From NCBI GenBank assembly GCA_052388375.1, contig JBQTIG010000038.1, forward strand, positions 927 through 64,926: a stretch of 64,000 bases of DNA, written 5' to 3'. The notes beneath the pieces were generated by a model that was given only the letters and a program-made list of their open reading frames with translations, made no database searches and was not told the DNA's origin. Source of the stretch: Planctomycetaceae bacterium (GTDB taxonomy: Bacteria; Planctomycetota; PLA2). Shown one piece after another: positions 1-64,000 of the stretch (position 1 is its first letter; the number at the start of each line of letters is the position of its first letter). The position numbers and the translations under genes were made by a program.

Positions 1-522
1 GGCAAGTCCGAAGGGGTGGAGAGCGCCTCGGAGCAGACGTTCACGGAGCGGCTGGAGCGTGCGATCTCCGAGAAGGCGTCGCTCTTCCAGGAGTTCTATG
101 TCGAGCACGACGAACGCGAGCAGTTGGACTATCGGCTCCAGTTCACCGTCGGCTACCGGCGCAAGCTCGTGGAGAAGGAGAACTTCGTCCTCCACGGCGA
201 GGCGGGCGGCGGCGTCCTGCACGAGGAGTTCCGCACCGGCCCCGAGACGGAGGGCATCGCGCAGGTCGGCTTCGACTTCGTCTGGAAGATCGGCAAGAAC
301 CTCACCTTCACCCAGCGCGTGGTGATCTTTCCGAGCCTCTCCGAAACCGGCGAATTCCGCATCCTCTCCGAGTCGGTCTTCACGACGCCTCTGGGCGAGC
401 GGCTCGACCTCCGGTTCGCGATCATCGACAAGTTCGACTCCAATGCACCCGCGGGGGTGAAGGAGAACGACCTCCTCGTCACCCTCTCGCTGCAGATCCG
501 CTTCACCGGGAAAGGCGGGTAG
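1..522 (+). CDS. DUF481-like outer-membrane beta-barrel protein, 5'-truncated by the window edge
   Basis: The ORF runs in from the window start with high GC3. Its alternating amphipathic beta-strand pattern (LQFTVGYRRKL, FDFVWKIGKNLTF, LTLSLQIRF) and C-terminal aromatic residue are typical of the DUF481/YdiY family. Confidence 0.55.
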   Translation, partial: GKSEGVESASEQTFTERLERAISEKASLFQEFYVEHDEREQLDYRLQFTVGYRRKLVEKENFVLHGEAGGGVLHEEFRTGPETEGIAQVGFDFVWKIGKNLTFTQRVVIFPSLSETGEFRILSESVFTTPLGERLDLRFAIIDKFDSNAPAGVKENDLLVTLSLQIRFTGKGG

Positions 523-540
523 TCGCCGGACGCACCGCGC

Positions 541-1218
541 TCAGAACGGGAAGAGGATCCCCCGCTCCTTGAGCAGATTGGGGCGGGAGGGCGAGAGCCG
601 GTAGAGCTTGGCCGGACGGTGAGCGCCCTCGCGGCGGGCGCCGCGGGTCTCCACCACCGCCCCCAGCGCGAGCATCTTCTTCCGGAAGTTGCGCTTGTCC
701 AGGGGGCGCTCGAGGAGCACTTCGTAGACCTGCTGGAGCTCCGTGAGGGTGAAGGGCTCGTCGAGGAGGCGCAGCGGGACGGTGCTGTACTCCGTCTTGG
801 TGCGCAAACGGTCCACCGCCTTGGCGAGGATGGCGGCGTGGTCGAACGCGAGGGGCGGCGCGTCGTGCGCGGGATGGAAGGCGGCGCCCGCCGCATCGCT
901 CCCCGCGACGGGCAGCGCCTTGGAAGGCGGCACCACGGCAAAGTAGGCTACGCCGATGACGCGGCCGCGCGGATCGCGCCGCGGATCGCCGAAGCTGAAG
1001 AGCTGCTCGAGGTAGAGGCCCGACAACCCGGTCTCTTCCGCCAATTCGCGCCGCGCCGCCTCCTCGAGCCCCTCGTCGGGGAGCACGAAGCCGCCGGGCA
1101 ACGCCCACTTGCCCTTGAAGGGCGGGCTGCCGCGCCGGATGAGGAGCGCTTCCAGGCGGCCTCCGCGGATCGCGAAGACCACCAGATCGACGGCGACGGA
1201 GGCCTCAGAGCCCGCCAT
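541..1218 (-). CDS. nrtR: NUDIX hydrolase with C-terminal winged-helix domain (NrtR-like regulator of NAD metabolism)
   Basis: It carries a Nudix box (GKWALPGGFVLPDEGLEEAARRELAEETGL) and a C-terminal DNA-binding-like region. It overlaps the nadE stop by 14 nt, in the nadE-nrtR arrangement known from NrtR regulons. Confidence 0.6.
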   Translation of the reverse strand: MAGSEASVAVDLVVFAIRGGRLEALLIRRGSPPFKGKWALPGGFVLPDEGLEEAARRELAEETGLSGLYLEQLFSFGDPRRDPRGRVIGVAYFAVVPPSKALPVAGSDAAGAAFHPAHDAPPLAFDHAAILAKAVDRLRTKTEYSTVPLRLLDEPFTLTELQQVYEVLLERPLDKRNFRKKMLALGAVVETRGARREGAHRPAKLYRLSPSRPNLLKERGILFPF

Positions 1219-2791
1219 GAAACCCCTGGGCGATAGGGCGGCGGCGGCCCAGCCCGAAGGCGCGGGGCGAGACCTTGAGGACCACGGCCCCCTGCTGTCG
1301 CTTGTACTCCGCCAGCGCGACCCCTCGCACCACCTGGCGCACCACGGCCTCGGGCACTCCGGCGGCGACGATCTCGCCGGGCGTCCGTCCCTCCTCGAGA
1401 TGAAGCCGCAGGGCGCGGTCGAGCAGCTCGTAGGGCGGCAGGGTGTCCTGGTCGGTCTGTCCCGGCCGCAGCTCCGCCGTTGGCGCGCGCGCGAAGCTGC
1501 GCGGGGGGATGGCGCCGGCGTAGGAGCGCGCGAATTCGTAGACCTGCCCCTTGTAGAGGTCGGCGATGGGCGCGAGCGCCCCCACCATGTCGCCGTGGAG
1601 CGTGCAGTAGCCCATCGCCAATTCGCTCTTGTTGGAGGGCACCAGGACCAGCGAGCGCTCTTTGTTGGCCATCGACATCAGGATCACGCCGCGCAGCCGC
1701 GCCTGGAGGTTCTCCTCCGCGGTGTCGAAGGGGCGCTCGCCCCAGAGGCGACGCAAGCCCTGCTCCAGGAGCGTGTAGCCCTCCCCGATGGGCGCCACGC
1801 GGAAGCGGATCCCAAGCGCCGCGGCAAGGGCGGCCGCGTCCTGCTCGCTCTCCGGCGCGCTGAAGGGCCCCGGCATGGCGATGCCGGTGACGCGGGCGGG
1901 CGAAAGCGCCTCCGCGGCGAGGCAGGCAACGAGGGAGGAGTCGATTCCCCCGCTCATGCCGACCAGCGCGGTGGAAAACCCGGTCTTGCGGAAGTAGTCC
2001 CGGATGCCCAGCAGGAGCGCCGCGCGGAGATCGTCGGTCCCCTCCGGCTCGGCGACGGCGGCGCGCAGGTCGGTCACCACGACGCCCTCGCGGAACGGGC
2101 CGGCGCGGGCGACGAGCCGCCCCGAGGCATCGATGGCGAAGGAGTTCCCGTCGAAGATGAGCTGGTCGTTGCCCCCCACCAGGTTGCAGAGCGCCGCGGG
2201 GATGCGGTGCCGCGCGGCGTGGGCCTGGAGGATCCGTCGGCGGAGCGCGGGCTTGCCGCGTTCGTAGGGCGACGCGCTGATGTTGACGATCAGCTCCGCC
2301 CCCGCGCGCCGGAGGTCGGCCACCGGATCCTCCTCGTAGAGCCCGCCGGTCCAGACGTCCTCGCAGATGGTCACCCCCACCGCGACGCCGCCGCAGGCGA
2401 TCGGAAGCGAGGGCGGCCCGGGCTGGAAGTACCGGCGCTCGTCGAAGACGTCGTAGCTCGGGAGCAGCCGCTTGGCGACCATCTCGGTCCGCCCCCCGCG
2501 GATCAGCACCGCCGCGTTGAAGAGCGGCTTGCCGGGGCCGGGGGCGGGGAGGGGGCAGCCCACCAGGAGGGGCGGGAGCGTCGCATCGGCCGCGAGCTCG
2601 CCCAGCGCGCGCGCGCAGGCCTGGAGGAAGGAGGAGTCCTCGAGCAGGTCGCGCGGCATGTACCCGCAGACCGCCAGCTCCGGGAAGAGCACCAGATCCG
2701 CCTCGAGCCCCGTTGCGGCGCGGCGGATGCGCTCCAGGTTTCCCGGGAAGTCCCCGACCGTGGCGTTGATCTGCGCGAGGGCGAGCCGCAC
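1205..2791 (-). CDS. nadE: Glutamine-dependent NAD+ synthetase (nitrilase domain + NAD synthase domain)
   Basis: The N-terminal CN-hydrolase domain (MRLALAQINATVGDF, FPELAVCGY) is followed by an NAD-synthetase PP-loop (GMSGGIDSSLVA). The 528-aa length fits two-domain NadE. Confidence 0.9.
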   Translation of the reverse strand: MRLALAQINATVGDFPGNLERIRRAATGLEADLVLFPELAVCGYMPRDLLEDSSFLQACARALGELAADATLPPLLVGCPLPAPGPGKPLFNAAVLIRGGRTEMVAKRLLPSYDVFDERRYFQPGPPSLPIACGGVAVGVTICEDVWTGGLYEEDPVADLRRAGAELIVNISASPYERGKPALRRRILQAHAARHRIPAALCNLVGGNDQLIFDGNSFAIDASGRLVARAGPFREGVVVTDLRAAVAEPEGTDDLRAALLLGIRDYFRKTGFSTALVGMSGGIDSSLVACLAAEALSPARVTGIAMPGPFSAPESEQDAAALAAALGIRFRVAPIGEGYTLLEQGLRRLWGERPFDTAEENLQARLRGVILMSMANKERSLVLVPSNKSELAMGYCTLHGDMVGALAPIADLYKGQVYEFARSYAGAIPPRSFARAPTAELRPGQTDQDTLPPYELLDRALRLHLEEGRTPGEIVAAGVPEAVVRQVVRGVALAEYKRQQGAVVLKVSPRAFGLGRRRPIAQGFHGGL

Positions 2792-2859
2792 TCTAAGTGT
2801 GCATACTACACGAAGAGCGCCCCCGCCCCCCTTTTTGGCCTCGCGTGTAGAGTGCCTGG

Positions 2860-3360
2860 ATGCTCCCCCTCGGCGCCTGGCTCGACCACCCGCAGTTCGG
2901 CAGGGGACGGGTCACCGGCCACAACGACACCCGCTACATCTGCACCTTTCCGGGCATCGGCCTCCGGGAATTCGACTCCCACGAGGCGGGGGTCAAGCCG
3001 GCCCCCACGCCGCCCCAGGGCGATCCCCTCAAGACCGCCCTGCGCGAAGTGCTGGACGAATACGGCTTCGGCGGCGTGTCGGAGATCCTGCCGCGGTTCG
3101 AAGGCGGCGAGATCGTCGTGCGGCCGAGCAAGGAGGGGACGAAGGAGATCCACCTTCCCGTGGACGCGCTCTTCCACAAGGTGGTGATGGTGCGCGACCG
3201 GCTGCGCGTGCTGGAGCAGAAGCTCAACGCCCACCCCAAGCTCACCGACGTGGAGAAGGTGGAGATGCAGCAGTACGTGACACGCTGCTACGGCAGCCTC
3301 ACCAGCTTCAACGTCCTCTTCAAGCGCGACGAGGACAAGTTCCGCGGTTCGGGAAGCTAG
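2860..3360 (+). CDS. Hypothetical cytoplasmic protein
   Basis: High GC3, balanced amino-acid composition, diverges from the nadE promoter region. I recognised no domain. Confidence 0.45.
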   Translation: MLPLGAWLDHPQFGRGRVTGHNDTRYICTFPGIGLREFDSHEAGVKPAPTPPQGDPLKTALREVLDEYGFGGVSEILPRFEGGEIVVRPSKEGTKEIHLPVDALFHKVVMVRDRLRVLEQKLNAHPKLTDVEKVEMQQYVTRCYGSLTSFNVLFKRDEDKFRGSGS

Positions 3361-3363
3361 CCG

Positions 3364-3882
3364 GTGTCCGCGGAGGACCGGGAGCGCTGGGAGGCGCGGT
3401 ACGCGGCGGGCTCGCACGCGGGAGAGGAGGCCGACCCCTTCGTGATCGAGGCGCTCCTCCATGCGCCGCGCGGCGGGCGCGCCCTCGACGTGGCGTGCGG
3501 GGCGGGCCGGCACGCCATCGCGCTCGCGCGGCGCGGCTACGCGGTGGACGCCCTCGACGTCTCCCCCGCCGCGATCGCGATGGCCCGCTCGCGCGCGGGC
3601 GGCCTGGCGGTGCGCTGGGCGGAGCGCGATCTGGACGACGCGGCGATCGAGGAGGGCGTCTACGCGGCGGTCGTCTGCGTCCACTACACCGACGAGCGGC
3701 TCGTGCCCCGGCTCGTGGGCGCCCTCGCGCCGGGCGGCCTGCTCGTCTTCGTCGCGCGCCCGCGCGCCCTCTGCCGCTTCGGGCCCCCGCCGGGCGCGAC
3801 GGCGCGCTGGTTCGCCTCCCTCGAGCCGCTCCTCGTCCGGGAAGGGGAGTCGCGCGTGCTCTTCGCCGGGAGGCGCCCGTGA
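3364..3882 (+). CDS. Class I SAM-dependent methyltransferase
   Basis: Motif I reads LDVACGAGRHAIALARRGYAVDALDVS and the acidic post-I residue is present. The stop overlaps the next start as GTGA. Confidence 0.75.
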   Translation: MSAEDRERWEARYAAGSHAGEEADPFVIEALLHAPRGGRALDVACGAGRHAIALARRGYAVDALDVSPAAIAMARSRAGGLAVRWAERDLDDAAIEEGVYAAVVCVHYTDERLVPRLVGALAPGGLLVFVARPRALCRFGPPPGATARWFASLEPLLVREGESRVLFAGRRP

Positions 3883-4580
3883 GATCGATCCTCATCGTCC
3901 CGCTCGTCCTCGCCTGGGTCGTGCTCTGCGCGTCGGTTGCGCTCCTCCTATGGCCCCTCTCCCGCTGGACGAGGTTCGGCGACGCCTGCGCGCGCTGGAT
4001 GGGGCGGGGCGTGCTCTTCCTCGGAGGGGTGCGCCGGCGCGTGATCTGCGGCGAACAGATGCGGGGAGGGCCCCGCGTCATCGTTGCGAATCACGCCTCG
4101 ATGCTCGACATCTGCGCGCTGTTCGCCACCCTGCCCCCGCCTTTCCGCTTCGTGTCGCGACCGTTCTACTTCTTCGTGCCGCTCCTCGGGTGGGCGATGT
4201 TCGTCCAGGGCCACCTCGCTCTCGACCCGTTGCGCCCGCGCAAGGCCGCCGCGGCCTTCGCCCGCATGGCGGACCGGCTGCGCCGCGGGATCAGCCTTGC
4301 GCTCTTCCCCGAAGGGGCGCGCAGCCCGGACGGGGCGGTGCATCGCTACAAGCGCGGGCCGTTCCTCGTGGCCATCGAGAACGGCGTGCCGATCCTCCCG
4401 GTGCGCCTGCGCGGGGCCTATCGCGCGCTGCCCCGCGGGACGTGGCGCATCCGCGCCGGGGAGATCACGGTGGAGTGCGGCGAGCCGATCCCCACGGCCG
4501 GATTGTCGCGGGAAGAGGCGCGCGAGCTGGCGGCGCGGGTGGAGGCGTGGACGCAGGGGGAGGGGGGCGGGGAGGAGTGA
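3879..4580 (+). CDS. plsC: 1-acyl-sn-glycerol-3-phosphate acyltransferase (LPLAT/PlsC family)
   Basis: It has an N-terminal TM helix, an HX4D-type motif (VANHASMLD) and an FPEGARS motif. The GTG start at 3879 overlaps the upstream stop. Confidence 0.75.
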   Translation: MRSILIVPLVLAWVVLCASVALLLWPLSRWTRFGDACARWMGRGVLFLGGVRRRVICGEQMRGGPRVIVANHASMLDICALFATLPPPFRFVSRPFYFFVPLLGWAMFVQGHLALDPLRPRKAAAAFARMADRLRRGISLALFPEGARSPDGAVHRYKRGPFLVAIENGVPILPVRLRGAYRALPRGTWRIRAGEITVECGEPIPTAGLSREEARELAARVEAWTQGEGGGEE

Positions 4581-5333
4581 TCAGTCCTCTTCCATCGCGG
4601 CGAGGACTTCGAGGGGGGACTTCCCGTCGTAGTTGGAGCCGCGCAGGGCGGCGAGGCGCTCCCGCTCGTCGAGACGAAGCATGCTCTCGAAGAGCACTTC
4701 GCTCGGCTGGATCAGGAAGTGGTTGAACCAATCGGAGGGGACGCAGCCGGGCAGGAAGAAGAAGGTCCCGACGGGGAAGTGGACCAGCGAGCAGCAGATC
4801 CCCACGATCTGGACGCGCAGGGAGTCCCAGAGCTGCTCCTGGGTGATGTGGCCGGCGTCGCGCATCCGCACGCCGAACCGGCGCGGATCGTCCAAGGCCT
4901 CGACCGTCGCGATCTGTTCGCGCGTCACGAGGCCGAGGCGCAGGAGCACGTTGCCCAGCCGTTCCGAGGCGTCCGTCGTGCCGGAAAAGACGATCTGGCC
5001 GCGCTTGAAGAAGACCACCTTGGTGAGCGGCCCCGTCGTCACGCAGAGCATCCCGTTCTGGCGGTTGTTCGCGAAGTAGAGAAACAGGTTGTTGAGGATG
5101 TCGTTGTGAAACGTCCCCATCATCGAGACGGGCAGCAGGACCGGGCGGGTGACCCCTTCGCCGCGGAACACCAGCGAGTCGCCCTCGACCGCGATGCGCG
5201 AAAAGCCACCATCCGCAAGACCGAGCGTCTTGCGTGCGATCTTCGGCATCATGACCGAGATCGTGTTGGTGGTCTGGTTCACCCGTGAGTCTCCCGATGC
5301 CCAAGCCAGTATCGGCCCGGCAGCGCGGGCCAC
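4581..5333 (-). CDS. DUF4388 domain protein
   Basis: The segment KVVFFKRGQIVFSGTTDASERLGNVLLRLGLVTREQ is characteristic of DUF4388. The start is uncertain: ATG 5333, a GTG near 5280 with a GGGAGA Shine-Dalgarno, or ATG 5252. Confidence 0.55.
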   Translation of the reverse strand: MARAAGPILAWASGDSRVNQTTNTISVMMPKIARKTLGLADGGFSRIAVEGDSLVFRGEGVTRPVLLPVSMMGTFHNDILNNLFLYFANNRQNGMLCVTTGPLTKVVFFKRGQIVFSGTTDASERLGNVLLRLGLVTREQIATVEALDDPRRFGVRMRDAGHITQEQLWDSLRVQIVGICCSLVHFPVGTFFFLPGCVPSDWFNHFLIQPSEVLFESMLRLDERERLAALRGSNYDGKSPLEVLAAMEED

Positions 5334-5398
5334 TTGAGCCTCCCCCGCCCGGGGGGCCCGGGCTCAGGGGGAGGGGGGGCGAGGGCCGATAGGGGAGC

Positions 5399-7813
5399 AT
5401 GCCGCGCGCCTCCCTTCTCCTGGGCCTTTTCCTCGTGGTCTCCTGCGCCGACCTCACGCAGGTCCCCCCGCCCCCGGTCCGGCTCTCGCTCCTCGACCAC
5501 CGACTCGCCGGGGTCGACGACGACGGACTGCCGACCCTGGCGGCCGCGGACACCCTGCGCCTCCTGCGAGCGGCCCCGTCCGGGGCGCTCGTGACGTTCC
5601 ACGTGCCGGACGTCGCCTCGGCTGGGCGGCGCATCCAGAAAACCGCGCTCTACCGCATCCTGACGAGCCGCGAGATCCGGCAGCTCTTCTCCTCCCTCAC
5701 CGCGTCGCTCCCGTTGCGCTTCCCGGCCTCGGGCCCGGTGTCCGGCGCGGCGGGCGGGGACACCGAGCCGCTGGACCTCCTCTCCTCGCTCCGGGGCGAG
5801 GTGGTGGTGAGCATCGAGGATCTGCCCATCGGCGAGGCAGGCGCGCCGGGCATGCCGCGCCTGCTGTTCATGGCGAACATCCTCGGCGCGGAGCAGGCGG
5901 CGGAGTCCCTCATCGAGGGGATCGGCGTCATGGCGGCGACGGATCGGGCGGTCAAGGTGGAGCGCGGCAGCGCGGGCGGTTCGCGCTTCGTGCGGGTGGT
6001 GCTCCGAAAGCCGATGGATGCCGTCCTCGAAATGGCGGTCCATCGCGGCGCCATCCTGCTCGGGCTCGGCCGCGAGATCGTCACCGAGGCGATGGAGCGG
6101 GCGGAGCGCGACGGGTCCTCCGCCGCGATCGACGCGGGATTCCAGCGCTGCCTCGAGGTGTGCGGCGATCCCCGCGACGCCTTCCGGCTGCACCTCGACG
6201 TCACCGCCTGGCTGCGGAGGTTCGGATCGAGGATCCCGGAGGAGACCCGCCGCGTGCTCACCGAACTCGGCCTCGACCGCGTACGCGGCCTCGCCTTCTC
6301 GCTTCGGCCCGAGGGGGACAACTTCGTGGTCTCGACCTTCCTCGATTCGCCCGGGGGCGAGGACAGCCTCACGCATCTCCTCAAGCGACACGCGGTGGAC
6401 CGGCAGTTCCTCGACCTCCTGCCCAGCGACACGATCGCCTTCTCCGTGTTCGCCCTGGACGGCCGGGCGATCCTGCGCACGCTGCGCACCGCCCTGCCCG
6501 ACGCCGGAGCCGCGGGGCTGGAGGGGTGGATCGGCGAGCTGGGCCGCATGGGAATCGATCTCGAGGGCGATCTCCTCGAAGTCTTCGGGCCCCGCTGCTC
6601 GCTGGTGACGCTTCCGGTGGAGCGCTCCGGCGCCGACGGCCTCGACGCGCTCTGGAAGCGGTTCCAGGGGCTGGTCCTCGTGACGGAGGTGCAGGACGCG
6701 GCGCGCGCGCACAAGGTGTTGGGCCGCCTGCCGCAGGGCACTGGGACGGTGCGCCGCGCCACCCGCACGGTCGGCTCGCACACGGTCCACGACTACCGGT
6801 TCGTGGCCGGCCAGCTCCCTCCGGGATTCTCGCTCTCGTACGCGCTCACCGATGCGCACCTCTTCGTCGCGCTCTCGGAGGATGCGATGACCCGGATGCT
6901 CTCCGTGGAACCCGGGCGGTTCGGCACGCGCTTCCGGGAGGCGGTCAAGGCCGCCCCGGAGACCGTCGCGAGCCTCTCGTACGAGGACGTGCGTTCCGGC
7001 GTCGAGACCCTCGTCGGGCTCTGGTCCTCCCCCACCACCTCGGCACCGGCGACCCCGGAGAAGGAGACCTCGGACGCGGGTTCCCTCGCCTCGCTCCTCC
7101 GCGGGCTCGAGCCCACGGTCTCCTACACGGTGGCGGACGACTCGGGGCTGCTGAGCGTGACCCGCTCCCCCACCGCCGGCTTCGGAGGCATGAACAGCCC
7201 CCTCTCGCTGCTGGTGGTCGCCTCGATCGCGATTCCCAACATGACCCAGGCGCGCATCCAGACCAACGAGTCCACCGCCCTCGTCACCCTGCGCTCCATC
7301 GAAGCCGGGCAGTCCGCGTTTCGCGCGCGGAGGCTGCTCGACTCCGACAACGATGGGGAGGGCGAGTTCGGCACCCTCGAGGAGCTGGCTGGCGACACGC
7401 CCCTGCGTTCCGGCCGCGCCGTCCCCCGCGACCTGACCCCGCTGCCGGGGCTCGTCCGCAACGCCTCCGGGGTCTACGAACGGAACGGCTACCTCTTCCG
7501 CGTCTTCCTGCCCGCCGAGGACGGGTCGCCCGTGGGCGTCGTCGGCTCCCAGCGCCGCGCCCCGGTGGACGGGGATCTCGCCGAGGCGATCTGCATCACC
7601 GTCGCCTGGCCGGTGGAACGCGATCGCACGGGACGGAACTGCTTTCTCCTCGACGCCAGCGGCGTGATCTACGCCTGCACCGATGGGGTCTACGAGGGAG
7701 CCAACCCGCCCCCGCCGGACGTGCTCTCCAGTCAGGCCAACAACATCGCGGCGGCGCCGCTCCCGGCCGGGCAGCCCGGCCGCGACGGCTGTTCCTGGAC
7801 CCGCGTGCGCTGA
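5399..7813 (+). CDS. Large lipoprotein with C-terminal type II secretion pseudopilin / type IV pilin-like domain
   Basis: The signal peptide plus lipobox (LFLVVSC) is preceded by a GGGGAG Shine-Dalgarno 4 nt upstream. The segment PLSLLVVASIAIPNMTQARIQTNESTALVTLRSIEAGQSAF matches the pilin alpha1 helix but lies about 600 aa into the protein, without a G-F/M-x-x-x-E prepilin cleavage site. Confidence 0.7.
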   Translation: MPRASLLLGLFLVVSCADLTQVPPPPVRLSLLDHRLAGVDDDGLPTLAAADTLRLLRAAPSGALVTFHVPDVASAGRRIQKTALYRILTSREIRQLFSSLTASLPLRFPASGPVSGAAGGDTEPLDLLSSLRGEVVVSIEDLPIGEAGAPGMPRLLFMANILGAEQAAESLIEGIGVMAATDRAVKVERGSAGGSRFVRVVLRKPMDAVLEMAVHRGAILLGLGREIVTEAMERAERDGSSAAIDAGFQRCLEVCGDPRDAFRLHLDVTAWLRRFGSRIPEETRRVLTELGLDRVRGLAFSLRPEGDNFVVSTFLDSPGGEDSLTHLLKRHAVDRQFLDLLPSDTIAFSVFALDGRAILRTLRTALPDAGAAGLEGWIGELGRMGIDLEGDLLEVFGPRCSLVTLPVERSGADGLDALWKRFQGLVLVTEVQDAARAHKVLGRLPQGTGTVRRATRTVGSHTVHDYRFVAGQLPPGFSLSYALTDAHLFVALSEDAMTRMLSVEPGRFGTRFREAVKAAPETVASLSYEDVRSGVETLVGLWSSPTTSAPATPEKETSDAGSLASLLRGLEPTVSYTVADDSGLLSVTRSPTAGFGGMNSPLSLLVVASIAIPNMTQARIQTNESTALVTLRSIEAGQSAFRARRLLDSDNDGEGEFGTLEELAGDTPLRSGRAVPRDLTPLPGLVRNASGVYERNGYLFRVFLPAEDGSPVGVVGSQRRAPVDGDLAEAICITVAWPVERDRTGRNCFLLDASGVIYACTDGVYEGANPPPPDVLSSQANNIAAAPLPAGQPGRDGCSWTRVR

Positions 7814-7981
7814 TCAGCTGGCGCGCCGCTGCGTCTCCGCCTGCCCCGGCTCGGGGCGCACGTCCAGGCGCCTCCCGCAATCGACGCAGTAGAGATAGGA
7901 GTGGGTCTCGAGGCGCACGTAGAGGTGCCGGGTCGTCTTCCGGCAGCGTTCGCCCGCGCAGTAGTAGTTGGTGCCCGTCAT
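7814..7981 (-). CDS. Small zinc-ribbon protein (CxxC-N18-CxxC), 55 aa
   Basis: MTGTNYYCAGERCRK...YCVDCGRRL has very high GC3, unlike the 171-aa extension upstream in the same frame, which is low-complexity. Confidence 0.45.
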   Translation of the reverse strand: MTGTNYYCAGERCRKTTRHLYVRLETHSYLYCVDCGRRLDVRPEPGQAETQRRAS

Positions 7982-8108
7982 GGTGTTGCTCGCTGTACGA
8001 TTCCTGGGTGCTGTATCGACTGGACGAAGGCGGAGAGTAAAGCGCATCGGCTTGGACTTCCCGATGCCGCCCCGGCGCCGGCGGCGTCGTGGCGGCGTTC
8101 GCGCATCC

Positions 8109-8753
8109 TCAATACGAAAGCCGTGCCGAAACCGCGATCCGTTTGGGAAACGAGGGATAGAGCAGCGAGGGCAGGGCGCCCTGCCGTTCGGCGATTCCCG
8201 CCAGGATCCGCGCATAGTGCGGGACGATGCGGGCCGCGCGCCGATCCGCCTCCAGCTCGGTCGCCCTCGCGAGGGGAACGGCGAGTACCAGAATAGGACA
8301 CAAGGGGATCGCGAAGGGGGGGAGAGCACGCAGGAGCGGCATCAGGAGACGCGCCGGACCGTCGGTGAAGGGCTCCCAGAAGAGGTCCCCGGCGGCCGCG
8401 TGAGCGATCTCATGCGCAAGAATCGCACGCCGTTCGCTTTCGCCCACCGCGGCGCCGAGGAGGAGTCCATACCCGCGGCCCGCGCGCACGCTCGCCGCGG
8501 TCCATCCGGGGAGCAGACGCACGAAGCGTGGCGCCGGGGCGCCGAGGAGTTCCGCAAGGGTAACGGCCTCGGCGAGGAGCGCGTCGCCGCCCTCCAGCGC
8601 GCGGGGCGCCCGCCCGCAGCCCCACCGGGAGAGCGCGGCGCAGGCAACGATGCATGCCGCGCCGGCGGGCCAGGGGAAGCCGAGCAGCCAGGGCAGGGCT
8701 GCCGCCGCGCCCGCGTTGAGCAGGAGCGCGCCGGCGCGGAGCAGGGGGATCAT
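8109..8753 (-). CDS. Integral-membrane zinc metalloprotease (HExxH; M48/M50-like)
   Basis: It has several TM helices and an HEIAH motif (AILAHEIAHAAAGD). Its ATG 8753 overlaps the pcm stop as ATGA. Confidence 0.55.
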   Translation of the reverse strand: MIPLLRAGALLLNAGAAAALPWLLGFPWPAGAACIVACAALSRWGCGRAPRALEGGDALLAEAVTLAELLGAPAPRFVRLLPGWTAASVRAGRGYGLLLGAAVGESERRAILAHEIAHAAAGDLFWEPFTDGPARLLMPLLRALPPFAIPLCPILVLAVPLARATELEADRRAARIVPHYARILAGIAERQGALPSLLYPSFPKRIAVSARLSY

Positions 8754-9409
8754 CGCGGATCGCCGGTGAGGGGAACGAAGCGGACCGCGGCCACGTCGCG
8801 GTGTTCCACCTTGCCCGCGCGCTTCTCGTAGACCCGCAGGACCTGCTCCACCCCCCCCACCGGCGCGACGAGTCGCCCCCCTTCGCGCAGCTGCGCGAAG
8901 AGCGCCTCGGGCACCGCGCGCTCCGGCGCCGCCGTCACCACGATGGCGTCGTAGGGCGCGAGGGGCGGCCAACCTTCCCTTCCATCCGCGAACCGGCAGA
9001 TCACGTTGGCGTAACGGAGGCGGAGCAGGGTGGCGGCGGCGGTGCGGGCCAGCGGCTCCACGTTCTCCAGGGTCACGACGCGGCCCGCGATCTCGGCGAG
9101 GACCGCCGCCTGGTAGCCCGACCCCGTGCCCACCTCCAGCACCGATTCCCCCCCGCGGAGTGCGCAGAGCTCGGTCATGAGGGCCACGATGTAGGGCTGG
9201 CTGATGGTCTGGCCGAACCCTAGCGGGAGGGGCCGATCGGCGTAGGCGTCGGCGCGCTCCTCCACGGGCACGAATTCGTGCCGCGGAACCGTTCGGAGCG
9301 CGGCGAGAACGAGGCTGTCCCGGATCCCGCGACGCTCGATCTGGCGGCGCACCATCTCGAGGCGCTCCGCGCGCGGATCGGAGAGCGAAGAGCTATAAAG
9401 ACGCGCCAT
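8750..9409 (-). CDS. pcm: Protein-L-isoaspartate O-methyltransferase
   Basis: QTISQPYIVALM and LEVGTGSGYQAA are the canonical PCMT motifs. Confidence 0.85.
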   Translation of the reverse strand: MARLYSSSLSDPRAERLEMVRRQIERRGIRDSLVLAALRTVPRHEFVPVEERADAYADRPLPLGFGQTISQPYIVALMTELCALRGGESVLEVGTGSGYQAAVLAEIAGRVVTLENVEPLARTAAATLLRLRYANVICRFADGREGWPPLAPYDAIVVTAAPERAVPEALFAQLREGGRLVAPVGGVEQVLRVYEKRAGKVEHRDVAAVRFVPLTGDPR

Positions 9410-9481
9410 GGATGCCGCTTCCCTCAAGGGTAGCCTACCGAAGTCACGCGACCAAGACTCCAGAGCGCAAGGGCGCGCGCG

Positions 9482-10615
9482 ATGAGCGCCCTCGACTGGG
9501 CTGCGCTCGTCGCGGGGGGGGTCGCGCTGCTGCGGCATGCGGCGGCACTGCCGCGCCTCGTCCTCTATCTGCGGAGGGCGCGCATCCGCTCCATTCCGCG
9601 AGGGGAAACGCCGCCGCTGACGCTCCTGAAGCCGCTCTTCGGCGACGAGCCCGATCTGGCCGAGAATCTCGAGGCGACCCTGCGCCAGAACTACCCCTCG
9701 TTCGAGGTGCTCTTCCTGCACGAGCGGCCCGGCGACGCCGCCCTTCCGGCCGCGCACGCCGCCGCCGCGAAGGTGCCCGACGTCCCCGTGCGCTTCCTCG
9801 AGGGGCGGGATCCCGCCGCGACCAACCCCAAGGCGGCGGTGCTCATCCTCGGGGAACTCGCGGCGCGGCATGCCATCCTCGTCGCCTCGGATTCCGACGT
9901 GCGCCCCGACCCGCTCTATCTCCGGGACGCGGCCAACGCGCTGGCGGGCCGGGACGTCGCGGTCTTCCCGCCGGTCCTCTTCGGAATGCGGACCCTGGGA
10001 GCCCGTCTCCTGGGACTTCTGGTGAACACCGAGGGATTCCTGTCGGTCCTCCTCGCCGCGGGGCGGTTCACGCCGGGCGCGACCATCGCGGTGCGCGTAC
10101 CGGCGCTCCGCGCCGCGGGAGGCTGGCGCGCGGTGTCCGGCCACATGGCCGACGATTTGGCGCTGGGCCGGGCGCTGCGGGCGTGCGGGCATCCGGCGGC
10201 GCTCGCTCGACGTGCCGTCCGCTGCCGCGCGCCGGACGCGGCCTTCGCCGCCGCCGCTCGCCACATCACGCGCTGGATGCGCACGGTGCGCCATGCCGCA
10301 CCCCTCCTCTTCCTCTCCGCGCTGCTCCCCGTATGCGCCCCCCTCCTGCTCCTCGCCGCGGGCCTCTTCGGCGCGCATCGCGGACCCGCGCTGGCGGCGC
10401 TCGGGCTGCTCACCCTAACCCGCGTCGCGGTCGCGATCGCCGTCGAGTTCCGCTTCTGCTGGGACCGGTCCCTCCTGCGCGCCCTTCCCCTCCTGCCCCT
10501 CCTCTGGTTCGTCGAGCCGCTCGCCTGGACGGCGGGCGCGCTCCCGGGCCGCGTCGAGTGGCGGGGACGCCGGTACCGGGTCCGGGGCGGCCGTGCTACG
10601 CTTGCGGACGGATGA
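9482..10615 (+). CDS. Glycosyltransferase family 2/21 (ceramide-glucosyltransferase-like), membrane bound
   Basis: The N-terminal TM helix is followed by LTLLKPLFGDEPDLAENLEATLRQNYPSFEVLFL, a D..D region and a C-terminal TM bundle. Its stop overlaps the trpS start as ATGA. Confidence 0.7.
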   Translation: MSALDWAALVAGGVALLRHAAALPRLVLYLRRARIRSIPRGETPPLTLLKPLFGDEPDLAENLEATLRQNYPSFEVLFLHERPGDAALPAAHAAAAKVPDVPVRFLEGRDPAATNPKAAVLILGELAARHAILVASDSDVRPDPLYLRDAANALAGRDVAVFPPVLFGMRTLGARLLGLLVNTEGFLSVLLAAGRFTPGATIAVRVPALRAAGGWRAVSGHMADDLALGRALRACGHPAALARRAVRCRAPDAAFAAAARHITRWMRTVRHAAPLLFLSALLPVCAPLLLLAAGLFGAHRGPALAALGLLTLTRVAVAIAVEFRFCWDRSLLRALPLLPLLWFVEPLAWTAGALPGRVEWRGRRYRVRGGRATLADG

Positions 10616-11589
10616 GCCGGAAGACCGTTCTCTCGCTCATGCGCGCGACCGGCGTCCTGCACCTGGGCAACTACCTGGGGGCCGCCCGGGACTTCGCCGC
10701 GCTCTCCACCGATCCCGCATACGACTGCTTGTTCGGCATCGCCGACCTGCACGCGCTTACCTCCCTGGGGGATCCCGAGGCGCTCCGCGCCTCGACCCGG
10801 GCGGTCGCCCGGGACTACCTCGCCGCCGGGGTCGATCCCGCGCGCGCCCTGCTCTTCCGGCAGTCGGCCATCCCCGAGACTTCCGAGCTCTTCTGGCTCC
10901 TCTGCAACGTGACGAGCGCGGGCGAGCTGCAGCGCTCGAAGACGTTTCAGGAGATGAGCCGCAAGCAGCCCGAAAACGTGAACGCCGGCCTGCTCACCTA
11001 TCCGGTGCTGATGGCGGCCGACATCCTGGGGCCGCGCGCGGATCTGGTGCCGGTGGGAGAGGACCAGATGGCGCATCTCGAGATGGCGCGCAACATCGCC
11101 CAGCGCTTCAACCATCGGTTCGGGGAGACCTTTCCCCTTCCCGAGGCCTTCCGCAAGAGCGCGATCCGGGTGCCGGGCCTGGATGGCCTGGGCAAGATGA
11201 GCAAGAGCGACGGCAACGGCTTCGCCATCGCGGAGACTCCCGAGCGGATCTGGGAACTGCTGAGGACGGCGATGACCGATCCGGCGCGCCAGCGTCGCAC
11301 CGATCCCGGCAACCCCGAGCTCTGCCCCATCGGGCAGATCCATCGCTACGTATCCCCCGCGGAGGACGTGGCGCGCACGGAGGAGGGGTGCCGCACCGCG
11401 GGAATCGGATGCATCGATTGCAAGAAGGTGTTGCACAGGAACGTCGTGACGATGCTCGCGCCCGTTCGCGAGCGGAGCGCCAAGCTCGCGGACGCCCGGG
11501 TCGAGGAGGTGCTCGCGGCGGGCGCCGTCCGCGCGCGGGAGCGCATCGCCGACACCCTCGCCGCGGCGAAGGAGAGGATGGGGCTGTGA
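10612..11589 (+). CDS. trpS: Tryptophanyl-tRNA synthetase
   Basis: It has the HIGH-like region (GVLHLGNYLG) and KMSKS itself (GLGKMSKSDGN). The length fits class I TrpRS. Confidence 0.9.
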   Translation: MSRKTVLSLMRATGVLHLGNYLGAARDFAALSTDPAYDCLFGIADLHALTSLGDPEALRASTRAVARDYLAAGVDPARALLFRQSAIPETSELFWLLCNVTSAGELQRSKTFQEMSRKQPENVNAGLLTYPVLMAADILGPRADLVPVGEDQMAHLEMARNIAQRFNHRFGETFPLPEAFRKSAIRVPGLDGLGKMSKSDGNGFAIAETPERIWELLRTAMTDPARQRRTDPGNPELCPIGQIHRYVSPAEDVARTEEGCRTAGIGCIDCKKVLHRNVVTMLAPVRERSAKLADARVEEVLAAGAVRARERIADTLAAAKERMGL

Positions 11590-12635
11590 GCGGCGGGGCG
11601 GGCGGCAACCTCACCTACGGGCAGTACCTCAACCTCGACCGGTTGCTCGCGTTGCAGAATCCTCCGGGGCCGGACGGCGGCGCGAGGACGCACCTGCATC
11701 ACGACGAAATGCTCTTCGTCGTCATCCACCAGGTGTTCGAGCTCTGGTTCAAGCAGATCCTTCACGAGCTGGTGCTGGCCCGCGACCTGCTCGCGGCGCC
11801 CGAGGTGCCGGAGCCGGACATGCCGCGCGTCGTCGCGGCGCTGGGCCGGGTGCACGAGATCCAGACGGTGTTGCTGGCGCAGTTCGACGTACTCGAGACG
11901 ATGACGCCGCTCGACTTCCTGGCGTTCCGCGGCGGACTCGGCTCGGCGTCGGGCTTCCAGTCGGCTCAGTTCCGCGAGCTGGAGATCGTCGCGGGGCTCC
12001 CCGAGACGCTGCGCATGGAGTACGACGGCGCCTCCTACGAGCGGTTCTTCGGCGCCGAGGCGCTCCGGCGCTTCCAGGCGCGCCGGGCCGAGCCGACCCT
12101 GCGCGACGCCATGCACGGCTGGCTCGCTCGCACGCCGATCGAGAGCGCGTTCGTGCGCAACTACCTCGCCTCGCTGGAGCGCTACGTCGCGGGGCAGCTG
12201 GCGCTGCACCGCGGGAATCCGCGCCTGGCGCCGGAGGAGCGCGCCGCCATCGAGCGCCGCCTCGAGGTCTACCGCGCGGATGGGCGCGACTTCCTCGAGG
12301 GGAAGGACGCGCCGGTCCATCGCGCCTGCCTCTTCATCCTCGCGCACCGCGACCAGCCGCTGCTCCACTGGCCGAACCGCCTCCTCGACGCGATCTGCGA
12401 GTTCGAGGAGTACTTCCGGCTCTGGCGCTTCCGCCACGCACGCATGGTGGAACGCCTCATCGGGCTGCGGGTCGGGACGGGCGGGTCGAGCGGCGTGGAC
12501 TACCTCGACGCCACGGCCATGCGCTACCGGCTCTACCCCGAACTCTTCCGCGCGCGCTCCTTCCTCGTGCCGCGCGCGCTCCTGCCGGACCTGGAGAACC
12601 CGGGTCGTTACGGCTTCGCCAAGGACGCCCGGTAG
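11586..12635 (+). CDS. kynA: Tryptophan 2,3-dioxygenase
   Basis: LTYGQYLNLDRLLALQ, HHDEMLFVVIHQVFELWFKQILHE and GGSSGVDYL are TDO signatures. Its GTG start overlaps the trpS stop as GTGA. Confidence 0.85.
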   Translation: MSGGAGGNLTYGQYLNLDRLLALQNPPGPDGGARTHLHHDEMLFVVIHQVFELWFKQILHELVLARDLLAAPEVPEPDMPRVVAALGRVHEIQTVLLAQFDVLETMTPLDFLAFRGGLGSASGFQSAQFRELEIVAGLPETLRMEYDGASYERFFGAEALRRFQARRAEPTLRDAMHGWLARTPIESAFVRNYLASLERYVAGQLALHRGNPRLAPEERAAIERRLEVYRADGRDFLEGKDAPVHRACLFILAHRDQPLLHWPNRLLDAICEFEEYFRLWRFRHARMVERLIGLRVGTGGSSGVDYLDATAMRYRLYPELFRARSFLVPRALLPDLENPGRYGFAKDAR

Positions 12636-13543
12636 TACTCGGCCGCGCGGCGGATCCCCTCCTCGAAGCGGACGCGAGGCGTCCAACGAAGCTCCTCGCG
12701 GGCCCGCGTGGCCTCCAGCGCGATGCAGTCGACCTCGCCCGGCCGCTTGGGGGCGAACTCCGGCTCCACGCGGCTGCCGAACTGGGCTGCGCATGCGCGG
12801 TACATCTCGAGATCGCTCACCTGGCGGCCCCAGCCGAGGTTGTAGATGCGATTCCTGGGGCAGCGCAGCGCCAGCCGGTTCGCCTCCACGATGTCGGCCA
12901 CGAAGAGGTAGTCGCGCGTCTTCGTGCCGTCGCCGAAGATGGTGCAGCGGCGCCCCGCGATGAGGTTTTCCATGAAGATGGAGACCACCCCCGCCTCGGA
13001 GCGCGGGGTCTGGCGGGGGCCGAAGACGTTGGGGTAGCGCAGCGCGACGAACTCCAAGGGCCCGGTGCTGGCGAACTGGAGGCCGTAGAGTTCGCCCGCG
13101 CGCTTGCCCACCCCGTAGGGCGAGAGCGGCTGGACCGGGAAGCTCTCGTCGAGCGGCAAGCGCTCCTTGGGCGGGTCGCCGTAGACCGCCCCCCCCGAGG
13201 AGGCGAAGAGGACACGCCGCGCGCCGCAATCGACGGCTGCCTGGAGCACCTGGATGGTCCCGAGGATGTTGATGCGGGCGTCCCGGATGGGATCCTCCAT
13301 GGAGGAGCGGACGTTGATCTGTGCCGCGTGGTGGCAGATTACCTCGGGCTGGAAGGCACGAACGAACTTGGCGAAGGCGGGGGTCGTGACGTCGACCTCC
13401 ACGAACTCTGCCGCCGCCGGGACGAATTCCGCCAGCCCGGTGGTGAGGTTGTCGGCGATGCCCACGTCGTGGCCGTCCGCCAGGAAGGCGTCGGCCACGT
13501 TCGAGCCGATGAAGCCGGCTCCGCCGGTCACTAGGATGCGCAT
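12608..13543 (-). CDS. NAD-dependent epimerase/dehydratase (UDP-glucose 4-epimerase family)
   Basis: It has the Rossmann motif MRILVTGGAGFIGSN and a YxxxK catalytic motif (SPYGVGK). Confidence 0.85.
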   Translation of the reverse strand: MRILVTGGAGFIGSNVADAFLADGHDVGIADNLTTGLAEFVPAAAEFVEVDVTTPAFAKFVRAFQPEVICHHAAQINVRSSMEDPIRDARINILGTIQVLQAAVDCGARRVLFASSGGAVYGDPPKERLPLDESFPVQPLSPYGVGKRAGELYGLQFASTGPLEFVALRYPNVFGPRQTPRSEAGVVSIFMENLIAGRRCTIFGDGTKTRDYLFVADIVEANRLALRCPRNRIYNLGWGRQVSDLEMYRACAAQFGSRVEPEFAPKRPGEVDCIALEATRAREELRWTPRVRFEEGIRRAAEYYRASLAKP

Positions 13544-13757
13544 CCGAAAGGTCCTCCAGGCACCTCTCTCTTTTCGGATCTATCGGGGAGCGGCCCAAAT
13601 CGTCCACGGCGGGTGCGCGGGGACGACGAAACCCGTTGTATCAGGGGGGTTTAGGTTTGGCGCCCCAGGAGCCGATTCCTTGGGGACGAGGCCTGTATCC
13701 CGTTCGCCCGCCCGGGGCGGCGGGGGTACGGGCCGGCACTTCGAGAGGAGCGATGCG

Positions 13758-14483
13758 ATGACCGGCACGAACATCCGAACCCTGGTCCTTATCCTGGCGG
13801 CGGCGGGCTTGGCCGGCTGCCGTACCCAGGCGGAGATGAACGCGGTCTTCGCGAAGGCGATCGCCTTGCGCACGGCCCCGGAATACACGATCGGCGAGAG
13901 CGACACGGTCACCATCCGCGTCCTCGACGACGCGACCGAGACCCTCGCCGTCTCGACGATCGTGCGTCCCGACGGCAAGATCTCCTTCCCCGAGCATGGC
14001 GACATCGACGTCTTGAACAAGACCGCGGCGCAGCTGCGCTCCGAGCTCGAGTCGCAGTTCCAGAAGACGCTCGGCCTCAAGGCCCCCAAGGTGTTCGTCG
14101 CGGTGACCGCCTTCGACTCCAAGACGGTGACCGTGCTGGGCGAGGTGAGGCTCCCGGGCCGCTACCCCTACACGGGCCAGATGCGGGTGACCGACCTGCT
14201 TGGCCTCACGCGCGGCGTCGTCGAGACCGGCTCGCCCAACCGCGCCCTCCTGTTCCGCGAGGTCGAGGGGGAGATGAAGGTCTACCACGTCAAGCTGAAG
14301 GACTTCCTGTGGAAGGCCGACTTCTCCACGAACTACTACGTCCGCCCCGGCGACCTGCTCTACGTGCCCCAGAACGGCTTCTCCCTCGTGGCCGAAAAGA
14401 TCCGGGTGGGCGTCTCCCCCCTCACCGCCCTGCTGAGCTTCCTCTCCTTCGGCACCGCGACGACCTCCTTCTTCGTCCCGTAG
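13758..14483 (+). CDS. Polysaccharide export lipoprotein (Wza/SLBB family)
   Basis: A GAGAGGAG Shine-Dalgarno lies upstream of the ATG. It has a lipobox (LAGC), a PES motif region (IGESDTVTIRV) and an SLBB-like segment. Confidence 0.75.
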   Translation: MTGTNIRTLVLILAAAGLAGCRTQAEMNAVFAKAIALRTAPEYTIGESDTVTIRVLDDATETLAVSTIVRPDGKISFPEHGDIDVLNKTAAQLRSELESQFQKTLGLKAPKVFVAVTAFDSKTVTVLGEVRLPGRYPYTGQMRVTDLLGLTRGVVETGSPNRALLFREVEGEMKVYHVKLKDFLWKADFSTNYYVRPGDLLYVPQNGFSLVAEKIRVGVSPLTALLSFLSFGTATTSFFVP

Positions 14484-14530
14484 CGCCTCCTTCGGCACCG
14501 CGACGACCTCCTTCTTCGTCCCGTAGCGCC
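14445..14530. repeat. Perfect 43-bp tandem duplication (2 units) spanning the stop codon of the Wza-like gene
   Basis: Unit tccttcggcaccgcgacgacctccttcttcgtcccgtagcgcc sits at 14445-14487 and again at 14488-14530, 100% identical. Confidence 0.9.
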
Positions 14531-14575
14531 TGCCCCCCACTCAAGTGGGCGGGCCGGCGGGGTCGAAGAGACGGT

Positions 14576-16276
14576 ATGACCGCACCCGCCGTGCGCGGCG
14601 GCTCCGCCGTCTCCGGCGGAGCCCGCTCCGAGAGGGTTCGCGCCGGAGCTCTCGAGGTGGACCGCCACCCGGTCACGAACGGGCGGTACGCCGCTTTCGT
14701 CGAGGAGACGGGCCACCGCCCCCCCTGCTACTGGCCCGGGGGCCGGCTGCCCGCGAGCCTCGTGAACCACCCGGTGGTGGGCGTCGACCTCTTCGACGCC
14801 TTGGCCTTCGCACGCTGGGCCGGCGGGGCGATCCCGACCGAGGAAGAGTGGCGGCTTGCGGCGGGGCCGGTCGCGCCCGGGGCCTACGCCTGGGGAGACC
14901 GTTTCGAAGGAGGCCGCTGCAATACGGTGCGCAGCGGACACAAGGGCACGACGCCGGTGGACGCCTTTCCCGGCGGGGCGGCGCCGAGCGGCTGCCTCGA
15001 TCTCTGCGGCAACGTCTGGGAGCTGACCGTGACGCCCTATCCGGGGGATGCCGAGGCGATCGTCGTCAAGGGAGGCTCCTGGTACGACTATCCGGTCCAC
15101 GCGCGGCTCGATTCCCGGTTCCGCGCGCCGATCGCGCGCGGGGGCCCCACCACTGGACTCCGCCTCGTCTACGGCCGCCCCTGGGCCGCGCCGGCGTGCA
15201 TCCCGGCGGAGCTCGTCGAGGAGTGCATGCGCTTCCGCAAGCGGAAGGAGGGGGAGCGCGAGGGGGAGGAGGCGGGGGCCCAGGAGTTCGCGGCCACCCT
15301 GCAAGCGCTCCAGCGGGAGGTGGAGGCGCGGATCGTCGACCTGGACGAGGCCGCCGCCGATGCGGGCCTCGACGTGGTCGCCGCGCTGGACCGTTTGGAG
15401 GAGGTGCTCGAGGCGGCGCCACCCGAGGAGCCTGGCGCCCCGGCGCTTCCCGTGCCCGCGCCGCCCTCTCCCCCGCCCCGGAACTCCACCCTCCTGCAAG
15501 CATCCCCCTCGCGATTTCGCGCGCATCCCCTGGCGGTCGCCGGCATACTCGCGTCCGCGCTCCTGCTCGTGGGGTGGCTCGTGGTTTCCGTGAGCGCCAC
15601 GCGCGGCGCGGGCCGCGTTCCCTCGCGGGAGCGCGCCACGGAGGAGGCAAGAACTCCTACGCCGGAGGTGTCGCGGTCCGCCGCCCCCCCCGACCGCGCC
15701 GCGGTCCGGGAGGCGCTGCGGGCCCTCGCGGAGGGTTCCGACCGCAAATGGGCGGAGGCGGAGACCCGCCTCCTCGCGCTCGGCGCCTCGGTGCGTCCGG
15801 ATCTCGAGGAGGCCCTCGCGAAGGGGCCAAACCCCAAGACCGAGTCCTCCCTCCGCTACCTCATCGCGCTGATCGAGGAGGCGGCCGAGCCGTCGGGGAA
15901 GCCGCCTCGCGCGGCGGAGGGGCGGCTGCGACCGGGGCTCCTCTTCTGCTTCGCCTTCCTCGACCAGGGCACGATGGCGGAGGCGCGCAAGGTGCGCCTC
16001 ACCGCCGCGGCGGAAGGGGTGCCCTTCCTCGCGCTCTACAACGGCCCCGCCCCCGCGTCCGAGGTGCTCCAGTCGACCGCCGCCGCCCTGCGCGGGTCCG
16101 AGGTCGCCTTCGACGCCGACGGCTCGCTCTCCGCGCTCCTCCGCGCCCAGAGATCGCCCCATATCGCCGCGCTGGGACAGGATCTCCAGCCCTACGCCAC
16201 GCACACCGGCCCGATCGGTCGGGCGGCTATCGCGGAGATGGCGCGCACGCTCCGCACCATCCTGCGCGGATGGTGA
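14576..16276 (+). CDS. Membrane protein with N-terminal FGE/SUMF1 domain, one TM helix and a C-terminal helical domain
   Basis: DRHPVTNGRYAAFVEETGH, GNVWELT and GGSWYD are formylglycine-generating-enzyme-fold signatures. A TM helix (AVAGILASALLLVGWLVVSV) lies around residue 320. Confidence 0.75.
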   Translation: MTAPAVRGGSAVSGGARSERVRAGALEVDRHPVTNGRYAAFVEETGHRPPCYWPGGRLPASLVNHPVVGVDLFDALAFARWAGGAIPTEEEWRLAAGPVAPGAYAWGDRFEGGRCNTVRSGHKGTTPVDAFPGGAAPSGCLDLCGNVWELTVTPYPGDAEAIVVKGGSWYDYPVHARLDSRFRAPIARGGPTTGLRLVYGRPWAAPACIPAELVEECMRFRKRKEGEREGEEAGAQEFAATLQALQREVEARIVDLDEAAADAGLDVVAALDRLEEVLEAAPPEEPGAPALPVPAPPSPPPRNSTLLQASPSRFRAHPLAVAGILASALLLVGWLVVSVSATRGAGRVPSRERATEEARTPTPEVSRSAAPPDRAAVREALRALAEGSDRKWAEAETRLLALGASVRPDLEEALAKGPNPKTESSLRYLIALIEEAAEPSGKPPRAAEGRLRPGLLFCFAFLDQGTMAEARKVRLTAAAEGVPFLALYNGPAPASEVLQSTAAALRGSEVAFDADGSLSALLRAQRSPHIAALGQDLQPYATHTGPIGRAAIAEMARTLRTILRGW

Positions 16277-16281
16277 GGCGG

Positions 16282-16444
16282 CTAGGGCCTGTCTGAATGC
16301 TCCATCGTCCGCCCGAGCCCGAGCGAGCGGGCTGCCGGCGAGCCGCGAGTCCGAAGCCGTATTGACCCCAAACAGGGCGATGGACGAGCGGCGAAGCCAG
16401 CGGCCCGCGCAGCCGGGCGAAGCCAGCTGGAGTGTTCAGACAGA
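16282..16444. mobile_element. MITE-like repeat copy 1 (163 bp, imperfect terminal inverted repeats)
   Basis: It is 95% identical (8 mismatches) to 49614-49776. The ends GTCTGAAT(G/A)CTCCATC and revcomp GTCTGA(A/C)(C/T)ACTCCA(G/T)C form terminal inverted repeats. It starts 6 nt after a stop codon. Confidence 0.8.
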
Positions 16445-16457
16445 TGGGATGAGAAGG

Positions 16458-16531
16458 CCGGTCTCCCTAGCGCAGTACCGTGAGGTCTGCATCAGTGTTG
16501 CGGGCTCAACGGCCCAGAAGGAGACCGGCCA
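16458..16531 (+). promoter_or_regulatory. Long-range 11-bp perfect stem (GGCCGGTCTCC ... GGAGACCGGCC) that sequesters the Shine-Dalgarno of the IS110-like remnant
   Basis: The 3' arm contains aAGGAGAccggcc immediately before ATG 16531, so the stem would occlude the ribosome-binding site. This is the translational control pattern common in IS transposase leaders. Confidence 0.5.
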
Positions 16532-16629
16532 TGACGCAGGATAGCACCTTGACCGTGGGCGTTTATGCCGGCGACGAGCACAGCCACCTGTGCGTGCTGG
16601 ACGGGGGCGGACAGGTCCTAGACCGCGAG
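16531..16629 (+). pseudogene. IS110-family transposase N-terminal remnant (about 33 codons)
   Basis: MTQDSTLTVGVYAGDEHSHLCVLDGGGQVLDRE follows the IS110 pattern V-G-[IV]-D-x-[GA]-K-x-x-H-x-x-C-V-L-D (K replaced by D here). The similarity ends where the frame runs antisense into the convergent DUF92 gene. Confidence 0.55.
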
Positions 16630-17283
16630 CGCGCCGAGCAGCGCCCCGGCACAGGTCGCGACGACGTTGCACCAGTCGTTGCCGCGCGCTCCGAGGCGCG
16701 GCTGCACGAACAGCCCGAAGAGGCTGTCGGCGAGGTTGCCTCCCATTCCCGCGGCGGCGACGCGCAGGGCCGTCGCCGCGTCGGGCAGCGCGTCGAGGAG
16801 GAGCGCGAGAAAGGGGACGATGGCCGCCGCGACGATCCCCGCCCCCGTTCCGAACGGCGTCATCCCGCCGTCCGCGCCCCGGACGACGCGGGGCCCGACG
16901 AGGAGCGCGCGCGGGACGCCGCCGAACCGCTTCCCCAATTCCCCGGAGAGCGTGTCGGAAAGCGCCGCCGCCAGAGCGCCGGTGGAGGCGGCCGCGCCCC
17001 AGACGAGGCCGCATCCTGACGCAAGCGCGGCCAGCGCCGCCGCGCCGCCGTTGCTTGCGACCTGACACCAGTCGCGCCGCCGTCCGGAGGCCGGCGAGCA
17101 GAGCGTGCCCAGCACGAGAAGAGCCGCGAGCACGGCGACCCCGGCCCAGCCGAGTCCGAGGGCCATGCCGCCCCCCACCAGGGCTCCCGCCAGCGCGCCG
17201 CGAAGGTCCACGGCTTCCTTCGCCAAGGCGAGCGCCGCGATGGCGGGAACCGCGGCGACCGGCCAGATGCCGTCGGGCGCCAT
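16618..17283 (-). CDS. DUF92 / VTE6-like polytopic membrane protein (putative prenyl-phosphate kinase)
   Basis: It has several TM helices and a conserved GGNLADSLFG motif. The longer 403-aa ORF in this frame is low-complexity upstream of Met 17283. Confidence 0.5.
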   Translation of the reverse strand: MAPDGIWPVAAVPAIAALALAKEAVDLRGALAGALVGGGMALGLGWAGVAVLAALLVLGTLCSPASGRRRDWCQVASNGGAAALAALASGCGLVWGAAASTGALAAALSDTLSGELGKRFGGVPRALLVGPRVVRGADGGMTPFGTGAGIVAAAIVPFLALLLDALPDAATALRVAAAGMGGNLADSLFGLFVQPRLGARGNDWCNVVATCAGALLGALAV

Positions 17284-17287
17284 GGAC

Positions 17288-17824
17288 TCATCCCAGCCAG
17301 GGCGCAAGCGCGAGCGCCGCTGCACCAGCGACGGGCAGATTGTCGTCGATCGGAAGCGGGAGCGATTCGACCGCCGCGCCCGCGGCGCCTGCGGCGAGCG
17401 CCATCGTCCAGGGGTGCGCCGTCCACGCATGCCCCAGCACGAGTGCGCAGGCGGCGGCGCCGGCGAGCGTCGCGGCGAGGGTCCCCGCCAGCGACTTGCG
17501 CGCGTTCCACGGAACGCGCGGACGCCGGAGCCGCTGGCCCACCGCAGCCGCGGTCGGATCTCCCACCGCAAGAACCACCCAGGCGCCGGCGGCGATCGGC
17601 AGAGGCGCGAGGAGGAGGAGCAGCAGCACGGCGAGAGGGTAGGTGGTGAGTCCGCCGAAGTGGCCCTCCTCGGGGCGACGGTAGGCGCGATCGAGACCGA
17701 AGTGCGGCGCGAGGAATGCGTTGTAGAGGAGCGCGCACGACGCGATGCCCGCTCCCCACGTTGCGCCGAGGCTCGGGAGCAGGAGCGCCGGGGCGCCAAA
17801 CGCGAGATGCACGAGGCGCCGCAC
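17288..17824 (-). CDS. CTP-dependent prenol kinase family protein (dolichol/phytol kinase-like)
   Basis: VGDPTAAAVGQRLRRPRVPWNARKSLAGTLAATLAG matches the VGD...VG.RFG...KT.EGS motif of COG0170 kinases. The GTG 17824 start has a GGGGAG Shine-Dalgarno 7 nt upstream. Confidence 0.5.
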   Translation of the reverse strand: MRRLVHLAFGAPALLLPSLGATWGAGIASCALLYNAFLAPHFGLDRAYRRPEEGHFGGLTTYPLAVLLLLLLAPLPIAAGAWVVLAVGDPTAAAVGQRLRRPRVPWNARKSLAGTLAATLAGAAACALVLGHAWTAHPWTMALAAGAAGAAVESLPLPIDDNLPVAGAAALALAPWLG

Positions 17825-17931
17825 GCCATCTCTCCCCTTTTTCGTTGACAAAGCGCCGTCCCCGCCCAAGAATCGCTCCTTTTGCGAGATCATAACCCTT
17901 TTCCTGACCGAGGGTTCGGAGGATCGGAGCG

Positions 17932-19146
17932 ATGAGCCAGAGCGCGACGTCTCCCCAGGGGGTGCTGCGCGCCCCGCGGGTGCTCTTCGACCTCAAGTGC
18001 CTGCTGCTCGCCCTTGCGGGTTTCGTGGTCCTCTATCTCGTCAACCTCGGGCTGGAGAAGTGGTTCGGCCAGGGGAATCCGATCGGGCAGATGGTCACCC
18101 TTCTCGCGACCGAGATCGGTCGCGTGGCGTTCCTCGGTGACGGCTTCCGGCGTGCCATGGACGGAGTCTGGGGCCTGCAGCCGCACGCCTTGAACTGGTG
18201 GCAGGGGCTCGTGACCGCCTTCCTCTTTTTCGCGACGTGGGCGGTCTTCGGGGGAGCTCTCCTGCGCACCTGCGCGCTGCGGCTCACCCGTGACGAGCCG
18301 ATCTCCCTCTCGCAGGCGCTCGTGTTTTCCGGAAGGAACCTTCGGGCGTTCCTCATCGCGCCGGTGCTGGTCGCCGTCGTGGCGGGGTTCTTCCTCGTCT
18401 GCATCGCCGCGGCCGGCTTCGTGATCAGCCTCCCGTTCATCGGCTCGTGGATCCTGGTCCTCCTGCTCTGGCCCTTGAGCCTCCTCGCGGCGCTGCTGGC
18501 GATCCTGACCCTGGTGGCCGGGCTCTTCGGCCTTCCGCTCATGTGGGCCGGCATCGCCTTCGAGCGGAACGGCGCGCTCGAGGCGCTCTCCCGCGCCTTT
18601 TCCTACATCTTCGCTCGCCCGCTGCAGTTCTTCTTCGGCTACCTGCTCATCTTCGTGTTCATGAGCGTCGTGATCCTGGTGGGCGACTCCTTCGAGGACA
18701 CGGCCAAGGAGTCGGTGCGGGTCTGGGGCGTGCGGGAGTCCTTCAAGGACATCGTCGCCTACCGGATCCCGGACAATGTCGGCGCCCTCGAGCCCGCCCT
18801 TCGGCGGACGATGGAGCAGCGCACCCGCGGCATCGCCGACCTGGACAACATCAGGCACGCCGGCGTGAAGGATTACGTCGCCTTCGCCTGGATGTGGCTC
18901 TTCCTGAGCCTCTTCCTGCTCGCCTTCAAGGCCTACGCGCTCTACGTCTTCCTCGGAGGGACCGCCTCGCTCTATCTCATCCTGCGGCGCGATGTGGACG
19001 GCACGGACGAGGAGGAGGTCTATCTGCCCGACGAGGAGGTCTCCGTCCCGACCCCCGCCGAGCAGCCTCGGTGGGTGGGAGGAGAGAAGCCGGCGGATCC
19101 CGGACCGGGCGGGGCCGGCGCGAGTCCGGGCGATCCGAAGCAGTGA
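17932..19146 (+). CDS. Polytopic membrane protein of unknown function
   Basis: It has at least 7 predicted TM helices, high GC3 and an acidic C-terminal tail. Confidence 0.55.
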   Translation: MSQSATSPQGVLRAPRVLFDLKCLLLALAGFVVLYLVNLGLEKWFGQGNPIGQMVTLLATEIGRVAFLGDGFRRAMDGVWGLQPHALNWWQGLVTAFLFFATWAVFGGALLRTCALRLTRDEPISLSQALVFSGRNLRAFLIAPVLVAVVAGFFLVCIAAAGFVISLPFIGSWILVLLLWPLSLLAALLAILTLVAGLFGLPLMWAGIAFERNGALEALSRAFSYIFARPLQFFFGYLLIFVFMSVVILVGDSFEDTAKESVRVWGVRESFKDIVAYRIPDNVGALEPALRRTMEQRTRGIADLDNIRHAGVKDYVAFAWMWLFLSLFLLAFKAYALYVFLGGTASLYLILRRDVDGTDEEEVYLPDEEVSVPTPAEQPRWVGGEKPADPGPGGAGASPGDPKQ

Positions 19147-20471
19147 AGAGGGGCGCGGTGCGGCTTGGTCCGGACGTGCTCGCGCGTGCCCGCGTCCATC
19201 TGGCGCGCACGGAGGAGGATCTCGCCCGGGCCATCGAGTTCTTCGGCACGTCGCGCGCCCGGGAAATCGTGGAGGGCCATCCGGAGGAGCGCGGATGCAT
19301 CCGGATGCTGGAGTTGGAAGGGACCATCCTCGCGGCGCTCCTCTTCGATCCCCGGCCGCTCGCGATCCGCGGCGCGCCGGTGCCCTGCGCGCGCATCGTC
19401 GAGACCGCGGGCGAGGATGGCCGGCGCCACTTCCGTGAGACCGGGGAATGCGAGCCGTTCGAGTTCCTGCTGGAAGAGCTGCTCGGCTATCTCTGGGCGC
19501 GCTCCTATCCTCTGGTCTACGCCCACGGCGAGGTCGCGCTCTATGCCCGCAAGGGATTCGTCCCCACGTTCCTGCACCCCCGGGCCTACGTGGACGTGGC
19601 GGCGGCCCTGCGCCTCCCCGCCCCCTACCGCGTCCGCCGGCTGAAAACCGACGACATCCGCCGCATCCCGGAGTTGCGGGTGCCCGGCGCCGCCGAGCAG
19701 CCCTCCGTCCTCGCCTCGGGGGTGCCGGCGTTCCACCACTTCTGCGTGGAGAGCCCGGCGCACGGCCTGCGCGGCTGGTTCAGCCTCGAAGTGTCTGCCG
19801 CCTCCCCATGGCACCCCAAGGTGTTCGTGCCCGAAGTGGAGCTCCTGGATCGCGAAGCCGCCTGCACGGTCCTGCGCCACTGCGCCGCGGAGGCGGCACG
19901 ACTCGACCTGACGGAAATCCACTTCAACGTCGGTGCCGGCCATCCCCTCGGCCGGCTCTGTCTCGAGCTGGGCGGGCGCGCCGTGGTCCGCGGCGCCAGC
20001 GCCGACGCGGGGAAGAGCGAGGAGATGCTCTGCCAGGTGGCGCGCGGGCCCCTCCTGAAGGCGCTCCTGCCGGGCATGGGTCAGCGCCTCGCGCGCTCCG
20101 CCTACGCCGAGGAGAACCGCAAGCTGGCGCTGGCTTCGGAGCGCGGCGCCATCCTGCTCGATCTGCGCCGAGGGACGATCCACGCGTCGGCAACCGAGCC
20201 CCCCGCCCCCGACCACGCCCTGATCCTCCCGGATTGGCAGCTCACGCAGCTGCTCGCCGGATATCGCGGAATCCGCGAGGTGGAGTGGCCCACCTCCCCG
20301 GTCGAGGTGGACATCCTGGACGTGCTCTTGCCCAAGGCGCCGCTCTACTCCCTTCCCGACCCCGACCACTGGGACGCGGTCCCTCCGCGGCAACCGCGCT
20401 CGAGCGAGGCAGAGGCGGTGGTGCGCGCTACGACCCTGCCGTGGGCCGCCGTTCCGCCACCAGGATCCTGA
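19143..20471 (+). CDS. GNAT-family acetyltransferase with C-terminal extension (Eis-like)
   Basis: Its GTG start overlaps the upstream stop as GTGA. An acetyl-CoA binding region follows (VYAHGEVALYARKGF). Confidence 0.5.
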   Translation: MKRGAVRLGPDVLARARVHLARTEEDLARAIEFFGTSRAREIVEGHPEERGCIRMLELEGTILAALLFDPRPLAIRGAPVPCARIVETAGEDGRRHFRETGECEPFEFLLEELLGYLWARSYPLVYAHGEVALYARKGFVPTFLHPRAYVDVAAALRLPAPYRVRRLKTDDIRRIPELRVPGAAEQPSVLASGVPAFHHFCVESPAHGLRGWFSLEVSAASPWHPKVFVPEVELLDREAACTVLRHCAAEAARLDLTEIHFNVGAGHPLGRLCLELGGRAVVRGASADAGKSEEMLCQVARGPLLKALLPGMGQRLARSAYAEENRKLALASERGAILLDLRRGTIHASATEPPAPDHALILPDWQLTQLLAGYRGIREVEWPTSPVEVDILDVLLPKAPLYSLPDPDHWDAVPPRQPRSSEAEAVVRATTLPWAAVPPPGS

Positions 20472-21087
20472 GGGAGTGCACGAGAGGGAAGCGCGCGAGA
20501 TCGGCCACGGCTCGAAAGCCGCACCGCGCGAAGCGCGCGGCCATCGCCGCCGGGGTCTCGGGGTGCTTGCCCGGCGCTCGGCCGCGGCGACGCGCCTGCC
20601 AGGCGCGCTTCCTGCAGGTGAAGGATCGCGCATCGAGGTAGGAGGCGAGGACAAAGCGCCCCGCGATGCGGCAGAGCTCGCGGGCGACGCGGTCGCGGAG
20701 CTCCTCGCTCGGGAAGTGGTGGAAGAGGCGGAAGCAGAAGACGGCATCGAAGGCGCGGTCGGCGTACCCGCTCGCCTCGAGGTCGCGCGCCTCCGCGGAG
20801 ATCGCGAGCCCCTCCGCGACGAACCGGGCGCGCGCCAGTTCCACCATGGCGGGCGAGACGTCGGCGGCGGCCACGCGATAGCCCATGAGGGCGAGCTTCG
20901 CGCTCAGGCGTCCCGACCCGCAGGGCGCGTCGAGGACGGTCGCGCCGGCGGGCACATGGCGGAACGCGCGCGCCACCAGCGCCCGCTCGGCTCGGTTCGC
21001 GCGGGTGGGTCGGTCCTTCGTGGCGGCGTACCGCGCGGCGCGATCGGCGTCGTAGTGCTTGCGGTAGGGCTCGACGGGTTGCTGCAC
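20428..21087 (-). CDS. Class I SAM-dependent methyltransferase
   Basis: Motif I reads VLDAPCGSGRLSAKLALMGYRVAAADVS. The 3' end overlaps the convergent GNAT gene by 44 nt. Confidence 0.75.
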   Translation of the reverse strand: MQQPVEPYRKHYDADRAARYAATKDRPTRANRAERALVARAFRHVPAGATVLDAPCGSGRLSAKLALMGYRVAAADVSPAMVELARARFVAEGLAISAEARDLEASGYADRAFDAVFCFRLFHHFPSEELRDRVARELCRIAGRFVLASYLDARSFTCRKRAWQARRRGRAPGKHPETPAAMAARFARCGFRAVADLARFPLVHSLRILVAERRPTAGS

Positions 21088-21149
21088 GGGCAGCGCGGAT
21101 CCTAGCCGCCCCGCCCCCGATCCGACAAATCTCCCCGTACAATCGCGCC

Positions 21150-23363
21150 ATGCGCCTGCTGGCCGCCCTCCTCGCGTTCGCCCTCCCCGCCCTCGCGCAG
21201 GGCCTTCCCCCGGCGAGCCGTATCGACGGCTGGACTTCCCAGAAGACGCAGCAGCGTCTGCGCCTCGAATGGGACTCGGTTCCCGACGCCACGCCGATCA
21301 AGCTCCCCGACGGGACCACCGAGCCCGCGCAGTCGCCCTGGCCGTTCCTGCTCTACGTCCAGAATCTCGACACCAAGTCGAGCGAGAAGATCGACGCCAA
21401 CATCCTCTCGGACACCCGCTTCTCCCTCGCTTCGCGAGTCTGCCGGATCATCCGCATCTCCCCCACCAAGGCGATCGACTTGCCCTACCTCGCCGTGGTG
21501 GAGGGCATCAAGGACCCTTCCATCGTCGTGTTCGACCGCGACTTCACCGTGGTCGGCGTTCTCAACGAGCAAAAGGAGTTCACCGCCGACCGCTGCCTGG
21601 GGCTCATGGCGAAGGCGATCGACGCGGCCTGCACGCGGCCCCTGGGGCCGTGGCTGAAGGAGTACGTCACGCTGCTCCAGGACGCGGAGAAGCTCTGGAA
21701 GGAGGAGCGGCGCATCGAGGACCTCGCGTCGCGCTCGGGCGACAAGAGCGAGGCGGACCGCCAGAAGGGGTTCCGGGAGGTAGAGGAGCTGGAACAGGCG
21801 CTCAAGGCGGAGGAGGAGAAGCTGCTCGATCGCGAGGAGGCGCTCAAGGCTTCCATGGCGGTGAAGGCCGAGGAGGCGGCGGCGCTCCCGACGACCACCG
21901 GGAAGGGCCGGGACAAGCGCGCCTTGACGCCGCAGGAGATGGAGGCCATGGGGGCCTTCCGTCGCTTCGCCCGCGACAAGAACCCGCTCGTGCGCGCCGC
22001 CGCGGTGGAGGATCTCGGATCCGTCGATTCGGCCCCCATCGTCGACTTGATCCTCACCGCCGCCAACGACGTCGATGTGCGCGTGATCCGCGCCGCGGGG
22101 GTGGCACTCGGGAAGATGCGCGCTCCCGAATCCCTCGATGCCATGACCGCGGCCCTGGCGGCGGGCAAGTCCTCCACCCGCGAGGCTGCGCTGCTCGGCT
22201 TCGCCCACGGCGTGCCCCACGCCGCCGCGGTGGCCGGCATCGTGGCCTGCCTCGAGAGCGGGAGCGACGACCAGCGCCGCTACGCGATGGAGGCGCTCGC
22301 GCGCCAGCGCGATCCCGCCGCGGTGGAGCCCCTGATCCGCGGGGTGCAGCGCGGACTACCCGCGCTGCGGGTTCTGGCCGCCACCGCCCTGGGCGAGATC
22401 CGCGCGCCGGCGGCGGCGGCCGCTCTGCTCGCCTGCCTCGCAGAGAGCGATTGGTCGCTCAAGAAGGCGGCGGCGGAGGCCCTCGGCAAGATACGCGTGA
22501 GGGAGGCGATCGAACCCCTTCTGGCGCGGCTCGAAGCGGAAGAGGGGCTCATGCTGGAGGTGATCCAGGCGGCGCTCGTCTCCACGACCGGCCAGGACTT
22601 CGGGTACAAGATCGAGAACTGGAAGCGCTGGTGGGTCATGGCCGGTCCCACCTTTCGCGTACCCACCGACGCGGAAGTCTTGAAGGCGAGGGCGCTGGCC
22701 GAGAAGGCGCTCGAGGGCTACGCCAAGCCGGACAAGCGCAAGTACCACAAGATCGAGACCCTCTCGCGCAAGATGGTGTTCATCATCGACATCTCCTCCT
22801 CCATGGGGGACAAGATCATCATCCCGCCGGACGCGCCGGCCTCCGCGGCGGAGGAGTTCCCCGACCGCATCAAGATGGAGATCGCGAAACGGGAGCTGAT
22901 CGAGATCCTCGCGACGCTGGACGGCAACGTCTACTTCAACATCATCGTGTTCGCGGGCCGCGCGAAGCTCTGGCAGGACACTCTGGTGCCGGGCTCGATG
23001 CGCACGGCGGCGATCAAGTTCGTGGCGGACCTGAAGCCGATCGCGCAGGGCGGCCGCAAGTCGGGCGGCGACGAGCAGAAGACCAACACCTACGGCGCCC
23101 TGGCCGCCGCCTTCGAGCAGAGCGACGCCGCCATACCCAACTGGAAGTCGCGGTCGCAGGTGGACACCATCTTCCTCGTGACCGACGGGCTCCCCACGAT
23201 CGGGGACATCGTCGATGTGCCCAAGCTCATCGACGCGGTGACCGAGTGGAACCGCACCCGCGGCGTGGTCATCCACGTCATCTGCTTCAACAAGCAGGAC
23301 GGCCAGCGCCTCGCGCCCTTGGCCACGCGCAACGGCGGGAAGTACGTGCTGCGGGGGTTCTGA
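21150..23363 (+). CDS. Secreted HEAT-repeat + von Willebrand factor A domain protein (paralog 1)
   Basis: A signal peptide is followed by a coiled-coil region, PBS-lyase-type HEAT repeats (LVRAAAVEDLG, VRVIRAAGVALG), a GQDFGYKIENWKRWW motif and a VWA domain with an imperfect MIDAS (FIIDISSSMGD; the canonical DxSxS has I at the second position). Confidence 0.8.
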   Translation: MRLLAALLAFALPALAQGLPPASRIDGWTSQKTQQRLRLEWDSVPDATPIKLPDGTTEPAQSPWPFLLYVQNLDTKSSEKIDANILSDTRFSLASRVCRIIRISPTKAIDLPYLAVVEGIKDPSIVVFDRDFTVVGVLNEQKEFTADRCLGLMAKAIDAACTRPLGPWLKEYVTLLQDAEKLWKEERRIEDLASRSGDKSEADRQKGFREVEELEQALKAEEEKLLDREEALKASMAVKAEEAAALPTTTGKGRDKRALTPQEMEAMGAFRRFARDKNPLVRAAAVEDLGSVDSAPIVDLILTAANDVDVRVIRAAGVALGKMRAPESLDAMTAALAAGKSSTREAALLGFAHGVPHAAAVAGIVACLESGSDDQRRYAMEALARQRDPAAVEPLIRGVQRGLPALRVLAATALGEIRAPAAAAALLACLAESDWSLKKAAAEALGKIRVREAIEPLLARLEAEEGLMLEVIQAALVSTTGQDFGYKIENWKRWWVMAGPTFRVPTDAEVLKARALAEKALEGYAKPDKRKYHKIETLSRKMVFIIDISSSMGDKIIIPPDAPASAAEEFPDRIKMEIAKRELIEILATLDGNVYFNIIVFAGRAKLWQDTLVPGSMRTAAIKFVADLKPIAQGGRKSGGDEQKTNTYGALAAAFEQSDAAIPNWKSRSQVDTIFLVTDGLPTIGDIVDVPKLIDAVTEWNRTRGVVIHVICFNKQDGQRLAPLATRNGGKYVLRGF

Positions 23364-23369
23364 CGCGGC

Positions 23370-24002
23370 CTACGGCAAGGGCCGGTAGGCGAGCGATCCG
23401 GCGTGGTAGCGGTTGGGGGGCAGGGCGCCGTAGTAGTCGTCCACCACATCGGGAAACGCGTCGGGATCCTCCGCGTAGCGTCCGGAACCGACGCTCGCCA
23501 GCAGGCCGTCCCCATCATCGAAGAGGGGAGGAGGGTCGATGGCGAGATCCCCGTGGACGTTTGCGTTGCGGTCGAGGTTCCCGGCGGGATACCCCACCAC
23601 GATCGTCCCCTCGAATCCGGCCTCCAGGAGCACCGGCGCGGCAAGGTCGACGTAGCGGAACCCCCCCTGCAGCGTGCCCCCGCCGGCGGGCAGGTCGACC
23701 GAAGCGACCATCACGCCGGTGCGGTCGTAGATGCGGACGGTGTGGTCGGAGGCGAGCCCGTCCTCCTGCCAGTCGAAGACGCCCAGGGAGGTCACCTCGA
23801 TGTCTCCCTGCAGGACGTCGAAGTCCAGGCCGAGGGAGAATCCCGCCAGGAGCTGGTCCGGCTCGAAGCCGGGCTCGACGGCGTCGAGGTTGGACGAGAA
23901 TGCGTAGACGAGCGGCGCCGGCGGGGCCCCGCTCCCGTTGCAAGCCGCGGCAAGGGAAAGCGCCGACGCGGCCACCGTCTTGAGGATCCATCGGAGTTGC
24001 AT
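23370..24002 (-). CDS. Lipoprotein of unknown function
   Basis: It has a signal peptide with lipobox (LAAACNG) and high GC3. Confidence 0.5.
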   Translation of the reverse strand: MQLRWILKTVAASALSLAAACNGSGAPPAPLVYAFSSNLDAVEPGFEPDQLLAGFSLGLDFDVLQGDIEVTSLGVFDWQEDGLASDHTVRIYDRTGVMVASVDLPAGGGTLQGGFRYVDLAAPVLLEAGFEGTIVVGYPAGNLDRNANVHGDLAIDPPPLFDDGDGLLASVGSGRYAEDPDAFPDVVDDYYGALPPNRYHAGSLAYRPLP

Positions 24003-24307
24003 GCCCGTCTCCTTGCGCCTCGTCGCGACAGCCCGCCATCCGCGCCGGCCCTGCCGCGACCCGAGGTCTTCTCGCGAAACCCTATGCCAGGGCGCGGGGG
24101 CGGCAACCGCCGAATCCCGTCGCCGGCTCGAAGTGAGACAGCCGAGAGACGCCTCACCCGGGTCCTCCTCGTCCTATCCCTGCGCCGGCACGCGGCGGGA
24201 CGCTTCGCGGACATCCCGCCGGGTTGCGCCGCGCGCCCCACGCGCTGGGGCGCAGGGCGGGACGGCCTTGGGCACGGGAGGCCCCCGCCCCCCTCCTGCG
24301 CATCCCC

Positions 24308-25000
24308 TTACGCCCGCTGCGTCCGGAACGCGAGGCGGCGTTGCATGGTCGAGCCCAGGGCGGCGAGGCGCGCCCGCACCGCCCCCGCCACTTCGCGCGC
24401 GGGCGGAAGGGCGTCGCCCGCGACCACCACACGATTGAAGTATCCCCTTACCTCGATGCAGACGGCGCGAGGAAAGGGCGCGGCAACGGCGCGCAGCAGC
24501 TCCGGCCACGTGCGGCCCGGATGCGGCAGGAGGTTGGTCGCCGCGACTCCGCCGGGCAGGAGCGCGTCGCGCACCATCGCGGGGAGTTCCCCAAAGCTCG
24601 CCTCCGGCTTCGTCGTGCCCGCGACGCCCGTCACCGTGAGGTCCTCGACGATCGCGTGGTAGCTCCCCGGCCTGCCGCGCAGCCAGGCGCCGGCCTCGTT
24701 GCGCGCCAGCCGCACCTCTCCCGCCCAGCCCGCGGCGAGCTCCCGGAACAGCGCTTCCCCTTCGCGCGAGAGATCCACCGCTTCGAGGGCGTGCCCGTAG
24801 CCCATCGCGCGCAGGGGAGCGACGATGCCTCCGCCCGCGAATCCCAGGAGCGCGCAGCGCGGTCCGGGGGCGAGAGCCGCGACGCACGCGGCGAGCAGGT
24901 CGCCGAGGCAGTGCGTGGGGCCCGGCCGGTCGAGGACTTCGCTCAGGATGGCGTCCCCCTCGAGCAGTCGGGCTCCGGTGGCGGTGCGGACGACTCTCAT
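24308..25000 (-). CDS. Spermidine-synthase-like / class I methyltransferase-fold protein
   Basis: A glycine-rich loop (LGFAGGGIVAPL) precedes an acidic residue. The start is ambiguous between ATG 25000 and GTG 25039. Confidence 0.4.
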   Translation of the reverse strand: MRVVRTATGARLLEGDAILSEVLDRPGPTHCLGDLLAACVAALAPGPRCALLGFAGGGIVAPLRAMGYGHALEAVDLSREGEALFRELAAGWAGEVRLARNEAGAWLRGRPGSYHAIVEDLTVTGVAGTTKPEASFGELPAMVRDALLPGGVAATNLLPHPGRTWPELLRAVAAPFPRAVCIEVRGYFNRVVVAGDALPPAREVAGAVRARLAALGSTMQRRLAFRTQRA

Positions 25001-25070
25001 GCGCGCCCGCCACTCTATCCCCGCGCCCGCGACGAGCACGCATTCGCGTCATCCCGTAGGGTGGAGCCGC

Positions 25071-26513
25071 ATGAAGGCGTACGATCTGATCATCCTGGGC
25101 GGCGGCGGCGCGTCCGCGCTGGCGCGCCGGGCCGGCAAGGCGGGCCTGAAGACGGCGCTCCTCGACCCGGGCCCCCTCGGGGGAACTTGTCCCAACCGCG
25201 GCTGCATCCCGTCCAAGCTGCTGCTCCAGCACGCCACGCTCGCGCAATCCATCCGCAGGGCGAAGCGGTTCCACATCGCCGCAAGCCTCGGCCGCATCGA
25301 CACGCGAGCCATCCTTGCGAGGATGCGCGCCACCATCGGCGGCACGCACGACGCCATCCGCCGCTCCCTGGGACGCGGCGTGCGGCACCTGCCCCACGCG
25401 GGGGAGTTCGAGGACGCGCGCACGATCCGCGCCGGCGGCGAGCGGCTCACCGCCGGGCGCATCGTCATCGCCACCGGGACGCGGCCGGCGCGCCCCCGCG
25501 GCATCGACGCGCCCTACGTCGTGAGCGACGACCTGTTCCTGCTCGATCAGGCGCCGCGATCGCTGATTCTCGTGGGCGGCGGATTCATCGCCTGCGAGTT
25601 CGCCCACTTCTTCGCGGGGGTGGGCACGCGGGTCACGGTTCTCGAGCGCGGGCCGGAGCTGCTCGCGCACGAGGACGCGGATGTGCGGCGCGCGTTCGCG
25701 AAGGCGTTCGCCCCGCGGATCGATCTGCGCACGGAGAGAGCGGTGGAACGGGTCTCCTTCGCGCGCGGGAGGTTCCGGGTCGAGCTCTCGGGAGGGGGGC
25801 GGGGGCGCATCCCCGCGAAGAACGGCCGGCGAGGCGCCAGGCCTTCGCGTGCGCACGCCCGGGGGCTGGAGACGGTCACCGCCGACGCGCTGGTGTACGC
25901 CATCGGGCGCGTACCCAACAGCGACACGCTGCGTCTCGATCGCGCCGGTGTCGCCACCGACGAGCGCGGCTACGTGAGGGTGAACGGCTACCTCGAGACG
26001 AGCGTCCCTGGAATCTGGGCCTGCGGCGACGCCAACGGCCGGCACCTCTTCACGCACGCCGCCACGGCCCAGGTGGAGTACCTGGGAGACCGGCTGGTGG
26101 ACCGCCACCCGCGCCTTCCGCTCGACCACGGGCCGATGCCGCACGCCGTCTTCACCGACCCGGAGATCGGTTCGGTGGGCGAGACGGAGGACCAGCTCCT
26201 GGCGCGCGGCGCGCGGTACGTGAAATCGGTTGTCGGCTACGCGGACGTGCCGAAGGGCACCGCGCTCCAGGAAGAGCATGGCCTCGCCAAGCTCCTCGCC
26301 TCGCCGCGCGGCGAGATCCTGGGATTCCACGTCGTGGGACCGGAGGCCTCGATCCTCCTCCACCAGGTGGTGCCGGTGATGCGCTGGCGCAACCACGTCT
26401 CCTCGCTCACCGGCGCCGTCACGGTCCACCCCTCGCTCAACGAACTGGTCGCCGCGGCCGCCTGGGATCTCCTCGACAGGCTGCCCCGATCGGCGCGGCG
26501 GGGACCGACCTGA
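25071..26513 (+). CDS. Pyridine nucleotide-disulfide oxidoreductase, class I (dihydrolipoyl dehydrogenase / mercuric-reductase-like)
   Basis: It has an FAD-binding GGG motif, the redox disulfide GGTCPNRGCIPSK, an NAD-binding GGGFIACEF and a C-terminal dimerisation domain with the HP motif. Confidence 0.8.
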   Translation: MKAYDLIILGGGGASALARRAGKAGLKTALLDPGPLGGTCPNRGCIPSKLLLQHATLAQSIRRAKRFHIAASLGRIDTRAILARMRATIGGTHDAIRRSLGRGVRHLPHAGEFEDARTIRAGGERLTAGRIVIATGTRPARPRGIDAPYVVSDDLFLLDQAPRSLILVGGGFIACEFAHFFAGVGTRVTVLERGPELLAHEDADVRRAFAKAFAPRIDLRTERAVERVSFARGRFRVELSGGGRGRIPAKNGRRGARPSRAHARGLETVTADALVYAIGRVPNSDTLRLDRAGVATDERGYVRVNGYLETSVPGIWACGDANGRHLFTHAATAQVEYLGDRLVDRHPRLPLDHGPMPHAVFTDPEIGSVGETEDQLLARGARYVKSVVGYADVPKGTALQEEHGLAKLLASPRGEILGFHVVGPEASILLHQVVPVMRWRNHVSSLTGAVTVHPSLNELVAAAAWDLLDRLPRSARRGPT

Positions 26514-26590
26514 CCCACGCCGGGTGCGCCGGCCGTGGCGTACCCCACCGCCGCAATCCCATTTCCGACAAGCACTTATGCGCTTCCCGG

Positions 26591-26605
26591 ACTTGCAGTG
26601 CAAGT
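26591..26605. other. Perfect palindrome ACTTGCA-G-TGCAAGT between convergent genes
   Basis: A 7-bp inverted repeat with a 1-nt spacer, sitting in the 104-nt gap between the oxidoreductase and the secreted-protein gene. There is no U-tract. Confidence 0.4.
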
Positions 26606-26617
26606 CTGAGCGAGGGG

Positions 26618-27790
26618 CTACTTCTTGGCGTATTGGGTGCGGACGTACTCTTGCCAGCGGGCATGGAGGACGTTGGGGGTGACGCCGAAGGCGTACTCGA
26701 TGCATTGCGCGGCGGTGGGCTTCTCCACGGTGTCGTCGATCTTGTCGAAGATCTTCGCGAATCGGATCGGGTCGGTGGCGATCATCCACTCCACGATCGA
26801 CCAGCTGAGCCCCTGCTCCTCGCCGGACAGTTCGCCGGGTTGGAGCTTCTCGCACCACTGGCCCAGCGGCGCGTCCTTGCCGCGGCGGACGATGTTGAGG
26901 ATGGTCGATTTCCATTCGGGCTTCTGGAACATCGTGGGCGCCTTTCCCTCGGACCAGCAGAAGGTGTTCGGCGAGGTCGCCTCGCGCCGCTCGTAGTAGT
27001 GCGCCAGGCCCTCCTCGAGCCAGGCCGGCGTCTCGCGGTAGTAGTTGCCGGCGCCGTCGGCGAGGTTGTGCGCCACGTTGTGGAAGATCGTGTTGTTCAG
27101 CTGGCGGTCCCCCCCGGGAACCTGCTGGGCCGCGTGGGTGAACATCATGAAGTTCGGCTCGCCCCGGTTGTGGTGCTGGATGCCCGCCTTGTCGTTGGAC
27201 TTGCCGATGAACTGGTCCACGAGGGAGTGGTGGTCGGCGTACTTCTCGAACAGGTAGAGCTCGTAGGGAGCCCCCATGCCGAGGTAGGGCTTGGCGATCG
27301 CCGTGAGCGCGGCGAAGTGGGCGTAGAGCCGCTCCATGCGCACATGGTAGAGGTGCGCCCGCTCGTGGGGGTCGAGCATCGTGCCCTGCAGGCCCGCCGT
27401 GATCTTGGGGAAGATCGCCTTCAGCCGCTCGAAGTCGCTCCAGTAGAAGACGCTGTCGGACGGCTTCACCTTCTCGCCGTGGAGGGTGCTCAGGATCTTG
27501 AAGTGGGGCGTCTGGATGGCGATCCACTTCCCCTCCACCTGGAGCTTCTGCACCAACTCCCCCACCGGCACGCGCATCATGGAGATGGGCTTTCCCTCCT
27601 CCGCCGGCAGTATCCCCTCCTCGATGCACCGGGTGCAGGTCCAGGGGGTGAAGAGGATCTCCAGGGGCGTCCCCGGCGTGCGCGGATGGGACTCATCCAC
27701 GCGATCGGATCCCGCCGCCGCGGGACTCGCGACGGCTACGAACGCCAGGCTGGCGACGAAGGCGACGGACAGGGGGGTGGCCCGCTTCAT
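26618..27790 (-). CDS. Secreted protein of unknown function, in a locally low-GC region
   Basis: It has a signal peptide (MKRATPLSVAFVASLAFVAVASPAAAG). The first ATG is at 27790. GC is about 62% against a flank of about 72%, and the protein is rich in K/N/Y/W/H. Confidence 0.6.
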   Translation of the reverse strand: MKRATPLSVAFVASLAFVAVASPAAAGSDRVDESHPRTPGTPLEILFTPWTCTRCIEEGILPAEEGKPISMMRVPVGELVQKLQVEGKWIAIQTPHFKILSTLHGEKVKPSDSVFYWSDFERLKAIFPKITAGLQGTMLDPHERAHLYHVRMERLYAHFAALTAIAKPYLGMGAPYELYLFEKYADHHSLVDQFIGKSNDKAGIQHHNRGEPNFMMFTHAAQQVPGGDRQLNNTIFHNVAHNLADGAGNYYRETPAWLEEGLAHYYERREATSPNTFCWSEGKAPTMFQKPEWKSTILNIVRRGKDAPLGQWCEKLQPGELSGEEQGLSWSIVEWMIATDPIRFAKIFDKIDDTVEKPTAAQCIEYAFGVTPNVLHARWQEYVRTQYAKK

Positions 27791-27863
27791 GCCCGATCGA
27801 TTATGCAATGAAACGGGCCCTTCCGCTCCCGGAAGGGCCCGCCCGACTGCCGGTTCCCTACGC

Positions 27864-28640
27864 TCAGGCCGGGAAGAGGTCGCAGCGCACCTCGGTCAGC
27901 ATGGTCTTGAGCTTCTCGATGACGCGGGAGTGGATCTGGCAGACGCGCGACTCCGTGAGGCTCAGCACCTTCGCGATCTCCTTCATGGAGAGCTCCTCGA
28001 AGTAGTAGAGCGTCACGACGATCTGCTCCTTCCGGTTGAGGTGCTTGCAGGCGAGGTCGCGCAGGTCGCTCTTGTGCACCGCCCGCGTGGGGTCGTCGCC
28101 GCCTTGGTCCTTGACCAGATCGAGGATGCGGTTGGAACCCTCCTCCGACCCGTCGGAGTTGTCGTCGCTCAGGCTGAGCATGGAGACGGGCTTGCTGTCC
28201 TTCTCGATGCGCATGTACTCCCCGACGCTGCATTTCAGGGCGTCGGCCATCTCGAACACCGTCGCCTCGCGCCCGAGGCGGGTCTGGAGCTTGCCGCAGG
28301 TGCGGTCCACCGTCGTCGCCTTGTGGCGGACCAGGCGCGGCACCCAGTCGAGGGCGCGCAGCTCGTCGAGGATGGCGCCGCGGATGCGGTTCACGCAGTA
28401 GGTCTTGAAGAGGACGCCGCGGTCGATGTCGAACCGGTCGATCGCCTCCAGCAGACCGAAGGTGCCCATGCTGACCAGGTCGTCCAGCTCGACCGACGCG
28501 GGAAGCGTCATGAGCATCCGCTCCGCCACGTACTTCACCAGCGGCAGGTAGGTCTCGATGAGCTTGTTCTTGTAGATCTTCCTGCGCGTGCGCTTGTACT
28601 TCACCCAGACGTCTCGTACCGCGCGATCGTCGATCCGCAT
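27864..28640 (-). CDS. RNA polymerase sigma factor, sigma-28 (FliA/WhiG) family
   Basis: It has region 2 (LIETYLPLVKYVAERM, DLVSMGTFGLLEAIDRFD), region 3 and a region 4 helix-turn-helix (LSMKEIAKVLSLTESRVCQIHS). Confidence 0.85.
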   Translation of the reverse strand: MRIDDRAVRDVWVKYKRTRRKIYKNKLIETYLPLVKYVAERMLMTLPASVELDDLVSMGTFGLLEAIDRFDIDRGVLFKTYCVNRIRGAILDELRALDWVPRLVRHKATTVDRTCGKLQTRLGREATVFEMADALKCSVGEYMRIEKDSKPVSMLSLSDDNSDGSEEGSNRILDLVKDQGGDDPTRAVHKSDLRDLACKHLNRKEQIVVTLYYFEELSMKEIAKVLSLTESRVCQIHSRVIEKLKTMLTEVRCDLFPA

Positions 28641-29059
28641 GGCTCAGCCTCCTCGTCTCCGTCCGCCCGTCGTGGCGCAGGCCTGCCGAACGGCTCCCGG
28701 CGAGGGGCAAGGGGGCGCAAAACGCCGAGCGCCCGGAGCCATGGCGGCATCCGGGCGCGCGGGGTGCGCGGTCCAGACCCGTGTGGCAGCTGGCTGCCTT
28801 GCCGCGCGCGGGCGCGGTTTAGGCCCTCTAGCTTTGCGCCGCCGGCTTTCGCCGACTTTGCCCTTTCAGCCGAGTTCCGACCGATACAGTCTGCTCGAAA
28901 AGAACCAAGTCCTTTTGGGACCGCGAGAAGACTAGCCCGCCGATGTCGCGAGGCAAGCGCAACCCACAATTATTTTAGACATTTTCTCAACCCTTTATGC
29001 GGCAACGGGTTGCGATCGGACCGCCGCGGGCGGCCGCGCATGCGCGTCGTATGTCCGGA

Positions 29060-30619
29060 TCAATCCACCCAGTCCCGGACCACGCGGAACCCGATGTCCA
29101 GCGCCCGCGACGCGGGGTCGGCGTGGTCGCGCCACTGGAGCGCGAGGGTCGCCGGATCGCTTTCATAGGAGCCCCCCCTCACGACACGGTGGCCGCCTTC
29201 GGCGGGTCCTTGGGGGTCGACCCGGGAAGAGCGCATGTACCAGCGCGGCTCGAAGCGATCGAGGCACCACTCGCGCACGTTGCCGCTCGTGTGCAAGAGC
29301 GAAAACGGGCCTTCGCCCTCCGGCAGGGAGTCCGCGGGCGCCGGGCCCACGGACTTGGTCACGCAGAGCGTGGAATCGAGGGTCGCTCCCCACGGGTAGG
29401 CGAGTCCGTCGGGCCCCGCCGCGGCCCGCTCCCACTCCGCCTCGGTAGGCAGGCGTCCACCCACCCAGCGGGCGTAGGAGAAGGCCGCGTACCAGGAGAG
29501 ACCGCGCACGGGATAGGTCTCGGTCCCGGCCGGTGCAGAGTCGCTGGTCCATCCCGCAGGCCGCAGATTCACGCCGGGGTCCTCGGGATGCCGGACCGCG
29601 GCGTCGTTCATTCGCCTCATGTAGGCCAGGAACTCCTCGTACTGGCCCGCGGTCACCTCGCTGCGGTCGATGAGGTAGGGCCTCAAGAACATGAGGTGCG
29701 CGGGCCCCAGAGGGGGCTTGTCCCCCGCCCCCCTCATGCCGATCCCCGCGGGGATCAGCACCATCTCCTGCCCGTCGGCGGCACGGAGAAGCGTGCGTTG
29801 GCCCCGGGCGGTCGTTCGCAGGTAGGTCAGGCCGGGGGGCGCCCGAAAGAGCGTGAACTGGGACTCGCCGATCCGCACGCGATTCTCGATGTCGCGCAGG
29901 TCGAGGTCGGCGTGCGGCGCAAGATTCCGCGCCATCGAGGTGTCGAACCGCAGCCGAACCACGCGCGCATGCACGGTCTCGCAGTCCGCGTGGCTGCGCA
30001 CCGGGGAGGGCACGGCCGCGGGGGGCATGGCCGACAGGGGGATTTCGACATCGAGCCGGGCGCGCTTGCCGTCGAGCCCTTCCGCCACCGCCTCCACGCG
30101 TGCCCCGACTTCATGCAGGACGCAGACGAATCGGTCCCCCGCCGGGGAGAGCGCCGCCGGCTGACCCGCGACGAGCACGCGCACGACGCCGCGCGGAGCG
30201 CAGGTTCCGCTCACTCGGATCGAGTCGGCGTCCACCTCCACGCCGGTGACGGCGAACCCCTCGGAAGGGCTGGAAGCTTCGAACGCGTCGGGGGGGCCCA
30301 GGAAGATGCTGCGCGCCGCGGGGGCGTCGGCTTCCGGCAGCTCGCCCTCCTCCCAGAATGGGCTCCGGGAGCCGCTCCTGGGGATCGCGAAAAAAGCCAC
30401 GAGGCCGAGCGCCGCCACGCCAACCAGGAGGATCATGGGACGGGCGCGGAGGCCTCGGCGGAACCTGAGCGCCGGCGGCTGGACGCCGCCGGCACGGGCG
30501 CTCCGCGCGGGAGTCGCGAGGATGGGCGCCGTGCCCACGCGCTGGGGGGAGTCCCCGCAATGGGGACAGCGGCGCATGTGGTCCGGATAGACCTCGGAAC
30601 AGTCGAGACACTTCGGCAT
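29060..30619 (-). CDS. Membrane protein: N-terminal zinc ribbon, one TM helix and a C-terminal FGE/SUMF1 domain
   Basis: The zinc ribbon reads CLDCSEVYPDHMRRCPHCG and the TM helix MILLVGVAALGLVAFFAI. DRSEVTAGQYEEFLAY, GNVREW and RGGSYESD are FGE-fold motifs. It is the last gene of the ECF sigma operon. Confidence 0.75.
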   Translation of the reverse strand: MPKCLDCSEVYPDHMRRCPHCGDSPQRVGTAPILATPARSARAGGVQPPALRFRRGLRARPMILLVGVAALGLVAFFAIPRSGSRSPFWEEGELPEADAPAARSIFLGPPDAFEASSPSEGFAVTGVEVDADSIRVSGTCAPRGVVRVLVAGQPAALSPAGDRFVCVLHEVGARVEAVAEGLDGKRARLDVEIPLSAMPPAAVPSPVRSHADCETVHARVVRLRFDTSMARNLAPHADLDLRDIENRVRIGESQFTLFRAPPGLTYLRTTARGQRTLLRAADGQEMVLIPAGIGMRGAGDKPPLGPAHLMFLRPYLIDRSEVTAGQYEEFLAYMRRMNDAAVRHPEDPGVNLRPAGWTSDSAPAGTETYPVRGLSWYAAFSYARWVGGRLPTEAEWERAAAGPDGLAYPWGATLDSTLCVTKSVGPAPADSLPEGEGPFSLLHTSGNVREWCLDRFEPRWYMRSSRVDPQGPAEGGHRVVRGGSYESDPATLALQWRDHADPASRALDIGFRVVRDWVD

Positions 30620-30657
30620 GGACTCAGTCCCCTATCGGCAGGGGGGCCGTGCCGGAC

Positions 30658-31692
30658 TTACCCCCCCGAACCTGGGCGGGGCCGGGGCGGGCGGACGCCG
30701 CGGATGGCCTGCAGCGCCCTGAAGAAGTCCTCCGGCGTCTCGCAGGAGGCGAGGTGGAGGAGCATTTCGCGAGGCAGGCTCATCCGGTCGAGGAGGTCGA
30801 GGCGCGCCAGACCCCGCGAATCGCGCTCCCAGGCGCGACGTTCCGCCGGGTCGGTGGGGGCGGGGCCCATGAGGGCCGCGATCCCGGGATCGAGGAACGG
30901 GCAGTCCTCGGGGCGGAACGCATAGCGGACCAGCTCGCGCTCGCGCGGAGTGAGGAAGACGCTCGGGCCCTCCACGAGGTAGTAGAGCTCGCGCTCCAGG
31001 TCCGCCTGGATCCGTCTCGTCTCCCCCCCCCGCACCTGCAGAAGCTGCGCGCGAATCAGATCGACGGCGGCGCGCTCCTCCTCGTGTGCGCTCTTCTCGA
31101 CGACCTCGGCGGCGGCGGCGCGCCTCTCCTCCTCGGTGAACTCGCGCCCCGCCTTGCGCTCCGCCTCCTGCACGAGCGCCAACACATGCCAGGCGACGAT
31201 CCCCCTCGTGCGGGCGCGCAGGGCCTCGTGCGCCTCACGCGCCGCAGCCGCGTCGAAGGGCTCGGGAAACAGGCGCAGGAACGTCGCGCGGCGCTCCTCG
31301 AGGTCGGGGAGGCGACGCAGCGCAAAGTCGAGCTGGATCTGGCGCCAGCGCATCAGGACCAACCGCCCCGCGAGCGGTCGAGCCTCGGGGGGGAGCGCCG
31401 CCAGCGCCTCGCGCAGCTCCCGGGGCACGAGTTCGTCCGCCCGCTCGCGGGGCGCACGCAGGAGCATCTCCCGCAGCTGGCCCTCCTTCAGCGCATCGCG
31501 CTTTTCCGGAGCCATCGCCCGATAGCGGCGATAGCGCTCCAGCACCATGCGCTGGCGCCAGAGCGGCAGCTGCCCCCACTCCCCCTCCCCGATCAGCCGG
31601 GCGACGGTGGCGGTCTCCTCGGGCGTGGCCGGTTCGTCCTCCCCGGCGCAGAGCGGGGCGGCGGCCAACAGGAGGATGAGCAGTCGAAGCAT
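30658..31692 (-). CDS. Periplasmic alpha-helical protein of unknown function
   Basis: It has a signal peptide (MLRLLILLLAAAPLCAG), is rich in R/E and has high GC3. Confidence 0.55.
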   Translation of the reverse strand: MLRLLILLLAAAPLCAGEDEPATPEETATVARLIGEGEWGQLPLWRQRMVLERYRRYRAMAPEKRDALKEGQLREMLLRAPRERADELVPRELREALAALPPEARPLAGRLVLMRWRQIQLDFALRRLPDLEERRATFLRLFPEPFDAAAAREAHEALRARTRGIVAWHVLALVQEAERKAGREFTEEERRAAAAEVVEKSAHEEERAAVDLIRAQLLQVRGGETRRIQADLERELYYLVEGPSVFLTPRERELVRYAFRPEDCPFLDPGIAALMGPAPTDPAERRAWERDSRGLARLDLLDRMSLPREMLLHLASCETPEDFFRALQAIRGVRPPRPRPGSGG

Positions 31693-31695
31693 GCT

Positions 31696-32115
31696 TCAGG
31701 AAGCGTCCAGCTCCGCGAGGACCTCCTGCTTGAGATCGCGCAGAGCGAGGCTGCCGTACGTGTCCACATCAGCCTCCCAGAAGTACTCCTGGGGCTCTTC
31801 CGTCGCGACCGGCTCGCTGGGCCCCGTTTCGCCGAGCGGCGGGAGGAGGGCGAGAAGGAGCGCCGCGGCGGCGGCCGCAAGCGGCAGAACGAGGCGAAGG
31901 AGGGGGGCGGGGCTGCGCGCGCGCCTCAGCACCCGCGCCGCGAAATCGGCGCGAGCCGTGGCGCCCGGGAGCGCCTCCAGCGCCTTGTCGACCGCCGCGA
32001 GGGCAAGCAGTTCGCGCCGGGCGGCGGGATCGGCCTCGATCTGCGCGCGAACGCGAGCCGCCTCGTCGGAGGGCAGCTCGCCGTCGAAGACGGCGTTCAA
32101 GGTATCGCGGTTCAT
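31696..32115 (-). CDS. Anti-sigma factor (single TM helix)
   Basis: It overlaps the sigma-gene stop as ATGA. It has an N-terminal anti-sigma domain and the TM helix LLRLVLPLAAAAAALLLALL. Confidence 0.6.
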   Translation of the reverse strand: MNRDTLNAVFDGELPSDEAARVRAQIEADPAARRELLALAAVDKALEALPGATARADFAARVLRRARSPAPLLRLVLPLAAAAAALLLALLPPLGETGPSEPVATEEPQEYFWEADVDTYGSLALRDLKQEVLAELDAS

Positions 32116-32732
32116 ACCGGCTCACTCCGGGCGGCCTTCGCAGGGCGCGCCGCGTGCAAATAGGGCTCGATCCGCGCGCGCACGTTTTCCCGCGCGCGGG
32201 TAAGCAGGCTCTTCACCGCCGGGACGGAGAGCTCAAGGGTCTGGGCGAGCTCCTCGTAGCCAAGGCCGTGGAACTTGTTCATGAGCAATGCCAACCGCTG
32301 CCGCTCGGGGAGCGCGTCCACCGCGGCACGGACCTGACCGCGCAGCTCTTCGCGGGCGAGCGCCTCGACGGGTCCGGCGCCAGCATCCCCCGTCGCGGCC
32401 GGCGCGGCGCCCTCCTCTTCACCCGCCTCCCGCAGGGGAGAAGCGCCGTGGGTCGCGCGCGTCTTGCGCCTCCGCATCTCGTTCAGGCAGGCGTTGGCGG
32501 CGACCCTGTAGAGCCAGGTGGTGAACTTCGCCTCGGGGCGATAGCGCTTGCGGGCGCGATAGATCCGGAGGAATACCTCCTGGGAGAGATCCTCGGCGTC
32601 GGCGCGGTTTCCCAGGTAGCGGTAGGTGAGGCTCATGACGCTGTTTTCGTGGCGCTGCACGAGGACCGAGTAGGCCGACTCGTCGCCCGCCTGGAAAGCG
32701 AGCATGAGATCCACGTCGGACCGCTCGGTCAT
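32112..32732 (-). CDS. ECF-subfamily RNA polymerase sigma-70 factor
   Basis: It has region 2 (DLSQEVFLRIYRARKRY, FTTWLYRVAANACLN) and a region 4 helix-turn-helix (GLGYEELAQTLELSVPAVKSLLTRAR). Confidence 0.85.
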   Translation of the reverse strand: MTERSDVDLMLAFQAGDESAYSVLVQRHENSVMSLTYRYLGNRADAEDLSQEVFLRIYRARKRYRPEAKFTTWLYRVAANACLNEMRRRKTRATHGASPLREAGEEEGAAPAATGDAGAGPVEALAREELRGQVRAAVDALPERQRLALLMNKFHGLGYEELAQTLELSVPAVKSLLTRARENVRARIEPYLHAARPAKAARSEPV

Positions 32733-32823
32733 CGGGAGCTTGCCATTCCTGGAACCCGCAGGGGAGGGGCCGGTTTCGCCCCGCCCTAACCCGGGAATTG
32801 CCATGATGTTAGCCTTACTCCAC

Positions 32824-33369
32824 ATGAAGAACCGGTGGAAACTCCTGAGGAGCGAGCTGGTCTACGACGCCGGCGTCGTCCGCCTCCTCAGGGAGGCCTA
32901 CGAGCACGCGGGCGCTCCCATCCACGATTTCTACCTGCTCGACGCCCCCGTCTGGGTCAACGTAGTCGCGCTCACGGCCGCCAGGCAGGTGGTTCTCGTG
33001 CGGCAGTACCGCCACGGCATCAAGGAGGTGACCCTGGAGGTTCCCGGCGGTGTGATGGACCCGAGCGACTCCGATCCGGGAGCCGCCGCCGCCCGCGAGC
33101 TCCTCGAGGAGACGGGGTATGGCAGCGAACCCCTCGTCCCGCTCGGCGCCATCACCTGCAACCCCGCCATCCTCGCGAATCGGACCTACTCCTTCTTCGC
33201 ACCCAACGCGCGGCGCGTCGCCGAGCCCTGTCCGGACGCGCACGAGGACATCGAGATGGAATTGTGCCCCCTCGAGGCGATCCCGCGCCTGCTTCGCGAA
33301 GGGGCCATCCACCACGCCCTGAGCGTGAGTGCCCTGGCGCTCCTGCTCCTGCGCGAGGCGCCTACCTAG
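32824..33369 (+). CDS. NUDIX hydrolase (ADP-ribose pyrophosphatase-like)
   Basis: The Nudix box reads GGVMDPSDSDPGAAAARELLEETGY. Codon usage favours the ATG at 32824 over 32803. Confidence 0.75.
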   Translation: MKNRWKLLRSELVYDAGVVRLLREAYEHAGAPIHDFYLLDAPVWVNVVALTAARQVVLVRQYRHGIKEVTLEVPGGVMDPSDSDPGAAAARELLEETGYGSEPLVPLGAITCNPAILANRTYSFFAPNARRVAEPCPDAHEDIEMELCPLEAIPRLLREGAIHHALSVSALALLLLREAPT

Positions 33370-33790
33370 CCAACTCCAGCATAGGTGCGGATTCAATACT
33401 CGCGCGCTCTCAAGCCATTGCAGGGAAAGCACTAACGTCGGATTTCCTGGTTGACGGATTCGCGCCTTGGGATAGCGTTTCGAGGCATCGGAGTGTGGAA
33501 GAGATGGAGTCGCGGAAGCCCCTGACCAACCCTTGCGACAGCACGCGGGAACCGTGCAGGGATACGGCTCCGTCCGGTCCTGATGTGGCTGGAGAGCGCT
33601 CGCCCGGGAGGGCGCGGTGGCCGATGGGCCGACCGGCGTACCGTCCGCAGGGATGCGCTCACACCCTCCTCGATTCATCGAACTCCACTCCCGGCGGCGG
33701 ACCTGACAAACCCTCTCTTACCGAATCCACTTAGCCCAGGTCCGTCCGCCACGCCCCGGCTGCGGTGACGCTTTCCGGGGAATCGAGCCA

Positions 33791-33820
33791 AGGGGCCGCC
33801 TTCGGGCGGCCCCTCTTTTT
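33791..33820 (+). terminator. Rho-independent terminator (10-bp GC stem AGGGGCCGCC-TTCG-GGCGGCCCCT followed by CTTTTT)
   Basis: It has a perfect stem, a GNRA-like tetraloop and a T-tract. It is oriented for plus-strand transcripts, but the nearest upstream plus-strand CDS ends 420 nt away. Confidence 0.65.
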
Positions 33821-33831
33821 CCCCCCCCCCC
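33821..33831 (+). repeat. Homopolymeric C tract (11 nt) in the promoter/leader region of the cysteine protease gene
   Basis: The cccccccccccgcggg run lies 52-62 nt upstream of ATG 33883. Confidence 0.85.
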
Positions 33832-33882
33832 GCGGGCCCCCGTTGCCCGTTGCGTGCAACTTGCCTCATAATCTCCTCCACG

Positions 33883-35322
33883 ATGGCTTTCTTGAAACCG
33901 CTGCCCCTTCTCCTCCTCTTCCTTCTCCTCACCTCCTGCCAGGACAAGGACCCCGCACCGGCAGCCCCTGGCGGAGGCGAGTCCCGGACGCTGGGCCTCG
34001 TGCTGGCCAAGCCGGAGCAGCTGCGCGGCATCCCCCTTGCGACCGCCCCTTATTCGGGGGACGAGCTGCCCTCCAAGGTGGATCTCTCCGAGAAGATGCC
34101 GCCGCCCGGGTTCCAGGGGAAGCAGAGCTCCTGCGTCGGCTTCTCGGTGGCCTACGCGCTCAAGAGCTACCAGGAGCTCCTCGAGGAGGGAAAGCCTCGG
34201 TCGGCCGGCGGCGGGCGCGCCGACCCGACGCGGGTCTTCAGCCCGGCCTTCGTCTACAACCAGATCAACAACGGTCGTGACGGGGGCGCCACCTTCATCG
34301 ACGCGCTCAACCTGCTCAGCCAGCAGGGTGCGACGCCTCTGGCCGAGATGCCTTATGACGAGAACGACTTCACGCGCCCGCCCTCCGGCCGGGCTGCCGC
34401 CGCGGCGCGCCGCTACCGCATCGATTACTGGCGCCAGGTGAACGTTGCGGACGTCAAGGAGGTGAAGGCGCACCTCAACGCCGGGTACCCCGTGATGATC
34501 GGGGGCCCAGTGGACGACGGCTTCCTCGCCATGCAGCGCGGAGGGGTATGGCGGTCGCCGAGCGGGCAGGTGAAGGGCGGCCACGCGATGCTCCTGGTCG
34601 GCTACGACGACGCGAAGAACGCCTTCCGTCTCATCAATTCGTGGGGCCCGGGCTGGGCCGACGACGGGTTCGGCTGGATCGACTACAACTACTTCCGCAC
34701 CGTCATCGTCGAGGCCTACGTCGCCAAAGACGCTCATAACGGGCGCGCCTCCGACGAGCGCCCCGATCCGACCCCCGATCCGACTCCGGATCCGACTCCC
34801 GATCCCACGCCGGATCCCACGCCGGATCCCACGCCCGATCCCACGCCCGATCCGCAGCCGTTCACGCCCCCCGAGGTGAGCTTCGCCATCACCAGCGTGC
34901 AGCACAACACGCAGTTCCCCGATCAGGAGGAACTGGGCTACTTCATGCGCTTCGACGGCACTCTCCAGATCCCGCCCGGAGCCGGCCGCGTGGACCAGAT
35001 CGTCGTGTTCTTCTATTACGACGCGGGCAAGGGCAACAAGGGCAAGGCGGTGCGCGGCTTGGACAAGCACTACGCGACCGTGGATGGAAGCGCCGCCTGC
35101 GGCACCGCCCCCTATGAGATCCCTCCCGAGGGGTTCGACACGACGTGGGCCTGCTGGATCCCGTACGCGGCGATGGATCTGCCCGCCGGGGTCTGGCGGC
35201 AGACGCCCCAGGGGCCGATCTACGCGCCGGCCACCACCGCCCTGGTCGCGGAGCCGGTGCTCTTCATCGACAAATTCGCCGTCCGCTCCGGCGGCGTGGT
35301 GCAGTTCCTCGTGACGAAGTAG
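33883..35322 (+). CDS. Papain-family (C1) cysteine peptidase lipoprotein with (PDPT)n linker and C-terminal domain
   Basis: It has a lipobox (LLTSCQD), the catalytic Cys context QGKQSSCVGFSVAYA, His in GGHAMLLVGYDD and Asn in NSWGPGWADDG. Confidence 0.8.
   Translation: MAFLKPLPLLLLFLLLTSCQDKDPAPAAPGGGESRTLGLVLAKPEQLRGIPLATAPYSGDELPSKVDLSEKMPPPGFQGKQSSCVGFSVAYALKSYQELLEEGKPRSAGGGRADPTRVFSPAFVYNQINNGRDGGATFIDALNLLSQQGATPLAEMPYDENDFTRPPSGRAAAAARRYRIDYWRQVNVADVKEVKAHLNAGYPVMIGGPVDDGFLAMQRGGVWRSPSGQVKGGHAMLLVGYDDAKNAFRLINSWGPGWADDGFGWIDYNYFRTVIVEAYVAKDAHNGRASDERPDPTPDPTPDPTPDPTPDPTPDPTPDPTPDPQPFTPPEVSFAITSVQHNTQFPDQEELGYFMRFDGTLQIPPGAGRVDQIVVFFYYDAGKGNKGKAVRGLDKHYATVDGSAACGTAPYEIPPEGFDTTWACWIPYAAMDLPAGVWRQTPQGPIYAPATTALVAEPVLFIDKFAVRSGGVVQFLVTK
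34762..34857 (+). repeat. In-frame 12-nt tandem repeat (8x) encoding (PDPT)8 linker, PDPT PDPT ... PDPQP
   Basis: ccgatccgactcc / ccgatcccacgcc units. The repeat could expand or contract by slippage. Confidence 0.85.
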
Positions 35323-35328
35323 CCCGCT

Positions 35329-36852
35329 CTAGTCGAGGCTTCGGATTCGGGAGAACGGCCACGCCACGAAGAAGGCGCGACCCAGGACGGCGCGCGTCTC
35401 CACCGGCCCGAAGTGGCGGGAGTCGCGGCTGTGCGGGCTGTTGTCGCCCAGCAGGAAGAGCTCGTCCTTGCGCAGGACGACAGTGGATCCGGGGGCGGTG
35501 GGCGACTGCTCATAGTAGACATCCCGCGCCGCCTCGAGCCCTTCGACCTCGGCCCTCTGGCCGCTGGCTTCGAGAGAGCAGCGCGCAGCCGGCCCGTACG
35601 TTTCGAGGGGGGCGCTCGCCACCTCCACCCCGTCCAGTTCGACGCGCAGGAGGTGGTCGGCATTGCTGATCCAGACCTCCCGCCAGACTCCGGGCTCCAG
35701 CAGGAAGGATTCGCCCGTAGCGATCTCGCGGCCGCCGGTCGAGACGCCCATGCCCGGCCCCGACGTGCGCAGCACGACGGTGTGCGTGTTGCGCCCGCCA
35801 GGGCTGCCCTCGTCGAGGACGAGGGTGATCGTGCAAGGTCGGGCGGTCGCGCGCACCCGGGCCCGCACCACGGCTTCCGGAGTCGGCGCCCCCGCCTCCC
35901 CCTCCACGCTCCCGTCGGCATGGCGCCTCCCGCGATGCAGCGGCGCGGGCTGCTCCCAGCGGTCGGGGCGCCCGGTGAGTCGAAAGTCGGCCTGCCCGAA
36001 GAGCGGGACGCGGAGGCGGTCCAGCAGCGCACGCTCCTTCACGAGCCGCTTGCCGTTCACGTGCAGATCGCCGCCCCCGATCCCCAGCGTCTCCCCGGGA
36101 AGCCCCATCGCGCGCTTCACGTAGCTCCCTCCTCCCTCCGGGGGCCGGAAGACGACGATGTCACCGCGCCGCGGCCGGCGTGAGTCGTAGGCGCGAAGCC
36201 AGACCAGGACCCAGGCGTCGCCGCCCTCGTCGGCGGGCTCGAGGGCGGGCGCCATGGAACTCCACTGCACCGCGTAGACGCCGATCAGGAAGAGGCGCAC
36301 CGCGGCGAGGGCGAGGCCGCACGCCAGGAGCGCGGCGACGATGCGCCCGCGCGGCTTGCGCATGGAGAGCCGCACCGCCGTCCCCCGCTCCGCCGCGCGG
36401 AGCATCCGGCGCACCGGGACCGGGTGCCCCAATTCGCGCAGCGCCAGTTCGGCGGCGCGGGGCTGCCGTTCGCCGTGAAAGACGCGACGGTCGGCGTCGG
36501 CGATCACGACGCGGCGCAGCTCCTCGAAGAAGTGGGGCGCCAGACCGATCGTGATGCGCGCGAGCGCCCCGTCGAGGAACGCCCGTTCGGCCGGGCCAAA
36601 CGAGAAGGAGGGCGGAGGGCCGGGGGGGCGCGGGGGGGGCGGGGGGACCGCCGCATCGACGCCCCAGATCTCCTCGCCCTCCGCGCGCAGGAGAGGGAGC
36701 GCCGTGCCGCGGGCGCGCAGGTTTGCCAGGGCGCCGTAGACCAGCGCCGCCCTGCCGCGCAGTCCCGCAACGCCCTCCGCCTGCAACCGCTCGAGGATGC
36801 GGCCCCCGGACGCGGGCCCCTGGAGCAGAGCCTTGTGCACCTCGCGTTCCAT
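35329..36852 (-). CDS. lepB: Signal peptidase I (S26) with about 120-aa N-terminal cytoplasmic winged-helix-like extension
   Basis: It has box B (SMAPAL), box C/D (RGDIVVF, YVKRAMGLPGET) and box E (GDNSPHSRDSRHFGPV). Its ATG 36852 overlaps the upstream stop as ATGA. Confidence 0.7.
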   Translation of the reverse strand: MEREVHKALLQGPASGGRILERLQAEGVAGLRGRAALVYGALANLRARGTALPLLRAEGEEIWGVDAAVPPPPPRPPGPPPSFSFGPAERAFLDGALARITIGLAPHFFEELRRVVIADADRRVFHGERQPRAAELALRELGHPVPVRRMLRAAERGTAVRLSMRKPRGRIVAALLACGLALAAVRLFLIGVYAVQWSSMAPALEPADEGGDAWVLVWLRAYDSRRPRRGDIVVFRPPEGGGSYVKRAMGLPGETLGIGGGDLHVNGKRLVKERALLDRLRVPLFGQADFRLTGRPDRWEQPAPLHRGRRHADGSVEGEAGAPTPEAVVRARVRATARPCTITLVLDEGSPGGRNTHTVVLRTSGPGMGVSTGGREIATGESFLLEPGVWREVWISNADHLLRVELDGVEVASAPLETYGPAARCSLEASGQRAEVEGLEAARDVYYEQSPTAPGSTVVLRKDELFLLGDNSPHSRDSRHFGPVETRAVLGRAFFVAWPFSRIRSLD

Positions 36853-36854
36853 CA

Positions 36855-37295
36855 GCGGGCTCTCACCAGCGCGAAGGGAAGTTCGGCGAGGGTCCGGGCA
36901 AAGGCGGGACTCGCGGTGGCGGCGGCGAGAAAGAGCCCGCCGGAGAGCGCCGCCGCGATGGCCACGAGCAGGACCATGCGCGGCCCCTTGAGGCGGAAGG
37001 CGCGCCAGGCGCAGGGAAACGCGATGACGAGGGTGCCCCACAGGTGGAGATCCCGGTAGAGCGTGCTGCGTGGATCGATGGGTTCAAGATGGAGGCTCCG
37101 CCCCGCCACGAGGATGCAGAGCAAGCAGATGGAATAGAAGAAATGGCGCATGGAGCAGGCGAGCGCGCTCAAGACGCGCCGGTACTCGGCGCGCACCAGG
37201 TTGGCGGCGATCCACCACGGGAAGGTGCTGGCCGTCGCGAGGAGCAGGAGCACGCCGACGTAGTGGAGGACTCGCTCGACCGGATCGAGGGGCAC
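36855..37295 (-). CDS. Small 4-TM membrane protein
   Basis: High GC3 and 4 hydrophobic helices. It is translationally coupled to the LepB-like gene. Confidence 0.5.
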
Positions 37296-37301
37296 CGGCC
37301 C

Positions 37302-38561
37302 ATGCTACCCGCGCGCAAGCTACAATCCCCGCGCTTGGACCGCCGCACCATCCGGTCGTGGGCGCTCTACGACTTCGGCAACTCGGCCTTTGCGGCGCTT
37401 TTCCCCTTTGTCTTCGGCGTCTACTACACCCAACATGTCGTCGGGAACGCCGACGGCCGCGGAGACGCCTGGTGGGGCCGGATCAGCTCAGCCTCCATGC
37501 TGCTGGTGGCGCTCTCCTCCCCGCTCCTGGGAGGCATCGCCGACCATGCGGGCATCCGCAAGCGGATGCTCGCGCTCTACACCGCCGCCGGCGTCGCCGC
37601 GGTGCTCGCCTTTTCCGGGGTAGGTCCTGGCATGGTCCTGGCGGGCTTTTTCGTGGGCGTCCTCGCGAACTTCGCCTTCGAGGGGGGCAACGTCTTCTAC
37701 AACGCGTTCCTGCCCGAAATTGCGCCGCCCACCCACCAGGGGCGCATCTCGGGCCTCGGGTTCGGCGTCGGGTACGCGGGCTCGCTGGTGGCGATCGGCG
37801 GGGCGGTCCTCGTTCTGGCGCAAGACGGCCCGCTCACGGCCATCTGGATCCTGCTGGCCTGCCAGTGGGCGTTTTTCGCCCTGCCCGCCCTCCGCAACCT
37901 CCCCCGGGACCGGAGCAGCGGGATCGGCGTGGTCTCTGCGGCGCGCGTGGGGGTCGCGCAGACCCTCGCGACGATCCGGGACGTGCTCGGGATGCGCGAC
38001 CTGCGCCGGTTCCTCCTCGCCTACTTCTTCTACGAGGACGGCGTCAACACGGTGATCATCTTCTCGTCGGTCTACGCCACGACGTCCCTCGGCTTCACCA
38101 TGAGCGAGGCACTCGGCCTGCTGGCCCTCGTGCAGGTCTCCGCCCTCGCGGGATCGTTCGCGATGGCGGGCCCGACCGATCGCGTCGGCCCCAAACGGAT
38201 CGTGCGCGGGGTGCTGCTCTGGTGGATCGTAGTGGTGACGGCGGCCTTTTTCGCGCAGACCAAGCTCTCCTTCACCTGCGTGGCCGCCCTGGCGGGCCTG
38301 GGGCTGGGAAGCATCCAGGCGGCCTCCCGCGCCTTCATGGCCCGACTGGTGCCGGCGGGGCGCGAGGCGGAGATGTTCGGGTTCTACGCCCTTTGCGGGA
38401 AGTCGGGCGCGATCCTGGGGCCGCTTCTCTTCGGGGAACTCTCCCCGCGCATCGGCCAGCGCGGGGCGATCCTGAGCGTGGCGGTCTTCTACGCGATCGG
38501 CTACCTGCTGCTCCGCCGCGTCAGTCTTCCAGCTCCGTGTTCCAGTAGCGATCCGAGATGA
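37302..38561 (+). CDS. MFS transporter (UMF1/Atg22-like family)
   Basis: The N-terminal motif is RSWALYDFGNSAF, and it has 12 TM helices. Confidence 0.75.
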   Translation: MLPARKLQSPRLDRRTIRSWALYDFGNSAFAALFPFVFGVYYTQHVVGNADGRGDAWWGRISSASMLLVALSSPLLGGIADHAGIRKRMLALYTAAGVAAVLAFSGVGPGMVLAGFFVGVLANFAFEGGNVFYNAFLPEIAPPTHQGRISGLGFGVGYAGSLVAIGGAVLVLAQDGPLTAIWILLACQWAFFALPALRNLPRDRSSGIGVVSAARVGVAQTLATIRDVLGMRDLRRFLLAYFFYEDGVNTVIIFSSVYATTSLGFTMSEALGLLALVQVSALAGSFAMAGPTDRVGPKRIVRGVLLWWIVVVTAAFFAQTKLSFTCVAALAGLGLGSIQAASRAFMARLVPAGREAEMFGFYALCGKSGAILGPLLFGELSPRIGQRGAILSVAVFYAIGYLLLRRVSLPAPCSSSDPR

Positions 38562-39126
38562 AGTTCTCCCAGGAGGCCTTCCGCCTCCCGATCGCGATCT
38601 CCACGTCGCTCGACCAGCGCGGAATGCGCGGCACGCGGAGCAACCGCATCCCCGCATCCACCGGCGTGCGGTTGGACTTGCGTTTGTTGCACTCCACGCA
38701 GGCCAGCGCGCAGTTCTCCCAGGTGGTGCGGCCCCCGCGGGAGCGGGGGAGGATGTGGTCGATGGAGAGTTCTTCGCTGCCCGGACGGCAGCCGCAGTAC
38801 TGGCAGGTGAACTGGTCGCGCCGGTAAAGATTGCGGCGGCTGAAGGCCACCTTCCTGCTCGGGTAGCCGTCGTAGAGCGCGAGAACGATCACCTCCGGCA
38901 CCCGGATGTTGAGCGAGACCGTGCGGATCTGCGGCTCGTCCCGGGCCACCGCGAGGGAGGACCAGGAGTCGAAATCGTGCGTCTCGTAGGTGTCGGGACA
39001 GATCACCCGGGCCACCCGCTGGTAGACCAGGCATAGAGCGTGGCGGACGGATGTGGTTGTGATGGCCGCCCAGGAGCGGTTGAGCACCAGGGTCCGGTCG
39101 TCGAGGGTGGAGAAGGTGGCATCCAT
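38521..39126 (-). CDS. HNH endonuclease (standalone)
   Basis: The HNH-type zinc finger reads CQYCGC...HILPRSRGG...WENCALACVECNKRKSN. Confidence 0.8.
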   Translation of the reverse strand: MDATFSTLDDRTLVLNRSWAAITTTSVRHALCLVYQRVARVICPDTYETHDFDSWSSLAVARDEPQIRTVSLNIRVPEVIVLALYDGYPSRKVAFSRRNLYRRDQFTCQYCGCRPGSEELSIDHILPRSRGGRTTWENCALACVECNKRKSNRTPVDAGMRLLRVPRIPRWSSDVEIAIGRRKASWENFISDRYWNTELED

Positions 39127-39272
39127 GGGCGAGCGCCGAGGGATTGTACCCTTGAGAGGCGCGCCGGAAACTACCCCCTTGCGCGGCGACCCGGCTCGCC
39201 GCTAGGATTCCTGTTCGACAGGAGGGCACCCGGCTCGATTCCAGCGGGAACGTCGGGCAATAGGGAGGCGCC

Positions 39273-39300
39273 GAGGCCGGTCCTCTCGGGGACCGGCCTC
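39273..39300. other. Perfect 11-bp GC hairpin (GAGGCCGGTCC-TCTCGG-GGACCGGCCTC)
   Basis: It is followed on the plus strand by CGCCGTTTTCC. It sits in the 210-nt gap between two minus-strand genes. Confidence 0.5.
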
Positions 39301-39336
39301 CGCCGTTTTCCGGGGAGACGCGTGAGCCCGATCGGG

Positions 39337-39990
39337 TCAGCGCCAGATGACGTAGTCGCCGGTGGCCTTGGCCCGCAGCTCCCTGAGCTGCAGCGCCGTG
39401 AGGGAACTCGCCTTGAGGACGCGCATCGGCGCCCGACCCGTAGCGCTGGCGCCCGCCGGGCGATCGCCCGCCGCGGCAAACCCCTCGGGAGATACCGCTA
39501 CACAAGCGGCGTCGGCCGCGCGGGGATCCTTCTCGTCCACCACCTCGAGGACCTTCAGCCCCGGCTTCCAGGAGGCAGCTGATGCCGCCGTGGTGCCGGA
39601 GCCGGGCCCGTAGACCAGGAGCCCCTCGAGTTGCAGCATCAGCACCAGCTCGCGCGCCCGGGCGAGCTCCATGCTCGCCGGAAGCCAACCCCACACCTTG
39701 AAGCGGCGCTTCTGCACCCGCTCCAGCTGCTCTTTCCAGAACGCCGCTTCGCCGCCGGGAGCGCCCTGGAGTTCGAGCGCGAGGAAGCTGTAGCCATCCC
39801 CGGCGAGGAGGTCCGCCAGCCGGTCGGAAAACCTGCTGAAGCTCTCCACGTAGCCGCGCCGCTCTTTGACTCGGATCTCGATGGGCGCCGGCGGTATCGC
39901 GAAGGCGATCGCTCCGAGGAAGAGGACCGCAAGGCCCGCGATCACCCGCGACGCCCCCTTCGGCAGGGGATCCCGTACGGCGAAGGTCAT
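39337..39990 (-). CDS. Membrane-anchored protein of unknown function
   Basis: An N-terminal TM helix (VIAGLAVLFLGAIAFAI) is followed by a soluble domain. The upstream 110 codons of the ORF are low-complexity. Confidence 0.45.
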   Translation of the reverse strand: MTFAVRDPLPKGASRVIAGLAVLFLGAIAFAIPPAPIEIRVKERRGYVESFSRFSDRLADLLAGDGYSFLALELQGAPGGEAAFWKEQLERVQKRRFKVWGWLPASMELARARELVLMLQLEGLLVYGPGSGTTAASAASWKPGLKVLEVVDEKDPRAADAACVAVSPEGFAAAGDRPAGASATGRAPMRVLKASSLTALQLRELRAKATGDYVIWR

Positions 39991-40152
39991 AGCGCGCGAT
40001 TCTAGCAGCCCCCCCCAAGCTCCCGGCGGCGCGGGCCGGCCAACCCTCGCCGATGGCGAGGACGGCGCCGAGGCGCCGAGGCGAGAGTCGCGGCTCGCGG
40101 CCCGCTCGCGCCACGCTGCGGCAAGGCCCGTCGAGGATAGAATGAGTCCGTC

Positions 40153-40362
40153 GTGACCGAGCGCTCCCGCAGAATCGTCGTGAACGTCGCACGCAGCCAC
40201 GAGGAGGCGGAAGCTTGGGACCTCCGATTCTGGCACGATCTCGGTCCGACGGCGCGGCTCGAGGCGATGTGGGACATGGTTGTCGAGAGCGGCATGTGGA
40301 AAGGCGGCGATGGCAGTCAACCCCGACTTCAGAGATCTCTTTGCCGCCTTGAACGCCGCTGA
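40153..40362 (+). CDS. Small protein (69 aa) upstream of and overlapping the nucleotidyltransferase-fold gene
   Basis: It has a GTG start and high GC3. It overlaps the next gene by 53 nt in a different frame. Confidence 0.35.
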   Translation: MTERSRRIVVNVARSHEEAEAWDLRFWHDLGPTARLEAMWDMVVESGMWKGGDGSQPRLQRSLCRLERR

Positions 40363-40762
40363 GGCGCGCTACCTCGTCGTCGGGGCGCACGCCGTGGGCT
40401 TCCACGCGCGGCCGCGATTCACGAAGGATCTCGATCTCTGGGTGGAGCCCGCGCCCGCGAACGTGGGTCGCGTCCTCACGGCCCTCGCGACGTTCGGCGC
40501 GCCCCTTCGCTCGCTCACCGCGGCGGACCTGTCCGACCCGCGGACGGTGTTCCAGATCGGCGTGGCGCCGAACCGCATCGACATCCTGACGGCGCTGGAA
40601 GGGCTCACCTTCGCCGGTGCGTGGGAGCGGCGCGTCGAAGGGCGGTACGGCGACTGCACGATCCACGTTCTCGCGCGGGACGACCTCATCCGGAACAAGC
40701 GCGCGGTGGGTCGCCCCCAAGACCTCGAGGACGTGCGGGCTCTCGGGGGCGGCGCCGGGTAG
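40310..40762 (+). CDS. Minimal nucleotidyltransferase-fold protein (pol-beta superfamily; AbiEii/MNT-like)
   Basis: The segment GAHAVGFHARPRFTKDLDLWVEP matches the GS-x9-13-DhD nucleotidyltransferase motif. The C-terminus carries DDLIRNKRAVGRPQDLEDVRAL. Confidence 0.5.
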   Translation: MAVNPDFRDLFAALNAAEARYLVVGAHAVGFHARPRFTKDLDLWVEPAPANVGRVLTALATFGAPLRSLTAADLSDPRTVFQIGVAPNRIDILTALEGLTFAGAWERRVEGRYGDCTIHVLARDDLIRNKRAVGRPQDLEDVRALGGGAG

Positions 40763-41076
40763 CGGAGCGCCAGGCGCGAGGGGCTGCCGGCGTCCCGCAG
40801 CCGGAGGGGACTGCCCGCACCGGCCTCGCCAGGACCCTCCCCGTTCCCAGGGGGTGCCCTCGGCGCAGACCCCCGTACGCTGCTTGGGACGACCTCGCCT
40901 CGCTGCGCGCGATCTCGTGCGTACGCGATCTGGCGACGGCACGGCGATGCGCAGCGGAGGCGCCATGGCGCACCACGCTCACGGGGGAGCTCCAGCGCAA
41001 GAGGTCTGCCGGAGGCTGGAGACTGCGGCCAGAAGTCGTCCCCCCCGGGCTTCCGCCTTGCGCCTCCCGATCCCCC

Positions 41077-42144
41077 CTACGCCCCCTTCCCCCCCATCGC
41101 CCGCGCAAGGAGCGTCACCGGATGCAACACCTCCACGCGCACGCGGCGTCGGGCCAGGCCGCGGGCGAGCCAGAGCATGCAGCCGGGATTGCCGCTGGCC
41201 ACGATGGCGGCGCCGGAAGCTTCCACGGCGTCGAGCGTCGTCTCGCGCACGGCGCGCGCGAGACGGCCCTGGAGCGACATGTAGAGGCCGCCGGCGCCGC
41301 AACAGTTGCCCGCGCCGGCAAGCGGCACGCGCACCAGCCCTTCGATGCGGTCGAGCAGCGCCGTCGCGTCCACCTGCTGCGCGTGGCGCAGATGGCAGGG
41401 CGCGTGGTACGCAACAACCACGCCGGGCAGCGACGCGCCGGGGATCGGACCCTGGTCGAGCAGGAACTTCGTGAGATCGGTGAGGCCGGGGGTGGTGCTG
41501 CAGCCCGCCGCGGCGGAGAGAACCACGTCGTAGCCGCGCAGCGCGCGCGCGTTCGTCTCGCGCAGCGCGTCGTCGCGCAGACCGGCGTGGCGGTGGAGCG
41601 CACCGCAGCAGACCTGGCCCGGCGGCGCCTCCACCGCGTAGCCGAGGCGCGTGAGGACGACCGCCGCTTCGGCGGCAAGGTGCGGATAGAGCGCTGGCGT
41701 GACGCATCCCGCATGCAGCGCCACGCGCGCTTTCGGGCGCGCGGGAGGCGTGGGCCATGCCGGGGAGGGGGGCGGGGAGGGAAGCCGCCCGAGCCAGCGG
41801 CCCACGCGGGTCAGCGCGCCGAGGAGCCTCGGGCGCGGGAGCAGATGGCGCAAGAAGAGGCGCGCGCGCAGGCCGGGGCCGCCCAAGCGGGCGCGCCCCT
41901 CCTCCAGGAGCTCGCCGTAACGCACCCCGGAGGGGCAGACCGACTCGCAGGCGCGGCAGCCGATGCAACGGTCGATGTGGAGCCGTACGTCGGCGGCGTC
42001 GGCGCGTCCCGCGTCGAACGCCTCCAGGAGCGCGATGCGCCCGCGAGGGGAATCGGCCTCCTCGCGCAGCACCGCATAGGTGGGGCAAGCGGGGAGGCAG
42101 AGTCCGCAGTGCACGCAGGAGCGGGAGAGGTCGGCGATGCTCAC
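41077..42144 (-). CDS. glcF: Glycolate oxidase iron-sulfur subunit
   Basis: It has two 4Fe-4S ferredoxin motifs (CVHCGLCLPACP, CIGCRACESVCP) followed by two CCG domains. Its GTG start overlaps the glcE stop. Confidence 0.75.
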   Translation of the reverse strand: MSIADLSRSCVHCGLCLPACPTYAVLREEADSPRGRIALLEAFDAGRADAADVRLHIDRCIGCRACESVCPSGVRYGELLEEGRARLGGPGLRARLFLRHLLPRPRLLGALTRVGRWLGRLPSPPPSPAWPTPPARPKARVALHAGCVTPALYPHLAAEAAVVLTRLGYAVEAPPGQVCCGALHRHAGLRDDALRETNARALRGYDVVLSAAAGCSTTPGLTDLTKFLLDQGPIPGASLPGVVVAYHAPCHLRHAQQVDATALLDRIEGLVRVPLAGAGNCCGAGGLYMSLQGRLARAVRETTLDAVEASGAAIVASGNPGCMLWLARGLARRRVRVEVLHPVTLLARAMGGKGA

Positions 42145-42797
42145 GGCGCAAACGCGGCGCAGAGCCGCCGGAACAGGGGATCGCTGCGCTCGGGCGCATC
42201 CGCTTCGCTGCCCACGATGCGCGGGGTCGCGAGCAGGATGCCCGGGGCGGGGCCAGCGGGGAGAAACGACCGGACGCGGCTCCAGGCGGGGCGGAGCGCG
42301 GCACGCGCCTCGATCGGATCGCACTCTTCGTAGCCCTCCGGCGTCGGCTCGCCGCGGCGCAGCCAGCGCACCGTGGCCCCGCTCCAAACCGCGCTCCCCG
42401 GCCCCCTCTCCGCATCCTCCCGGACGGTTCCCTCCAGGCGCGCGGCGCGCCAGCCGCGGGGAGGCGGGCGCACGCGCAGGTGCGCTTCCAGGATGCGACC
42501 CAGTCGGCCGCGCGCGCCCGCGAAGGCGCGGGCGAGGTCGTAGCCGGCGACGTTCTTCACCACGGTGCCGCCGAAGCGGACCACGCTCCCGTCCTGCAGC
42601 CGCGCTCGGATGCCGAGCACTTGCGCCCGCGTCGGCCCGAGCAGCCCCCAGAGCAGATCGCCGCCGCCGCGGTCGATCCACTGCGCAACCGTCAGGTCGG
42701 GACGGTCGGACGCGAAGAGCCACGGGCGCACCCGCTCCTCCACCTCGGCGCAGGGCGCGTCGCCCGAAACGGTGACCACGCCGTCAGGAAACGACAC
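42141..42797 (-). CDS. glcE: Glycolate oxidase FAD-binding subunit (N-terminally short)
   Basis: GGTVVKNVAGYDL is the GlcE hallmark. The start is uncertain: GTG 42797 would overlap the glcD stop by 14 nt, while GTG 42779 or 42776 follows it. Confidence 0.6.
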   Translation of the reverse strand: MSFPDGVVTVSGDAPCAEVEERVRPWLFASDRPDLTVAQWIDRGGGDLLWGLLGPTRAQVLGIRARLQDGSVVRFGGTVVKNVAGYDLARAFAGARGRLGRILEAHLRVRPPPRGWRAARLEGTVREDAERGPGSAVWSGATVRWLRRGEPTPEGYEECDPIEARAALRPAWSRVRSFLPAGPAPGILLATPRIVGSEADAPERSDPLFRRLCAAFAP

Positions 42798-44169
42798 GGA
42801 ACGCCTCCTCGCGCCGGAGCGCCTCCGCGCACGCCTTGGGGCCGGGAAGCACTTTGCCGGGATTGAGGATGCGGCGCGGGTCGAAGGCGGCGCGCACGCG
42901 CTCCATCGCCTTGAGGGAGGCCGTGTCGAAGAGGAGCGGCATGAGATCGCGCTTTTCGACGCCGATGCCGTGCTCGCCGGTGAGCGAGCCGCCGGCGCGC
43001 AGGCAGATCTCGGCGATCTCTTTCCCGGCCGCTTCGACGTTTTCGGCCTCGTCGCGCCGGTGGGCGAGGAGCGGGTGCAGGTTGCCGTCGCCGGCATGGA
43101 AGACATGGACGAGCGTGAGGCCGCGACGCTCCGCCGCCGCGTCGATGGCGCCGACCGCCTCGCCCATGCGGGAGCGCGGCACCACGCAGTCCATCACGGT
43201 GCACTCCTCCGCGAGCCGACCCATGGCGCCGAACGCCCCCTTGCGCCCTTTCCAGAAGCGCCTCCGTTCCGCTTCGTCTTTCGCGCGGCGCAGAGGCCAG
43301 CGCGCGGCGATCCACTGGAACGCCTCCTCCACCTCTTCGGGGAACCCCTCCAGCTCCGCGAGAAGCACCGCCCCGGCGTCGCGCGGATAGCCGGCGGCGA
43401 AGACCGAATCCTCCACCGCCGCCACCGCGCGCCGGTCGAGGACCTCGAGCGCGGCCGGCAGGAGCCCTTCGCCGAGGATCTCCTGCACCGCGTCGCAGGC
43501 CTCCTGCATCCGCGCGAAGGGCAGGAGCAGCGTGGCGGTCGCCGCCGGGAGCGGGAGGAGGCGGAGCGTCGCCTCGGTGACGATGCCCAGGGTGCCTTCG
43601 CTCCCGATGAGGAGGGAGAGGACGCACTCGTCGTCGGTCTCGTGGACCGTTCCCTCCGCATCGATCAGCGTGATCGCGGCGACGTGGTCGGTCATGGTGC
43701 CGTGGCGCAAGCAGTGCGGCCCCCCCGACCCGCAGGCGACGTTGCCGCCGATCGTGCAGGCGGGTTGGCTCGAGGGGTCGGGCGCGAAAAAGAGGCCGTG
43801 GGGGGCGGCGGCTTCGCTCACGCGCAAATTGACGACACCCGCCTGGACCCGCGCGGTGCGCGAGGGAGGATCGAGGGCGAGGATGCGGTCCATCTTGGCC
43901 AGATCGAGGAGGACGCCGCCCGCGCAGGGGCGCGCCCCCCCGGCCAGGCCGGTCCCCGCACCGCGCGCCACGATGGGGATGCCCGCGCGCGCCAGCACGC
44001 GCACGCAGGCCGCCACTTCGCCGGTGTCGAGAGGGTAGGCCACCGCGTCGGGCAGTTCCCGATAGAGCCGCAGGCCGTCGCACTCGTGCACGAGAAGCGT
44101 CGCGCGGTCGTCGCGCACCCGGTCCGCGGGCAGGACGCGACGCAACAGCTTGGCGGCCGCGACGCTCAC
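42784..44169 (-). CDS. glcD: Glycolate oxidase subunit GlcD (FAD-linked oxidase)
   Basis: It has the FAD-binding PCMH domain (GAGTGLAGGA) and a C-terminal oxidase domain (GHAGDGNLHP, GEHGIG). Its GTG start overlaps the upstream stop as GTGA. Confidence 0.85.
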   Translation of the reverse strand: MSVAAAKLLRRVLPADRVRDDRATLLVHECDGLRLYRELPDAVAYPLDTGEVAACVRVLARAGIPIVARGAGTGLAGGARPCAGGVLLDLAKMDRILALDPPSRTARVQAGVVNLRVSEAAAPHGLFFAPDPSSQPACTIGGNVACGSGGPHCLRHGTMTDHVAAITLIDAEGTVHETDDECVLSLLIGSEGTLGIVTEATLRLLPLPAATATLLLPFARMQEACDAVQEILGEGLLPAALEVLDRRAVAAVEDSVFAAGYPRDAGAVLLAELEGFPEEVEEAFQWIAARWPLRRAKDEAERRRFWKGRKGAFGAMGRLAEECTVMDCVVPRSRMGEAVGAIDAAAERRGLTLVHVFHAGDGNLHPLLAHRRDEAENVEAAGKEIAEICLRAGGSLTGEHGIGVEKRDLMPLLFDTASLKAMERVRAAFDPRRILNPGKVLPGPKACAEALRREEAFRVVS

Positions 44170-46616
44170 CGCGACGCCTCGGACGCGGTCCAGGCGGGCC
44201 ACAAGACGCCCGCCATGCGGCGCGGGATCTCGGCGCCCTTTTCGCCCGCCGCCCGCAGCAGGCGCGCGTGGGCGAGATCGAGGAAGCGGGTGTCGGCCTC
44301 CATGCCCGACTGCGCGCAGGCGAGCAGCGTGAGCGCATCGAGCCAGGCGAGTCGCAGCGCGCCGGCGCGGCAGCGCTTCTCCAGGGCGTCGAGGAGCGCG
44401 CCGAGCTGCGGTTCGGGAATCCCCTTGCCGGGATCTTCCGGTCCCAGAATGCCCGCGATCAGCCCCGCGATGAGCTTCTCGGAGGCGCGCCCCTCCTCGA
44501 TCTCGCCGCGATAGTGCTCCGCGAACTCCACGGGCCGCACTTCGCGCCGCCCGAGATAGAGCCGCTGGTGGTCGCGGCGCAGGGCGCGCACCCGATCGGG
44601 ATCGCGGAACGCGAGTGCGAGCCAGGCTCCATACTGCCGCCAAATCGGCCGCTCCTCGCGCTCGCCGAAGGCCTCCATCGCGGCGGCGCATAGCCGCGCC
44701 GCATCCGGCCCCACCCGCAGATCGGCGCGAAGGCTTCCCGCCACCGGGCTGAGCCGCAACGCCAAGGCGGTGCCTGCGACGCGCGCGTAGCCATCCTTGC
44801 GTTGCAGAAGCGCCATCACCCCCGTGCCGTCCCCCTGGGCGAGAAGTGTCTGCGCCGCGAGGACGGCGACGGCGAGGGATCGTTCGGCGCACAGGCGGTA
44901 GGCGGCCGCGAGATTCGCTTCGTTCCCCTCGCGGGTCGCGGCCACGAGCACGCGCTCCAGCGCCTCCACGCGCAGCAGCTCCGCATGCTCCAGGAGAGTC
45001 TGCAGGGGAAGCGCGCGCCCGCGCTCGGCCCAGGGCAGGAGCTCCGCGAGCGTCTCGGGCGTGCGGGCGTGGAGCGCCGCGAGCCGTTCCGCCGGTTCCG
45101 AGCCCATGCGCGCGAGGAAGCGCACGAGGTCGCGCCGCTCCTCCTCCTCCTGCGTGCGCGCCAGCCGCGCGGCGACGAGATCCAGCACGTGGCCCAGGGT
45201 CGCCCCGCGCGCCGGCACCGGCTCGGAGCCGTCCTCGGGCAACGCCGCAACCAGCTCGATCTCCTCTTCGCGCGAACCGAAGAAGGTCACGGCAAGGCGC
45301 TCCAGCCGGAGCGGGCGGCGCAGGAGGCGGTTGTCGCGTCCCGCCGAACCGGGGGAGGGGCCCACGAAATCGGGGTAGTCCTGGGAGCGCGAGGGGAGGA
45401 GGACGCCGAGGAAGAGCTTTCCTCCCGCGCCGTCCTCCGTCGTGCAGGACCAGAAGAGCGGCAGATCGAGGCGCACCACCCGGGCGACCATCGGCGTCGC
45501 CTCCGGCGTCGCCCGCTGGAGGAGGACGTGGAGGAGCCGGAAGCGGCGGGCGTCCGCGGTCGTTTCCGGCGCGGGCATGGCGACGTCGCGCGACGCCGCG
45601 AACTCCGCGAGCGGGCGGGGCGGCTCGCCGTGGCCGGCGGCCAGCAGCAGTTCGCAGGTCTCCCGGAGCGGCGGGAGCGGCGCCAGGCGATCGAGCACGA
45701 GATCCATGAGGAGGCGCCTCTCGCGCGCGGGGAGCGCGGGCTCGCAGAGCAGCTCGAGGAGCAGCGGGGGCGCGCCGGCCACGAAGGCGGCGTCCTCGCG
45801 TCCCTGGGCGTCGACGCTGCGCGAGAGCGCCAAGAGCCCCTCGCCGTCGAGGGACCGCCGGCGGTAGGCGCGCAGGAGCGGGGCGCGGGCGTGCACGCCC
45901 CCCGCGAGGGGAGCCAATTGCGCCTGGGAGTCGTCGTCGAGCAGGGCCGGGAGGCAGAGGATGGAGGCCCCCTCGGCGAGAGAGTCATGGGCGGCCGGAT
46001 CCGCGCGGGTGCGGCGGTCGAGGGCGAGCAGCGAGGGAAGGAGCCTTTCACGGACGAGCCAGGCGGTGCGCGCATCGGGGCGCACCCGGCCCTCCAGCAC
46101 CTGGACGCAGCGCACCGCCTCGAGGAAGAAGCGCAACCGCACCGCGTCGGTCAGGGCCGGAGCGTCGAGCGCCGAGGCCGCGTGGGCCAGGAGGAGGTTG
46201 AGCGTTCCCGAGCCGACCGGTTGGGGCGCGCGGTAGGCGCCTTGGAGCGCGGCGAGCCCTTCCAGCGCCGCGCGGTGCTCGTCGCGCAGGCCGAGGCCCG
46301 ACTCCGGGCCGCGCAGCGGCGGCAGTTCGAGCGCAGGCTCCAGCACACCGACGAAGAGCTCGGCGAGCGGGAGCAGCCTGCCACCGGTTTCGACCAGGAC
46401 ACAGGGCGCGTCCACGAACCGGCGCGCCCGCTCGATTTCCTCGAGGGCCGCCTCCATCCTGCGCCGCTCTTCGGGTCCCGCGTCAGGCCAGCGCCGAAGC
46501 ATCTCCGCCTCCTCGGCGCGGCCGCCGCGGTAGGGACCGGCCACGAGGGGGGCCGCGAGGAAAACGAGGAAGAGCGCGAGGCGCCGCACGTTCCCCCACT
46601 CTACGCCTTCAGGCAT
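44166..46616 (-). CDS. Large (816 aa) secreted alpha-helical protein of unknown function
   Basis: It has a signal peptide (LALFLVFLAAPLVAG), uniformly high GC3 and is leucine/arginine-rich and helical. It is coupled upstream to the GT2 gene and downstream to glcD. Confidence 0.55.
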   Translation of the reverse strand: MPEGVEWGNVRRLALFLVFLAAPLVAGPYRGGRAEEAEMLRRWPDAGPEERRRMEAALEEIERARRFVDAPCVLVETGGRLLPLAELFVGVLEPALELPPLRGPESGLGLRDEHRAALEGLAALQGAYRAPQPVGSGTLNLLLAHAASALDAPALTDAVRLRFFLEAVRCVQVLEGRVRPDARTAWLVRERLLPSLLALDRRTRADPAAHDSLAEGASILCLPALLDDDSQAQLAPLAGGVHARAPLLRAYRRRSLDGEGLLALSRSVDAQGREDAAFVAGAPPLLLELLCEPALPARERRLLMDLVLDRLAPLPPLRETCELLLAAGHGEPPRPLAEFAASRDVAMPAPETTADARRFRLLHVLLQRATPEATPMVARVVRLDLPLFWSCTTEDGAGGKLFLGVLLPSRSQDYPDFVGPSPGSAGRDNRLLRRPLRLERLAVTFFGSREEEIELVAALPEDGSEPVPARGATLGHVLDLVAARLARTQEEEERRDLVRFLARMGSEPAERLAALHARTPETLAELLPWAERGRALPLQTLLEHAELLRVEALERVLVAATREGNEANLAAAYRLCAERSLAVAVLAAQTLLAQGDGTGVMALLQRKDGYARVAGTALALRLSPVAGSLRADLRVGPDAARLCAAAMEAFGEREERPIWRQYGAWLALAFRDPDRVRALRRDHQRLYLGRREVRPVEFAEHYRGEIEEGRASEKLIAGLIAGILGPEDPGKGIPEPQLGALLDALEKRCRAGALRLAWLDALTLLACAQSGMEADTRFLDLAHARLLRAAGEKGAEIPRRMAGVLWPAWTASEASR

Positions 46617-47205
46617 CCTTGCCCTCGCGGAAGCGAAAGCCCTCCTTGCGGCCTTTCTCCACCAAGCCGTGATAGAGCCTCCGGCGCTCCTCGAGAAGGG
46701 CGGGTGTGCGCAGCGCCTCCTTCTGGTGGTGGATCACGCAGGAGTCGCTGAAACGCCGCTGGAAGCCGCGGGCCAGCTCGTGGACGGGCCGTTCGAACCT
46801 CAGTTCGGGGACGTTGGGAAACAGCCGCCCCTGCCGGTCGGGGTAGAACCGGTCGTCGGGTGCGGGGCGGGTGCGCTCTAGGTCGAGCCAGTGGCGTCGC
46901 GGGAACTCCCAGATGCAGCTCCGCGCGAGGAGCGGCCGCGGATCGCCCTCAAGGACCTCGTCGGCGTCGAGCATCAGGACCCAGTCGGCGCTGGCGCCGC
47001 GGAGCGCCTCGTTGCGCATCTGGGCGAAGTCCTCGAACGCCACGTCGAACACGCGCGCCCCGCCGGCGACCTCCCGGGTGCGATCCCGGGTCCGGGAATC
47101 GACCGCCACCACGACTTCGTCCACGACCCCCTGCACCGAGGCAAGCGTGAGCGGGAGGCCGACTTCCTCATCGCGGGCGATCACCACAAGGGCCAGACTC
47201 GGCAC
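46609..47205 (-). CDS. Glycosyltransferase family 2 (short form)
   Basis: It has an N-terminal GT-A fold motif (LALVVIARDEE) and the DxD motif MLDADEV. Confidence 0.65.
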   Translation of the reverse strand: MPSLALVVIARDEEVGLPLTLASVQGVVDEVVVAVDSRTRDRTREVAGGARVFDVAFEDFAQMRNEALRGASADWVLMLDADEVLEGDPRPLLARSCIWEFPRRHWLDLERTRPAPDDRFYPDRQGRLFPNVPELRFERPVHELARGFQRRFSDSCVIHHQKEALRTPALLEERRRLYHGLVEKGRKEGFRFREGKDA

Positions 47206-47252
47206 GGAGCAAGCCTATCAAGTTCCCGCCGGGGGATGGCCGAGGGGGAAGT

Positions 47253-47708
47253 GTGAAGAAAGGCGTCGCCGCCGTCGTCGGTTTGGCCATCGTGGGGATG
47301 GCCGCGATCGTCATTGGACGGCACATGCTCAAGCCCGCCGCCGAGAAACAGGAGCGGAGCCGCACGGTGCTCACCGGTCTCACCGAGCCGCGCCTCGCCC
47401 GCTGCCGCATCCTGGAGGACAGCGAGGTGCCCGAAGGGGTCGAGGCGCCGCGGGTCGGCGAAGCGGTCGTCTACCTGGCAGTGGAGATCCTCTACCCGGC
47501 CGCCGCGCGGGTCCCCGAACATGCCGGGATGTTCCTCTCCCGCGTGAACGGGGCCAGCGGCCGCGACCTGGAGCCCGTCCACACCGAGACCGACAGCGAC
47601 GAGGATGGGGCCTACCTCTACCTGGTATTCAAGGTGGAGGAGGAGTTCCAGTACGCCCAGATCCGTCGCGAGGACAAGGTGGTCCTCGCGCGCGTCTCCC
47701 CCGAGTAG
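47253..47708 (+). CDS. Membrane-anchored protein of unknown function
   Basis: A GAGGGGGAAG Shine-Dalgarno precedes GTG 47253. It has an N-terminal TM helix. Confidence 0.45.
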   Translation: MKKGVAAVVGLAIVGMAAIVIGRHMLKPAAEKQERSRTVLTGLTEPRLARCRILEDSEVPEGVEAPRVGEAVVYLAVEILYPAAARVPEHAGMFLSRVNGASGRDLEPVHTETDSDEDGAYLYLVFKVEEEFQYAQIRREDKVVLARVSPE

Positions 47709-47718
47709 ACTCCGTGGC

Positions 47719-48888
47719 GTGACGAGTCGCGCCCTCGCTCCCTTCGGAACCTCCGTCTTCACCGTCATGTCCGCACTGGCGCGCAGCCATGGCGCCGTCA
47801 ACCTCGCCCAGGGGTTTCCAGACTTCGACGGGCCCTCCTGGCTCTACGACGCGGCCATGGATGCCATGCGGCGCGGCATCAACCAGTACTCCATCAGCCA
47901 TGGGGCGACGGCGCTGCGCCGGGCCATCGCGGAGGACGTCGAGCGGCTCTACGGCATTGCCTACGACGCGGAGCGCGAGATCACCGTCACCTGCGGCGCG
48001 ACCGAAGGGATCGCGGCGGCGATTCTCGGACTCCTCGACCCCGGCGACGAGCTGCTCACGTTCGAACCCTTCTACGACTCCTACGCGGCCTGCGCGGCGC
48101 TGGCCGGCGCGCGGCTTCGCGCGGTCCCCCTGCGCCCCCCCCACTTCGCCTTCGACGAGCGCGAATTGGAGGCGGCCTTCGGCCCCCGCACGAGGCTGTT
48201 CCTGCTCAACACGCCGCACAACCCCACCGGCAAGGTCTTCCGCGAAGCGGAGTGCGCGGTGCTCCTCGATCTTTGCAGACGGAACGACTGCCTCCTCGTG
48301 GCGGACGAGGTCTACGAGCACCTCACCTTCGAGGGCGCGCGCCACATCTCCCCCGCCGCCCTCGACCGAGAACGGGTCCTGCGCCTCGGGAGCGCCTCCA
48401 AGACCTTTTCGGTGACCGGCTGGAAGATCGGATGGGCCTGCGGACCCGAGGCGGCCACCGAGGGGGTGCGGCGCGCGCATCAATTCCTCACGTTCTGCGC
48501 CGCCTCGCCGCTCCAGGAGGCGGTGGCGCAGGCGCTGCGCGAGGCGCCCGGGCGCGGGTACTACGAGACGTTCCGCGCCGACTACGCGCTGCGCCGCGCC
48601 GCGGTTCTGGAGGCCCTGGCCAGCGCGGGCCTGCGCGCCTTCCCCCCCGACGGCACCTACTTCGTGATGGCCGACTACCGCGCCCTCAGCGACGAGGGGG
48701 ATACCGCGTTCGCGCAAAGGCTCGTGCGCGAACGCGGGGTCGCCGCCATACCCCCCCGCTCGTTCTACGAGCACCCCGAGCATGGCCGCCACCTCCTGCG
48801 CTTCGCGTTCTGCAAGTCGGTGGAGACTCTCCGGGAGGCGGGGCAGCGGCTGGCGGGCGGGGCGGGGCATGCGATTCCTGGATCTTGA
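47719..48888 (+). CDS. Class I/II PLP-dependent aminotransferase (kynurenine/methionine aminotransferase-like)
   Basis: The N-terminus (FGTSVFTVMSALA) is typical. The PLP lysine region is SASKTFSVTGWKIG and an NPTG motif is present. Confidence 0.85.
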   Translation: MTSRALAPFGTSVFTVMSALARSHGAVNLAQGFPDFDGPSWLYDAAMDAMRRGINQYSISHGATALRRAIAEDVERLYGIAYDAEREITVTCGATEGIAAAILGLLDPGDELLTFEPFYDSYAACAALAGARLRAVPLRPPHFAFDERELEAAFGPRTRLFLLNTPHNPTGKVFREAECAVLLDLCRRNDCLLVADEVYEHLTFEGARHISPAALDRERVLRLGSASKTFSVTGWKIGWACGPEAATEGVRRAHQFLTFCAASPLQEAVAQALREAPGRGYYETFRADYALRRAAVLEALASAGLRAFPPDGTYFVMADYRALSDEGDTAFAQRLVRERGVAAIPPRSFYEHPEHGRHLLRFAFCKSVETLREAGQRLAGGAGHAIPGS

Positions 48889-48928
48889 GAACCATTCTCA
48901 TAAACTCCCGGGCATGGCCTCCCCTCCC

Positions 48929-49135
48929 ATGACCCGCTGCGAGTGCGCCGCCCTCGCCTTCAAGGAGGTGGCGCTCATTGCGGAGCGGGAGGGGTTGGGC
49001 GAGTTCGAACTGCTCTGCGCCCGGAGCGGTTGCGCCGTCACCTGCACCGCCTGCAAGCCCGACCTGCGCGCGTTTCTCCAGGCGCGCGCCGCCGGCGCCG
49101 CCCGCCTTGGCGCGGCGCGTATCATGGCGTCATGA
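48929..49135 (+). CDS. bfd: Bacterioferritin-associated ferredoxin (BFD-like [2Fe-2S] domain)
   Basis: The 2Fe-2S ligands are C-x-C ... C-x-x-C (MTRCECAAL ... CAVTCTAC). Its stop overlaps the bfr start as ATGA. It could alternatively start at ATG 48914. Confidence 0.65.
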   Translation: MTRCECAALAFKEVALIAEREGLGEFELLCARSGCAVTCTACKPDLRAFLQARAAGAARLGAARIMAS

Positions 49136-49617
49136 AGGGCAACCCCGAAGTCATCGACGTCCTCGGCGAGGTCTTGTGCGCCGAGTTGACCGCCATCAAC
49201 CAGTACTTCATCCACGCCAAGATGTGCGCGGACTGGGGCTACCACGCGCTGGCCACCTACGGTCGCGCCGAGTCCATCGACGAGATGAAGCACGCCGAGA
49301 TAGTCATCGAGCGCATCCTCTTCCTCGAGGGCGTGCCCAACATGCAGAAGTACATGAAGGTGAAGGTGGGCAAGACGGTTCCGGAGCAGTTCCAGAACGA
49401 CGTCGAGCTTGAGTACGGCGCGGTGGAACGGCTCAACCGCGGCATCGCGATCTGCGTGGAGAAGAAGGACAACACCACGCGGGAGCTGCTCGAGACCATC
49501 CTCGCCGAGGAGGAGCACCACATCGACTGGCTCGAGACCCAGCTCCATCTCGTGAAGACGATCGGGGTCGAGCGCTACCTGTCCATGAAGCTCGGGGAGG
49601 AGAAGGCCGGACACTAG
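49132..49617 (+). CDS. bfr: Bacterioferritin
   Basis: MKGNPEVIDVLGEVLCAELTAINQYFIHAKM has the ferroxidase Glu/His ligands and the heme-axial Met. It is 161 aa. Confidence 0.9.
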   Translation: MKGNPEVIDVLGEVLCAELTAINQYFIHAKMCADWGYHALATYGRAESIDEMKHAEIVIERILFLEGVPNMQKYMKVKVGKTVPEQFQNDVELEYGAVERLNRGIAICVEKKDNTTRELLETILAEEEHHIDWLETQLHLVKTIGVERYLSMKLGEEKAGH

Positions 49618-49782
49618 GGCCTGTCTGAATACTCCATCGTCGGCCCGAGCCCGAGCGAGCGGGCTGCTGGCGAGCCGCAAGTCCGAAGCCGTATTGACCC
49701 CAAACACGGCGATGGACGAGCGGCGAAGCGAGCGGCCCGCGCAGCCGGGCGAAGCCAGATGGAGTAGTCAGACAGACCCTAG
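49614..49782. mobile_element. MITE-like repeat copy 2 (169 bp with 25-bp terminal inverted repeats)
   Basis: The terminal inverted repeats are CTAGGGCCTGTCTGAATACTCCATC and revcomp CTAGGGTCTGTCTGACTACTCCATC. The bfr TAG stop is the first 3 nt of the element. Confidence 0.8.
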
Positions 49783-49785
49783 CCC

Positions 49786-51300
49786 GTGCTCCGCGCCGCC
49801 GCGCTCCTGGCCCTCGCGCTGCTCGCCCGCGCGGAGGGCTGGCCCTTCGGCGGCGAGGGGATGCTGGGGCGGCGCGATCTCTACAACCTGGGGCCGCTGG
49901 GCCTCAAGGCTTCCGACGCCGACGGCCCGCCCCCCGATCCCTCCGGCCCGCCCCAGGGGCGCCGCAGCGTGCGGATCGATCCCGGCGCGGGGGATGACTA
50001 TCCCGCGCGACTCAAGGTCGAACTGCTCTTCCCGGATGGCCCGGCGGCGCAGGCGGGGCTCGCGCCGGGAGACATCCTCACCGGCGCGGAGGGGGCGCGG
50101 TTCCAGGACGGTGTCGCCGACGCCGTTGCGAAGGTGATTCTCCGTGCCCAGGCGGGGAAGGGGCTCGTCACGCTCCCGGTGGTCCCCGCCGCCGGCGGCG
50201 AGCCGCGCAAGGTGCGCGTGACGATTCCGGCGCTCGGCAAGGAGGCGCTGGATCCGACTCGCGGCGGCGCGCGGGGCCGAGCCGTGGAGGAGGCGCTCGC
50301 CTGGCTGGCCGGAAAGCAACTCGAGACCGGCGGGTTCGCCGAAACGCTCTCGGGGCATAACGGCGCCGTCGTGCTCACCGCCATGGCGGGACTCGCGTGG
50401 TCGGGGGCGGGGGGTGGGCTCTCCAAGGGACCCTACGGTGAGAATCTGCGCCGCCCCGCGGCGTTTCTCTGCGAGTCCGTCAAGACCCTCTCCGGCGGCA
50501 CGGCCGCGCAGAAGGCACAGGGAGCGGTCCTCAACCAGTGCAACTGGGGCTGCGAGCACGCCGGGCTCTTCCTGGGCGAACTCCAGGCGCATACCCCCGA
50601 CGACGCGGTGAAGGAGGCGCGCTTCTTCTGCGGGAGGCGGCTCCTGGAGACGCAGGAGAGTTCGGGTGGCTGGGCGCACGGGCCCGGCGGCCCGAACCCC
50701 CTCGGCTACGTGGAGCTCAACATCGTGCCCGGCCTCGCCCTCGGCGCGCTCGGGATGGCGAAGCAGGCGGGCATCGAGGTCGCTCCCCAGGCCCTGGAGA
50801 GAGCGATCGCCTATCTGAAAGCGAGCGGCGGCGACGACGGGGGCGTCGGCTACTCCACCGAGCCCGGACAGAAGGGCATCGGCAACATCGGCCGCACCGC
50901 GGCCGCCTGGCTCGCCCAGGAGTGCCTCGGCCTCGGCCGAGAGGCGGGGGCGAAGAAGGCCGGCAAGCATGTCGAGGCCCATGCGAGCGAGATGTTCGGC
51001 GGCCATGCGAGCCTGATGCAGCACTTCCTCCTCGCCGGAGTGGCGGCGCAGACGCTGGGCGGGGAGGCGCGCAAGCGCTACTGGAGCGTGGCCCAGCGCG
51101 AGCTGCTCCTGGCGCGCGCGCCGGACGGCTCGTTCCAGCCGCGGCCCTGGCACGAGAGCCTGGCCATGCAGAGCAACAGCGACGTCTCCTTCGGCGAGGT
51201 CTGGACGACCGCGGCTTGGACCGTGGTCCTCCTCGCCGACGCCGGACCGAAGGACGCGCACCGCGGCTTCCCCGCCTGGACCGGGCATCCGGGCAGGTGA
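49786..51300 (+). CDS. Secreted PDZ-domain + prenyltransferase/squalene-oxidase-repeat (alpha/alpha toroid) protein
   Basis: It has a GTG start, a signal peptide, a PDZ domain (GLAPGDILTGAEG) and then QxxxGGW-type repeats (LETQESSGGWAHG, KQLETGGFAE). Confidence 0.65.
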   Translation: MLRAAALLALALLARAEGWPFGGEGMLGRRDLYNLGPLGLKASDADGPPPDPSGPPQGRRSVRIDPGAGDDYPARLKVELLFPDGPAAQAGLAPGDILTGAEGARFQDGVADAVAKVILRAQAGKGLVTLPVVPAAGGEPRKVRVTIPALGKEALDPTRGGARGRAVEEALAWLAGKQLETGGFAETLSGHNGAVVLTAMAGLAWSGAGGGLSKGPYGENLRRPAAFLCESVKTLSGGTAAQKAQGAVLNQCNWGCEHAGLFLGELQAHTPDDAVKEARFFCGRRLLETQESSGGWAHGPGGPNPLGYVELNIVPGLALGALGMAKQAGIEVAPQALERAIAYLKASGGDDGGVGYSTEPGQKGIGNIGRTAAAWLAQECLGLGREAGAKKAGKHVEAHASEMFGGHASLMQHFLLAGVAAQTLGGEARKRYWSVAQRELLLARAPDGSFQPRPWHESLAMQSNSDVSFGEVWTTAAWTVVLLADAGPKDAHRGFPAWTGHPGR

Positions 51301-51496
51301 GGCCGCCTACTTCGATTCCTGCGCCTCAGGCAGGATGTCGAGGCCGTTGGGCAGCACGAGGTCGAGACCGCCGTCCTGCGCGCGCACCAGGAAACGGCGC
51401 ACGCGGTCGCCCGCGGTGAGATAGGTTACCCGCGACTTTCCGGTACAGACTACGGCGCGGGCACGTCGAAAAGTGCCCCCGCGAGGGCAGCGCGGG

Positions 51497-51829
51497 TTAG
51501 CCCCTGGTAGAGGATCCCGACGCCTCCTTCGCACGATGAGCCAACACATGATTGACCAGCCGACGAATGGTCGCGTCCGTTGTGCGAAGGCGGACTGTCG
51601 CGCGGAATCGCTTCAGGCCTAGGTTGAGGAGCAGGCGCCCGAGGCACTCGTCGGCAAAGCTCGGGGTGATGGCTTCGATCCCCTCAAAATCCACCAGGAT
51701 CTTCTCACGCCCTCCAAGGCGCCCGACGGCTTCGACCAGTCGCTTGCGAACCATGGCCCCCTGATCGCGGGTGAGGAGGGAGTCGCCCCACGTCACCAGC
51801 CTGATCGGATGCTCACTAGTCGCCACCAA
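51497..51829 (-). CDS. STAS-like domain protein (DUF4325-type anti-sigma antagonist-like)
   Basis: KILVDFEGIEAITPSFADECLGRLL is the DUF4325 pattern. It overlaps the GHKL gene end by 14 nt. Confidence 0.55.
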   Translation of the reverse strand: MVATSEHPIRLVTWGDSLLTRDQGAMVRKRLVEAVGRLGGREKILVDFEGIEAITPSFADECLGRLLLNLGLKRFRATVRLRTTDATIRRLVNHVLAHRAKEASGSSTRG

Positions 51830-53162
51830 AGAAATCCTCCATTTCGAATCCCTGAGGGGCGGGCAGCGAAGCGTACACGTCGCTCATGGGAAGCAGATTC
51901 TCAAGATCGAAGAGAATCGCCACAATCGTACCCTTCCATGCTTTGTGGGATACGGTTTCGGTCCGCCGTCTCCCCATCTTCCGGAACGCGCAAAGGCTCT
52001 TCTCCCCTGAAGTCAGCAGAAAAGTGCCGCCGTTTCGCACGGCGATCTCGCTCACGACGTACAGCCCGTAGCCGGCATGGCCCGGATCGTCGCCGATCCG
52101 TACCGGCCGGCTCGTCACGAGGGGTAGCGTCGCCAGCCTCAGCGGGTCTTCCCCGGCTCGGATTCGGTCTTTTGCGACGCTATTGGTTCCCGCGAGAAAG
52201 CTCAAGTGGATGCCGAAACCCGTATCGACGACTGTTGCGGTCAGTTTCTTCCGCGCCGGGTAGTACTGTGCCGACACGAGCGCCGTCCGCTCGATCCCTG
52301 CATGCCGCTGAACGTTTTCGATGAGTTCCGCAAAGGCCACGAGGAGCGCATTGTGATCCGCCTTGCCGACGAATCCCCGCCGGTCGCAGATGCCGACGAT
52401 CTCCGCGGCAAGGAGATCCGCGCTCGATGCTCTGTCTATCGGAGCGATCGCGACCCGCCAGCCGCCGTCGGCACCCCGGTCCACGTAGAGCTTTCCCTCG
52501 AGCACGTCGTGGAAGCCGATGCGCTGGAGGTAATGCTCCGTCGCGGCGGAGGCACCCTCCAGTTGCGGACGCACGGATCGCTCGATACACCAAGCAGCAA
52601 GGAGGGTCAGCCCCGTCACGTACAGGTGATCCACGTCCGTCAGGTCCAACACGAGCCCGCCGGACGCATCCACCTCCGCCAAGGCGTCCACCAAGACCCG
52701 GATGCCATTGAGGCTTGTGGACTGAGTGGTCAGACCGATACGCGCTGGAGCCTTGCGCTTGCGCACGGAGACCTCCAGAGACTTCGGCGTCTTGGATCCT
52801 CGCAAGACTTCGTCCCCCTCTTCGATAGGGGTCGCACGGCTAGCGAACGGACTTGAACTTCCGCCCTTCATCGCCTGGAGAACCGCGGCACGCAGGTTCT
52901 TGGGGCAGCGTCCCTGACGCGCGATGCTCTTGACGACCACGCGATTCCACCGGTCGTCGCGCATCGCAAGGGATCCGAGGAGGGGAGGGATCGTGCGAAT
53001 CGCGATCGCCGTCGGATGTGATCTCAGGATCTCGAACAGCCGCGCCGCAGCCGGCGCAACGGGGAGAGCCAGGAACTCCGTGGCGAGACTGGGGGGGATC
53101 GGGCCGGCCATTCGTTCATCGAGGAGATCCTGCACGAGCGCGTCAAGGTCGCGGGAAGTCAT
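51816..53162 (-). CDS. GHKL-family ATPase (RsbW/SpoIIAB-like serine kinase fold) with about 280-aa N-terminal extension containing a second STAS-like segment
   Basis: The C-terminus has an N box (FAELIENVQRHAG), G1 (VVDTGFGI) and G2 (GYGLYVV). The mid-region IRVLVDALAEVDASGGLVLDLTDVDHLYVTGLTLL is STAS-like. Confidence 0.6.
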   Translation of the reverse strand: MTSRDLDALVQDLLDERMAGPIPPSLATEFLALPVAPAAARLFEILRSHPTAIAIRTIPPLLGSLAMRDDRWNRVVVKSIARQGRCPKNLRAAVLQAMKGGSSSPFASRATPIEEGDEVLRGSKTPKSLEVSVRKRKAPARIGLTTQSTSLNGIRVLVDALAEVDASGGLVLDLTDVDHLYVTGLTLLAAWCIERSVRPQLEGASAATEHYLQRIGFHDVLEGKLYVDRGADGGWRVAIAPIDRASSADLLAAEIVGICDRRGFVGKADHNALLVAFAELIENVQRHAGIERTALVSAQYYPARKKLTATVVDTGFGIHLSFLAGTNSVAKDRIRAGEDPLRLATLPLVTSRPVRIGDDPGHAGYGLYVVSEIAVRNGGTFLLTSGEKSLCAFRKMGRRRTETVSHKAWKGTIVAILFDLENLLPMSDVYASLPAPQGFEMEDFFGGD

Positions 53163-53421
53163 CGAGACACGCGGATTATAGCGCAATGGCGTTCGCGGGC
53201 TGCGCGGAGAACATTCGCAACATCGCCTATCACGGGTTCTCGTTCGCGCGCAGCGCCTGTGGCCTTGGCCGGGCCCGGCACCAAGCTGCAACCAGCCTCA
53301 GGGGAGGGGCAACGAGGTGGAGCGTCGATCGTCGGCCGCGAGGGAGCTGCCGCGGAGCGATGGCTGGACAGCGGAACAAGCGGTCTGCGCAAGCGGAGGA
53401 TCGCCAACGCGCGCACCTCGG

Positions 53422-55017
53422 TCAGTCGCTGCCCAGGGGCTTGGGCTTGCGGATGTCGACGCAACTGCCGCCGTTCTGCTCGGCCAGAGCGCGCATGAAG
53501 TCGGCCATCTCGTCGGGGTCCTCGTACTTGTCCGCCTTCTCGATGGCGGGCCGCCCCATGACCAGCGCGATGCAGTGGATGATGACCCGTCGGAAACGGT
53601 TGCAAGCGCGCACCTTCGCCAGGATCTCCTCCGGCACGATGGTCCGCCCGGTGGAGGGCATCCCGTCGCTCAGGAAGTAGATCGTGTCCACCAGCGGGTT
53701 GTCTTCGAAGGCCTGCATCAAGGTGTCGTGGGTGTTGGTGCCGCCCCGCGGCAGGAGCTGCGCCTCGCTCCAGGAGAGCGCGTCCGCCACGTTCTTCGGC
53801 GAGGCGACCACCTCCCCCTTCTTCTGCCAAATGCTCGGCGCCCCGGCGAAGGTCATGACATTGAAGTAGGTCTTCTCGTCGAGGCTGCGGATCGCCTTGT
53901 AGAGCTCCTTCCGAGCCGTTTCGATGCGGTTGGGGTGGTACTCGGGCCAGGCCATCGAGCCGGAGACGTCCACGATGAAGAGCACGCGGTCGGAGAGGAT
54001 CTTGAAATCGAAGAAGCTGGCCACGCTGATGCTCTCGCCCGCGGCGAGCTTGCCCTCCTCGGTGAGGCGGCCCGTCTCCTTGTCGCGCCACCATTTCTCC
54101 CAGACCTCAGGGGCGTAGCGGAAGTCCTGCCCGCTGATTGCCTTGAGCGCGCCGTAGGCCTTCTCCTTCGCGCGCAGGTTGCCCTCCCGCAGGAGCAGCG
54201 TCAATTCGGGGAAGAGCGCCTCGGCCTTTCGTGCGCCCGCAGCGACCGCCGCCGCCTCGCGCACGATGGGCACCTCGTCCTGGAACAGGGCGCGCATCGC
54301 ATCGAGGAGATCGGGGGCGCTTCCCAGGCCGAGGAGCACGTCGGCGGCGGCGAGGCGCAGCCTCCAGTCCGCGGAACCCGCAGCGGCGCGCAGCAGCGCC
54401 TCCGCGCCCGGCCCGCCGATCCGCCCCAGGGCGACGTGGATCTCGAAGAGAAGCGCCATGTCGGGTCGCTCGCGCTTGAGCGCCCGGGCGAGCAGCGCGG
54501 TGAGCGGCTCGCTGGCCTCCTTCGTGCCGAGCACGCCGAGCGCCTGCACGCAGCCGAGCTGGATCTCGTCCACAGGGCTCGAGAGGAGCTTCTCCACGAG
54601 CCACGGGCCCACCTGCGGGTCGGAGGAGAGCGCGAGGGCGCCGCCGACGTAGGATGCGAGCACGGTCCGGGACTCCCGTTGGACGGTCGCCACCATGCGC
54701 TTGACCGCGGCCAGATCCCCGATGCCGCCGATCGAGACCATGGCGTTGATGCGCGCACGGATGTCGGCGTCCTGGTCGAGGATCGCCTGCAGGCGCTTGC
54801 AGGTCTCTTCGTGGCGCACGCCGGCCAGTTCGCGGGCGATCTCGCGGCGCCGGCGCCGTTGCCTCACGTCCTGGTTGCGGGCCAGATCCTGGTACTCCGC
54901 CCACAACTCCTCCAGGCGCTCGTTCGCCGCGCGCGGGTCGGGGGCGCCTTCCTCCTCGGCGGAGAGCAAGGCGGGCGCGAGCATCAGGAGCAGGCTGGCC
55001 GCGACGCGGGCGCGCAT
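53422..55017 (-). CDS. Secreted HEAT-repeat + VWA domain protein (paralog 2)
   Basis: It has a signal peptide, HEAT repeats, a GQDFRYAPEVWEKWW motif and a VWA domain with a DxSxS MIDAS (FIVDVSGSMAW). It shares architecture with 21150-23363. Confidence 0.8.
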   Translation of the reverse strand: MRARVAASLLLMLAPALLSAEEEGAPDPRAANERLEELWAEYQDLARNQDVRQRRRRREIARELAGVRHEETCKRLQAILDQDADIRARINAMVSIGGIGDLAAVKRMVATVQRESRTVLASYVGGALALSSDPQVGPWLVEKLLSSPVDEIQLGCVQALGVLGTKEASEPLTALLARALKRERPDMALLFEIHVALGRIGGPGAEALLRAAAGSADWRLRLAAADVLLGLGSAPDLLDAMRALFQDEVPIVREAAAVAAGARKAEALFPELTLLLREGNLRAKEKAYGALKAISGQDFRYAPEVWEKWWRDKETGRLTEEGKLAAGESISVASFFDFKILSDRVLFIVDVSGSMAWPEYHPNRIETARKELYKAIRSLDEKTYFNVMTFAGAPSIWQKKGEVVASPKNVADALSWSEAQLLPRGGTNTHDTLMQAFEDNPLVDTIYFLSDGMPSTGRTIVPEEILAKVRACNRFRRVIIHCIALVMGRPAIEKADKYEDPDEMADFMRALAEQNGGSCVDIRKPKPLGSD

Positions 55018-55075
55018 GCGAGCATCCTACTCTTTGGGCCGGAGCAGGGGGACTCCCCGTCGTATACTTGGCGCC

Positions 55076-55807
55076 GTGAAAGTCGCCTTGGTGGAGACGG
55101 ACACCGTCTGGGAGGACGAGAAGGCCAACCGCAGGGCGGTCGAGGAGGCGCTCCCGCCGGCGGACCTAGCCGTCTATCCCGAACTCACGTTCAGCGGGTT
55201 CACCATGAATCCGCGCGTGGACGCGCGGGCGGAACCGTTCCTGCGCGAGTTGGCCGGCCGCACCGGAACCTACGTCGCGGCGGGCTACGTGGCGAAGGGA
55301 CCTGCCAACACGGCGGGCATGGCGGCGCCGGACGGCACCATCCTGGCGCGCTATTCCAAGTTGCACCCGTTCCGTGTCGCGGGGGAGCACGAGCACTACG
55401 TCCGGGGGGACGAGATGCCGGTCATCCCTGTGCGCGGCTTCCAGATCGCGATGCTCATCTGCTACGACCTGCGCTTTCCCGAGGCGTTCCGTGACGCGGC
55501 GCTGCGCGGCGCCGACCTCTTCCTCGTCCTGGCGAACTGGCCCGCGGAGCGTATCGCGCACTGGAGCACGCTCCTGCGCGCCCGCGCCATCGAGAACCAA
55601 GCCTACGTGGTCGGCGTCAACCGCGTGGGCAAGGACCCCGCGCATTCCTACCCGGGTCTCTCCCTCGCGGTGGATCCGCTGGGGGAAGTCCTGCGGGAGG
55701 GGGCGGGGACCGTGGAGCTGGATCCGCTCAAGCCCACGAGGCTGCGCAACAAGTTCCCCGCCCTCAAGGACGTGCGCACCGACCGCTACCGCCTCGGCCC
55801 GGCCTGA
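55076..55807 (+). CDS. Carbon-nitrogen hydrolase (nitrilase superfamily, Nit/omega-amidase-like)
   Basis: The catalytic triad context is E (VYPELTF), K (RYSKLHPF) and C (AMLICYDLRFPE). It has a GTG start. Confidence 0.8.
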   Translation: MKVALVETDTVWEDEKANRRAVEEALPPADLAVYPELTFSGFTMNPRVDARAEPFLRELAGRTGTYVAAGYVAKGPANTAGMAAPDGTILARYSKLHPFRVAGEHEHYVRGDEMPVIPVRGFQIAMLICYDLRFPEAFRDAALRGADLFLVLANWPAERIAHWSTLLRARAIENQAYVVGVNRVGKDPAHSYPGLSLAVDPLGEVLREGAGTVELDPLKPTRLRNKFPALKDVRTDRYRLGPA

Positions 55808-55813
55808 ACGGCG

Positions 55814-56701
55814 TCAGCGCCGCGGGTCGTTCTCGTGGCAGTCCTGGCAGACGACGACCTTGGTCAGCTGATCGCGCGCCTCGCGGTTCAGCTTTTCGAC
55901 CCACTTCTCCATCAGGTCCACCATGAAGACCTTGTCGTCGGCGAGGCGAGGCGGGCGGGGAAGGTCGCGGGCTCCGAGGACGTTCTTGTCCATCGCCGCG
56001 CCGAACTCGTCCTTGTGGCAGCTGGAGCAGCGTACGGTGCCGGGCTCCTTGAGGAGCGGCTGCCAGCGCGCGGCGGGGCCGCGATTCGTCGCGGGCTTCT
56101 CCTCCAGGGCGCGGAGGAAGGTGGTCATGAAGTAGGAGTAGTCCTGCGCGCGCTGCTGCCGCTCCGCCATGCCGCCGGAAGGGTCGTCGGCGTGACAGGT
56201 GGTGCAGGTCACGGCGGTCTCGAGCCGGTCCCCATGCTCGCGGTTGAGCCGCTCCACCCAGTTCATCATGAGCATGATCATGAACCGCTTGTTCTGGCGG
56301 TAGGACTGGACGGCCTCCGCGCCCGGATCCATCTGCTTCATCCCCTCGATGTTGAAGCGCGTCGGGTCGTGGCAGTCCTGGCACGAGATGGGGTTGGACG
56401 GATCGAGGAGCGGCGAGGACCAGGCGGCGTTGGGCTTGGCGTTCTTGGGGAGCGAGACTAGGGCGGCCACGAACTTCTTCATGAAGTGCGCCTTGGCCGC
56501 GGACTCCGCCGCCCGGTCCCCCTGGGCGGGCGGGGCGTCATGAGGGTCGACGTCGCGGGACCGCGGCCGGGGCGCGGGTTGGGGACCCGGCACCGACGCG
56601 CGCTCGGCTTCGGAGAGGCTCTTGAGGAAGTAGCCGAGGAGCAGGCCGAAGAAGAGCCCGACGACGAGCATCGGAGCGGAACGCTGGGTCTGGGCGGCCA
56701 T
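55814..56701 (-). CDS. Membrane-anchored tetraheme cytochrome c (photosynthetic-reaction-centre cytochrome c subunit-like repeats)
   Basis: It has four CxxCH motifs (CQDCH, CTTCH, CSSCH, CQDCH), each preceded by a Met-containing helix (FMIMLMMNWVERLNRE, VFMVDLMEKWVEKLNRE). It has an N-terminal TM anchor. TATAAT lies 9 nt upstream of the ATG. Confidence 0.7.
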   Translation of the reverse strand: MAAQTQRSAPMLVVGLFFGLLLGYFLKSLSEAERASVPGPQPAPRPRSRDVDPHDAPPAQGDRAAESAAKAHFMKKFVAALVSLPKNAKPNAAWSSPLLDPSNPISCQDCHDPTRFNIEGMKQMDPGAEAVQSYRQNKRFMIMLMMNWVERLNREHGDRLETAVTCTTCHADDPSGGMAERQQRAQDYSYFMTTFLRALEEKPATNRGPAARWQPLLKEPGTVRCSSCHKDEFGAAMDKNVLGARDLPRPPRLADDKVFMVDLMEKWVEKLNREARDQLTKVVVCQDCHENDPRR

Positions 56702-56738
56702 CGCGGACGGATTATAGGGCCGCTCGCAAGCCGCGCCG

Positions 56739-58232
56739 TCACCGCCAGTGCGGCTGGAGCGTCGTTTCCAGCGCGTCGGGGCGCCGCTGGACCGCCTCGA
56801 TGACGACCTCGCTGGCACGGGCGCCCTCGATCACGAGATAGCCGTCGAAGGAGACGATCCTCCGGCGCGCAAACACCGTAGAGAGCAGCACCCGGGCGCG
56901 CCGCCCGGACGCAAGCGTGCCGGGATACTGGTCCACTAGGCGGCCGTCCCCGTCGTAGAACTTGAAGACGAGGCGCGCCTCCCGCTGCCCGAGATTGAGC
57001 GTGAACAGTTCGGCATCGATGGCGCGGCGCACCTCCATCTCCAGCCGCGGGAAGACTGCTCTGCCGGCCTCCGCACCGGGCTCGGGCCGGAAGATGTCGG
57101 CCTCCGAGTCCGGCTCGGGGTCGGGGTCGGTCCGGTCGCGGGGCGCCGCGGCGTCCCCCGGAATGCGCAGGAAGTAGACCGAGCCGCCATCGGCGCGGGC
57201 GGCAAGGGACCAGCCTGCCCTCGTCGGGTTGACCACGAGTTCCCGGATGGCGCCGCCCGCCAGGATGGTCTCGTGCAAGAGCCGCCCCCGGTTGGCGTCG
57301 ATCACCCCGATCCAGGCCTTGCCGTCCCGCATGCCGGCGACGGCCACGGAGTCCTCCCCAAGCGCCGAGATGCAGGTAAGCTCGCCCTTTCCGAACACCG
57401 CGGCCCAGACCGGATCGCGCTTGCCCGTGGCATCGTCCTTGAAGATGTCCTTGAACTTGTGGACCGAGGGACGCGCATCGGGATCGAGGAGGAAGACCGC
57501 CGCATCGTCGCCCCTCCGCCCCGCCACCCAGATCCTGCCCGGCGTGGCGACAACGGCCGAAGGCACGAATCCGTCCGCCTTGTACGGATAGTCCTGGGTC
57601 AGGTCCCATCCGCCTCCCTCCCTCCCGCCGAAGCGGAGAAGCGAGGGACCTTCGGCCGCGACGAAGAAGTCGGGCTTGCCGTCCCTGTCGACATCGCAGG
57701 AGCAGCGCGTCGCCGCGAGGAACTTGCGGCCGGGGCGAGCGAGGAAATCGACGCGACCTACCCCAGCCTCGTTCCAGACGGCGAGATAGAGGTTGGCCCC
57801 CTCGGCGAGGCAGAGGAGCGCCTCGGAGTCGTCGCCGCCGAAGCCGAGGAGCCGGTACTCCCCGCCGCTCCCCACCGCGAGACCGCGGCTGTCCGCGGTC
57901 CAGCCGCGCCCCTGGGGCCAGGTACGGTGCAGAAGCGTCGTCGCCCCCCGGCGTTCGAACGCCAGGAGCCGCTCGCCCTGGCTGCAGAGGCCCCCGGCCG
58001 CTCCGGCGATCGTCGAGACGGCGACGGACCGCGCGGCCGTGTCGACGATCCAGAACTCCGTGCGCGCTCCGCGGGAAACCAGGGCGGCGAGCGTGTGGCT
58101 CTCCCCGCGGCGCAGCGCCGTGAGGCCGACGATGGTGCCGTCGAGGTCCTTCTTCGAGACCACCACCAGCGGGTCGGCGGCGGCCGGCGTGGAGAGCAGT
58201 GCGAGGAGGGCGGGCAGGGCGAGGAATCGCAT
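56739..58232 (-). CDS. Secreted protein of unknown function (FG-GAP/beta-propeller-like)
   Basis: It has a signal peptide (MRFLALPALLALLSTPAAA) and DxDGxxD-like segments (CDVDRDGKPDFF). The upstream 650 codons of the 1154-aa ORF are antisense to the radical SAM gene and low-complexity. Confidence 0.5.
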   Translation of the reverse strand: MRFLALPALLALLSTPAAADPLVVVSKKDLDGTIVGLTALRRGESHTLAALVSRGARTEFWIVDTAARSVAVSTIAGAAGGLCSQGERLLAFERRGATTLLHRTWPQGRGWTADSRGLAVGSGGEYRLLGFGGDDSEALLCLAEGANLYLAVWNEAGVGRVDFLARPGRKFLAATRCSCDVDRDGKPDFFVAAEGPSLLRFGGREGGGWDLTQDYPYKADGFVPSAVVATPGRIWVAGRRGDDAAVFLLDPDARPSVHKFKDIFKDDATGKRDPVWAAVFGKGELTCISALGEDSVAVAGMRDGKAWIGVIDANRGRLLHETILAGGAIRELVVNPTRAGWSLAARADGGSVYFLRIPGDAAAPRDRTDPDPEPDSEADIFRPEPGAEAGRAVFPRLEMEVRRAIDAELFTLNLGQREARLVFKFYDGDGRLVDQYPGTLASGRRARVLLSTVFARRRIVSFDGYLVIEGARASEVVIEAVQRRPDALETTLQPHWR

Positions 58233-58298
58233 CCTCCAAGGGTACCCTTTTCCAGCCGACAGAAGGAGGGGAGTAGAATCTCTCACTCCGGCCTCCCC

Positions 58299-59882
58299 AT
58301 GCGCGTCCTGTTCGTCTATCCCAACATCGACTGCCCCCCGGGCATCAACCACGGGCTGGCGGCGATGTCGGGCGTTCTCAAGTCCCGCGGACACGCCGTG
58401 GATCTCGTCCACGTCTGCGACAACCTCTGGGAACTCCCCACCACCGGGCAGGTGCTCGATCGCATCGACGCCTTCCGCCCCGACATCGTCGGCTTCTCGG
58501 TCATGTCGCAGCAATTCCCCTGGTCGTGCGGCATCAGCCGGGCCCTGCGGGCGCGGCATCCTGCGCTTCCGCAGGCGGTGGGCGGCGTTCACTGCACGAT
58601 GGTGCCGGAGGAGGTCGTCGCCTGCGCGCTGTTCGACTACGTCTTCCTGGGGGAGTGCGACCTCGCCTTCGCCGAACTGGTGGACCGGATGCGCGACGGC
58701 GGGGATCTCGCCTCGGTGCCCAATTCCCGCATCCCGGCCCGGTTCTCCCCGACCGGCGTGGAGATCCGCAACGCCGTGGGGCCGTTCCCCGACCTCGCGG
58801 CCCTGCCCGAGACCGACTACGACCTGTTCGACATCGAGCACATCGTGGAGCGGAAGAACGGGTGGATGGGCCTCATCACCTCGCGCGGCTGCCCCTACAA
58901 GTGCACCTACTGCTTCAACAAGGAGATCGTCGACCTCTACAAGGAGGAGGGCGGGGCGACCACGGTGAAGGAGTACCTGCGCGCCTACCCCGTGGAGCGG
59001 ATGATCGAGGAGATCGCCGCCTTGAAGCGGCGGCATCCGGGCATCAAGACCCTCATCATCGATGACGACCTCTTCACCCTGAACAAGCCCTACGTCCATC
59101 GCTGGACCCAGGCCTACCGGGAGAGCGGCATCGGCCTCCCCTTCGTCGTGAACGCCCATGTGCAGTGCTTCGACGACACCATGGCGAAGGCGCTCGCGGA
59201 CGCCGGGTGCCGCATCGTGAAGTACGGCCTGGAATCGGGGTCGGACCGGGTTCGCAAGGAGGTCTTGTGGCGGTTCATGACGAACCGGCAAATCGCCGAG
59301 ACCACCGCGGCGGCGCACCGGCACGGGCTCCACACGAGCGCCTTCATCATGTTCGGCCTCCCCCACGAGTCTCGGGAGGAGATCTTCGAGACCCTGCGGC
59401 TCTGCGCCGAAGTCAAGATGGGGCGCTTCCGCTGGGCGATCTTCTTCCCGTTCCCGGGCACGGCGGGCTATACCATCGCGAAGGAGGCGGCCCTCATCGA
59501 CTGGAGCCGCTGGGAGAACATGGGCAACTACTTCGACGCGAGCTGCCTCAAGTTCGGCGAGGCGCACGACCTCTTCCTCGAGAAGCTCGGCGCGCTCTGC
59601 CCCTGGTACGTGAACGCGCTCACCGACTGGCCCAGCGCGAAGACCTACACCGAGCTGGTGCGCGAGGTGGAGGCGATGGACCGCGAGACCTTCCGCCGGC
59701 GCCGCACCGAACTCATCGCCTACGATCGGGAACTGTCGGAGCAGCTCCTGCGCCTCGATCTCCCCCACTACTCGCTCCGTTACGCCCACGTGATGGGGGT
59801 GCGATCCGACTTCGTGCGCTGGGAGCGGCGCCTGGAGCAGTCCAGCCGCGAAGAGCAGGCGGTGGTCTACACCCTGGATTGA
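58299..59882 (+). CDS. B12-binding-domain radical SAM protein (class B)
   Basis: An N-terminal cobalamin-binding Rossmann domain (MRVLFVYPNID, DIVGFSV) precedes the radical SAM CxxxCxxC box (SRGCPYKCTYCFN). Confidence 0.85.
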   Translation: MRVLFVYPNIDCPPGINHGLAAMSGVLKSRGHAVDLVHVCDNLWELPTTGQVLDRIDAFRPDIVGFSVMSQQFPWSCGISRALRARHPALPQAVGGVHCTMVPEEVVACALFDYVFLGECDLAFAELVDRMRDGGDLASVPNSRIPARFSPTGVEIRNAVGPFPDLAALPETDYDLFDIEHIVERKNGWMGLITSRGCPYKCTYCFNKEIVDLYKEEGGATTVKEYLRAYPVERMIEEIAALKRRHPGIKTLIIDDDLFTLNKPYVHRWTQAYRESGIGLPFVVNAHVQCFDDTMAKALADAGCRIVKYGLESGSDRVRKEVLWRFMTNRQIAETTAAAHRHGLHTSAFIMFGLPHESREEIFETLRLCAEVKMGRFRWAIFFPFPGTAGYTIAKEAALIDWSRWENMGNYFDASCLKFGEAHDLFLEKLGALCPWYVNALTDWPSAKTYTELVREVEAMDRETFRRRRTELIAYDRELSEQLLRLDLPHYSLRYAHVMGVRSDFVRWERRLEQSSREEQAVVYTLD

Positions 59883-60847
59883 CGTCCCAGCAGCCGGAGG
59901 GCCGCGACGCGCAGGCCGCTGATCTCGATGCGGAAGATGTCGAGATCGTGGTGGATCCCGATCGAGAACCGGCGCAGTTCGAGGGGATCGCTTCCGGGCG
60001 GGTTGCTCCCGCGACGGCAGCTCACGGCACTCTCGACACCCGCTTCCCGGAGCGCCGCCTTGTCCGCCTCGTCGAAGTCCCCCGGCTGTCCGTTCGGGTA
60101 GCTGAAGAGCCGCTCGCGCGCCCCGGTCCACTCCCGCGCCAGCTGGACCGAGCGCCGGATCTCCTCGTTCCGGCGCTCCCGGGACTCGTTCCGGAGAATG
60201 CAATGGCGGTGGGTGTGCGCCCCAAAGGAGAGGAGGGAGGAGTCGAAGCGCCCCAATTCGTCGCGGCGCAGCGGGCGGAGAGTCTCGCGCTGGATTTTGG
60301 TCGGCTCCGCCCCCGCCTCCCGCCAGTCGCGGTCGATCAGGGCCTCGACCTCGTCGAGAGGACGCGTCAGGTAGTCCTTCATCGCGCAGGCGCCGGGCCT
60401 CTCCGGAAGGCCGCTCCGGCGCCAGAAGTCGCGCAGGAGGCGGATGCGGTCGTAGGGGAAGAGCGCGCCGGTCTCCACGTAGTGGGTGGCCAGGTAGATG
60501 GTGGCGGGGATCGCGTGCTCCGCGAGAATGGGAAGCGCCTCATGCAGGTTGTTGGCGTAGCCGTCGTCGAAGGTGACCGCGACCGCACCGGGCGGAAGCG
60601 TTCCCTGCCGGAGACGGTGCACCGCCTCCCCGAGGGGAAGAGGCCGGAGGCGCCGGCGGAGATAGCCCATCTGCTCGCGGAAGCGCGATGCGGAGACGAA
60701 ATAGGCGGGCACCCACGGTTCCCGGGCCAAGGCATCCGGGCAGACGCCGTGGTACTCGAGAACGCGCAGTCGCCTGCGGCCGGCCGCCAGGACCGCCGCG
60801 GGGATCCCCGAAATCACCGCGGCGCGCATGAGAGCCCGCTTCATCAT
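59867..60847 (-). CDS. Polysaccharide deacetylase (CE4 / NodB homology)
   Basis: It has the TFDDGY motif and His motifs (HTHRH). Confidence 0.75.
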   Translation of the reverse strand: MMKRALMRAAVISGIPAAVLAAGRRRLRVLEYHGVCPDALAREPWVPAYFVSASRFREQMGYLRRRLRPLPLGEAVHRLRQGTLPPGAVAVTFDDGYANNLHEALPILAEHAIPATIYLATHYVETGALFPYDRIRLLRDFWRRSGLPERPGACAMKDYLTRPLDEVEALIDRDWREAGAEPTKIQRETLRPLRRDELGRFDSSLLSFGAHTHRHCILRNESRERRNEEIRRSVQLAREWTGARERLFSYPNGQPGDFDEADKAALREAGVESAVSCRRGSNPPGSDPLELRRFSIGIHHDLDIFRIEISGLRVAALRLLGRQSRV

Positions 60848-60918
60848 TTCGCTGCGCCTAGTATCGGCCCGTTCCCCGGGATGCGCGAGCCCGCGCCGCG
60901 CCGCGCCGGGGGCGAACG

Positions 60919-61506
60919 ATGACTCCGCATCGCGCCGCCTTCTTCGATCTCGACGACACGCTCATCGACACCAGGCGCCTGCTCCTGCCGGACGCGCTGC
61001 GCCGCACCGCGGCGGCGCTCGGCGTCGAGGCGTCGCGGCTCGATCCGGGGGGCAAGAGGATCGGCGAGGTGGTAGCCCCGCTGGGCCCCCTCCCCCCCGA
61101 CCTCCTGGCCGCGGCGGCCGCCGCGTGGCACGCCCCCGAGGTGCCCGCATTGGAGCCGCTCCCCGGGGCGCGCGCGATGCTCGCCCGTCTCCGCGGCCGC
61201 CTCCCGCTCTTCCTCGTGACGCGCGGAAACCTCATGCGGCAGGCGCGAAAGCTGGAGCGCTGCGGACTCGGCCCCAGCTTCGACCGCATCGTGATCCGCC
61301 CCATCGAGGCGCCGGGAAGCAAGGCCGACGACTTCCGGCGTCTCCTGCTCGAGCATGGCTTGGCGCCCGGGGATTGCGTCGTGGTGGGCGACGATCCGCG
61401 CGACGAATTAGCCCATGGCGCGGCCCTCGGCTGCGCGATCCTGCAGGTGCCGGCGACGCCGTTCGACAGGATCGCCGACCGGCTCCTGGGCGAGCAGGCG
61501 GGCTGA
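60919..61506 (+). CDS. HAD-superfamily hydrolase
   Basis: Motif I reads FFDLDDTL and motif IV VVGDDPRDE. Confidence 0.75.
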   Translation: MTPHRAAFFDLDDTLIDTRRLLLPDALRRTAAALGVEASRLDPGGKRIGEVVAPLGPLPPDLLAAAAAAWHAPEVPALEPLPGARAMLARLRGRLPLFLVTRGNLMRQARKLERCGLGPSFDRIVIRPIEAPGSKADDFRRLLLEHGLAPGDCVVVGDDPRDELAHGAALGCAILQVPATPFDRIADRLLGEQAG

Positions 61507-61515
61507 GGGCGGCCT

Positions 61516-62571
61516 TCAGGCGCGGGCGGACGACGGCGCCCGGAGATGCGCCCGGATATCGGGGCAGTACTTCACCTTCCAGATGCGTGCGTCCACGACG
61601 AAGTGCACCCCCGTCATCGTGTAGGCCAAAGGGACGAGCAGATCGACCCGCTGCAACCCGACCACGATCGCACCGTAGATGATGCCCGTTGCGAAGTAGA
61701 GCCAGCGCCAGCGCTTCTGCACGAGCCGGCTCGTGACGGGGTTCTCGGGGGAGAATCCTTCGGCGTACTTGTTGCGGTTGTAGAGCCAGGTGATCGCAAT
61801 GTACTGGGTGGCGTGGAACGAGGTGATCGCGACGAGGATCACGATCAACTCCGTGGCCAGGGCTGCCGCGGCCAGGACGAGACCGGAGGCCATGACGATG
61901 ACCAGGCACTTCTGCCACGCGATCTCCCCGAATCGCCAGTGGCGGTAGATCTCGCGGAACGCCATGGCAAGAAAGCCCACGGCCACCACGCCCATGACCG
62001 CCATCGCCCAGGGGACCGGCACGTGAGGCGTCAGGAGCCTGCGATCCACCTCGCCGAGATCCTGGAGCCGGAAGATGTAGAGGACGGGGGAGAAGATCCC
62101 GCCGAAGAGGCAGAAGTTGTCGATCCAGGTGTCCCACGCTCCCAGGCTTGAGGCGGGACGCCTCCGGTCGTAGAGCTTCACGAATCCGTAGTGCTGCTTG
62201 GCTTGGTGCCAGGCGGACGCGTAGAGGATGAGCGACAGGGCGTAGCCCATGCCCAGCAGCGCGGCCCCGGTGAAGGTGAGGAAGACGACGACCGCGGTGA
62301 GGACGTAGAAGCGGCGCGCGCGCCCGAATTCGGTCCGGTCGAGGTAGGTCCGGGTGAAGGTGTGGAAGACATGGACCTGGTCGAGGCAGATGGAGATCAG
62401 GGCGCAGAGGAGGAGCGTGGCGTAGGCGGGGATGAGCGCGCGCACGCCCAGCACGAGGAAGCCCAGCAGCCCGCTCCCAATGAAAAACGTCAGGTCGAAC
62501 CGAGGACCGACGATCCAGGGGGAGGGGGCTTGGCGCGCGGCGGCGGGGGCGGCGCAGGTGGCGGTGGTCAT
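61516..62571 (-). CDS. Polytopic membrane protein of unknown function
   Basis: It has about 9 TM helices from Met 62571. The upstream 117 codons of the ORF are low-complexity. Confidence 0.5.
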   Translation of the reverse strand: MTTATCAAPAAARQAPSPWIVGPRFDLTFFIGSGLLGFLVLGVRALIPAYATLLLCALISICLDQVHVFHTFTRTYLDRTEFGRARRFYVLTAVVVFLTFTGAALLGMGYALSLILYASAWHQAKQHYGFVKLYDRRRPASSLGAWDTWIDNFCLFGGIFSPVLYIFRLQDLGEVDRRLLTPHVPVPWAMAVMGVVAVGFLAMAFREIYRHWRFGEIAWQKCLVIVMASGLVLAAAALATELIVILVAITSFHATQYIAITWLYNRNKYAEGFSPENPVTSRLVQKRWRWLYFATGIIYGAIVVGLQRVDLLVPLAYTMTGVHFVVDARIWKVKYCPDIRAHLRAPSSARA

Positions 62572-62641
62572 TCCAGCGTGGCGTAAGGATAAGGGCGGCC
62601 GGGGACCTTGGCAACGAGGGCTTGCGCCCCGCCCCCCTTCC

Positions 62642-63973
62642 ATGATTCCCTTTCCGCCCATGGCGTCTCTCCGGATCGTCGTCTTTCTCCTCGCCGCCGC
62701 CGCGGCCGCCGCGTCGGAGGAGGACCTGGCGACCGAGAACGCCCGGCTGCGGGGAGAGCTCGCGACGTTGAAGGGGGCGGATCCGGATGCCGCCACACGG
62801 CGGGTGATCGAGCAGTACCTCGAGGATTCCCGGCCGGCGGGGGGCGCGCAAGCGGCGACCTGCGGCTTCGACCACGGCTTCTTCCTCGCCGCCGCCGACG
62901 GGCTCCACCTCCTGCGTTTCAACCTCGTCGCGCAGTTCGGCTGGTTCGCCAGCCGCGACTACAGCGACACGCACAGCCAGGCGCAGTCGGTGTTCGAGCT
63001 GGAGTCGCTCCGGCTGCGCCTCTCGGGGCACGCCTTCACCGAGCGTCTCACCTTCTTCGTGGACCTCGAATTGGCCCCGGCGGCGCGCCGCTTCCAAACG
63101 ACCGCCGACACGATCTCGGAGGGGTACTTCGTCTACCACCGCCGCCCCTGGGAGCACCTCCGCTTCAAGGGGGGGCGCTTCCGCCCCCGGTTCACCTCCG
63201 GGGAGGAGGCGGCGGACCACGCGCTGATGTTCGCCGCCCGCAGCCTGGTGAACGAGTTCTTCACGGTCGGGCGGACCGAGGGCATCGCCATCGTGGTGGA
63301 GAACCTGCGCGGAGGCCGCTCCGCCGTGGAGCTTGCCATCACGAACGGCTCCGAGCGCTTCAACCCCGACGCCCCCGTGATCGCGGACGACTCCCGCGCG
63401 GTCGTGAGCTTTCGCTGGGCGCGCACCCTGATCGGCGAGGGGGTGCCCTGGACCCACGCGGCGTTCGAGGGCGATCCGGGACAGAGCGCGGAGCCGGTCC
63501 TCGTGCTGGGGATAGGAGTGCACTTCGAGGACACGGTGATCGGGTCCATGGCGCAGGTTCAGTACAGGCAGATGACCGTCGACCTGATGTGGCGCCGGGA
63601 GGGGATGTGGGCCACCCTCAATCTATTCGGGCGCTTCCATAAGGAGGGGCTCGCAGGTGGGGGCGGGGAGGACTTCGGCGCCCATGCCGCCTTCGCGCGG
63701 TACCTGGTTCCCGGGCGCATCGCCCTCGCCTTTCGCGCCGGCTGGATCGAGTATGCCGCCGTCTCGGGCGGAGGCAGCGATCTCCTCGAGGCCACCTTCA
63801 GCTTCATCTTTTCTTGGCGCGACGAGGCTGGGAGCGTGCCCGGAGACCGGCTGAAGGTGAACCTCGACCTGGGATACGTCCAGAACGTGGCCCTGGGCTC
63901 GATGACCGCCGAGTTGCCCGCTGGATTCGTACAGGGGCTGGTCTTTCGCGCCCTGCTGACGGTCATCTTCTGA
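62642..63973 (+). CDS. Outer-membrane porin (phosphate-selective OprO/OprP-like)
   Basis: A signal peptide and coiled-coil N-terminus are followed by amphipathic beta strands that end in a terminal Phe (LLTVIF). Confidence 0.5.
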   Translation: MIPFPPMASLRIVVFLLAAAAAAASEEDLATENARLRGELATLKGADPDAATRRVIEQYLEDSRPAGGAQAATCGFDHGFFLAAADGLHLLRFNLVAQFGWFASRDYSDTHSQAQSVFELESLRLRLSGHAFTERLTFFVDLELAPAARRFQTTADTISEGYFVYHRRPWEHLRFKGGRFRPRFTSGEEAADHALMFAARSLVNEFFTVGRTEGIAIVVENLRGGRSAVELAITNGSERFNPDAPVIADDSRAVVSFRWARTLIGEGVPWTHAAFEGDPGQSAEPVLVLGIGVHFEDTVIGSMAQVQYRQMTVDLMWRREGMWATLNLFGRFHKEGLAGGGGEDFGAHAAFARYLVPGRIALAFRAGWIEYAAVSGGGSDLLEATFSFIFSWRDEAGSVPGDRLKVNLDLGYVQNVALGSMTAELPAGFVQGLVFRALLTVIF

Positions 63974-64000
63974 GCTTGCTCCCCTCCGGGCGGCCGCAGG

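Follow-up and report, generated by a model that had tools for sequence, protein, structure and literature searches.

Five neighbouring genes in a Planctomycetota metagenome-assembled genome (MAG) raise two questions: whether they act together, and what kind of cytochrome one of them encodes. The initial annotation of this ~70% GC contig had read them as a functional cluster that includes a "PRC-type" cytochrome, that is, one of the reaction-centre family. We analyzed the 64,000-nt stretch that carries them (the window), together with related loci. All five open reading frames are real, and their strands and spacing are as first described. On the minus strand, exactly 37 nt separate the end of the gene for a secreted 497-aa protein from the cytochrome ATG that follows it; a B12-radical SAM gene diverges from this pair across 66 nt, and a CE4 deacetylase gene converges on the latter with an overlap of 16 nt. 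The anatomy had likewise been recognized correctly, comprising a TM-anchored tetraheme cytochrome, a secreted propeller, a class B radical SAM enzyme, a CE4 deacetylase and a HAD hydrolase (Table 1).

Results

Table 1. Genes, heme sites and -10-like boxes of the locus (window coordinates).
Feature	Coordinates	Strand	Description
Secreted HEAT-repeat + VWA protein, 531 aa	53422..55017	-	Pfam
CN_hydrolase (nitrilase superfamily), 243 aa	55076..55807	+	Pfam 1.6e-30; convergent with cytochrome, 6-nt gap
Membrane-tethered tetraheme c-type cytochrome, 295 aa	55814..56701	-	N-terminal TM helix, linker, two tandem diheme modules
Heme site 4, CQDCH (C285-H289)	55835..55849	-	preceded by helix 257-274: M260; invariant M264, W267, N272
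Heme site 3, CSSCH (C225-H229)	56015..56029	-	preceded by helix 178-200, invariant M192
Heme site 2, CTTCH (C166-H170)	56192..56206	-	preceded by helix 138-159, invariant M141, M145, W148, N153
Heme site 1, CQDCH (C107-H111)	56369..56383	-	preceded by helix 60-79, invariant M74
TATAAT, candidate cytochrome -10 box	56711..56716	-	perfect; 9 nt upstream of cytochrome ATG
Secreted protein, 497 aa	56739..58232	-	signal peptide, 7-bladed beta-propeller, Pro-rich linker, beta-sandwich
TACCCT, -10-like	58239..58244	-	6 nt upstream of propeller ATG
TAGAAT, -10-like	58274..58279	+	19 nt upstream of radical SAM ATG
B12-binding (class B) radical SAM enzyme, 527 aa	58299..59882	+	Pfam B12-binding 5e-14, Radical_SAM 1e-21
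CE4 polysaccharide deacetylase, 326 aa	59867..60847	-	Polysacc_deac_1 3.8e-19; TFDDGY and HTHRH motifs
HAD-IA hydrolase, 195 aa	60919..61506	+	Pfam Hydrolase 1.4e-14; NCBIfam; DLDDT motif
Membrane protein, 372 aa	61516-62634	-	downstream of HAD

The cytochrome protein is 100% identical to the NCBI MAG protein ACT4PV_05750. Its hydrophobic segment (residues 11-29) carries a G15xxxG19xxxG23 pattern, each glycine of which is at least 90% conserved among 25 homologues, and is followed by a Pro/Arg-rich linker (approximately residues 35-60) and by CxxCH motifs at residues 107, 166, 225 and 285. In the AlphaFold2 model (pLDDT 84), a TM helix spans residues 10-34 and a long helix lies ahead of every CxxCH; the membrane topology is a predicted one. 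A diheme module is duplicated in tandem within the protein, and the two halves are 33% identical (E = 4e-18). Invariant in the 25 homologues are the four CxxCH motifs and M74, M141, M145, M192 and M264. The description of a Met-bearing helix before each heme therefore holds, although the motif quoted for it, FMxxLMxxWVxxLN, is restricted to the helices ahead of hemes 2 and 4, and those ahead of hemes 1 and 3 differ (FMxxFxxAL...P.N..P...W). In an alignment of 43 module sequences, M13, F16, L20, P24, C46, C49, H50, M84, W87, N92, C105, C108 and H109 are invariant. Outside the CxxCH motifs no His is invariant, whereas each module has exactly two invariant Met residues. His/Met ligation of all four hemes is therefore most likely, with the axial ligands read from conservation and the AlphaFold2 model being heme-free. 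Such ligation would predict a high potential.

The cytochrome family is tiny and unannotated: a search of 1.84 billion proteins yielded 52 representatives at E ≤ 1e-3. Six of seven genome loci belong to named Planctomycetota or Planctomycetaceae MAGs and the seventh to an unclassified uncultured bacterium. Stand-alone diheme relatives are TM-anchored in Planctomycetota; others, including one in a Terriglobia MAG, are lipoproteins. It is an orphan, uncharacterised family of four-heme cytochromes, almost confined to uncultured Planctomycetota.

Assignment of this family to CytoC_RC fared poorly in the Pfam comparison, where that model scored 8.5 bits (E = 1.6) against a cutoff of 22.4. Paired_CXXCH_1, Cytochrome_C7, CCP_MauG, Cytochrom_C552 (25.1 bits) and NapC/NirT (Cytochrom_NNT, E = 0.02) all outscored it, the first four above their whole-protein cutoffs, and PF02276 is in the precomputed Pfam lists of none of 25 cytochrome homologues. 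A profile of the diheme module against the PDB placed NrfA on top (E = 0.003-0.016), ahead of PufC (0.026 or weaker), and unit A of the module (FxxALSxxP...W...CxDCH) aligned with NrfA residues 211-274. These results lend substance to the idea that any likeness to PufC is convergent or of superfamily level, and that the protein is another CxxCH multiheme cytochrome (NrfA, NapC/NirT or c7-like), possibly a NapC/CymA-like quinol dehydrogenase. We regard this as a real possibility, if short of an even chance; the Pfam matches behind it, however, are short CxxCH-centred stretches.

Somewhat less probable, in our judgment, is that the cytochrome truly belongs, if as a divergent member, to the PufC/CytoC_RC family, with the same fold and linear four-heme array, recruited to a non-photosynthetic chain. 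The five best PDB matches of the whole-family profile are all PufC chains, albeit weak ones (E = 0.005-0.66). An hhalign comparison with a seven-sequence PufC profile gave 77% probability (P = 2e-5) over ~60 columns of the heme-1/heme-2 stretch, with hemes 1 and 2 in register, M145 on the heme-2 axial Met of PufC, N153 on its N138 and W94/P97 on its W100/P103. The best named match of the cytochrome is NCBIfam NF033196 (c_type_nonphoto, E = 5.7e-9), under its cutoff. When PufC sequences were searched against the window by tblastn, the best match lay inside the cytochrome gene for five of seven queries; for the other two it came second, behind a spurious match at ~3066-3347, but spurious matches of comparable E also occur elsewhere in the window. 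The likeness is moreover confined to ~30-60 columns, and a reciprocal PufC HMM gave at most 12 bits on every family member. A Foldseek search of the PDB with the cytochrome model found nothing, PufC included, and so ties the protein to no electron carrier by its fold. pufL and pufM are not adjacent to the cytochrome gene in any locus, and puf, bch and respiratory-complex genes are absent from the ~30 window open reading frames scanned; no redox partner (bc1, ACIII or oxidase) is encoded near the cytochrome. The protein resembles a reaction-centre cytochrome in layout, membership of that family cannot be shown, and the "PRC-type" label is only partly supported, the resemblance to PufC being weak. 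A cytochrome of this kind outside phototrophs had been called unexpected; with c_type_nonphoto already among the models curated at NCBI, it is no surprise in itself.

The secreted protein was guessed to be propeller-like, which its AlphaFold2 model (pLDDT 82, pTM 0.72) and Foldseek matches to generic 7-bladed propellers (E down to 2e-9) confirm; Pfam FG-GAP is sub-threshold. A signal peptide (MRFLALPALLALLSTPAAA, ending before DP) precedes the propeller (residues ~20-356), a linker (361-389) and a C-terminal beta-sandwich (392-492), and the protein has a conserved C-terminal PHWR. Propellers paired with c-type hemes are known from cd1 nitrite reductase, PQQ dehydrogenases and hydrazine synthase. 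It is conceivable, though unlikely, that this propeller acts as catalytic subunit in a periplasmic redox enzyme, with the tetraheme cytochrome dedicated to taking electrons from it or supplying them. The fold combines seven blades with an extra beta-sandwich, both proteins are exported, and in ~12 of 15 tetraheme loci their genes run in the same direction, 5-37 nt apart. Against this, alignments of the propeller family contain no conserved cofactor ligands and no invariant His/Cys/Asp/Glu cluster, the invariant residues being mostly Gly, Trp, Pro and Arg, and Pfam gave no enzyme match. The protein also evolves fast, its gene is not beside the cytochrome gene in loci L005, L030 and L034 or beside the diheme relatives, and the cytochrome has its own TATAAT box.

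That hexamer occurs only twice in the whole window, both strands considered, and in 12 of 15 distinct loci the cytochrome start is preceded, at a distance of 7-11 nt, by a TAnnnT-type box. The TATAAT is likely the -10 box of the cytochrome's own promoter, which would leave a leader that is very short or absent. A GTAnnCT lies 6-7 nt ahead of the propeller ATG in most of ~10 distinct loci, read by eye, and nearly every locus of the lineage keeps (G)TAGAAT ahead of the radical SAM gene. Each of these three genes (cytochrome, propeller and radical SAM) is closely preceded by a -10-like box of its own, conserved from locus to locus.

The radical SAM enzyme carries its CxxxCxxC motif as GCPYKCTYC and has no signal peptide. 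Its best NCBIfam matches (ApyD, HpnJ and AprD4) are far under their cutoffs, and its best PDB match is AprD4 (1e-18). Across the broader family, 66 loci with 52-65% identity are devoid of all other window genes, and a GT9 glycosyltransferase gene lies directly downstream in 24 of the 48 distant loci with enough flank. Because of these GT9 operon partners and of AprD4 as nearest solved relative, the substrate is probably a sugar or glycolipid. The proposed tailoring of a glycan or lipid accordingly finds some independent support for this enzyme. Neither adjacent gene runs the same way, and a conserved -10-like box precedes the radical SAM gene itself, which is thus probably transcribed alone. 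The cytochrome is expected in the periplasm, where c-type cytochromes mature, and the signal-less enzyme in the cytoplasm, which makes direct electron exchange between them implausible; the enzyme is probably functionally untied to the cytochrome.

Other neighbours follow patterns of their own. Only the closest relatives (L021 and L046, where HAD follows as in the window) have the CE4 gene beside the radical SAM gene, and it is absent from ten loci (L001, L003, L005, L008-L010, L022, L023, L025 and L026). The HAD gene is paired with that of the 372-aa membrane protein in L001, L021, L022 and L046, and with this partner can lie 6 kb away; it travels with it and not with the radical SAM or cytochrome gene. 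CE4 and HAD are incidental neighbours, CE4 being variable. On the other flank, the HEAT/VWA gene accompanies the cytochrome family, its diheme relatives among them, more constantly than any other neighbour, and is adjacent wherever the locus flank passes the cytochrome 3′ end. In L010, L011, L013 and L026 it follows the cytochrome gene immediately, on the same strand; in the window, the CN_hydrolase gene, with a TATACT 7 nt ahead of its GTG, intervenes on the opposite strand.

Discussion

The radical SAM gene diverges from adjacent propeller-cytochrome genes in most loci of the lineage, and radical SAM and cytochrome genes are neighbours in this one lineage only. Adjacency of the three over ~15 loci, compared within the lineage, could still reflect a functional link. 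Yet L011 and L014 have the cytochrome without the radical SAM gene, and rates of evolution are unequal: identity within the lineage is 77-94% (~80%) for the radical SAM enzyme, 39-55% (~45%) for the cytochrome and 25-40% (~30%) for the propeller, setting apart the near-identical L021 (cytochrome 88%, propeller 85%). Taken with the GT9 genes beside radical SAM homologues elsewhere on one side, and with the solitary radical SAM loci, the inconstant CE4 and HAD and the separate boxes on the other, the comparative data largely refute a single cluster in which radical SAM, CE4 and HAD tailor a glycan or lipid while propeller and cytochrome act on the same product or supply redox equivalents, a very improbable reading.

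We lean toward the view that the region represents a lineage-conserved gene order and not a pathway, and that its orphan cytochrome is a membrane-tethered periplasmic electron carrier or wire. The uncleaved N-terminal helix, with its conserved glycine zipper, would hold the protein in the cytoplasmic membrane, and the flexible linker would project a domain of ~235 residues, arranged as two tandem Met-helix ... CxxCH ... Met-helix ... CxxCH modules, into the periplasm. Electrons may then pass between periplasmic partners and a membrane complex docked via the TM helix. Candidates for such partners, or for scaffolds, are the propeller/beta-sandwich protein encoded next door and the secreted HEAT/VWA protein, and the B12-radical SAM enzyme would be a separate, strongly conserved cytoplasmic member of a widespread family.

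Such a carrier would resemble a reaction-centre cytochrome minus the reaction centre. The cytochrome shares with PufC an internal two-fold duplication, a Met helix ahead of every CxxCH and, at the N terminus, a membrane tether, which is a TM helix in the window protein and a lipoprotein anchor in some diheme relatives. A TM anchor with four hemes is equally the layout of NapC/CymA. NapC/NirT-family tetrahemes and NrfH have more tightly spaced CxxCH motifs and mainly His as distal ligands, Lys or Met being exceptions at individual hemes. In contrast, the CxxCH motifs of the window cytochrome are ~59 residues apart, and each of its modules has two invariant Met residues and no invariant His outside CxxCH.

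Results

Gene Content of the Window

The gene models of the initial annotation were supported by a mechanical ORF listing and by codon-position G+C, in a window with a G+C content of ~70% throughout. Their coordinates are collected below, together with those of promoter-like boxes and of related genes in other loci that carry relatives of window genes. The cytochrome is 100% identical to hypothetical protein ACT4PV_05750 of an NCBI MAG labelled Planctomycetaceae bacterium. The content of the ~30 other ORFs scanned, which include genes for ECF sigma factors, FGE-sulfatase, DUF1570, DUF6288, a second HEAT/VWA protein and ferritin, is typical for planctomycetes, and no respiratory-complex genes were found among them. 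The second HEAT/VWA protein is the larger of the two and combines HEAT_2/HEAT_PBS and VWA domains; in locus L012, a similar protein is encoded directly upstream of a diheme cytochrome. An HNH endonuclease domain protein is encoded among housekeeping genes, with large ORFs lacking a Pfam match nearby. Next to the HAD gene lie genes for a multi-pass membrane protein and a 513-aa protein, both of which are kept beside the HAD gene in four related loci (L021, L022, L046, and L001). Judged by eye, the N-terminus of the 513-aa protein resembles a signal peptide; a charged stretch that may be helical, ENARLRGELATLK, comes after it. Since the annotated starts of these two genes overlap, one of them is probably wrong.

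Coordinates of genes, promoter-like boxes and other features in the window and, where a locus is named, in that locus
Feature	Position (nt)	Strand	Remarks
Secreted HEAT-repeat/VWA protein	53422-55017	-	Beyond the CN_hydrolase gene as seen from the cytochrome gene
HEAT/VWA box, TAGGAT	55029-55024	-	6 nt to start; seen in the window only
CN_hydrolase box, TATACT	55063-55068	+	7 nt to start; seen in the window only
CN_hydrolase	55076-55807	+	Convergent with the cytochrome gene; 6-nt gap to its stop
Cytochrome, 295 aa	55814-56701	-	Four CxxCH
Cytochrome TM anchor, residues 11-29	56615-56671	-	
Cytochrome box, TATAAT	56716-56711	-	9 nt to start; of 15 distinct loci, 12 have a TAnnnT-type box at 7-11 nt
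Propeller (secreted protein), 497 aa	56739-58232	-	37 nt between its end and the cytochrome ATG
Propeller C-terminus, L.PHWR-COOH	56739-56753	-	
Propeller box, TACCCT	58244-58239	-	6 nt to start; GTAnnCT 6-7 nt upstream in most of ~10 loci (by eye)
Radical SAM box, TAGAAT	58274-58279	+	19 nt to start; conserved almost everywhere
Radical SAM enzyme, 527 aa	58299-59882	+	Divergent from the propeller gene, 66 nt apart
CE4 deacetylase	59867-60847	-	Overlaps the convergent radical SAM gene by 16 nt
HAD hydrolase	60919-61506	+	DLDDT motif
Multi-pass membrane protein, 372 aa	61516-62634	-	No Pfam or NCBIfam match
513-aa protein	~62432-63973	+	No Pfam or NCBIfam match
Second HEAT/VWA protein, 824 aa	20889-23360	+	
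HNH endonuclease domain protein	38524-39201	-	Pfam HNH, 1.7e-15
Large ORFs near the HNH gene	39340-40368; 42544-44511; 44169-46733		No Pfam match
L012, HEAT/VWA-type protein, 848 aa	257-2803	-	
L012, stand-alone diheme protein	2803-3318		
L014, stand-alone diheme protein	4879-5355		
L101, stand-alone diheme protein	8001-8540		
L083, radical SAM enzyme	6001-7563		
L083, GT9	7603-8655		
L070, second GT9-like protein	8693-10189		

The Cytochrome Is a Duplicated Diheme Module

When 25 homologues of the cytochrome (41-88% identity, mostly from Planctomycetota MAGs) were aligned end to end, the four CxxCH motifs (C107, C166, C225, and C285) and M74, M121, M141, M145, M192, and M264 were found to be invariant and M260 nearly so; no histidine outside the CxxCH motifs is invariant in this set. 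Within the heme domain, the first and second half share 33% identity (E = 4e-18), from which it follows that the protein has the architecture (A-B)x2, with unit A as FMxxFxxAL..P.N..P...W...CxxCH and unit B as FMxxLMxxWVxxLN...L...VxCxxCH.DP. The Met-rich helix motif previously described for all four sites corresponds to unit B; it holds for hemes 2 and 4 and does not describe hemes 1 and 3. In an alignment of 43 sequences of the diheme module, M13, F16, L20, P24, C46, C49, H50, M84, W87, N92, C105, C108, and H109 are invariant. Two invariant methionines for every two hemes point to His/Met ligation at each heme of the cytochrome.

The AlphaFold2 model (pLDDT 84, pTM 0.53) consists of a transmembrane helix (residues 10-34), a disordered Pro/Arg linker, and a heme domain in which a long helix lies right before each heme motif (60-79, 138-159, 178-200, and 257-274). 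The N-terminal hydrophobic helix contains a G15xxxG19xxxG23 pattern that is at least 90% conserved among the 25 homologues, suggesting that the helix stays in place and makes packing contacts within the membrane. The pattern is a glycine zipper, through which the helix may pack against that of a membrane partner or self-associate.

In an exhaustive HMMER search, 52 of 1.84 billion representatives fell into the cytochrome family at E ≤ 1e-3, a family with no Pfam or NCBIfam home. These include stand-alone diheme A-B proteins (P0031-P0051, and those in loci L012, L014, and L101), some of which are TM-anchored and occur in Planctomycetota, while others are lipoproteins from elsewhere, one of them in a Terriglobia MAG. 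The existence of stand-alone diheme versions suggests that the tetraheme form arose by tandem duplication. Neighborhoods of the diheme relatives were read on the longer contigs, most contigs being too short, and showed no common partner: the Terriglobia lipoprotein gene begins 6 nt after a DUF455 gene, a ferritin gene is present in L102, and nothing notable was seen in L103. Literature searches on CytoC_RC (PF02276) or non-photosynthetic PufC-like cytochromes gave nothing relevant. Within the multiheme cytochrome c superfamily, the family is a novel variant.

Comparison With PufC and Other Multiheme Families

The initial annotation had called the protein a "PRC-type" cytochrome, i.e., a relative of PufC, the tetraheme cytochrome subunit of the photosynthetic reaction center (RC). 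Membership in the corresponding Pfam family, CytoC_RC, was not borne out, as the cytochrome scored 8.5 bits (E = 1.6) vs. a gathering score of 22.4 bits. None of the 25 homologues has the family in its precomputed Pfam list, and a PufC HMM built here gave at most 12 bits on every member of the cytochrome family. PufC tblastn matches to the cytochrome gene (E = 0.02-1) were no better than one clearly spurious match elsewhere in the window, and Foldseek found no meaningful match of the cytochrome model in the PDB. The spurious tblastn match, at ~3066-3347 on the minus strand, is antisense to a real gene and was discarded as noise.

A weak but repeatable similarity to PufC was seen all the same. 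Only two matches below E = 10 were obtained in a single-sequence PDB search, both to PufC chains, and the best five matches of the family-profile PDB search were PufC chains (E = 0.0054-0.66), with a spurious ribosomal uS19 appearing from E ~1. Using a PufC profile made from the Blastochloris viridis sequence (verified against 2jbl_C) and six further PufC genes from plasmids, hhalign aligned the family to PufC with 77% probability (P = 2e-5) over 62 columns that run from heme 1 to heme 2 in both. This alignment pairs invariant M145 with PufC M130 (precursor numbering, M110 of the mature protein), the axial ligand of heme 2 in 1PRC; it also pairs N153 with invariant PufC N138, and W94/P97 with W100/P103. 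At the module level hhalign keeps unit B alone (55% probability), the hhalign alignments spanning 30-62 columns overall, and the module-profile PDB search ranks NrfA first (E = 0.0026-0.016), followed by PufC and Chloroflexus c-554 (0.026-0.2). These module-level results, like those of the PufC HMM, tblastn, and Foldseek, speak against a relationship specific to PufC. On the predicted helices and presumed ligands, the combination of a helix bearing an axial Met with CxxCH that typifies the PufC family is present at all four sites of the cytochrome.

Genes of the puf or bch type turned up neither among the scanned window ORFs, nor in tblastn of the window with PufC and a short C-terminal fragment of PufM (about 57-75 aa), nor in the Pfam-annotated gene lists of loci L001-L005; the other ~25 loci were screened with the window's own proteins only. 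A true PufC and a phototrophic host were rejected because neither puf or bch genes, in the scanned window ORFs and L001-L005, nor an HMM match were found.

The best named match of the cytochrome is NCBIfam NF033196, "c_type_nonphoto" (E = 5.7e-9), at 36 bits vs. a curated cutoff of 70; it joins residues 105-172, from the heme-1 to the heme-2 CxxCH, to model positions 28-93 of 98. The diheme relatives match this model as well. Its short name reads as though curators already recognize PufC-like cytochromes in non-phototrophs. Paired_CXXCH_1, Cytochrome_C7, CCP_MauG, and Cytochrom_C552 exceed their whole-protein cutoffs on short CxxCH-centered stretches; for Cytochrom_C552 (PF02335; 25.1 bits vs. 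24.1) the match covers profile positions 81-175 of 438 only (~95). NapC/NirT (PF03264) stayed at 15.1 bits (E = 0.02; cutoff 24.1).

Proteins Encoded Beside the Cytochrome

Only five homologues of the propeller protein were retrieved from a 5.8-billion protein set, the same ones by single-sequence and profile searches, so that the alignment underlying the structure prediction was shallow. Among related loci, the translated orthologues share 25-42% identity, apart from the near-identical L021. The AlphaFold2 model (pLDDT 82, pTM 0.72) has 27-28 strands within residues 23-356, followed by a disordered Pro-rich linker (361-389) and, at the C-terminus, a beta-sandwich. Foldseek returned 375 PDB matches at E ≤ 1e-3 (top E 2e-9), the top ones being 7-bladed WD40 propellers with TM(target) of 0.64-0.74, all of them generic WD40-type scaffolds. 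The predicted 7-bladed fold confirms the earlier description as a secreted propeller-like protein; since Pfam FG-GAP_3 scored 17 bits, below its cutoff, membership applies at the level of fold only. Gly, Trp, Pro, and Arg account for most invariant positions, with no cofactor-ligand pattern in the alignment, and a role in scaffolding or binding is more likely than catalysis. Despite low overall identity, the C-terminus is nearly invariant and may be a sorting or interaction motif.

The identities proposed for the radical SAM, CE4, and HAD proteins were upheld by Pfam domains above cutoff and by diagnostic motifs in the translations. The CE4 deacetylase matches PF01522 (69.3 bits vs. 23.1) and contains TFDDGY and HTHRH. 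The HAD hydrolase scores 55.4 bits vs. 26.4 in Pfam and 33.3 vs. 29.4 for TIGR01509, with motif I as FFDLDDTL (residues 8-15), which places it in HAD-IA. The radical SAM enzyme has an N-terminal B12-binding domain (52.5 bits, cutoff 32.1), a Radical_SAM domain (78.3 bits, cutoff 29.5), and the CxxxCxxC motif GCPYKCTYC; by domains and cluster motif it belongs to class B, and it may use cobalamin. All named class B subfamilies scored far below their NCBIfam equivalog cutoffs (ApyD, the best match, 124 bits vs. 750; HpnJ 102 vs. 578; AprD4 80 vs. 500; BchE 66 vs. 481; rSAM_ladder_B12 69 vs. 360). Unlike AprD4, ApyD, HpnJ, and BchE, the enzyme forms a conserved family of its own (520-527 aa), which is broad (289 metagenome stretches). 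Its nearest solved relative is AprD4 (PDB 6fd2, 1e-18), an enzyme that lacks cobalamin.

Of the 66 radical SAM loci at 52-65% identity, 48 have enough downstream flank, and in 24 of these a GT9 heptosyltransferase-family gene lies 25-40 nt 3' of the radical SAM gene on the same strand (e.g., L083), often followed by a second GT9-like gene (498 aa; e.g., L070). All 24 belong to a lower-GC clade (L070-L099) with radical SAM homologues of 52-56% identity; no GT9 gene was found in the window. The pair looks like a conserved operon. Based on the GT9 linkage and on AprD4 as nearest solved relative, we infer that the radical SAM protein is an unrelated cytoplasmic enzyme that modifies a sugar or glycolipid.

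Conservation of Gene Order

Window proteins were searched by tblastn against 14 loci found through the cytochrome and 80 found through the radical SAM enzyme. One lineage shows a recurring order in which the radical SAM gene is divergent from the propeller and cytochrome genes, followed by the CN_hydrolase gene on the opposite strand and then by the HEAT/VWA gene. Within it, identity is 77-94% for the radical SAM enzyme, 39-55% for the cytochrome, and about 25-40% for the propeller, with near-identical L021 as the exception. The propeller gene is absent from L005 and L034, the radical SAM gene does not adjoin the cytochrome gene in L011 and L014, and among the relatives CE4 is present only in L021 and L046. 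The HAD gene travels with the gene for the 372-aa membrane protein; in L001, ~6 kb separate it from the radical SAM gene. The secreted HEAT/VWA protein is the neighbor found most constantly beside members of the cytochrome family, including the diheme ones, and its gene lies directly downstream of the cytochrome gene on the same strand in L010, L011, L013, and L026, where CN_hydrolase is absent. Taken together, the widely different evolutionary rates within the recurring order, the exceptions in gene order, the breadth of the radical SAM family, and the constancy of HEAT/VWA indicate that the five genes initially grouped as a cluster constitute at least three independent units. None of the window's other genes occur in the 66 radical SAM loci at 52-65% identity. 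The arrangement is ordinary synteny.

Promoter-Like Boxes

A scan for two-hexamer sigma-70 promoters found none. Aligning orthologous upstream regions of the window and loci L001-L034 revealed -10-like hexamers at a short distance from start codons. Their placements are not due to chance, since the whole window contains only 2 TATAAT and 9 TAnAAT on both strands (128 kb). With the boxes of the propeller and radical SAM genes, the 66-nt divergent region holds two candidate promoters, as the initial annotation had wondered. The cytochrome gene has its own candidate promoter, and co-transcription with the propeller gene is thus not required. Conserved boxes located 6-11 nt before the start codon suggest that many mRNAs of this Planctomycetota lineage have a very short leader or none, a hint that is useful for annotating its MAGs.

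Discussion

In the current study, we characterized an exported, membrane-anchored cytochrome in which a diheme module occurs twice, giving four conserved sites for heme c and four conserved Met helices. Since attachment of c-type heme is periplasmic, the heme domain would be in the periplasm and the N-terminus in the cytoplasm. With four His/Met hemes of presumably high potential, the protein could carry electrons, as a tethered wire, between a membrane complex and partners in the periplasm; for docking, the propeller and HEAT/VWA proteins are candidates. Its host group is uncultured Planctomycetota with uncharacterized respiratory chains. A role as reductant for the radical SAM enzyme was rejected, as the two proteins are in different compartments. 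Both the wider distribution of the radical SAM family and the separate promoter-like boxes argue against a functional cluster, and the locus illustrates how tight, conserved adjacency of the radical SAM, propeller, and cytochrome genes in one lineage can mimic one.

The modest interest of the cytochrome lies chiefly in a possible evolutionary link to the RC cytochrome. The two are alike in design, sharing Met-helix/CxxCH units, internal duplication, a membrane tether, and probable high-potential hemes; homology to PufC beyond the multiheme superfamily is possible, if rather doubtful. Should the link be real, RC-cytochrome relatives exist outside photosynthesis, including a minimal diheme form, which bears on the evolution of the RC-bound tetraheme subunit. 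If not, there remains a compact cytochrome whose four hemes are apparently all His/Met and which is restricted to poorly known uncultured Planctomycetota. We think it unlikely that the diheme module represents an undescribed all-His/Met family sharing ancestry with RC-cytochrome heme units, which duplicated in tandem in one Planctomycetota lineage, in parallel to PufC, to yield a membrane-tethered four-heme wire that forms, together with the propeller and HEAT/VWA proteins, a new module for periplasmic electron transfer. Under such shared ancestry, the stand-alone diheme proteins would show, in living form, what the precursor of RC-type tetraheme subunits was like.

Among known systems, NF033196 is a 98-position model, whereas the cytochrome is a TM-anchored tandem duplication ~3x that length. 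NapC/NirT/CymA quinol dehydrogenases likewise have an N-terminal TM helix and four periplasm-facing c-hemes, but the cytochrome differs in heme-motif spacing and in its conserved Met pattern. Unit A (FxxALSxxP...P...W...CxDCH) aligns to NrfA residues ~211-274 in the module profile; in NrfA, hemes 2-5 are bis-His. An NrfA-type nitrite reductase was rejected, as the match is fragmentary and the cytochrome, with four CxxCH only, lacks both the CxxCK active-site heme and a fifth heme. With PufC, it shares four c-hemes, a conserved-Met helix before each CxxCH, an internal duplication (hemes 1-2 vs. 3-4), an N-terminal membrane tether and a weak profile similarity along the heme-1/heme-2 segment, which brings the heme-2 Met, an Asn, and VTCxTCH..P into register. 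In contrast to PufC, there is no significant HMM match in either direction and no pufLM or bch context, and the host belongs to the Planctomycetota. The cytochrome is also shorter, with a heme domain of 235 residues, and its Met-to-Cys spacing at hemes 1 and 3 is longer (33 residues). Finally, PufC has a Met ligand at three of its four hemes, the other being bis-His, whereas the hemes of the cytochrome are apparently all His/Met.
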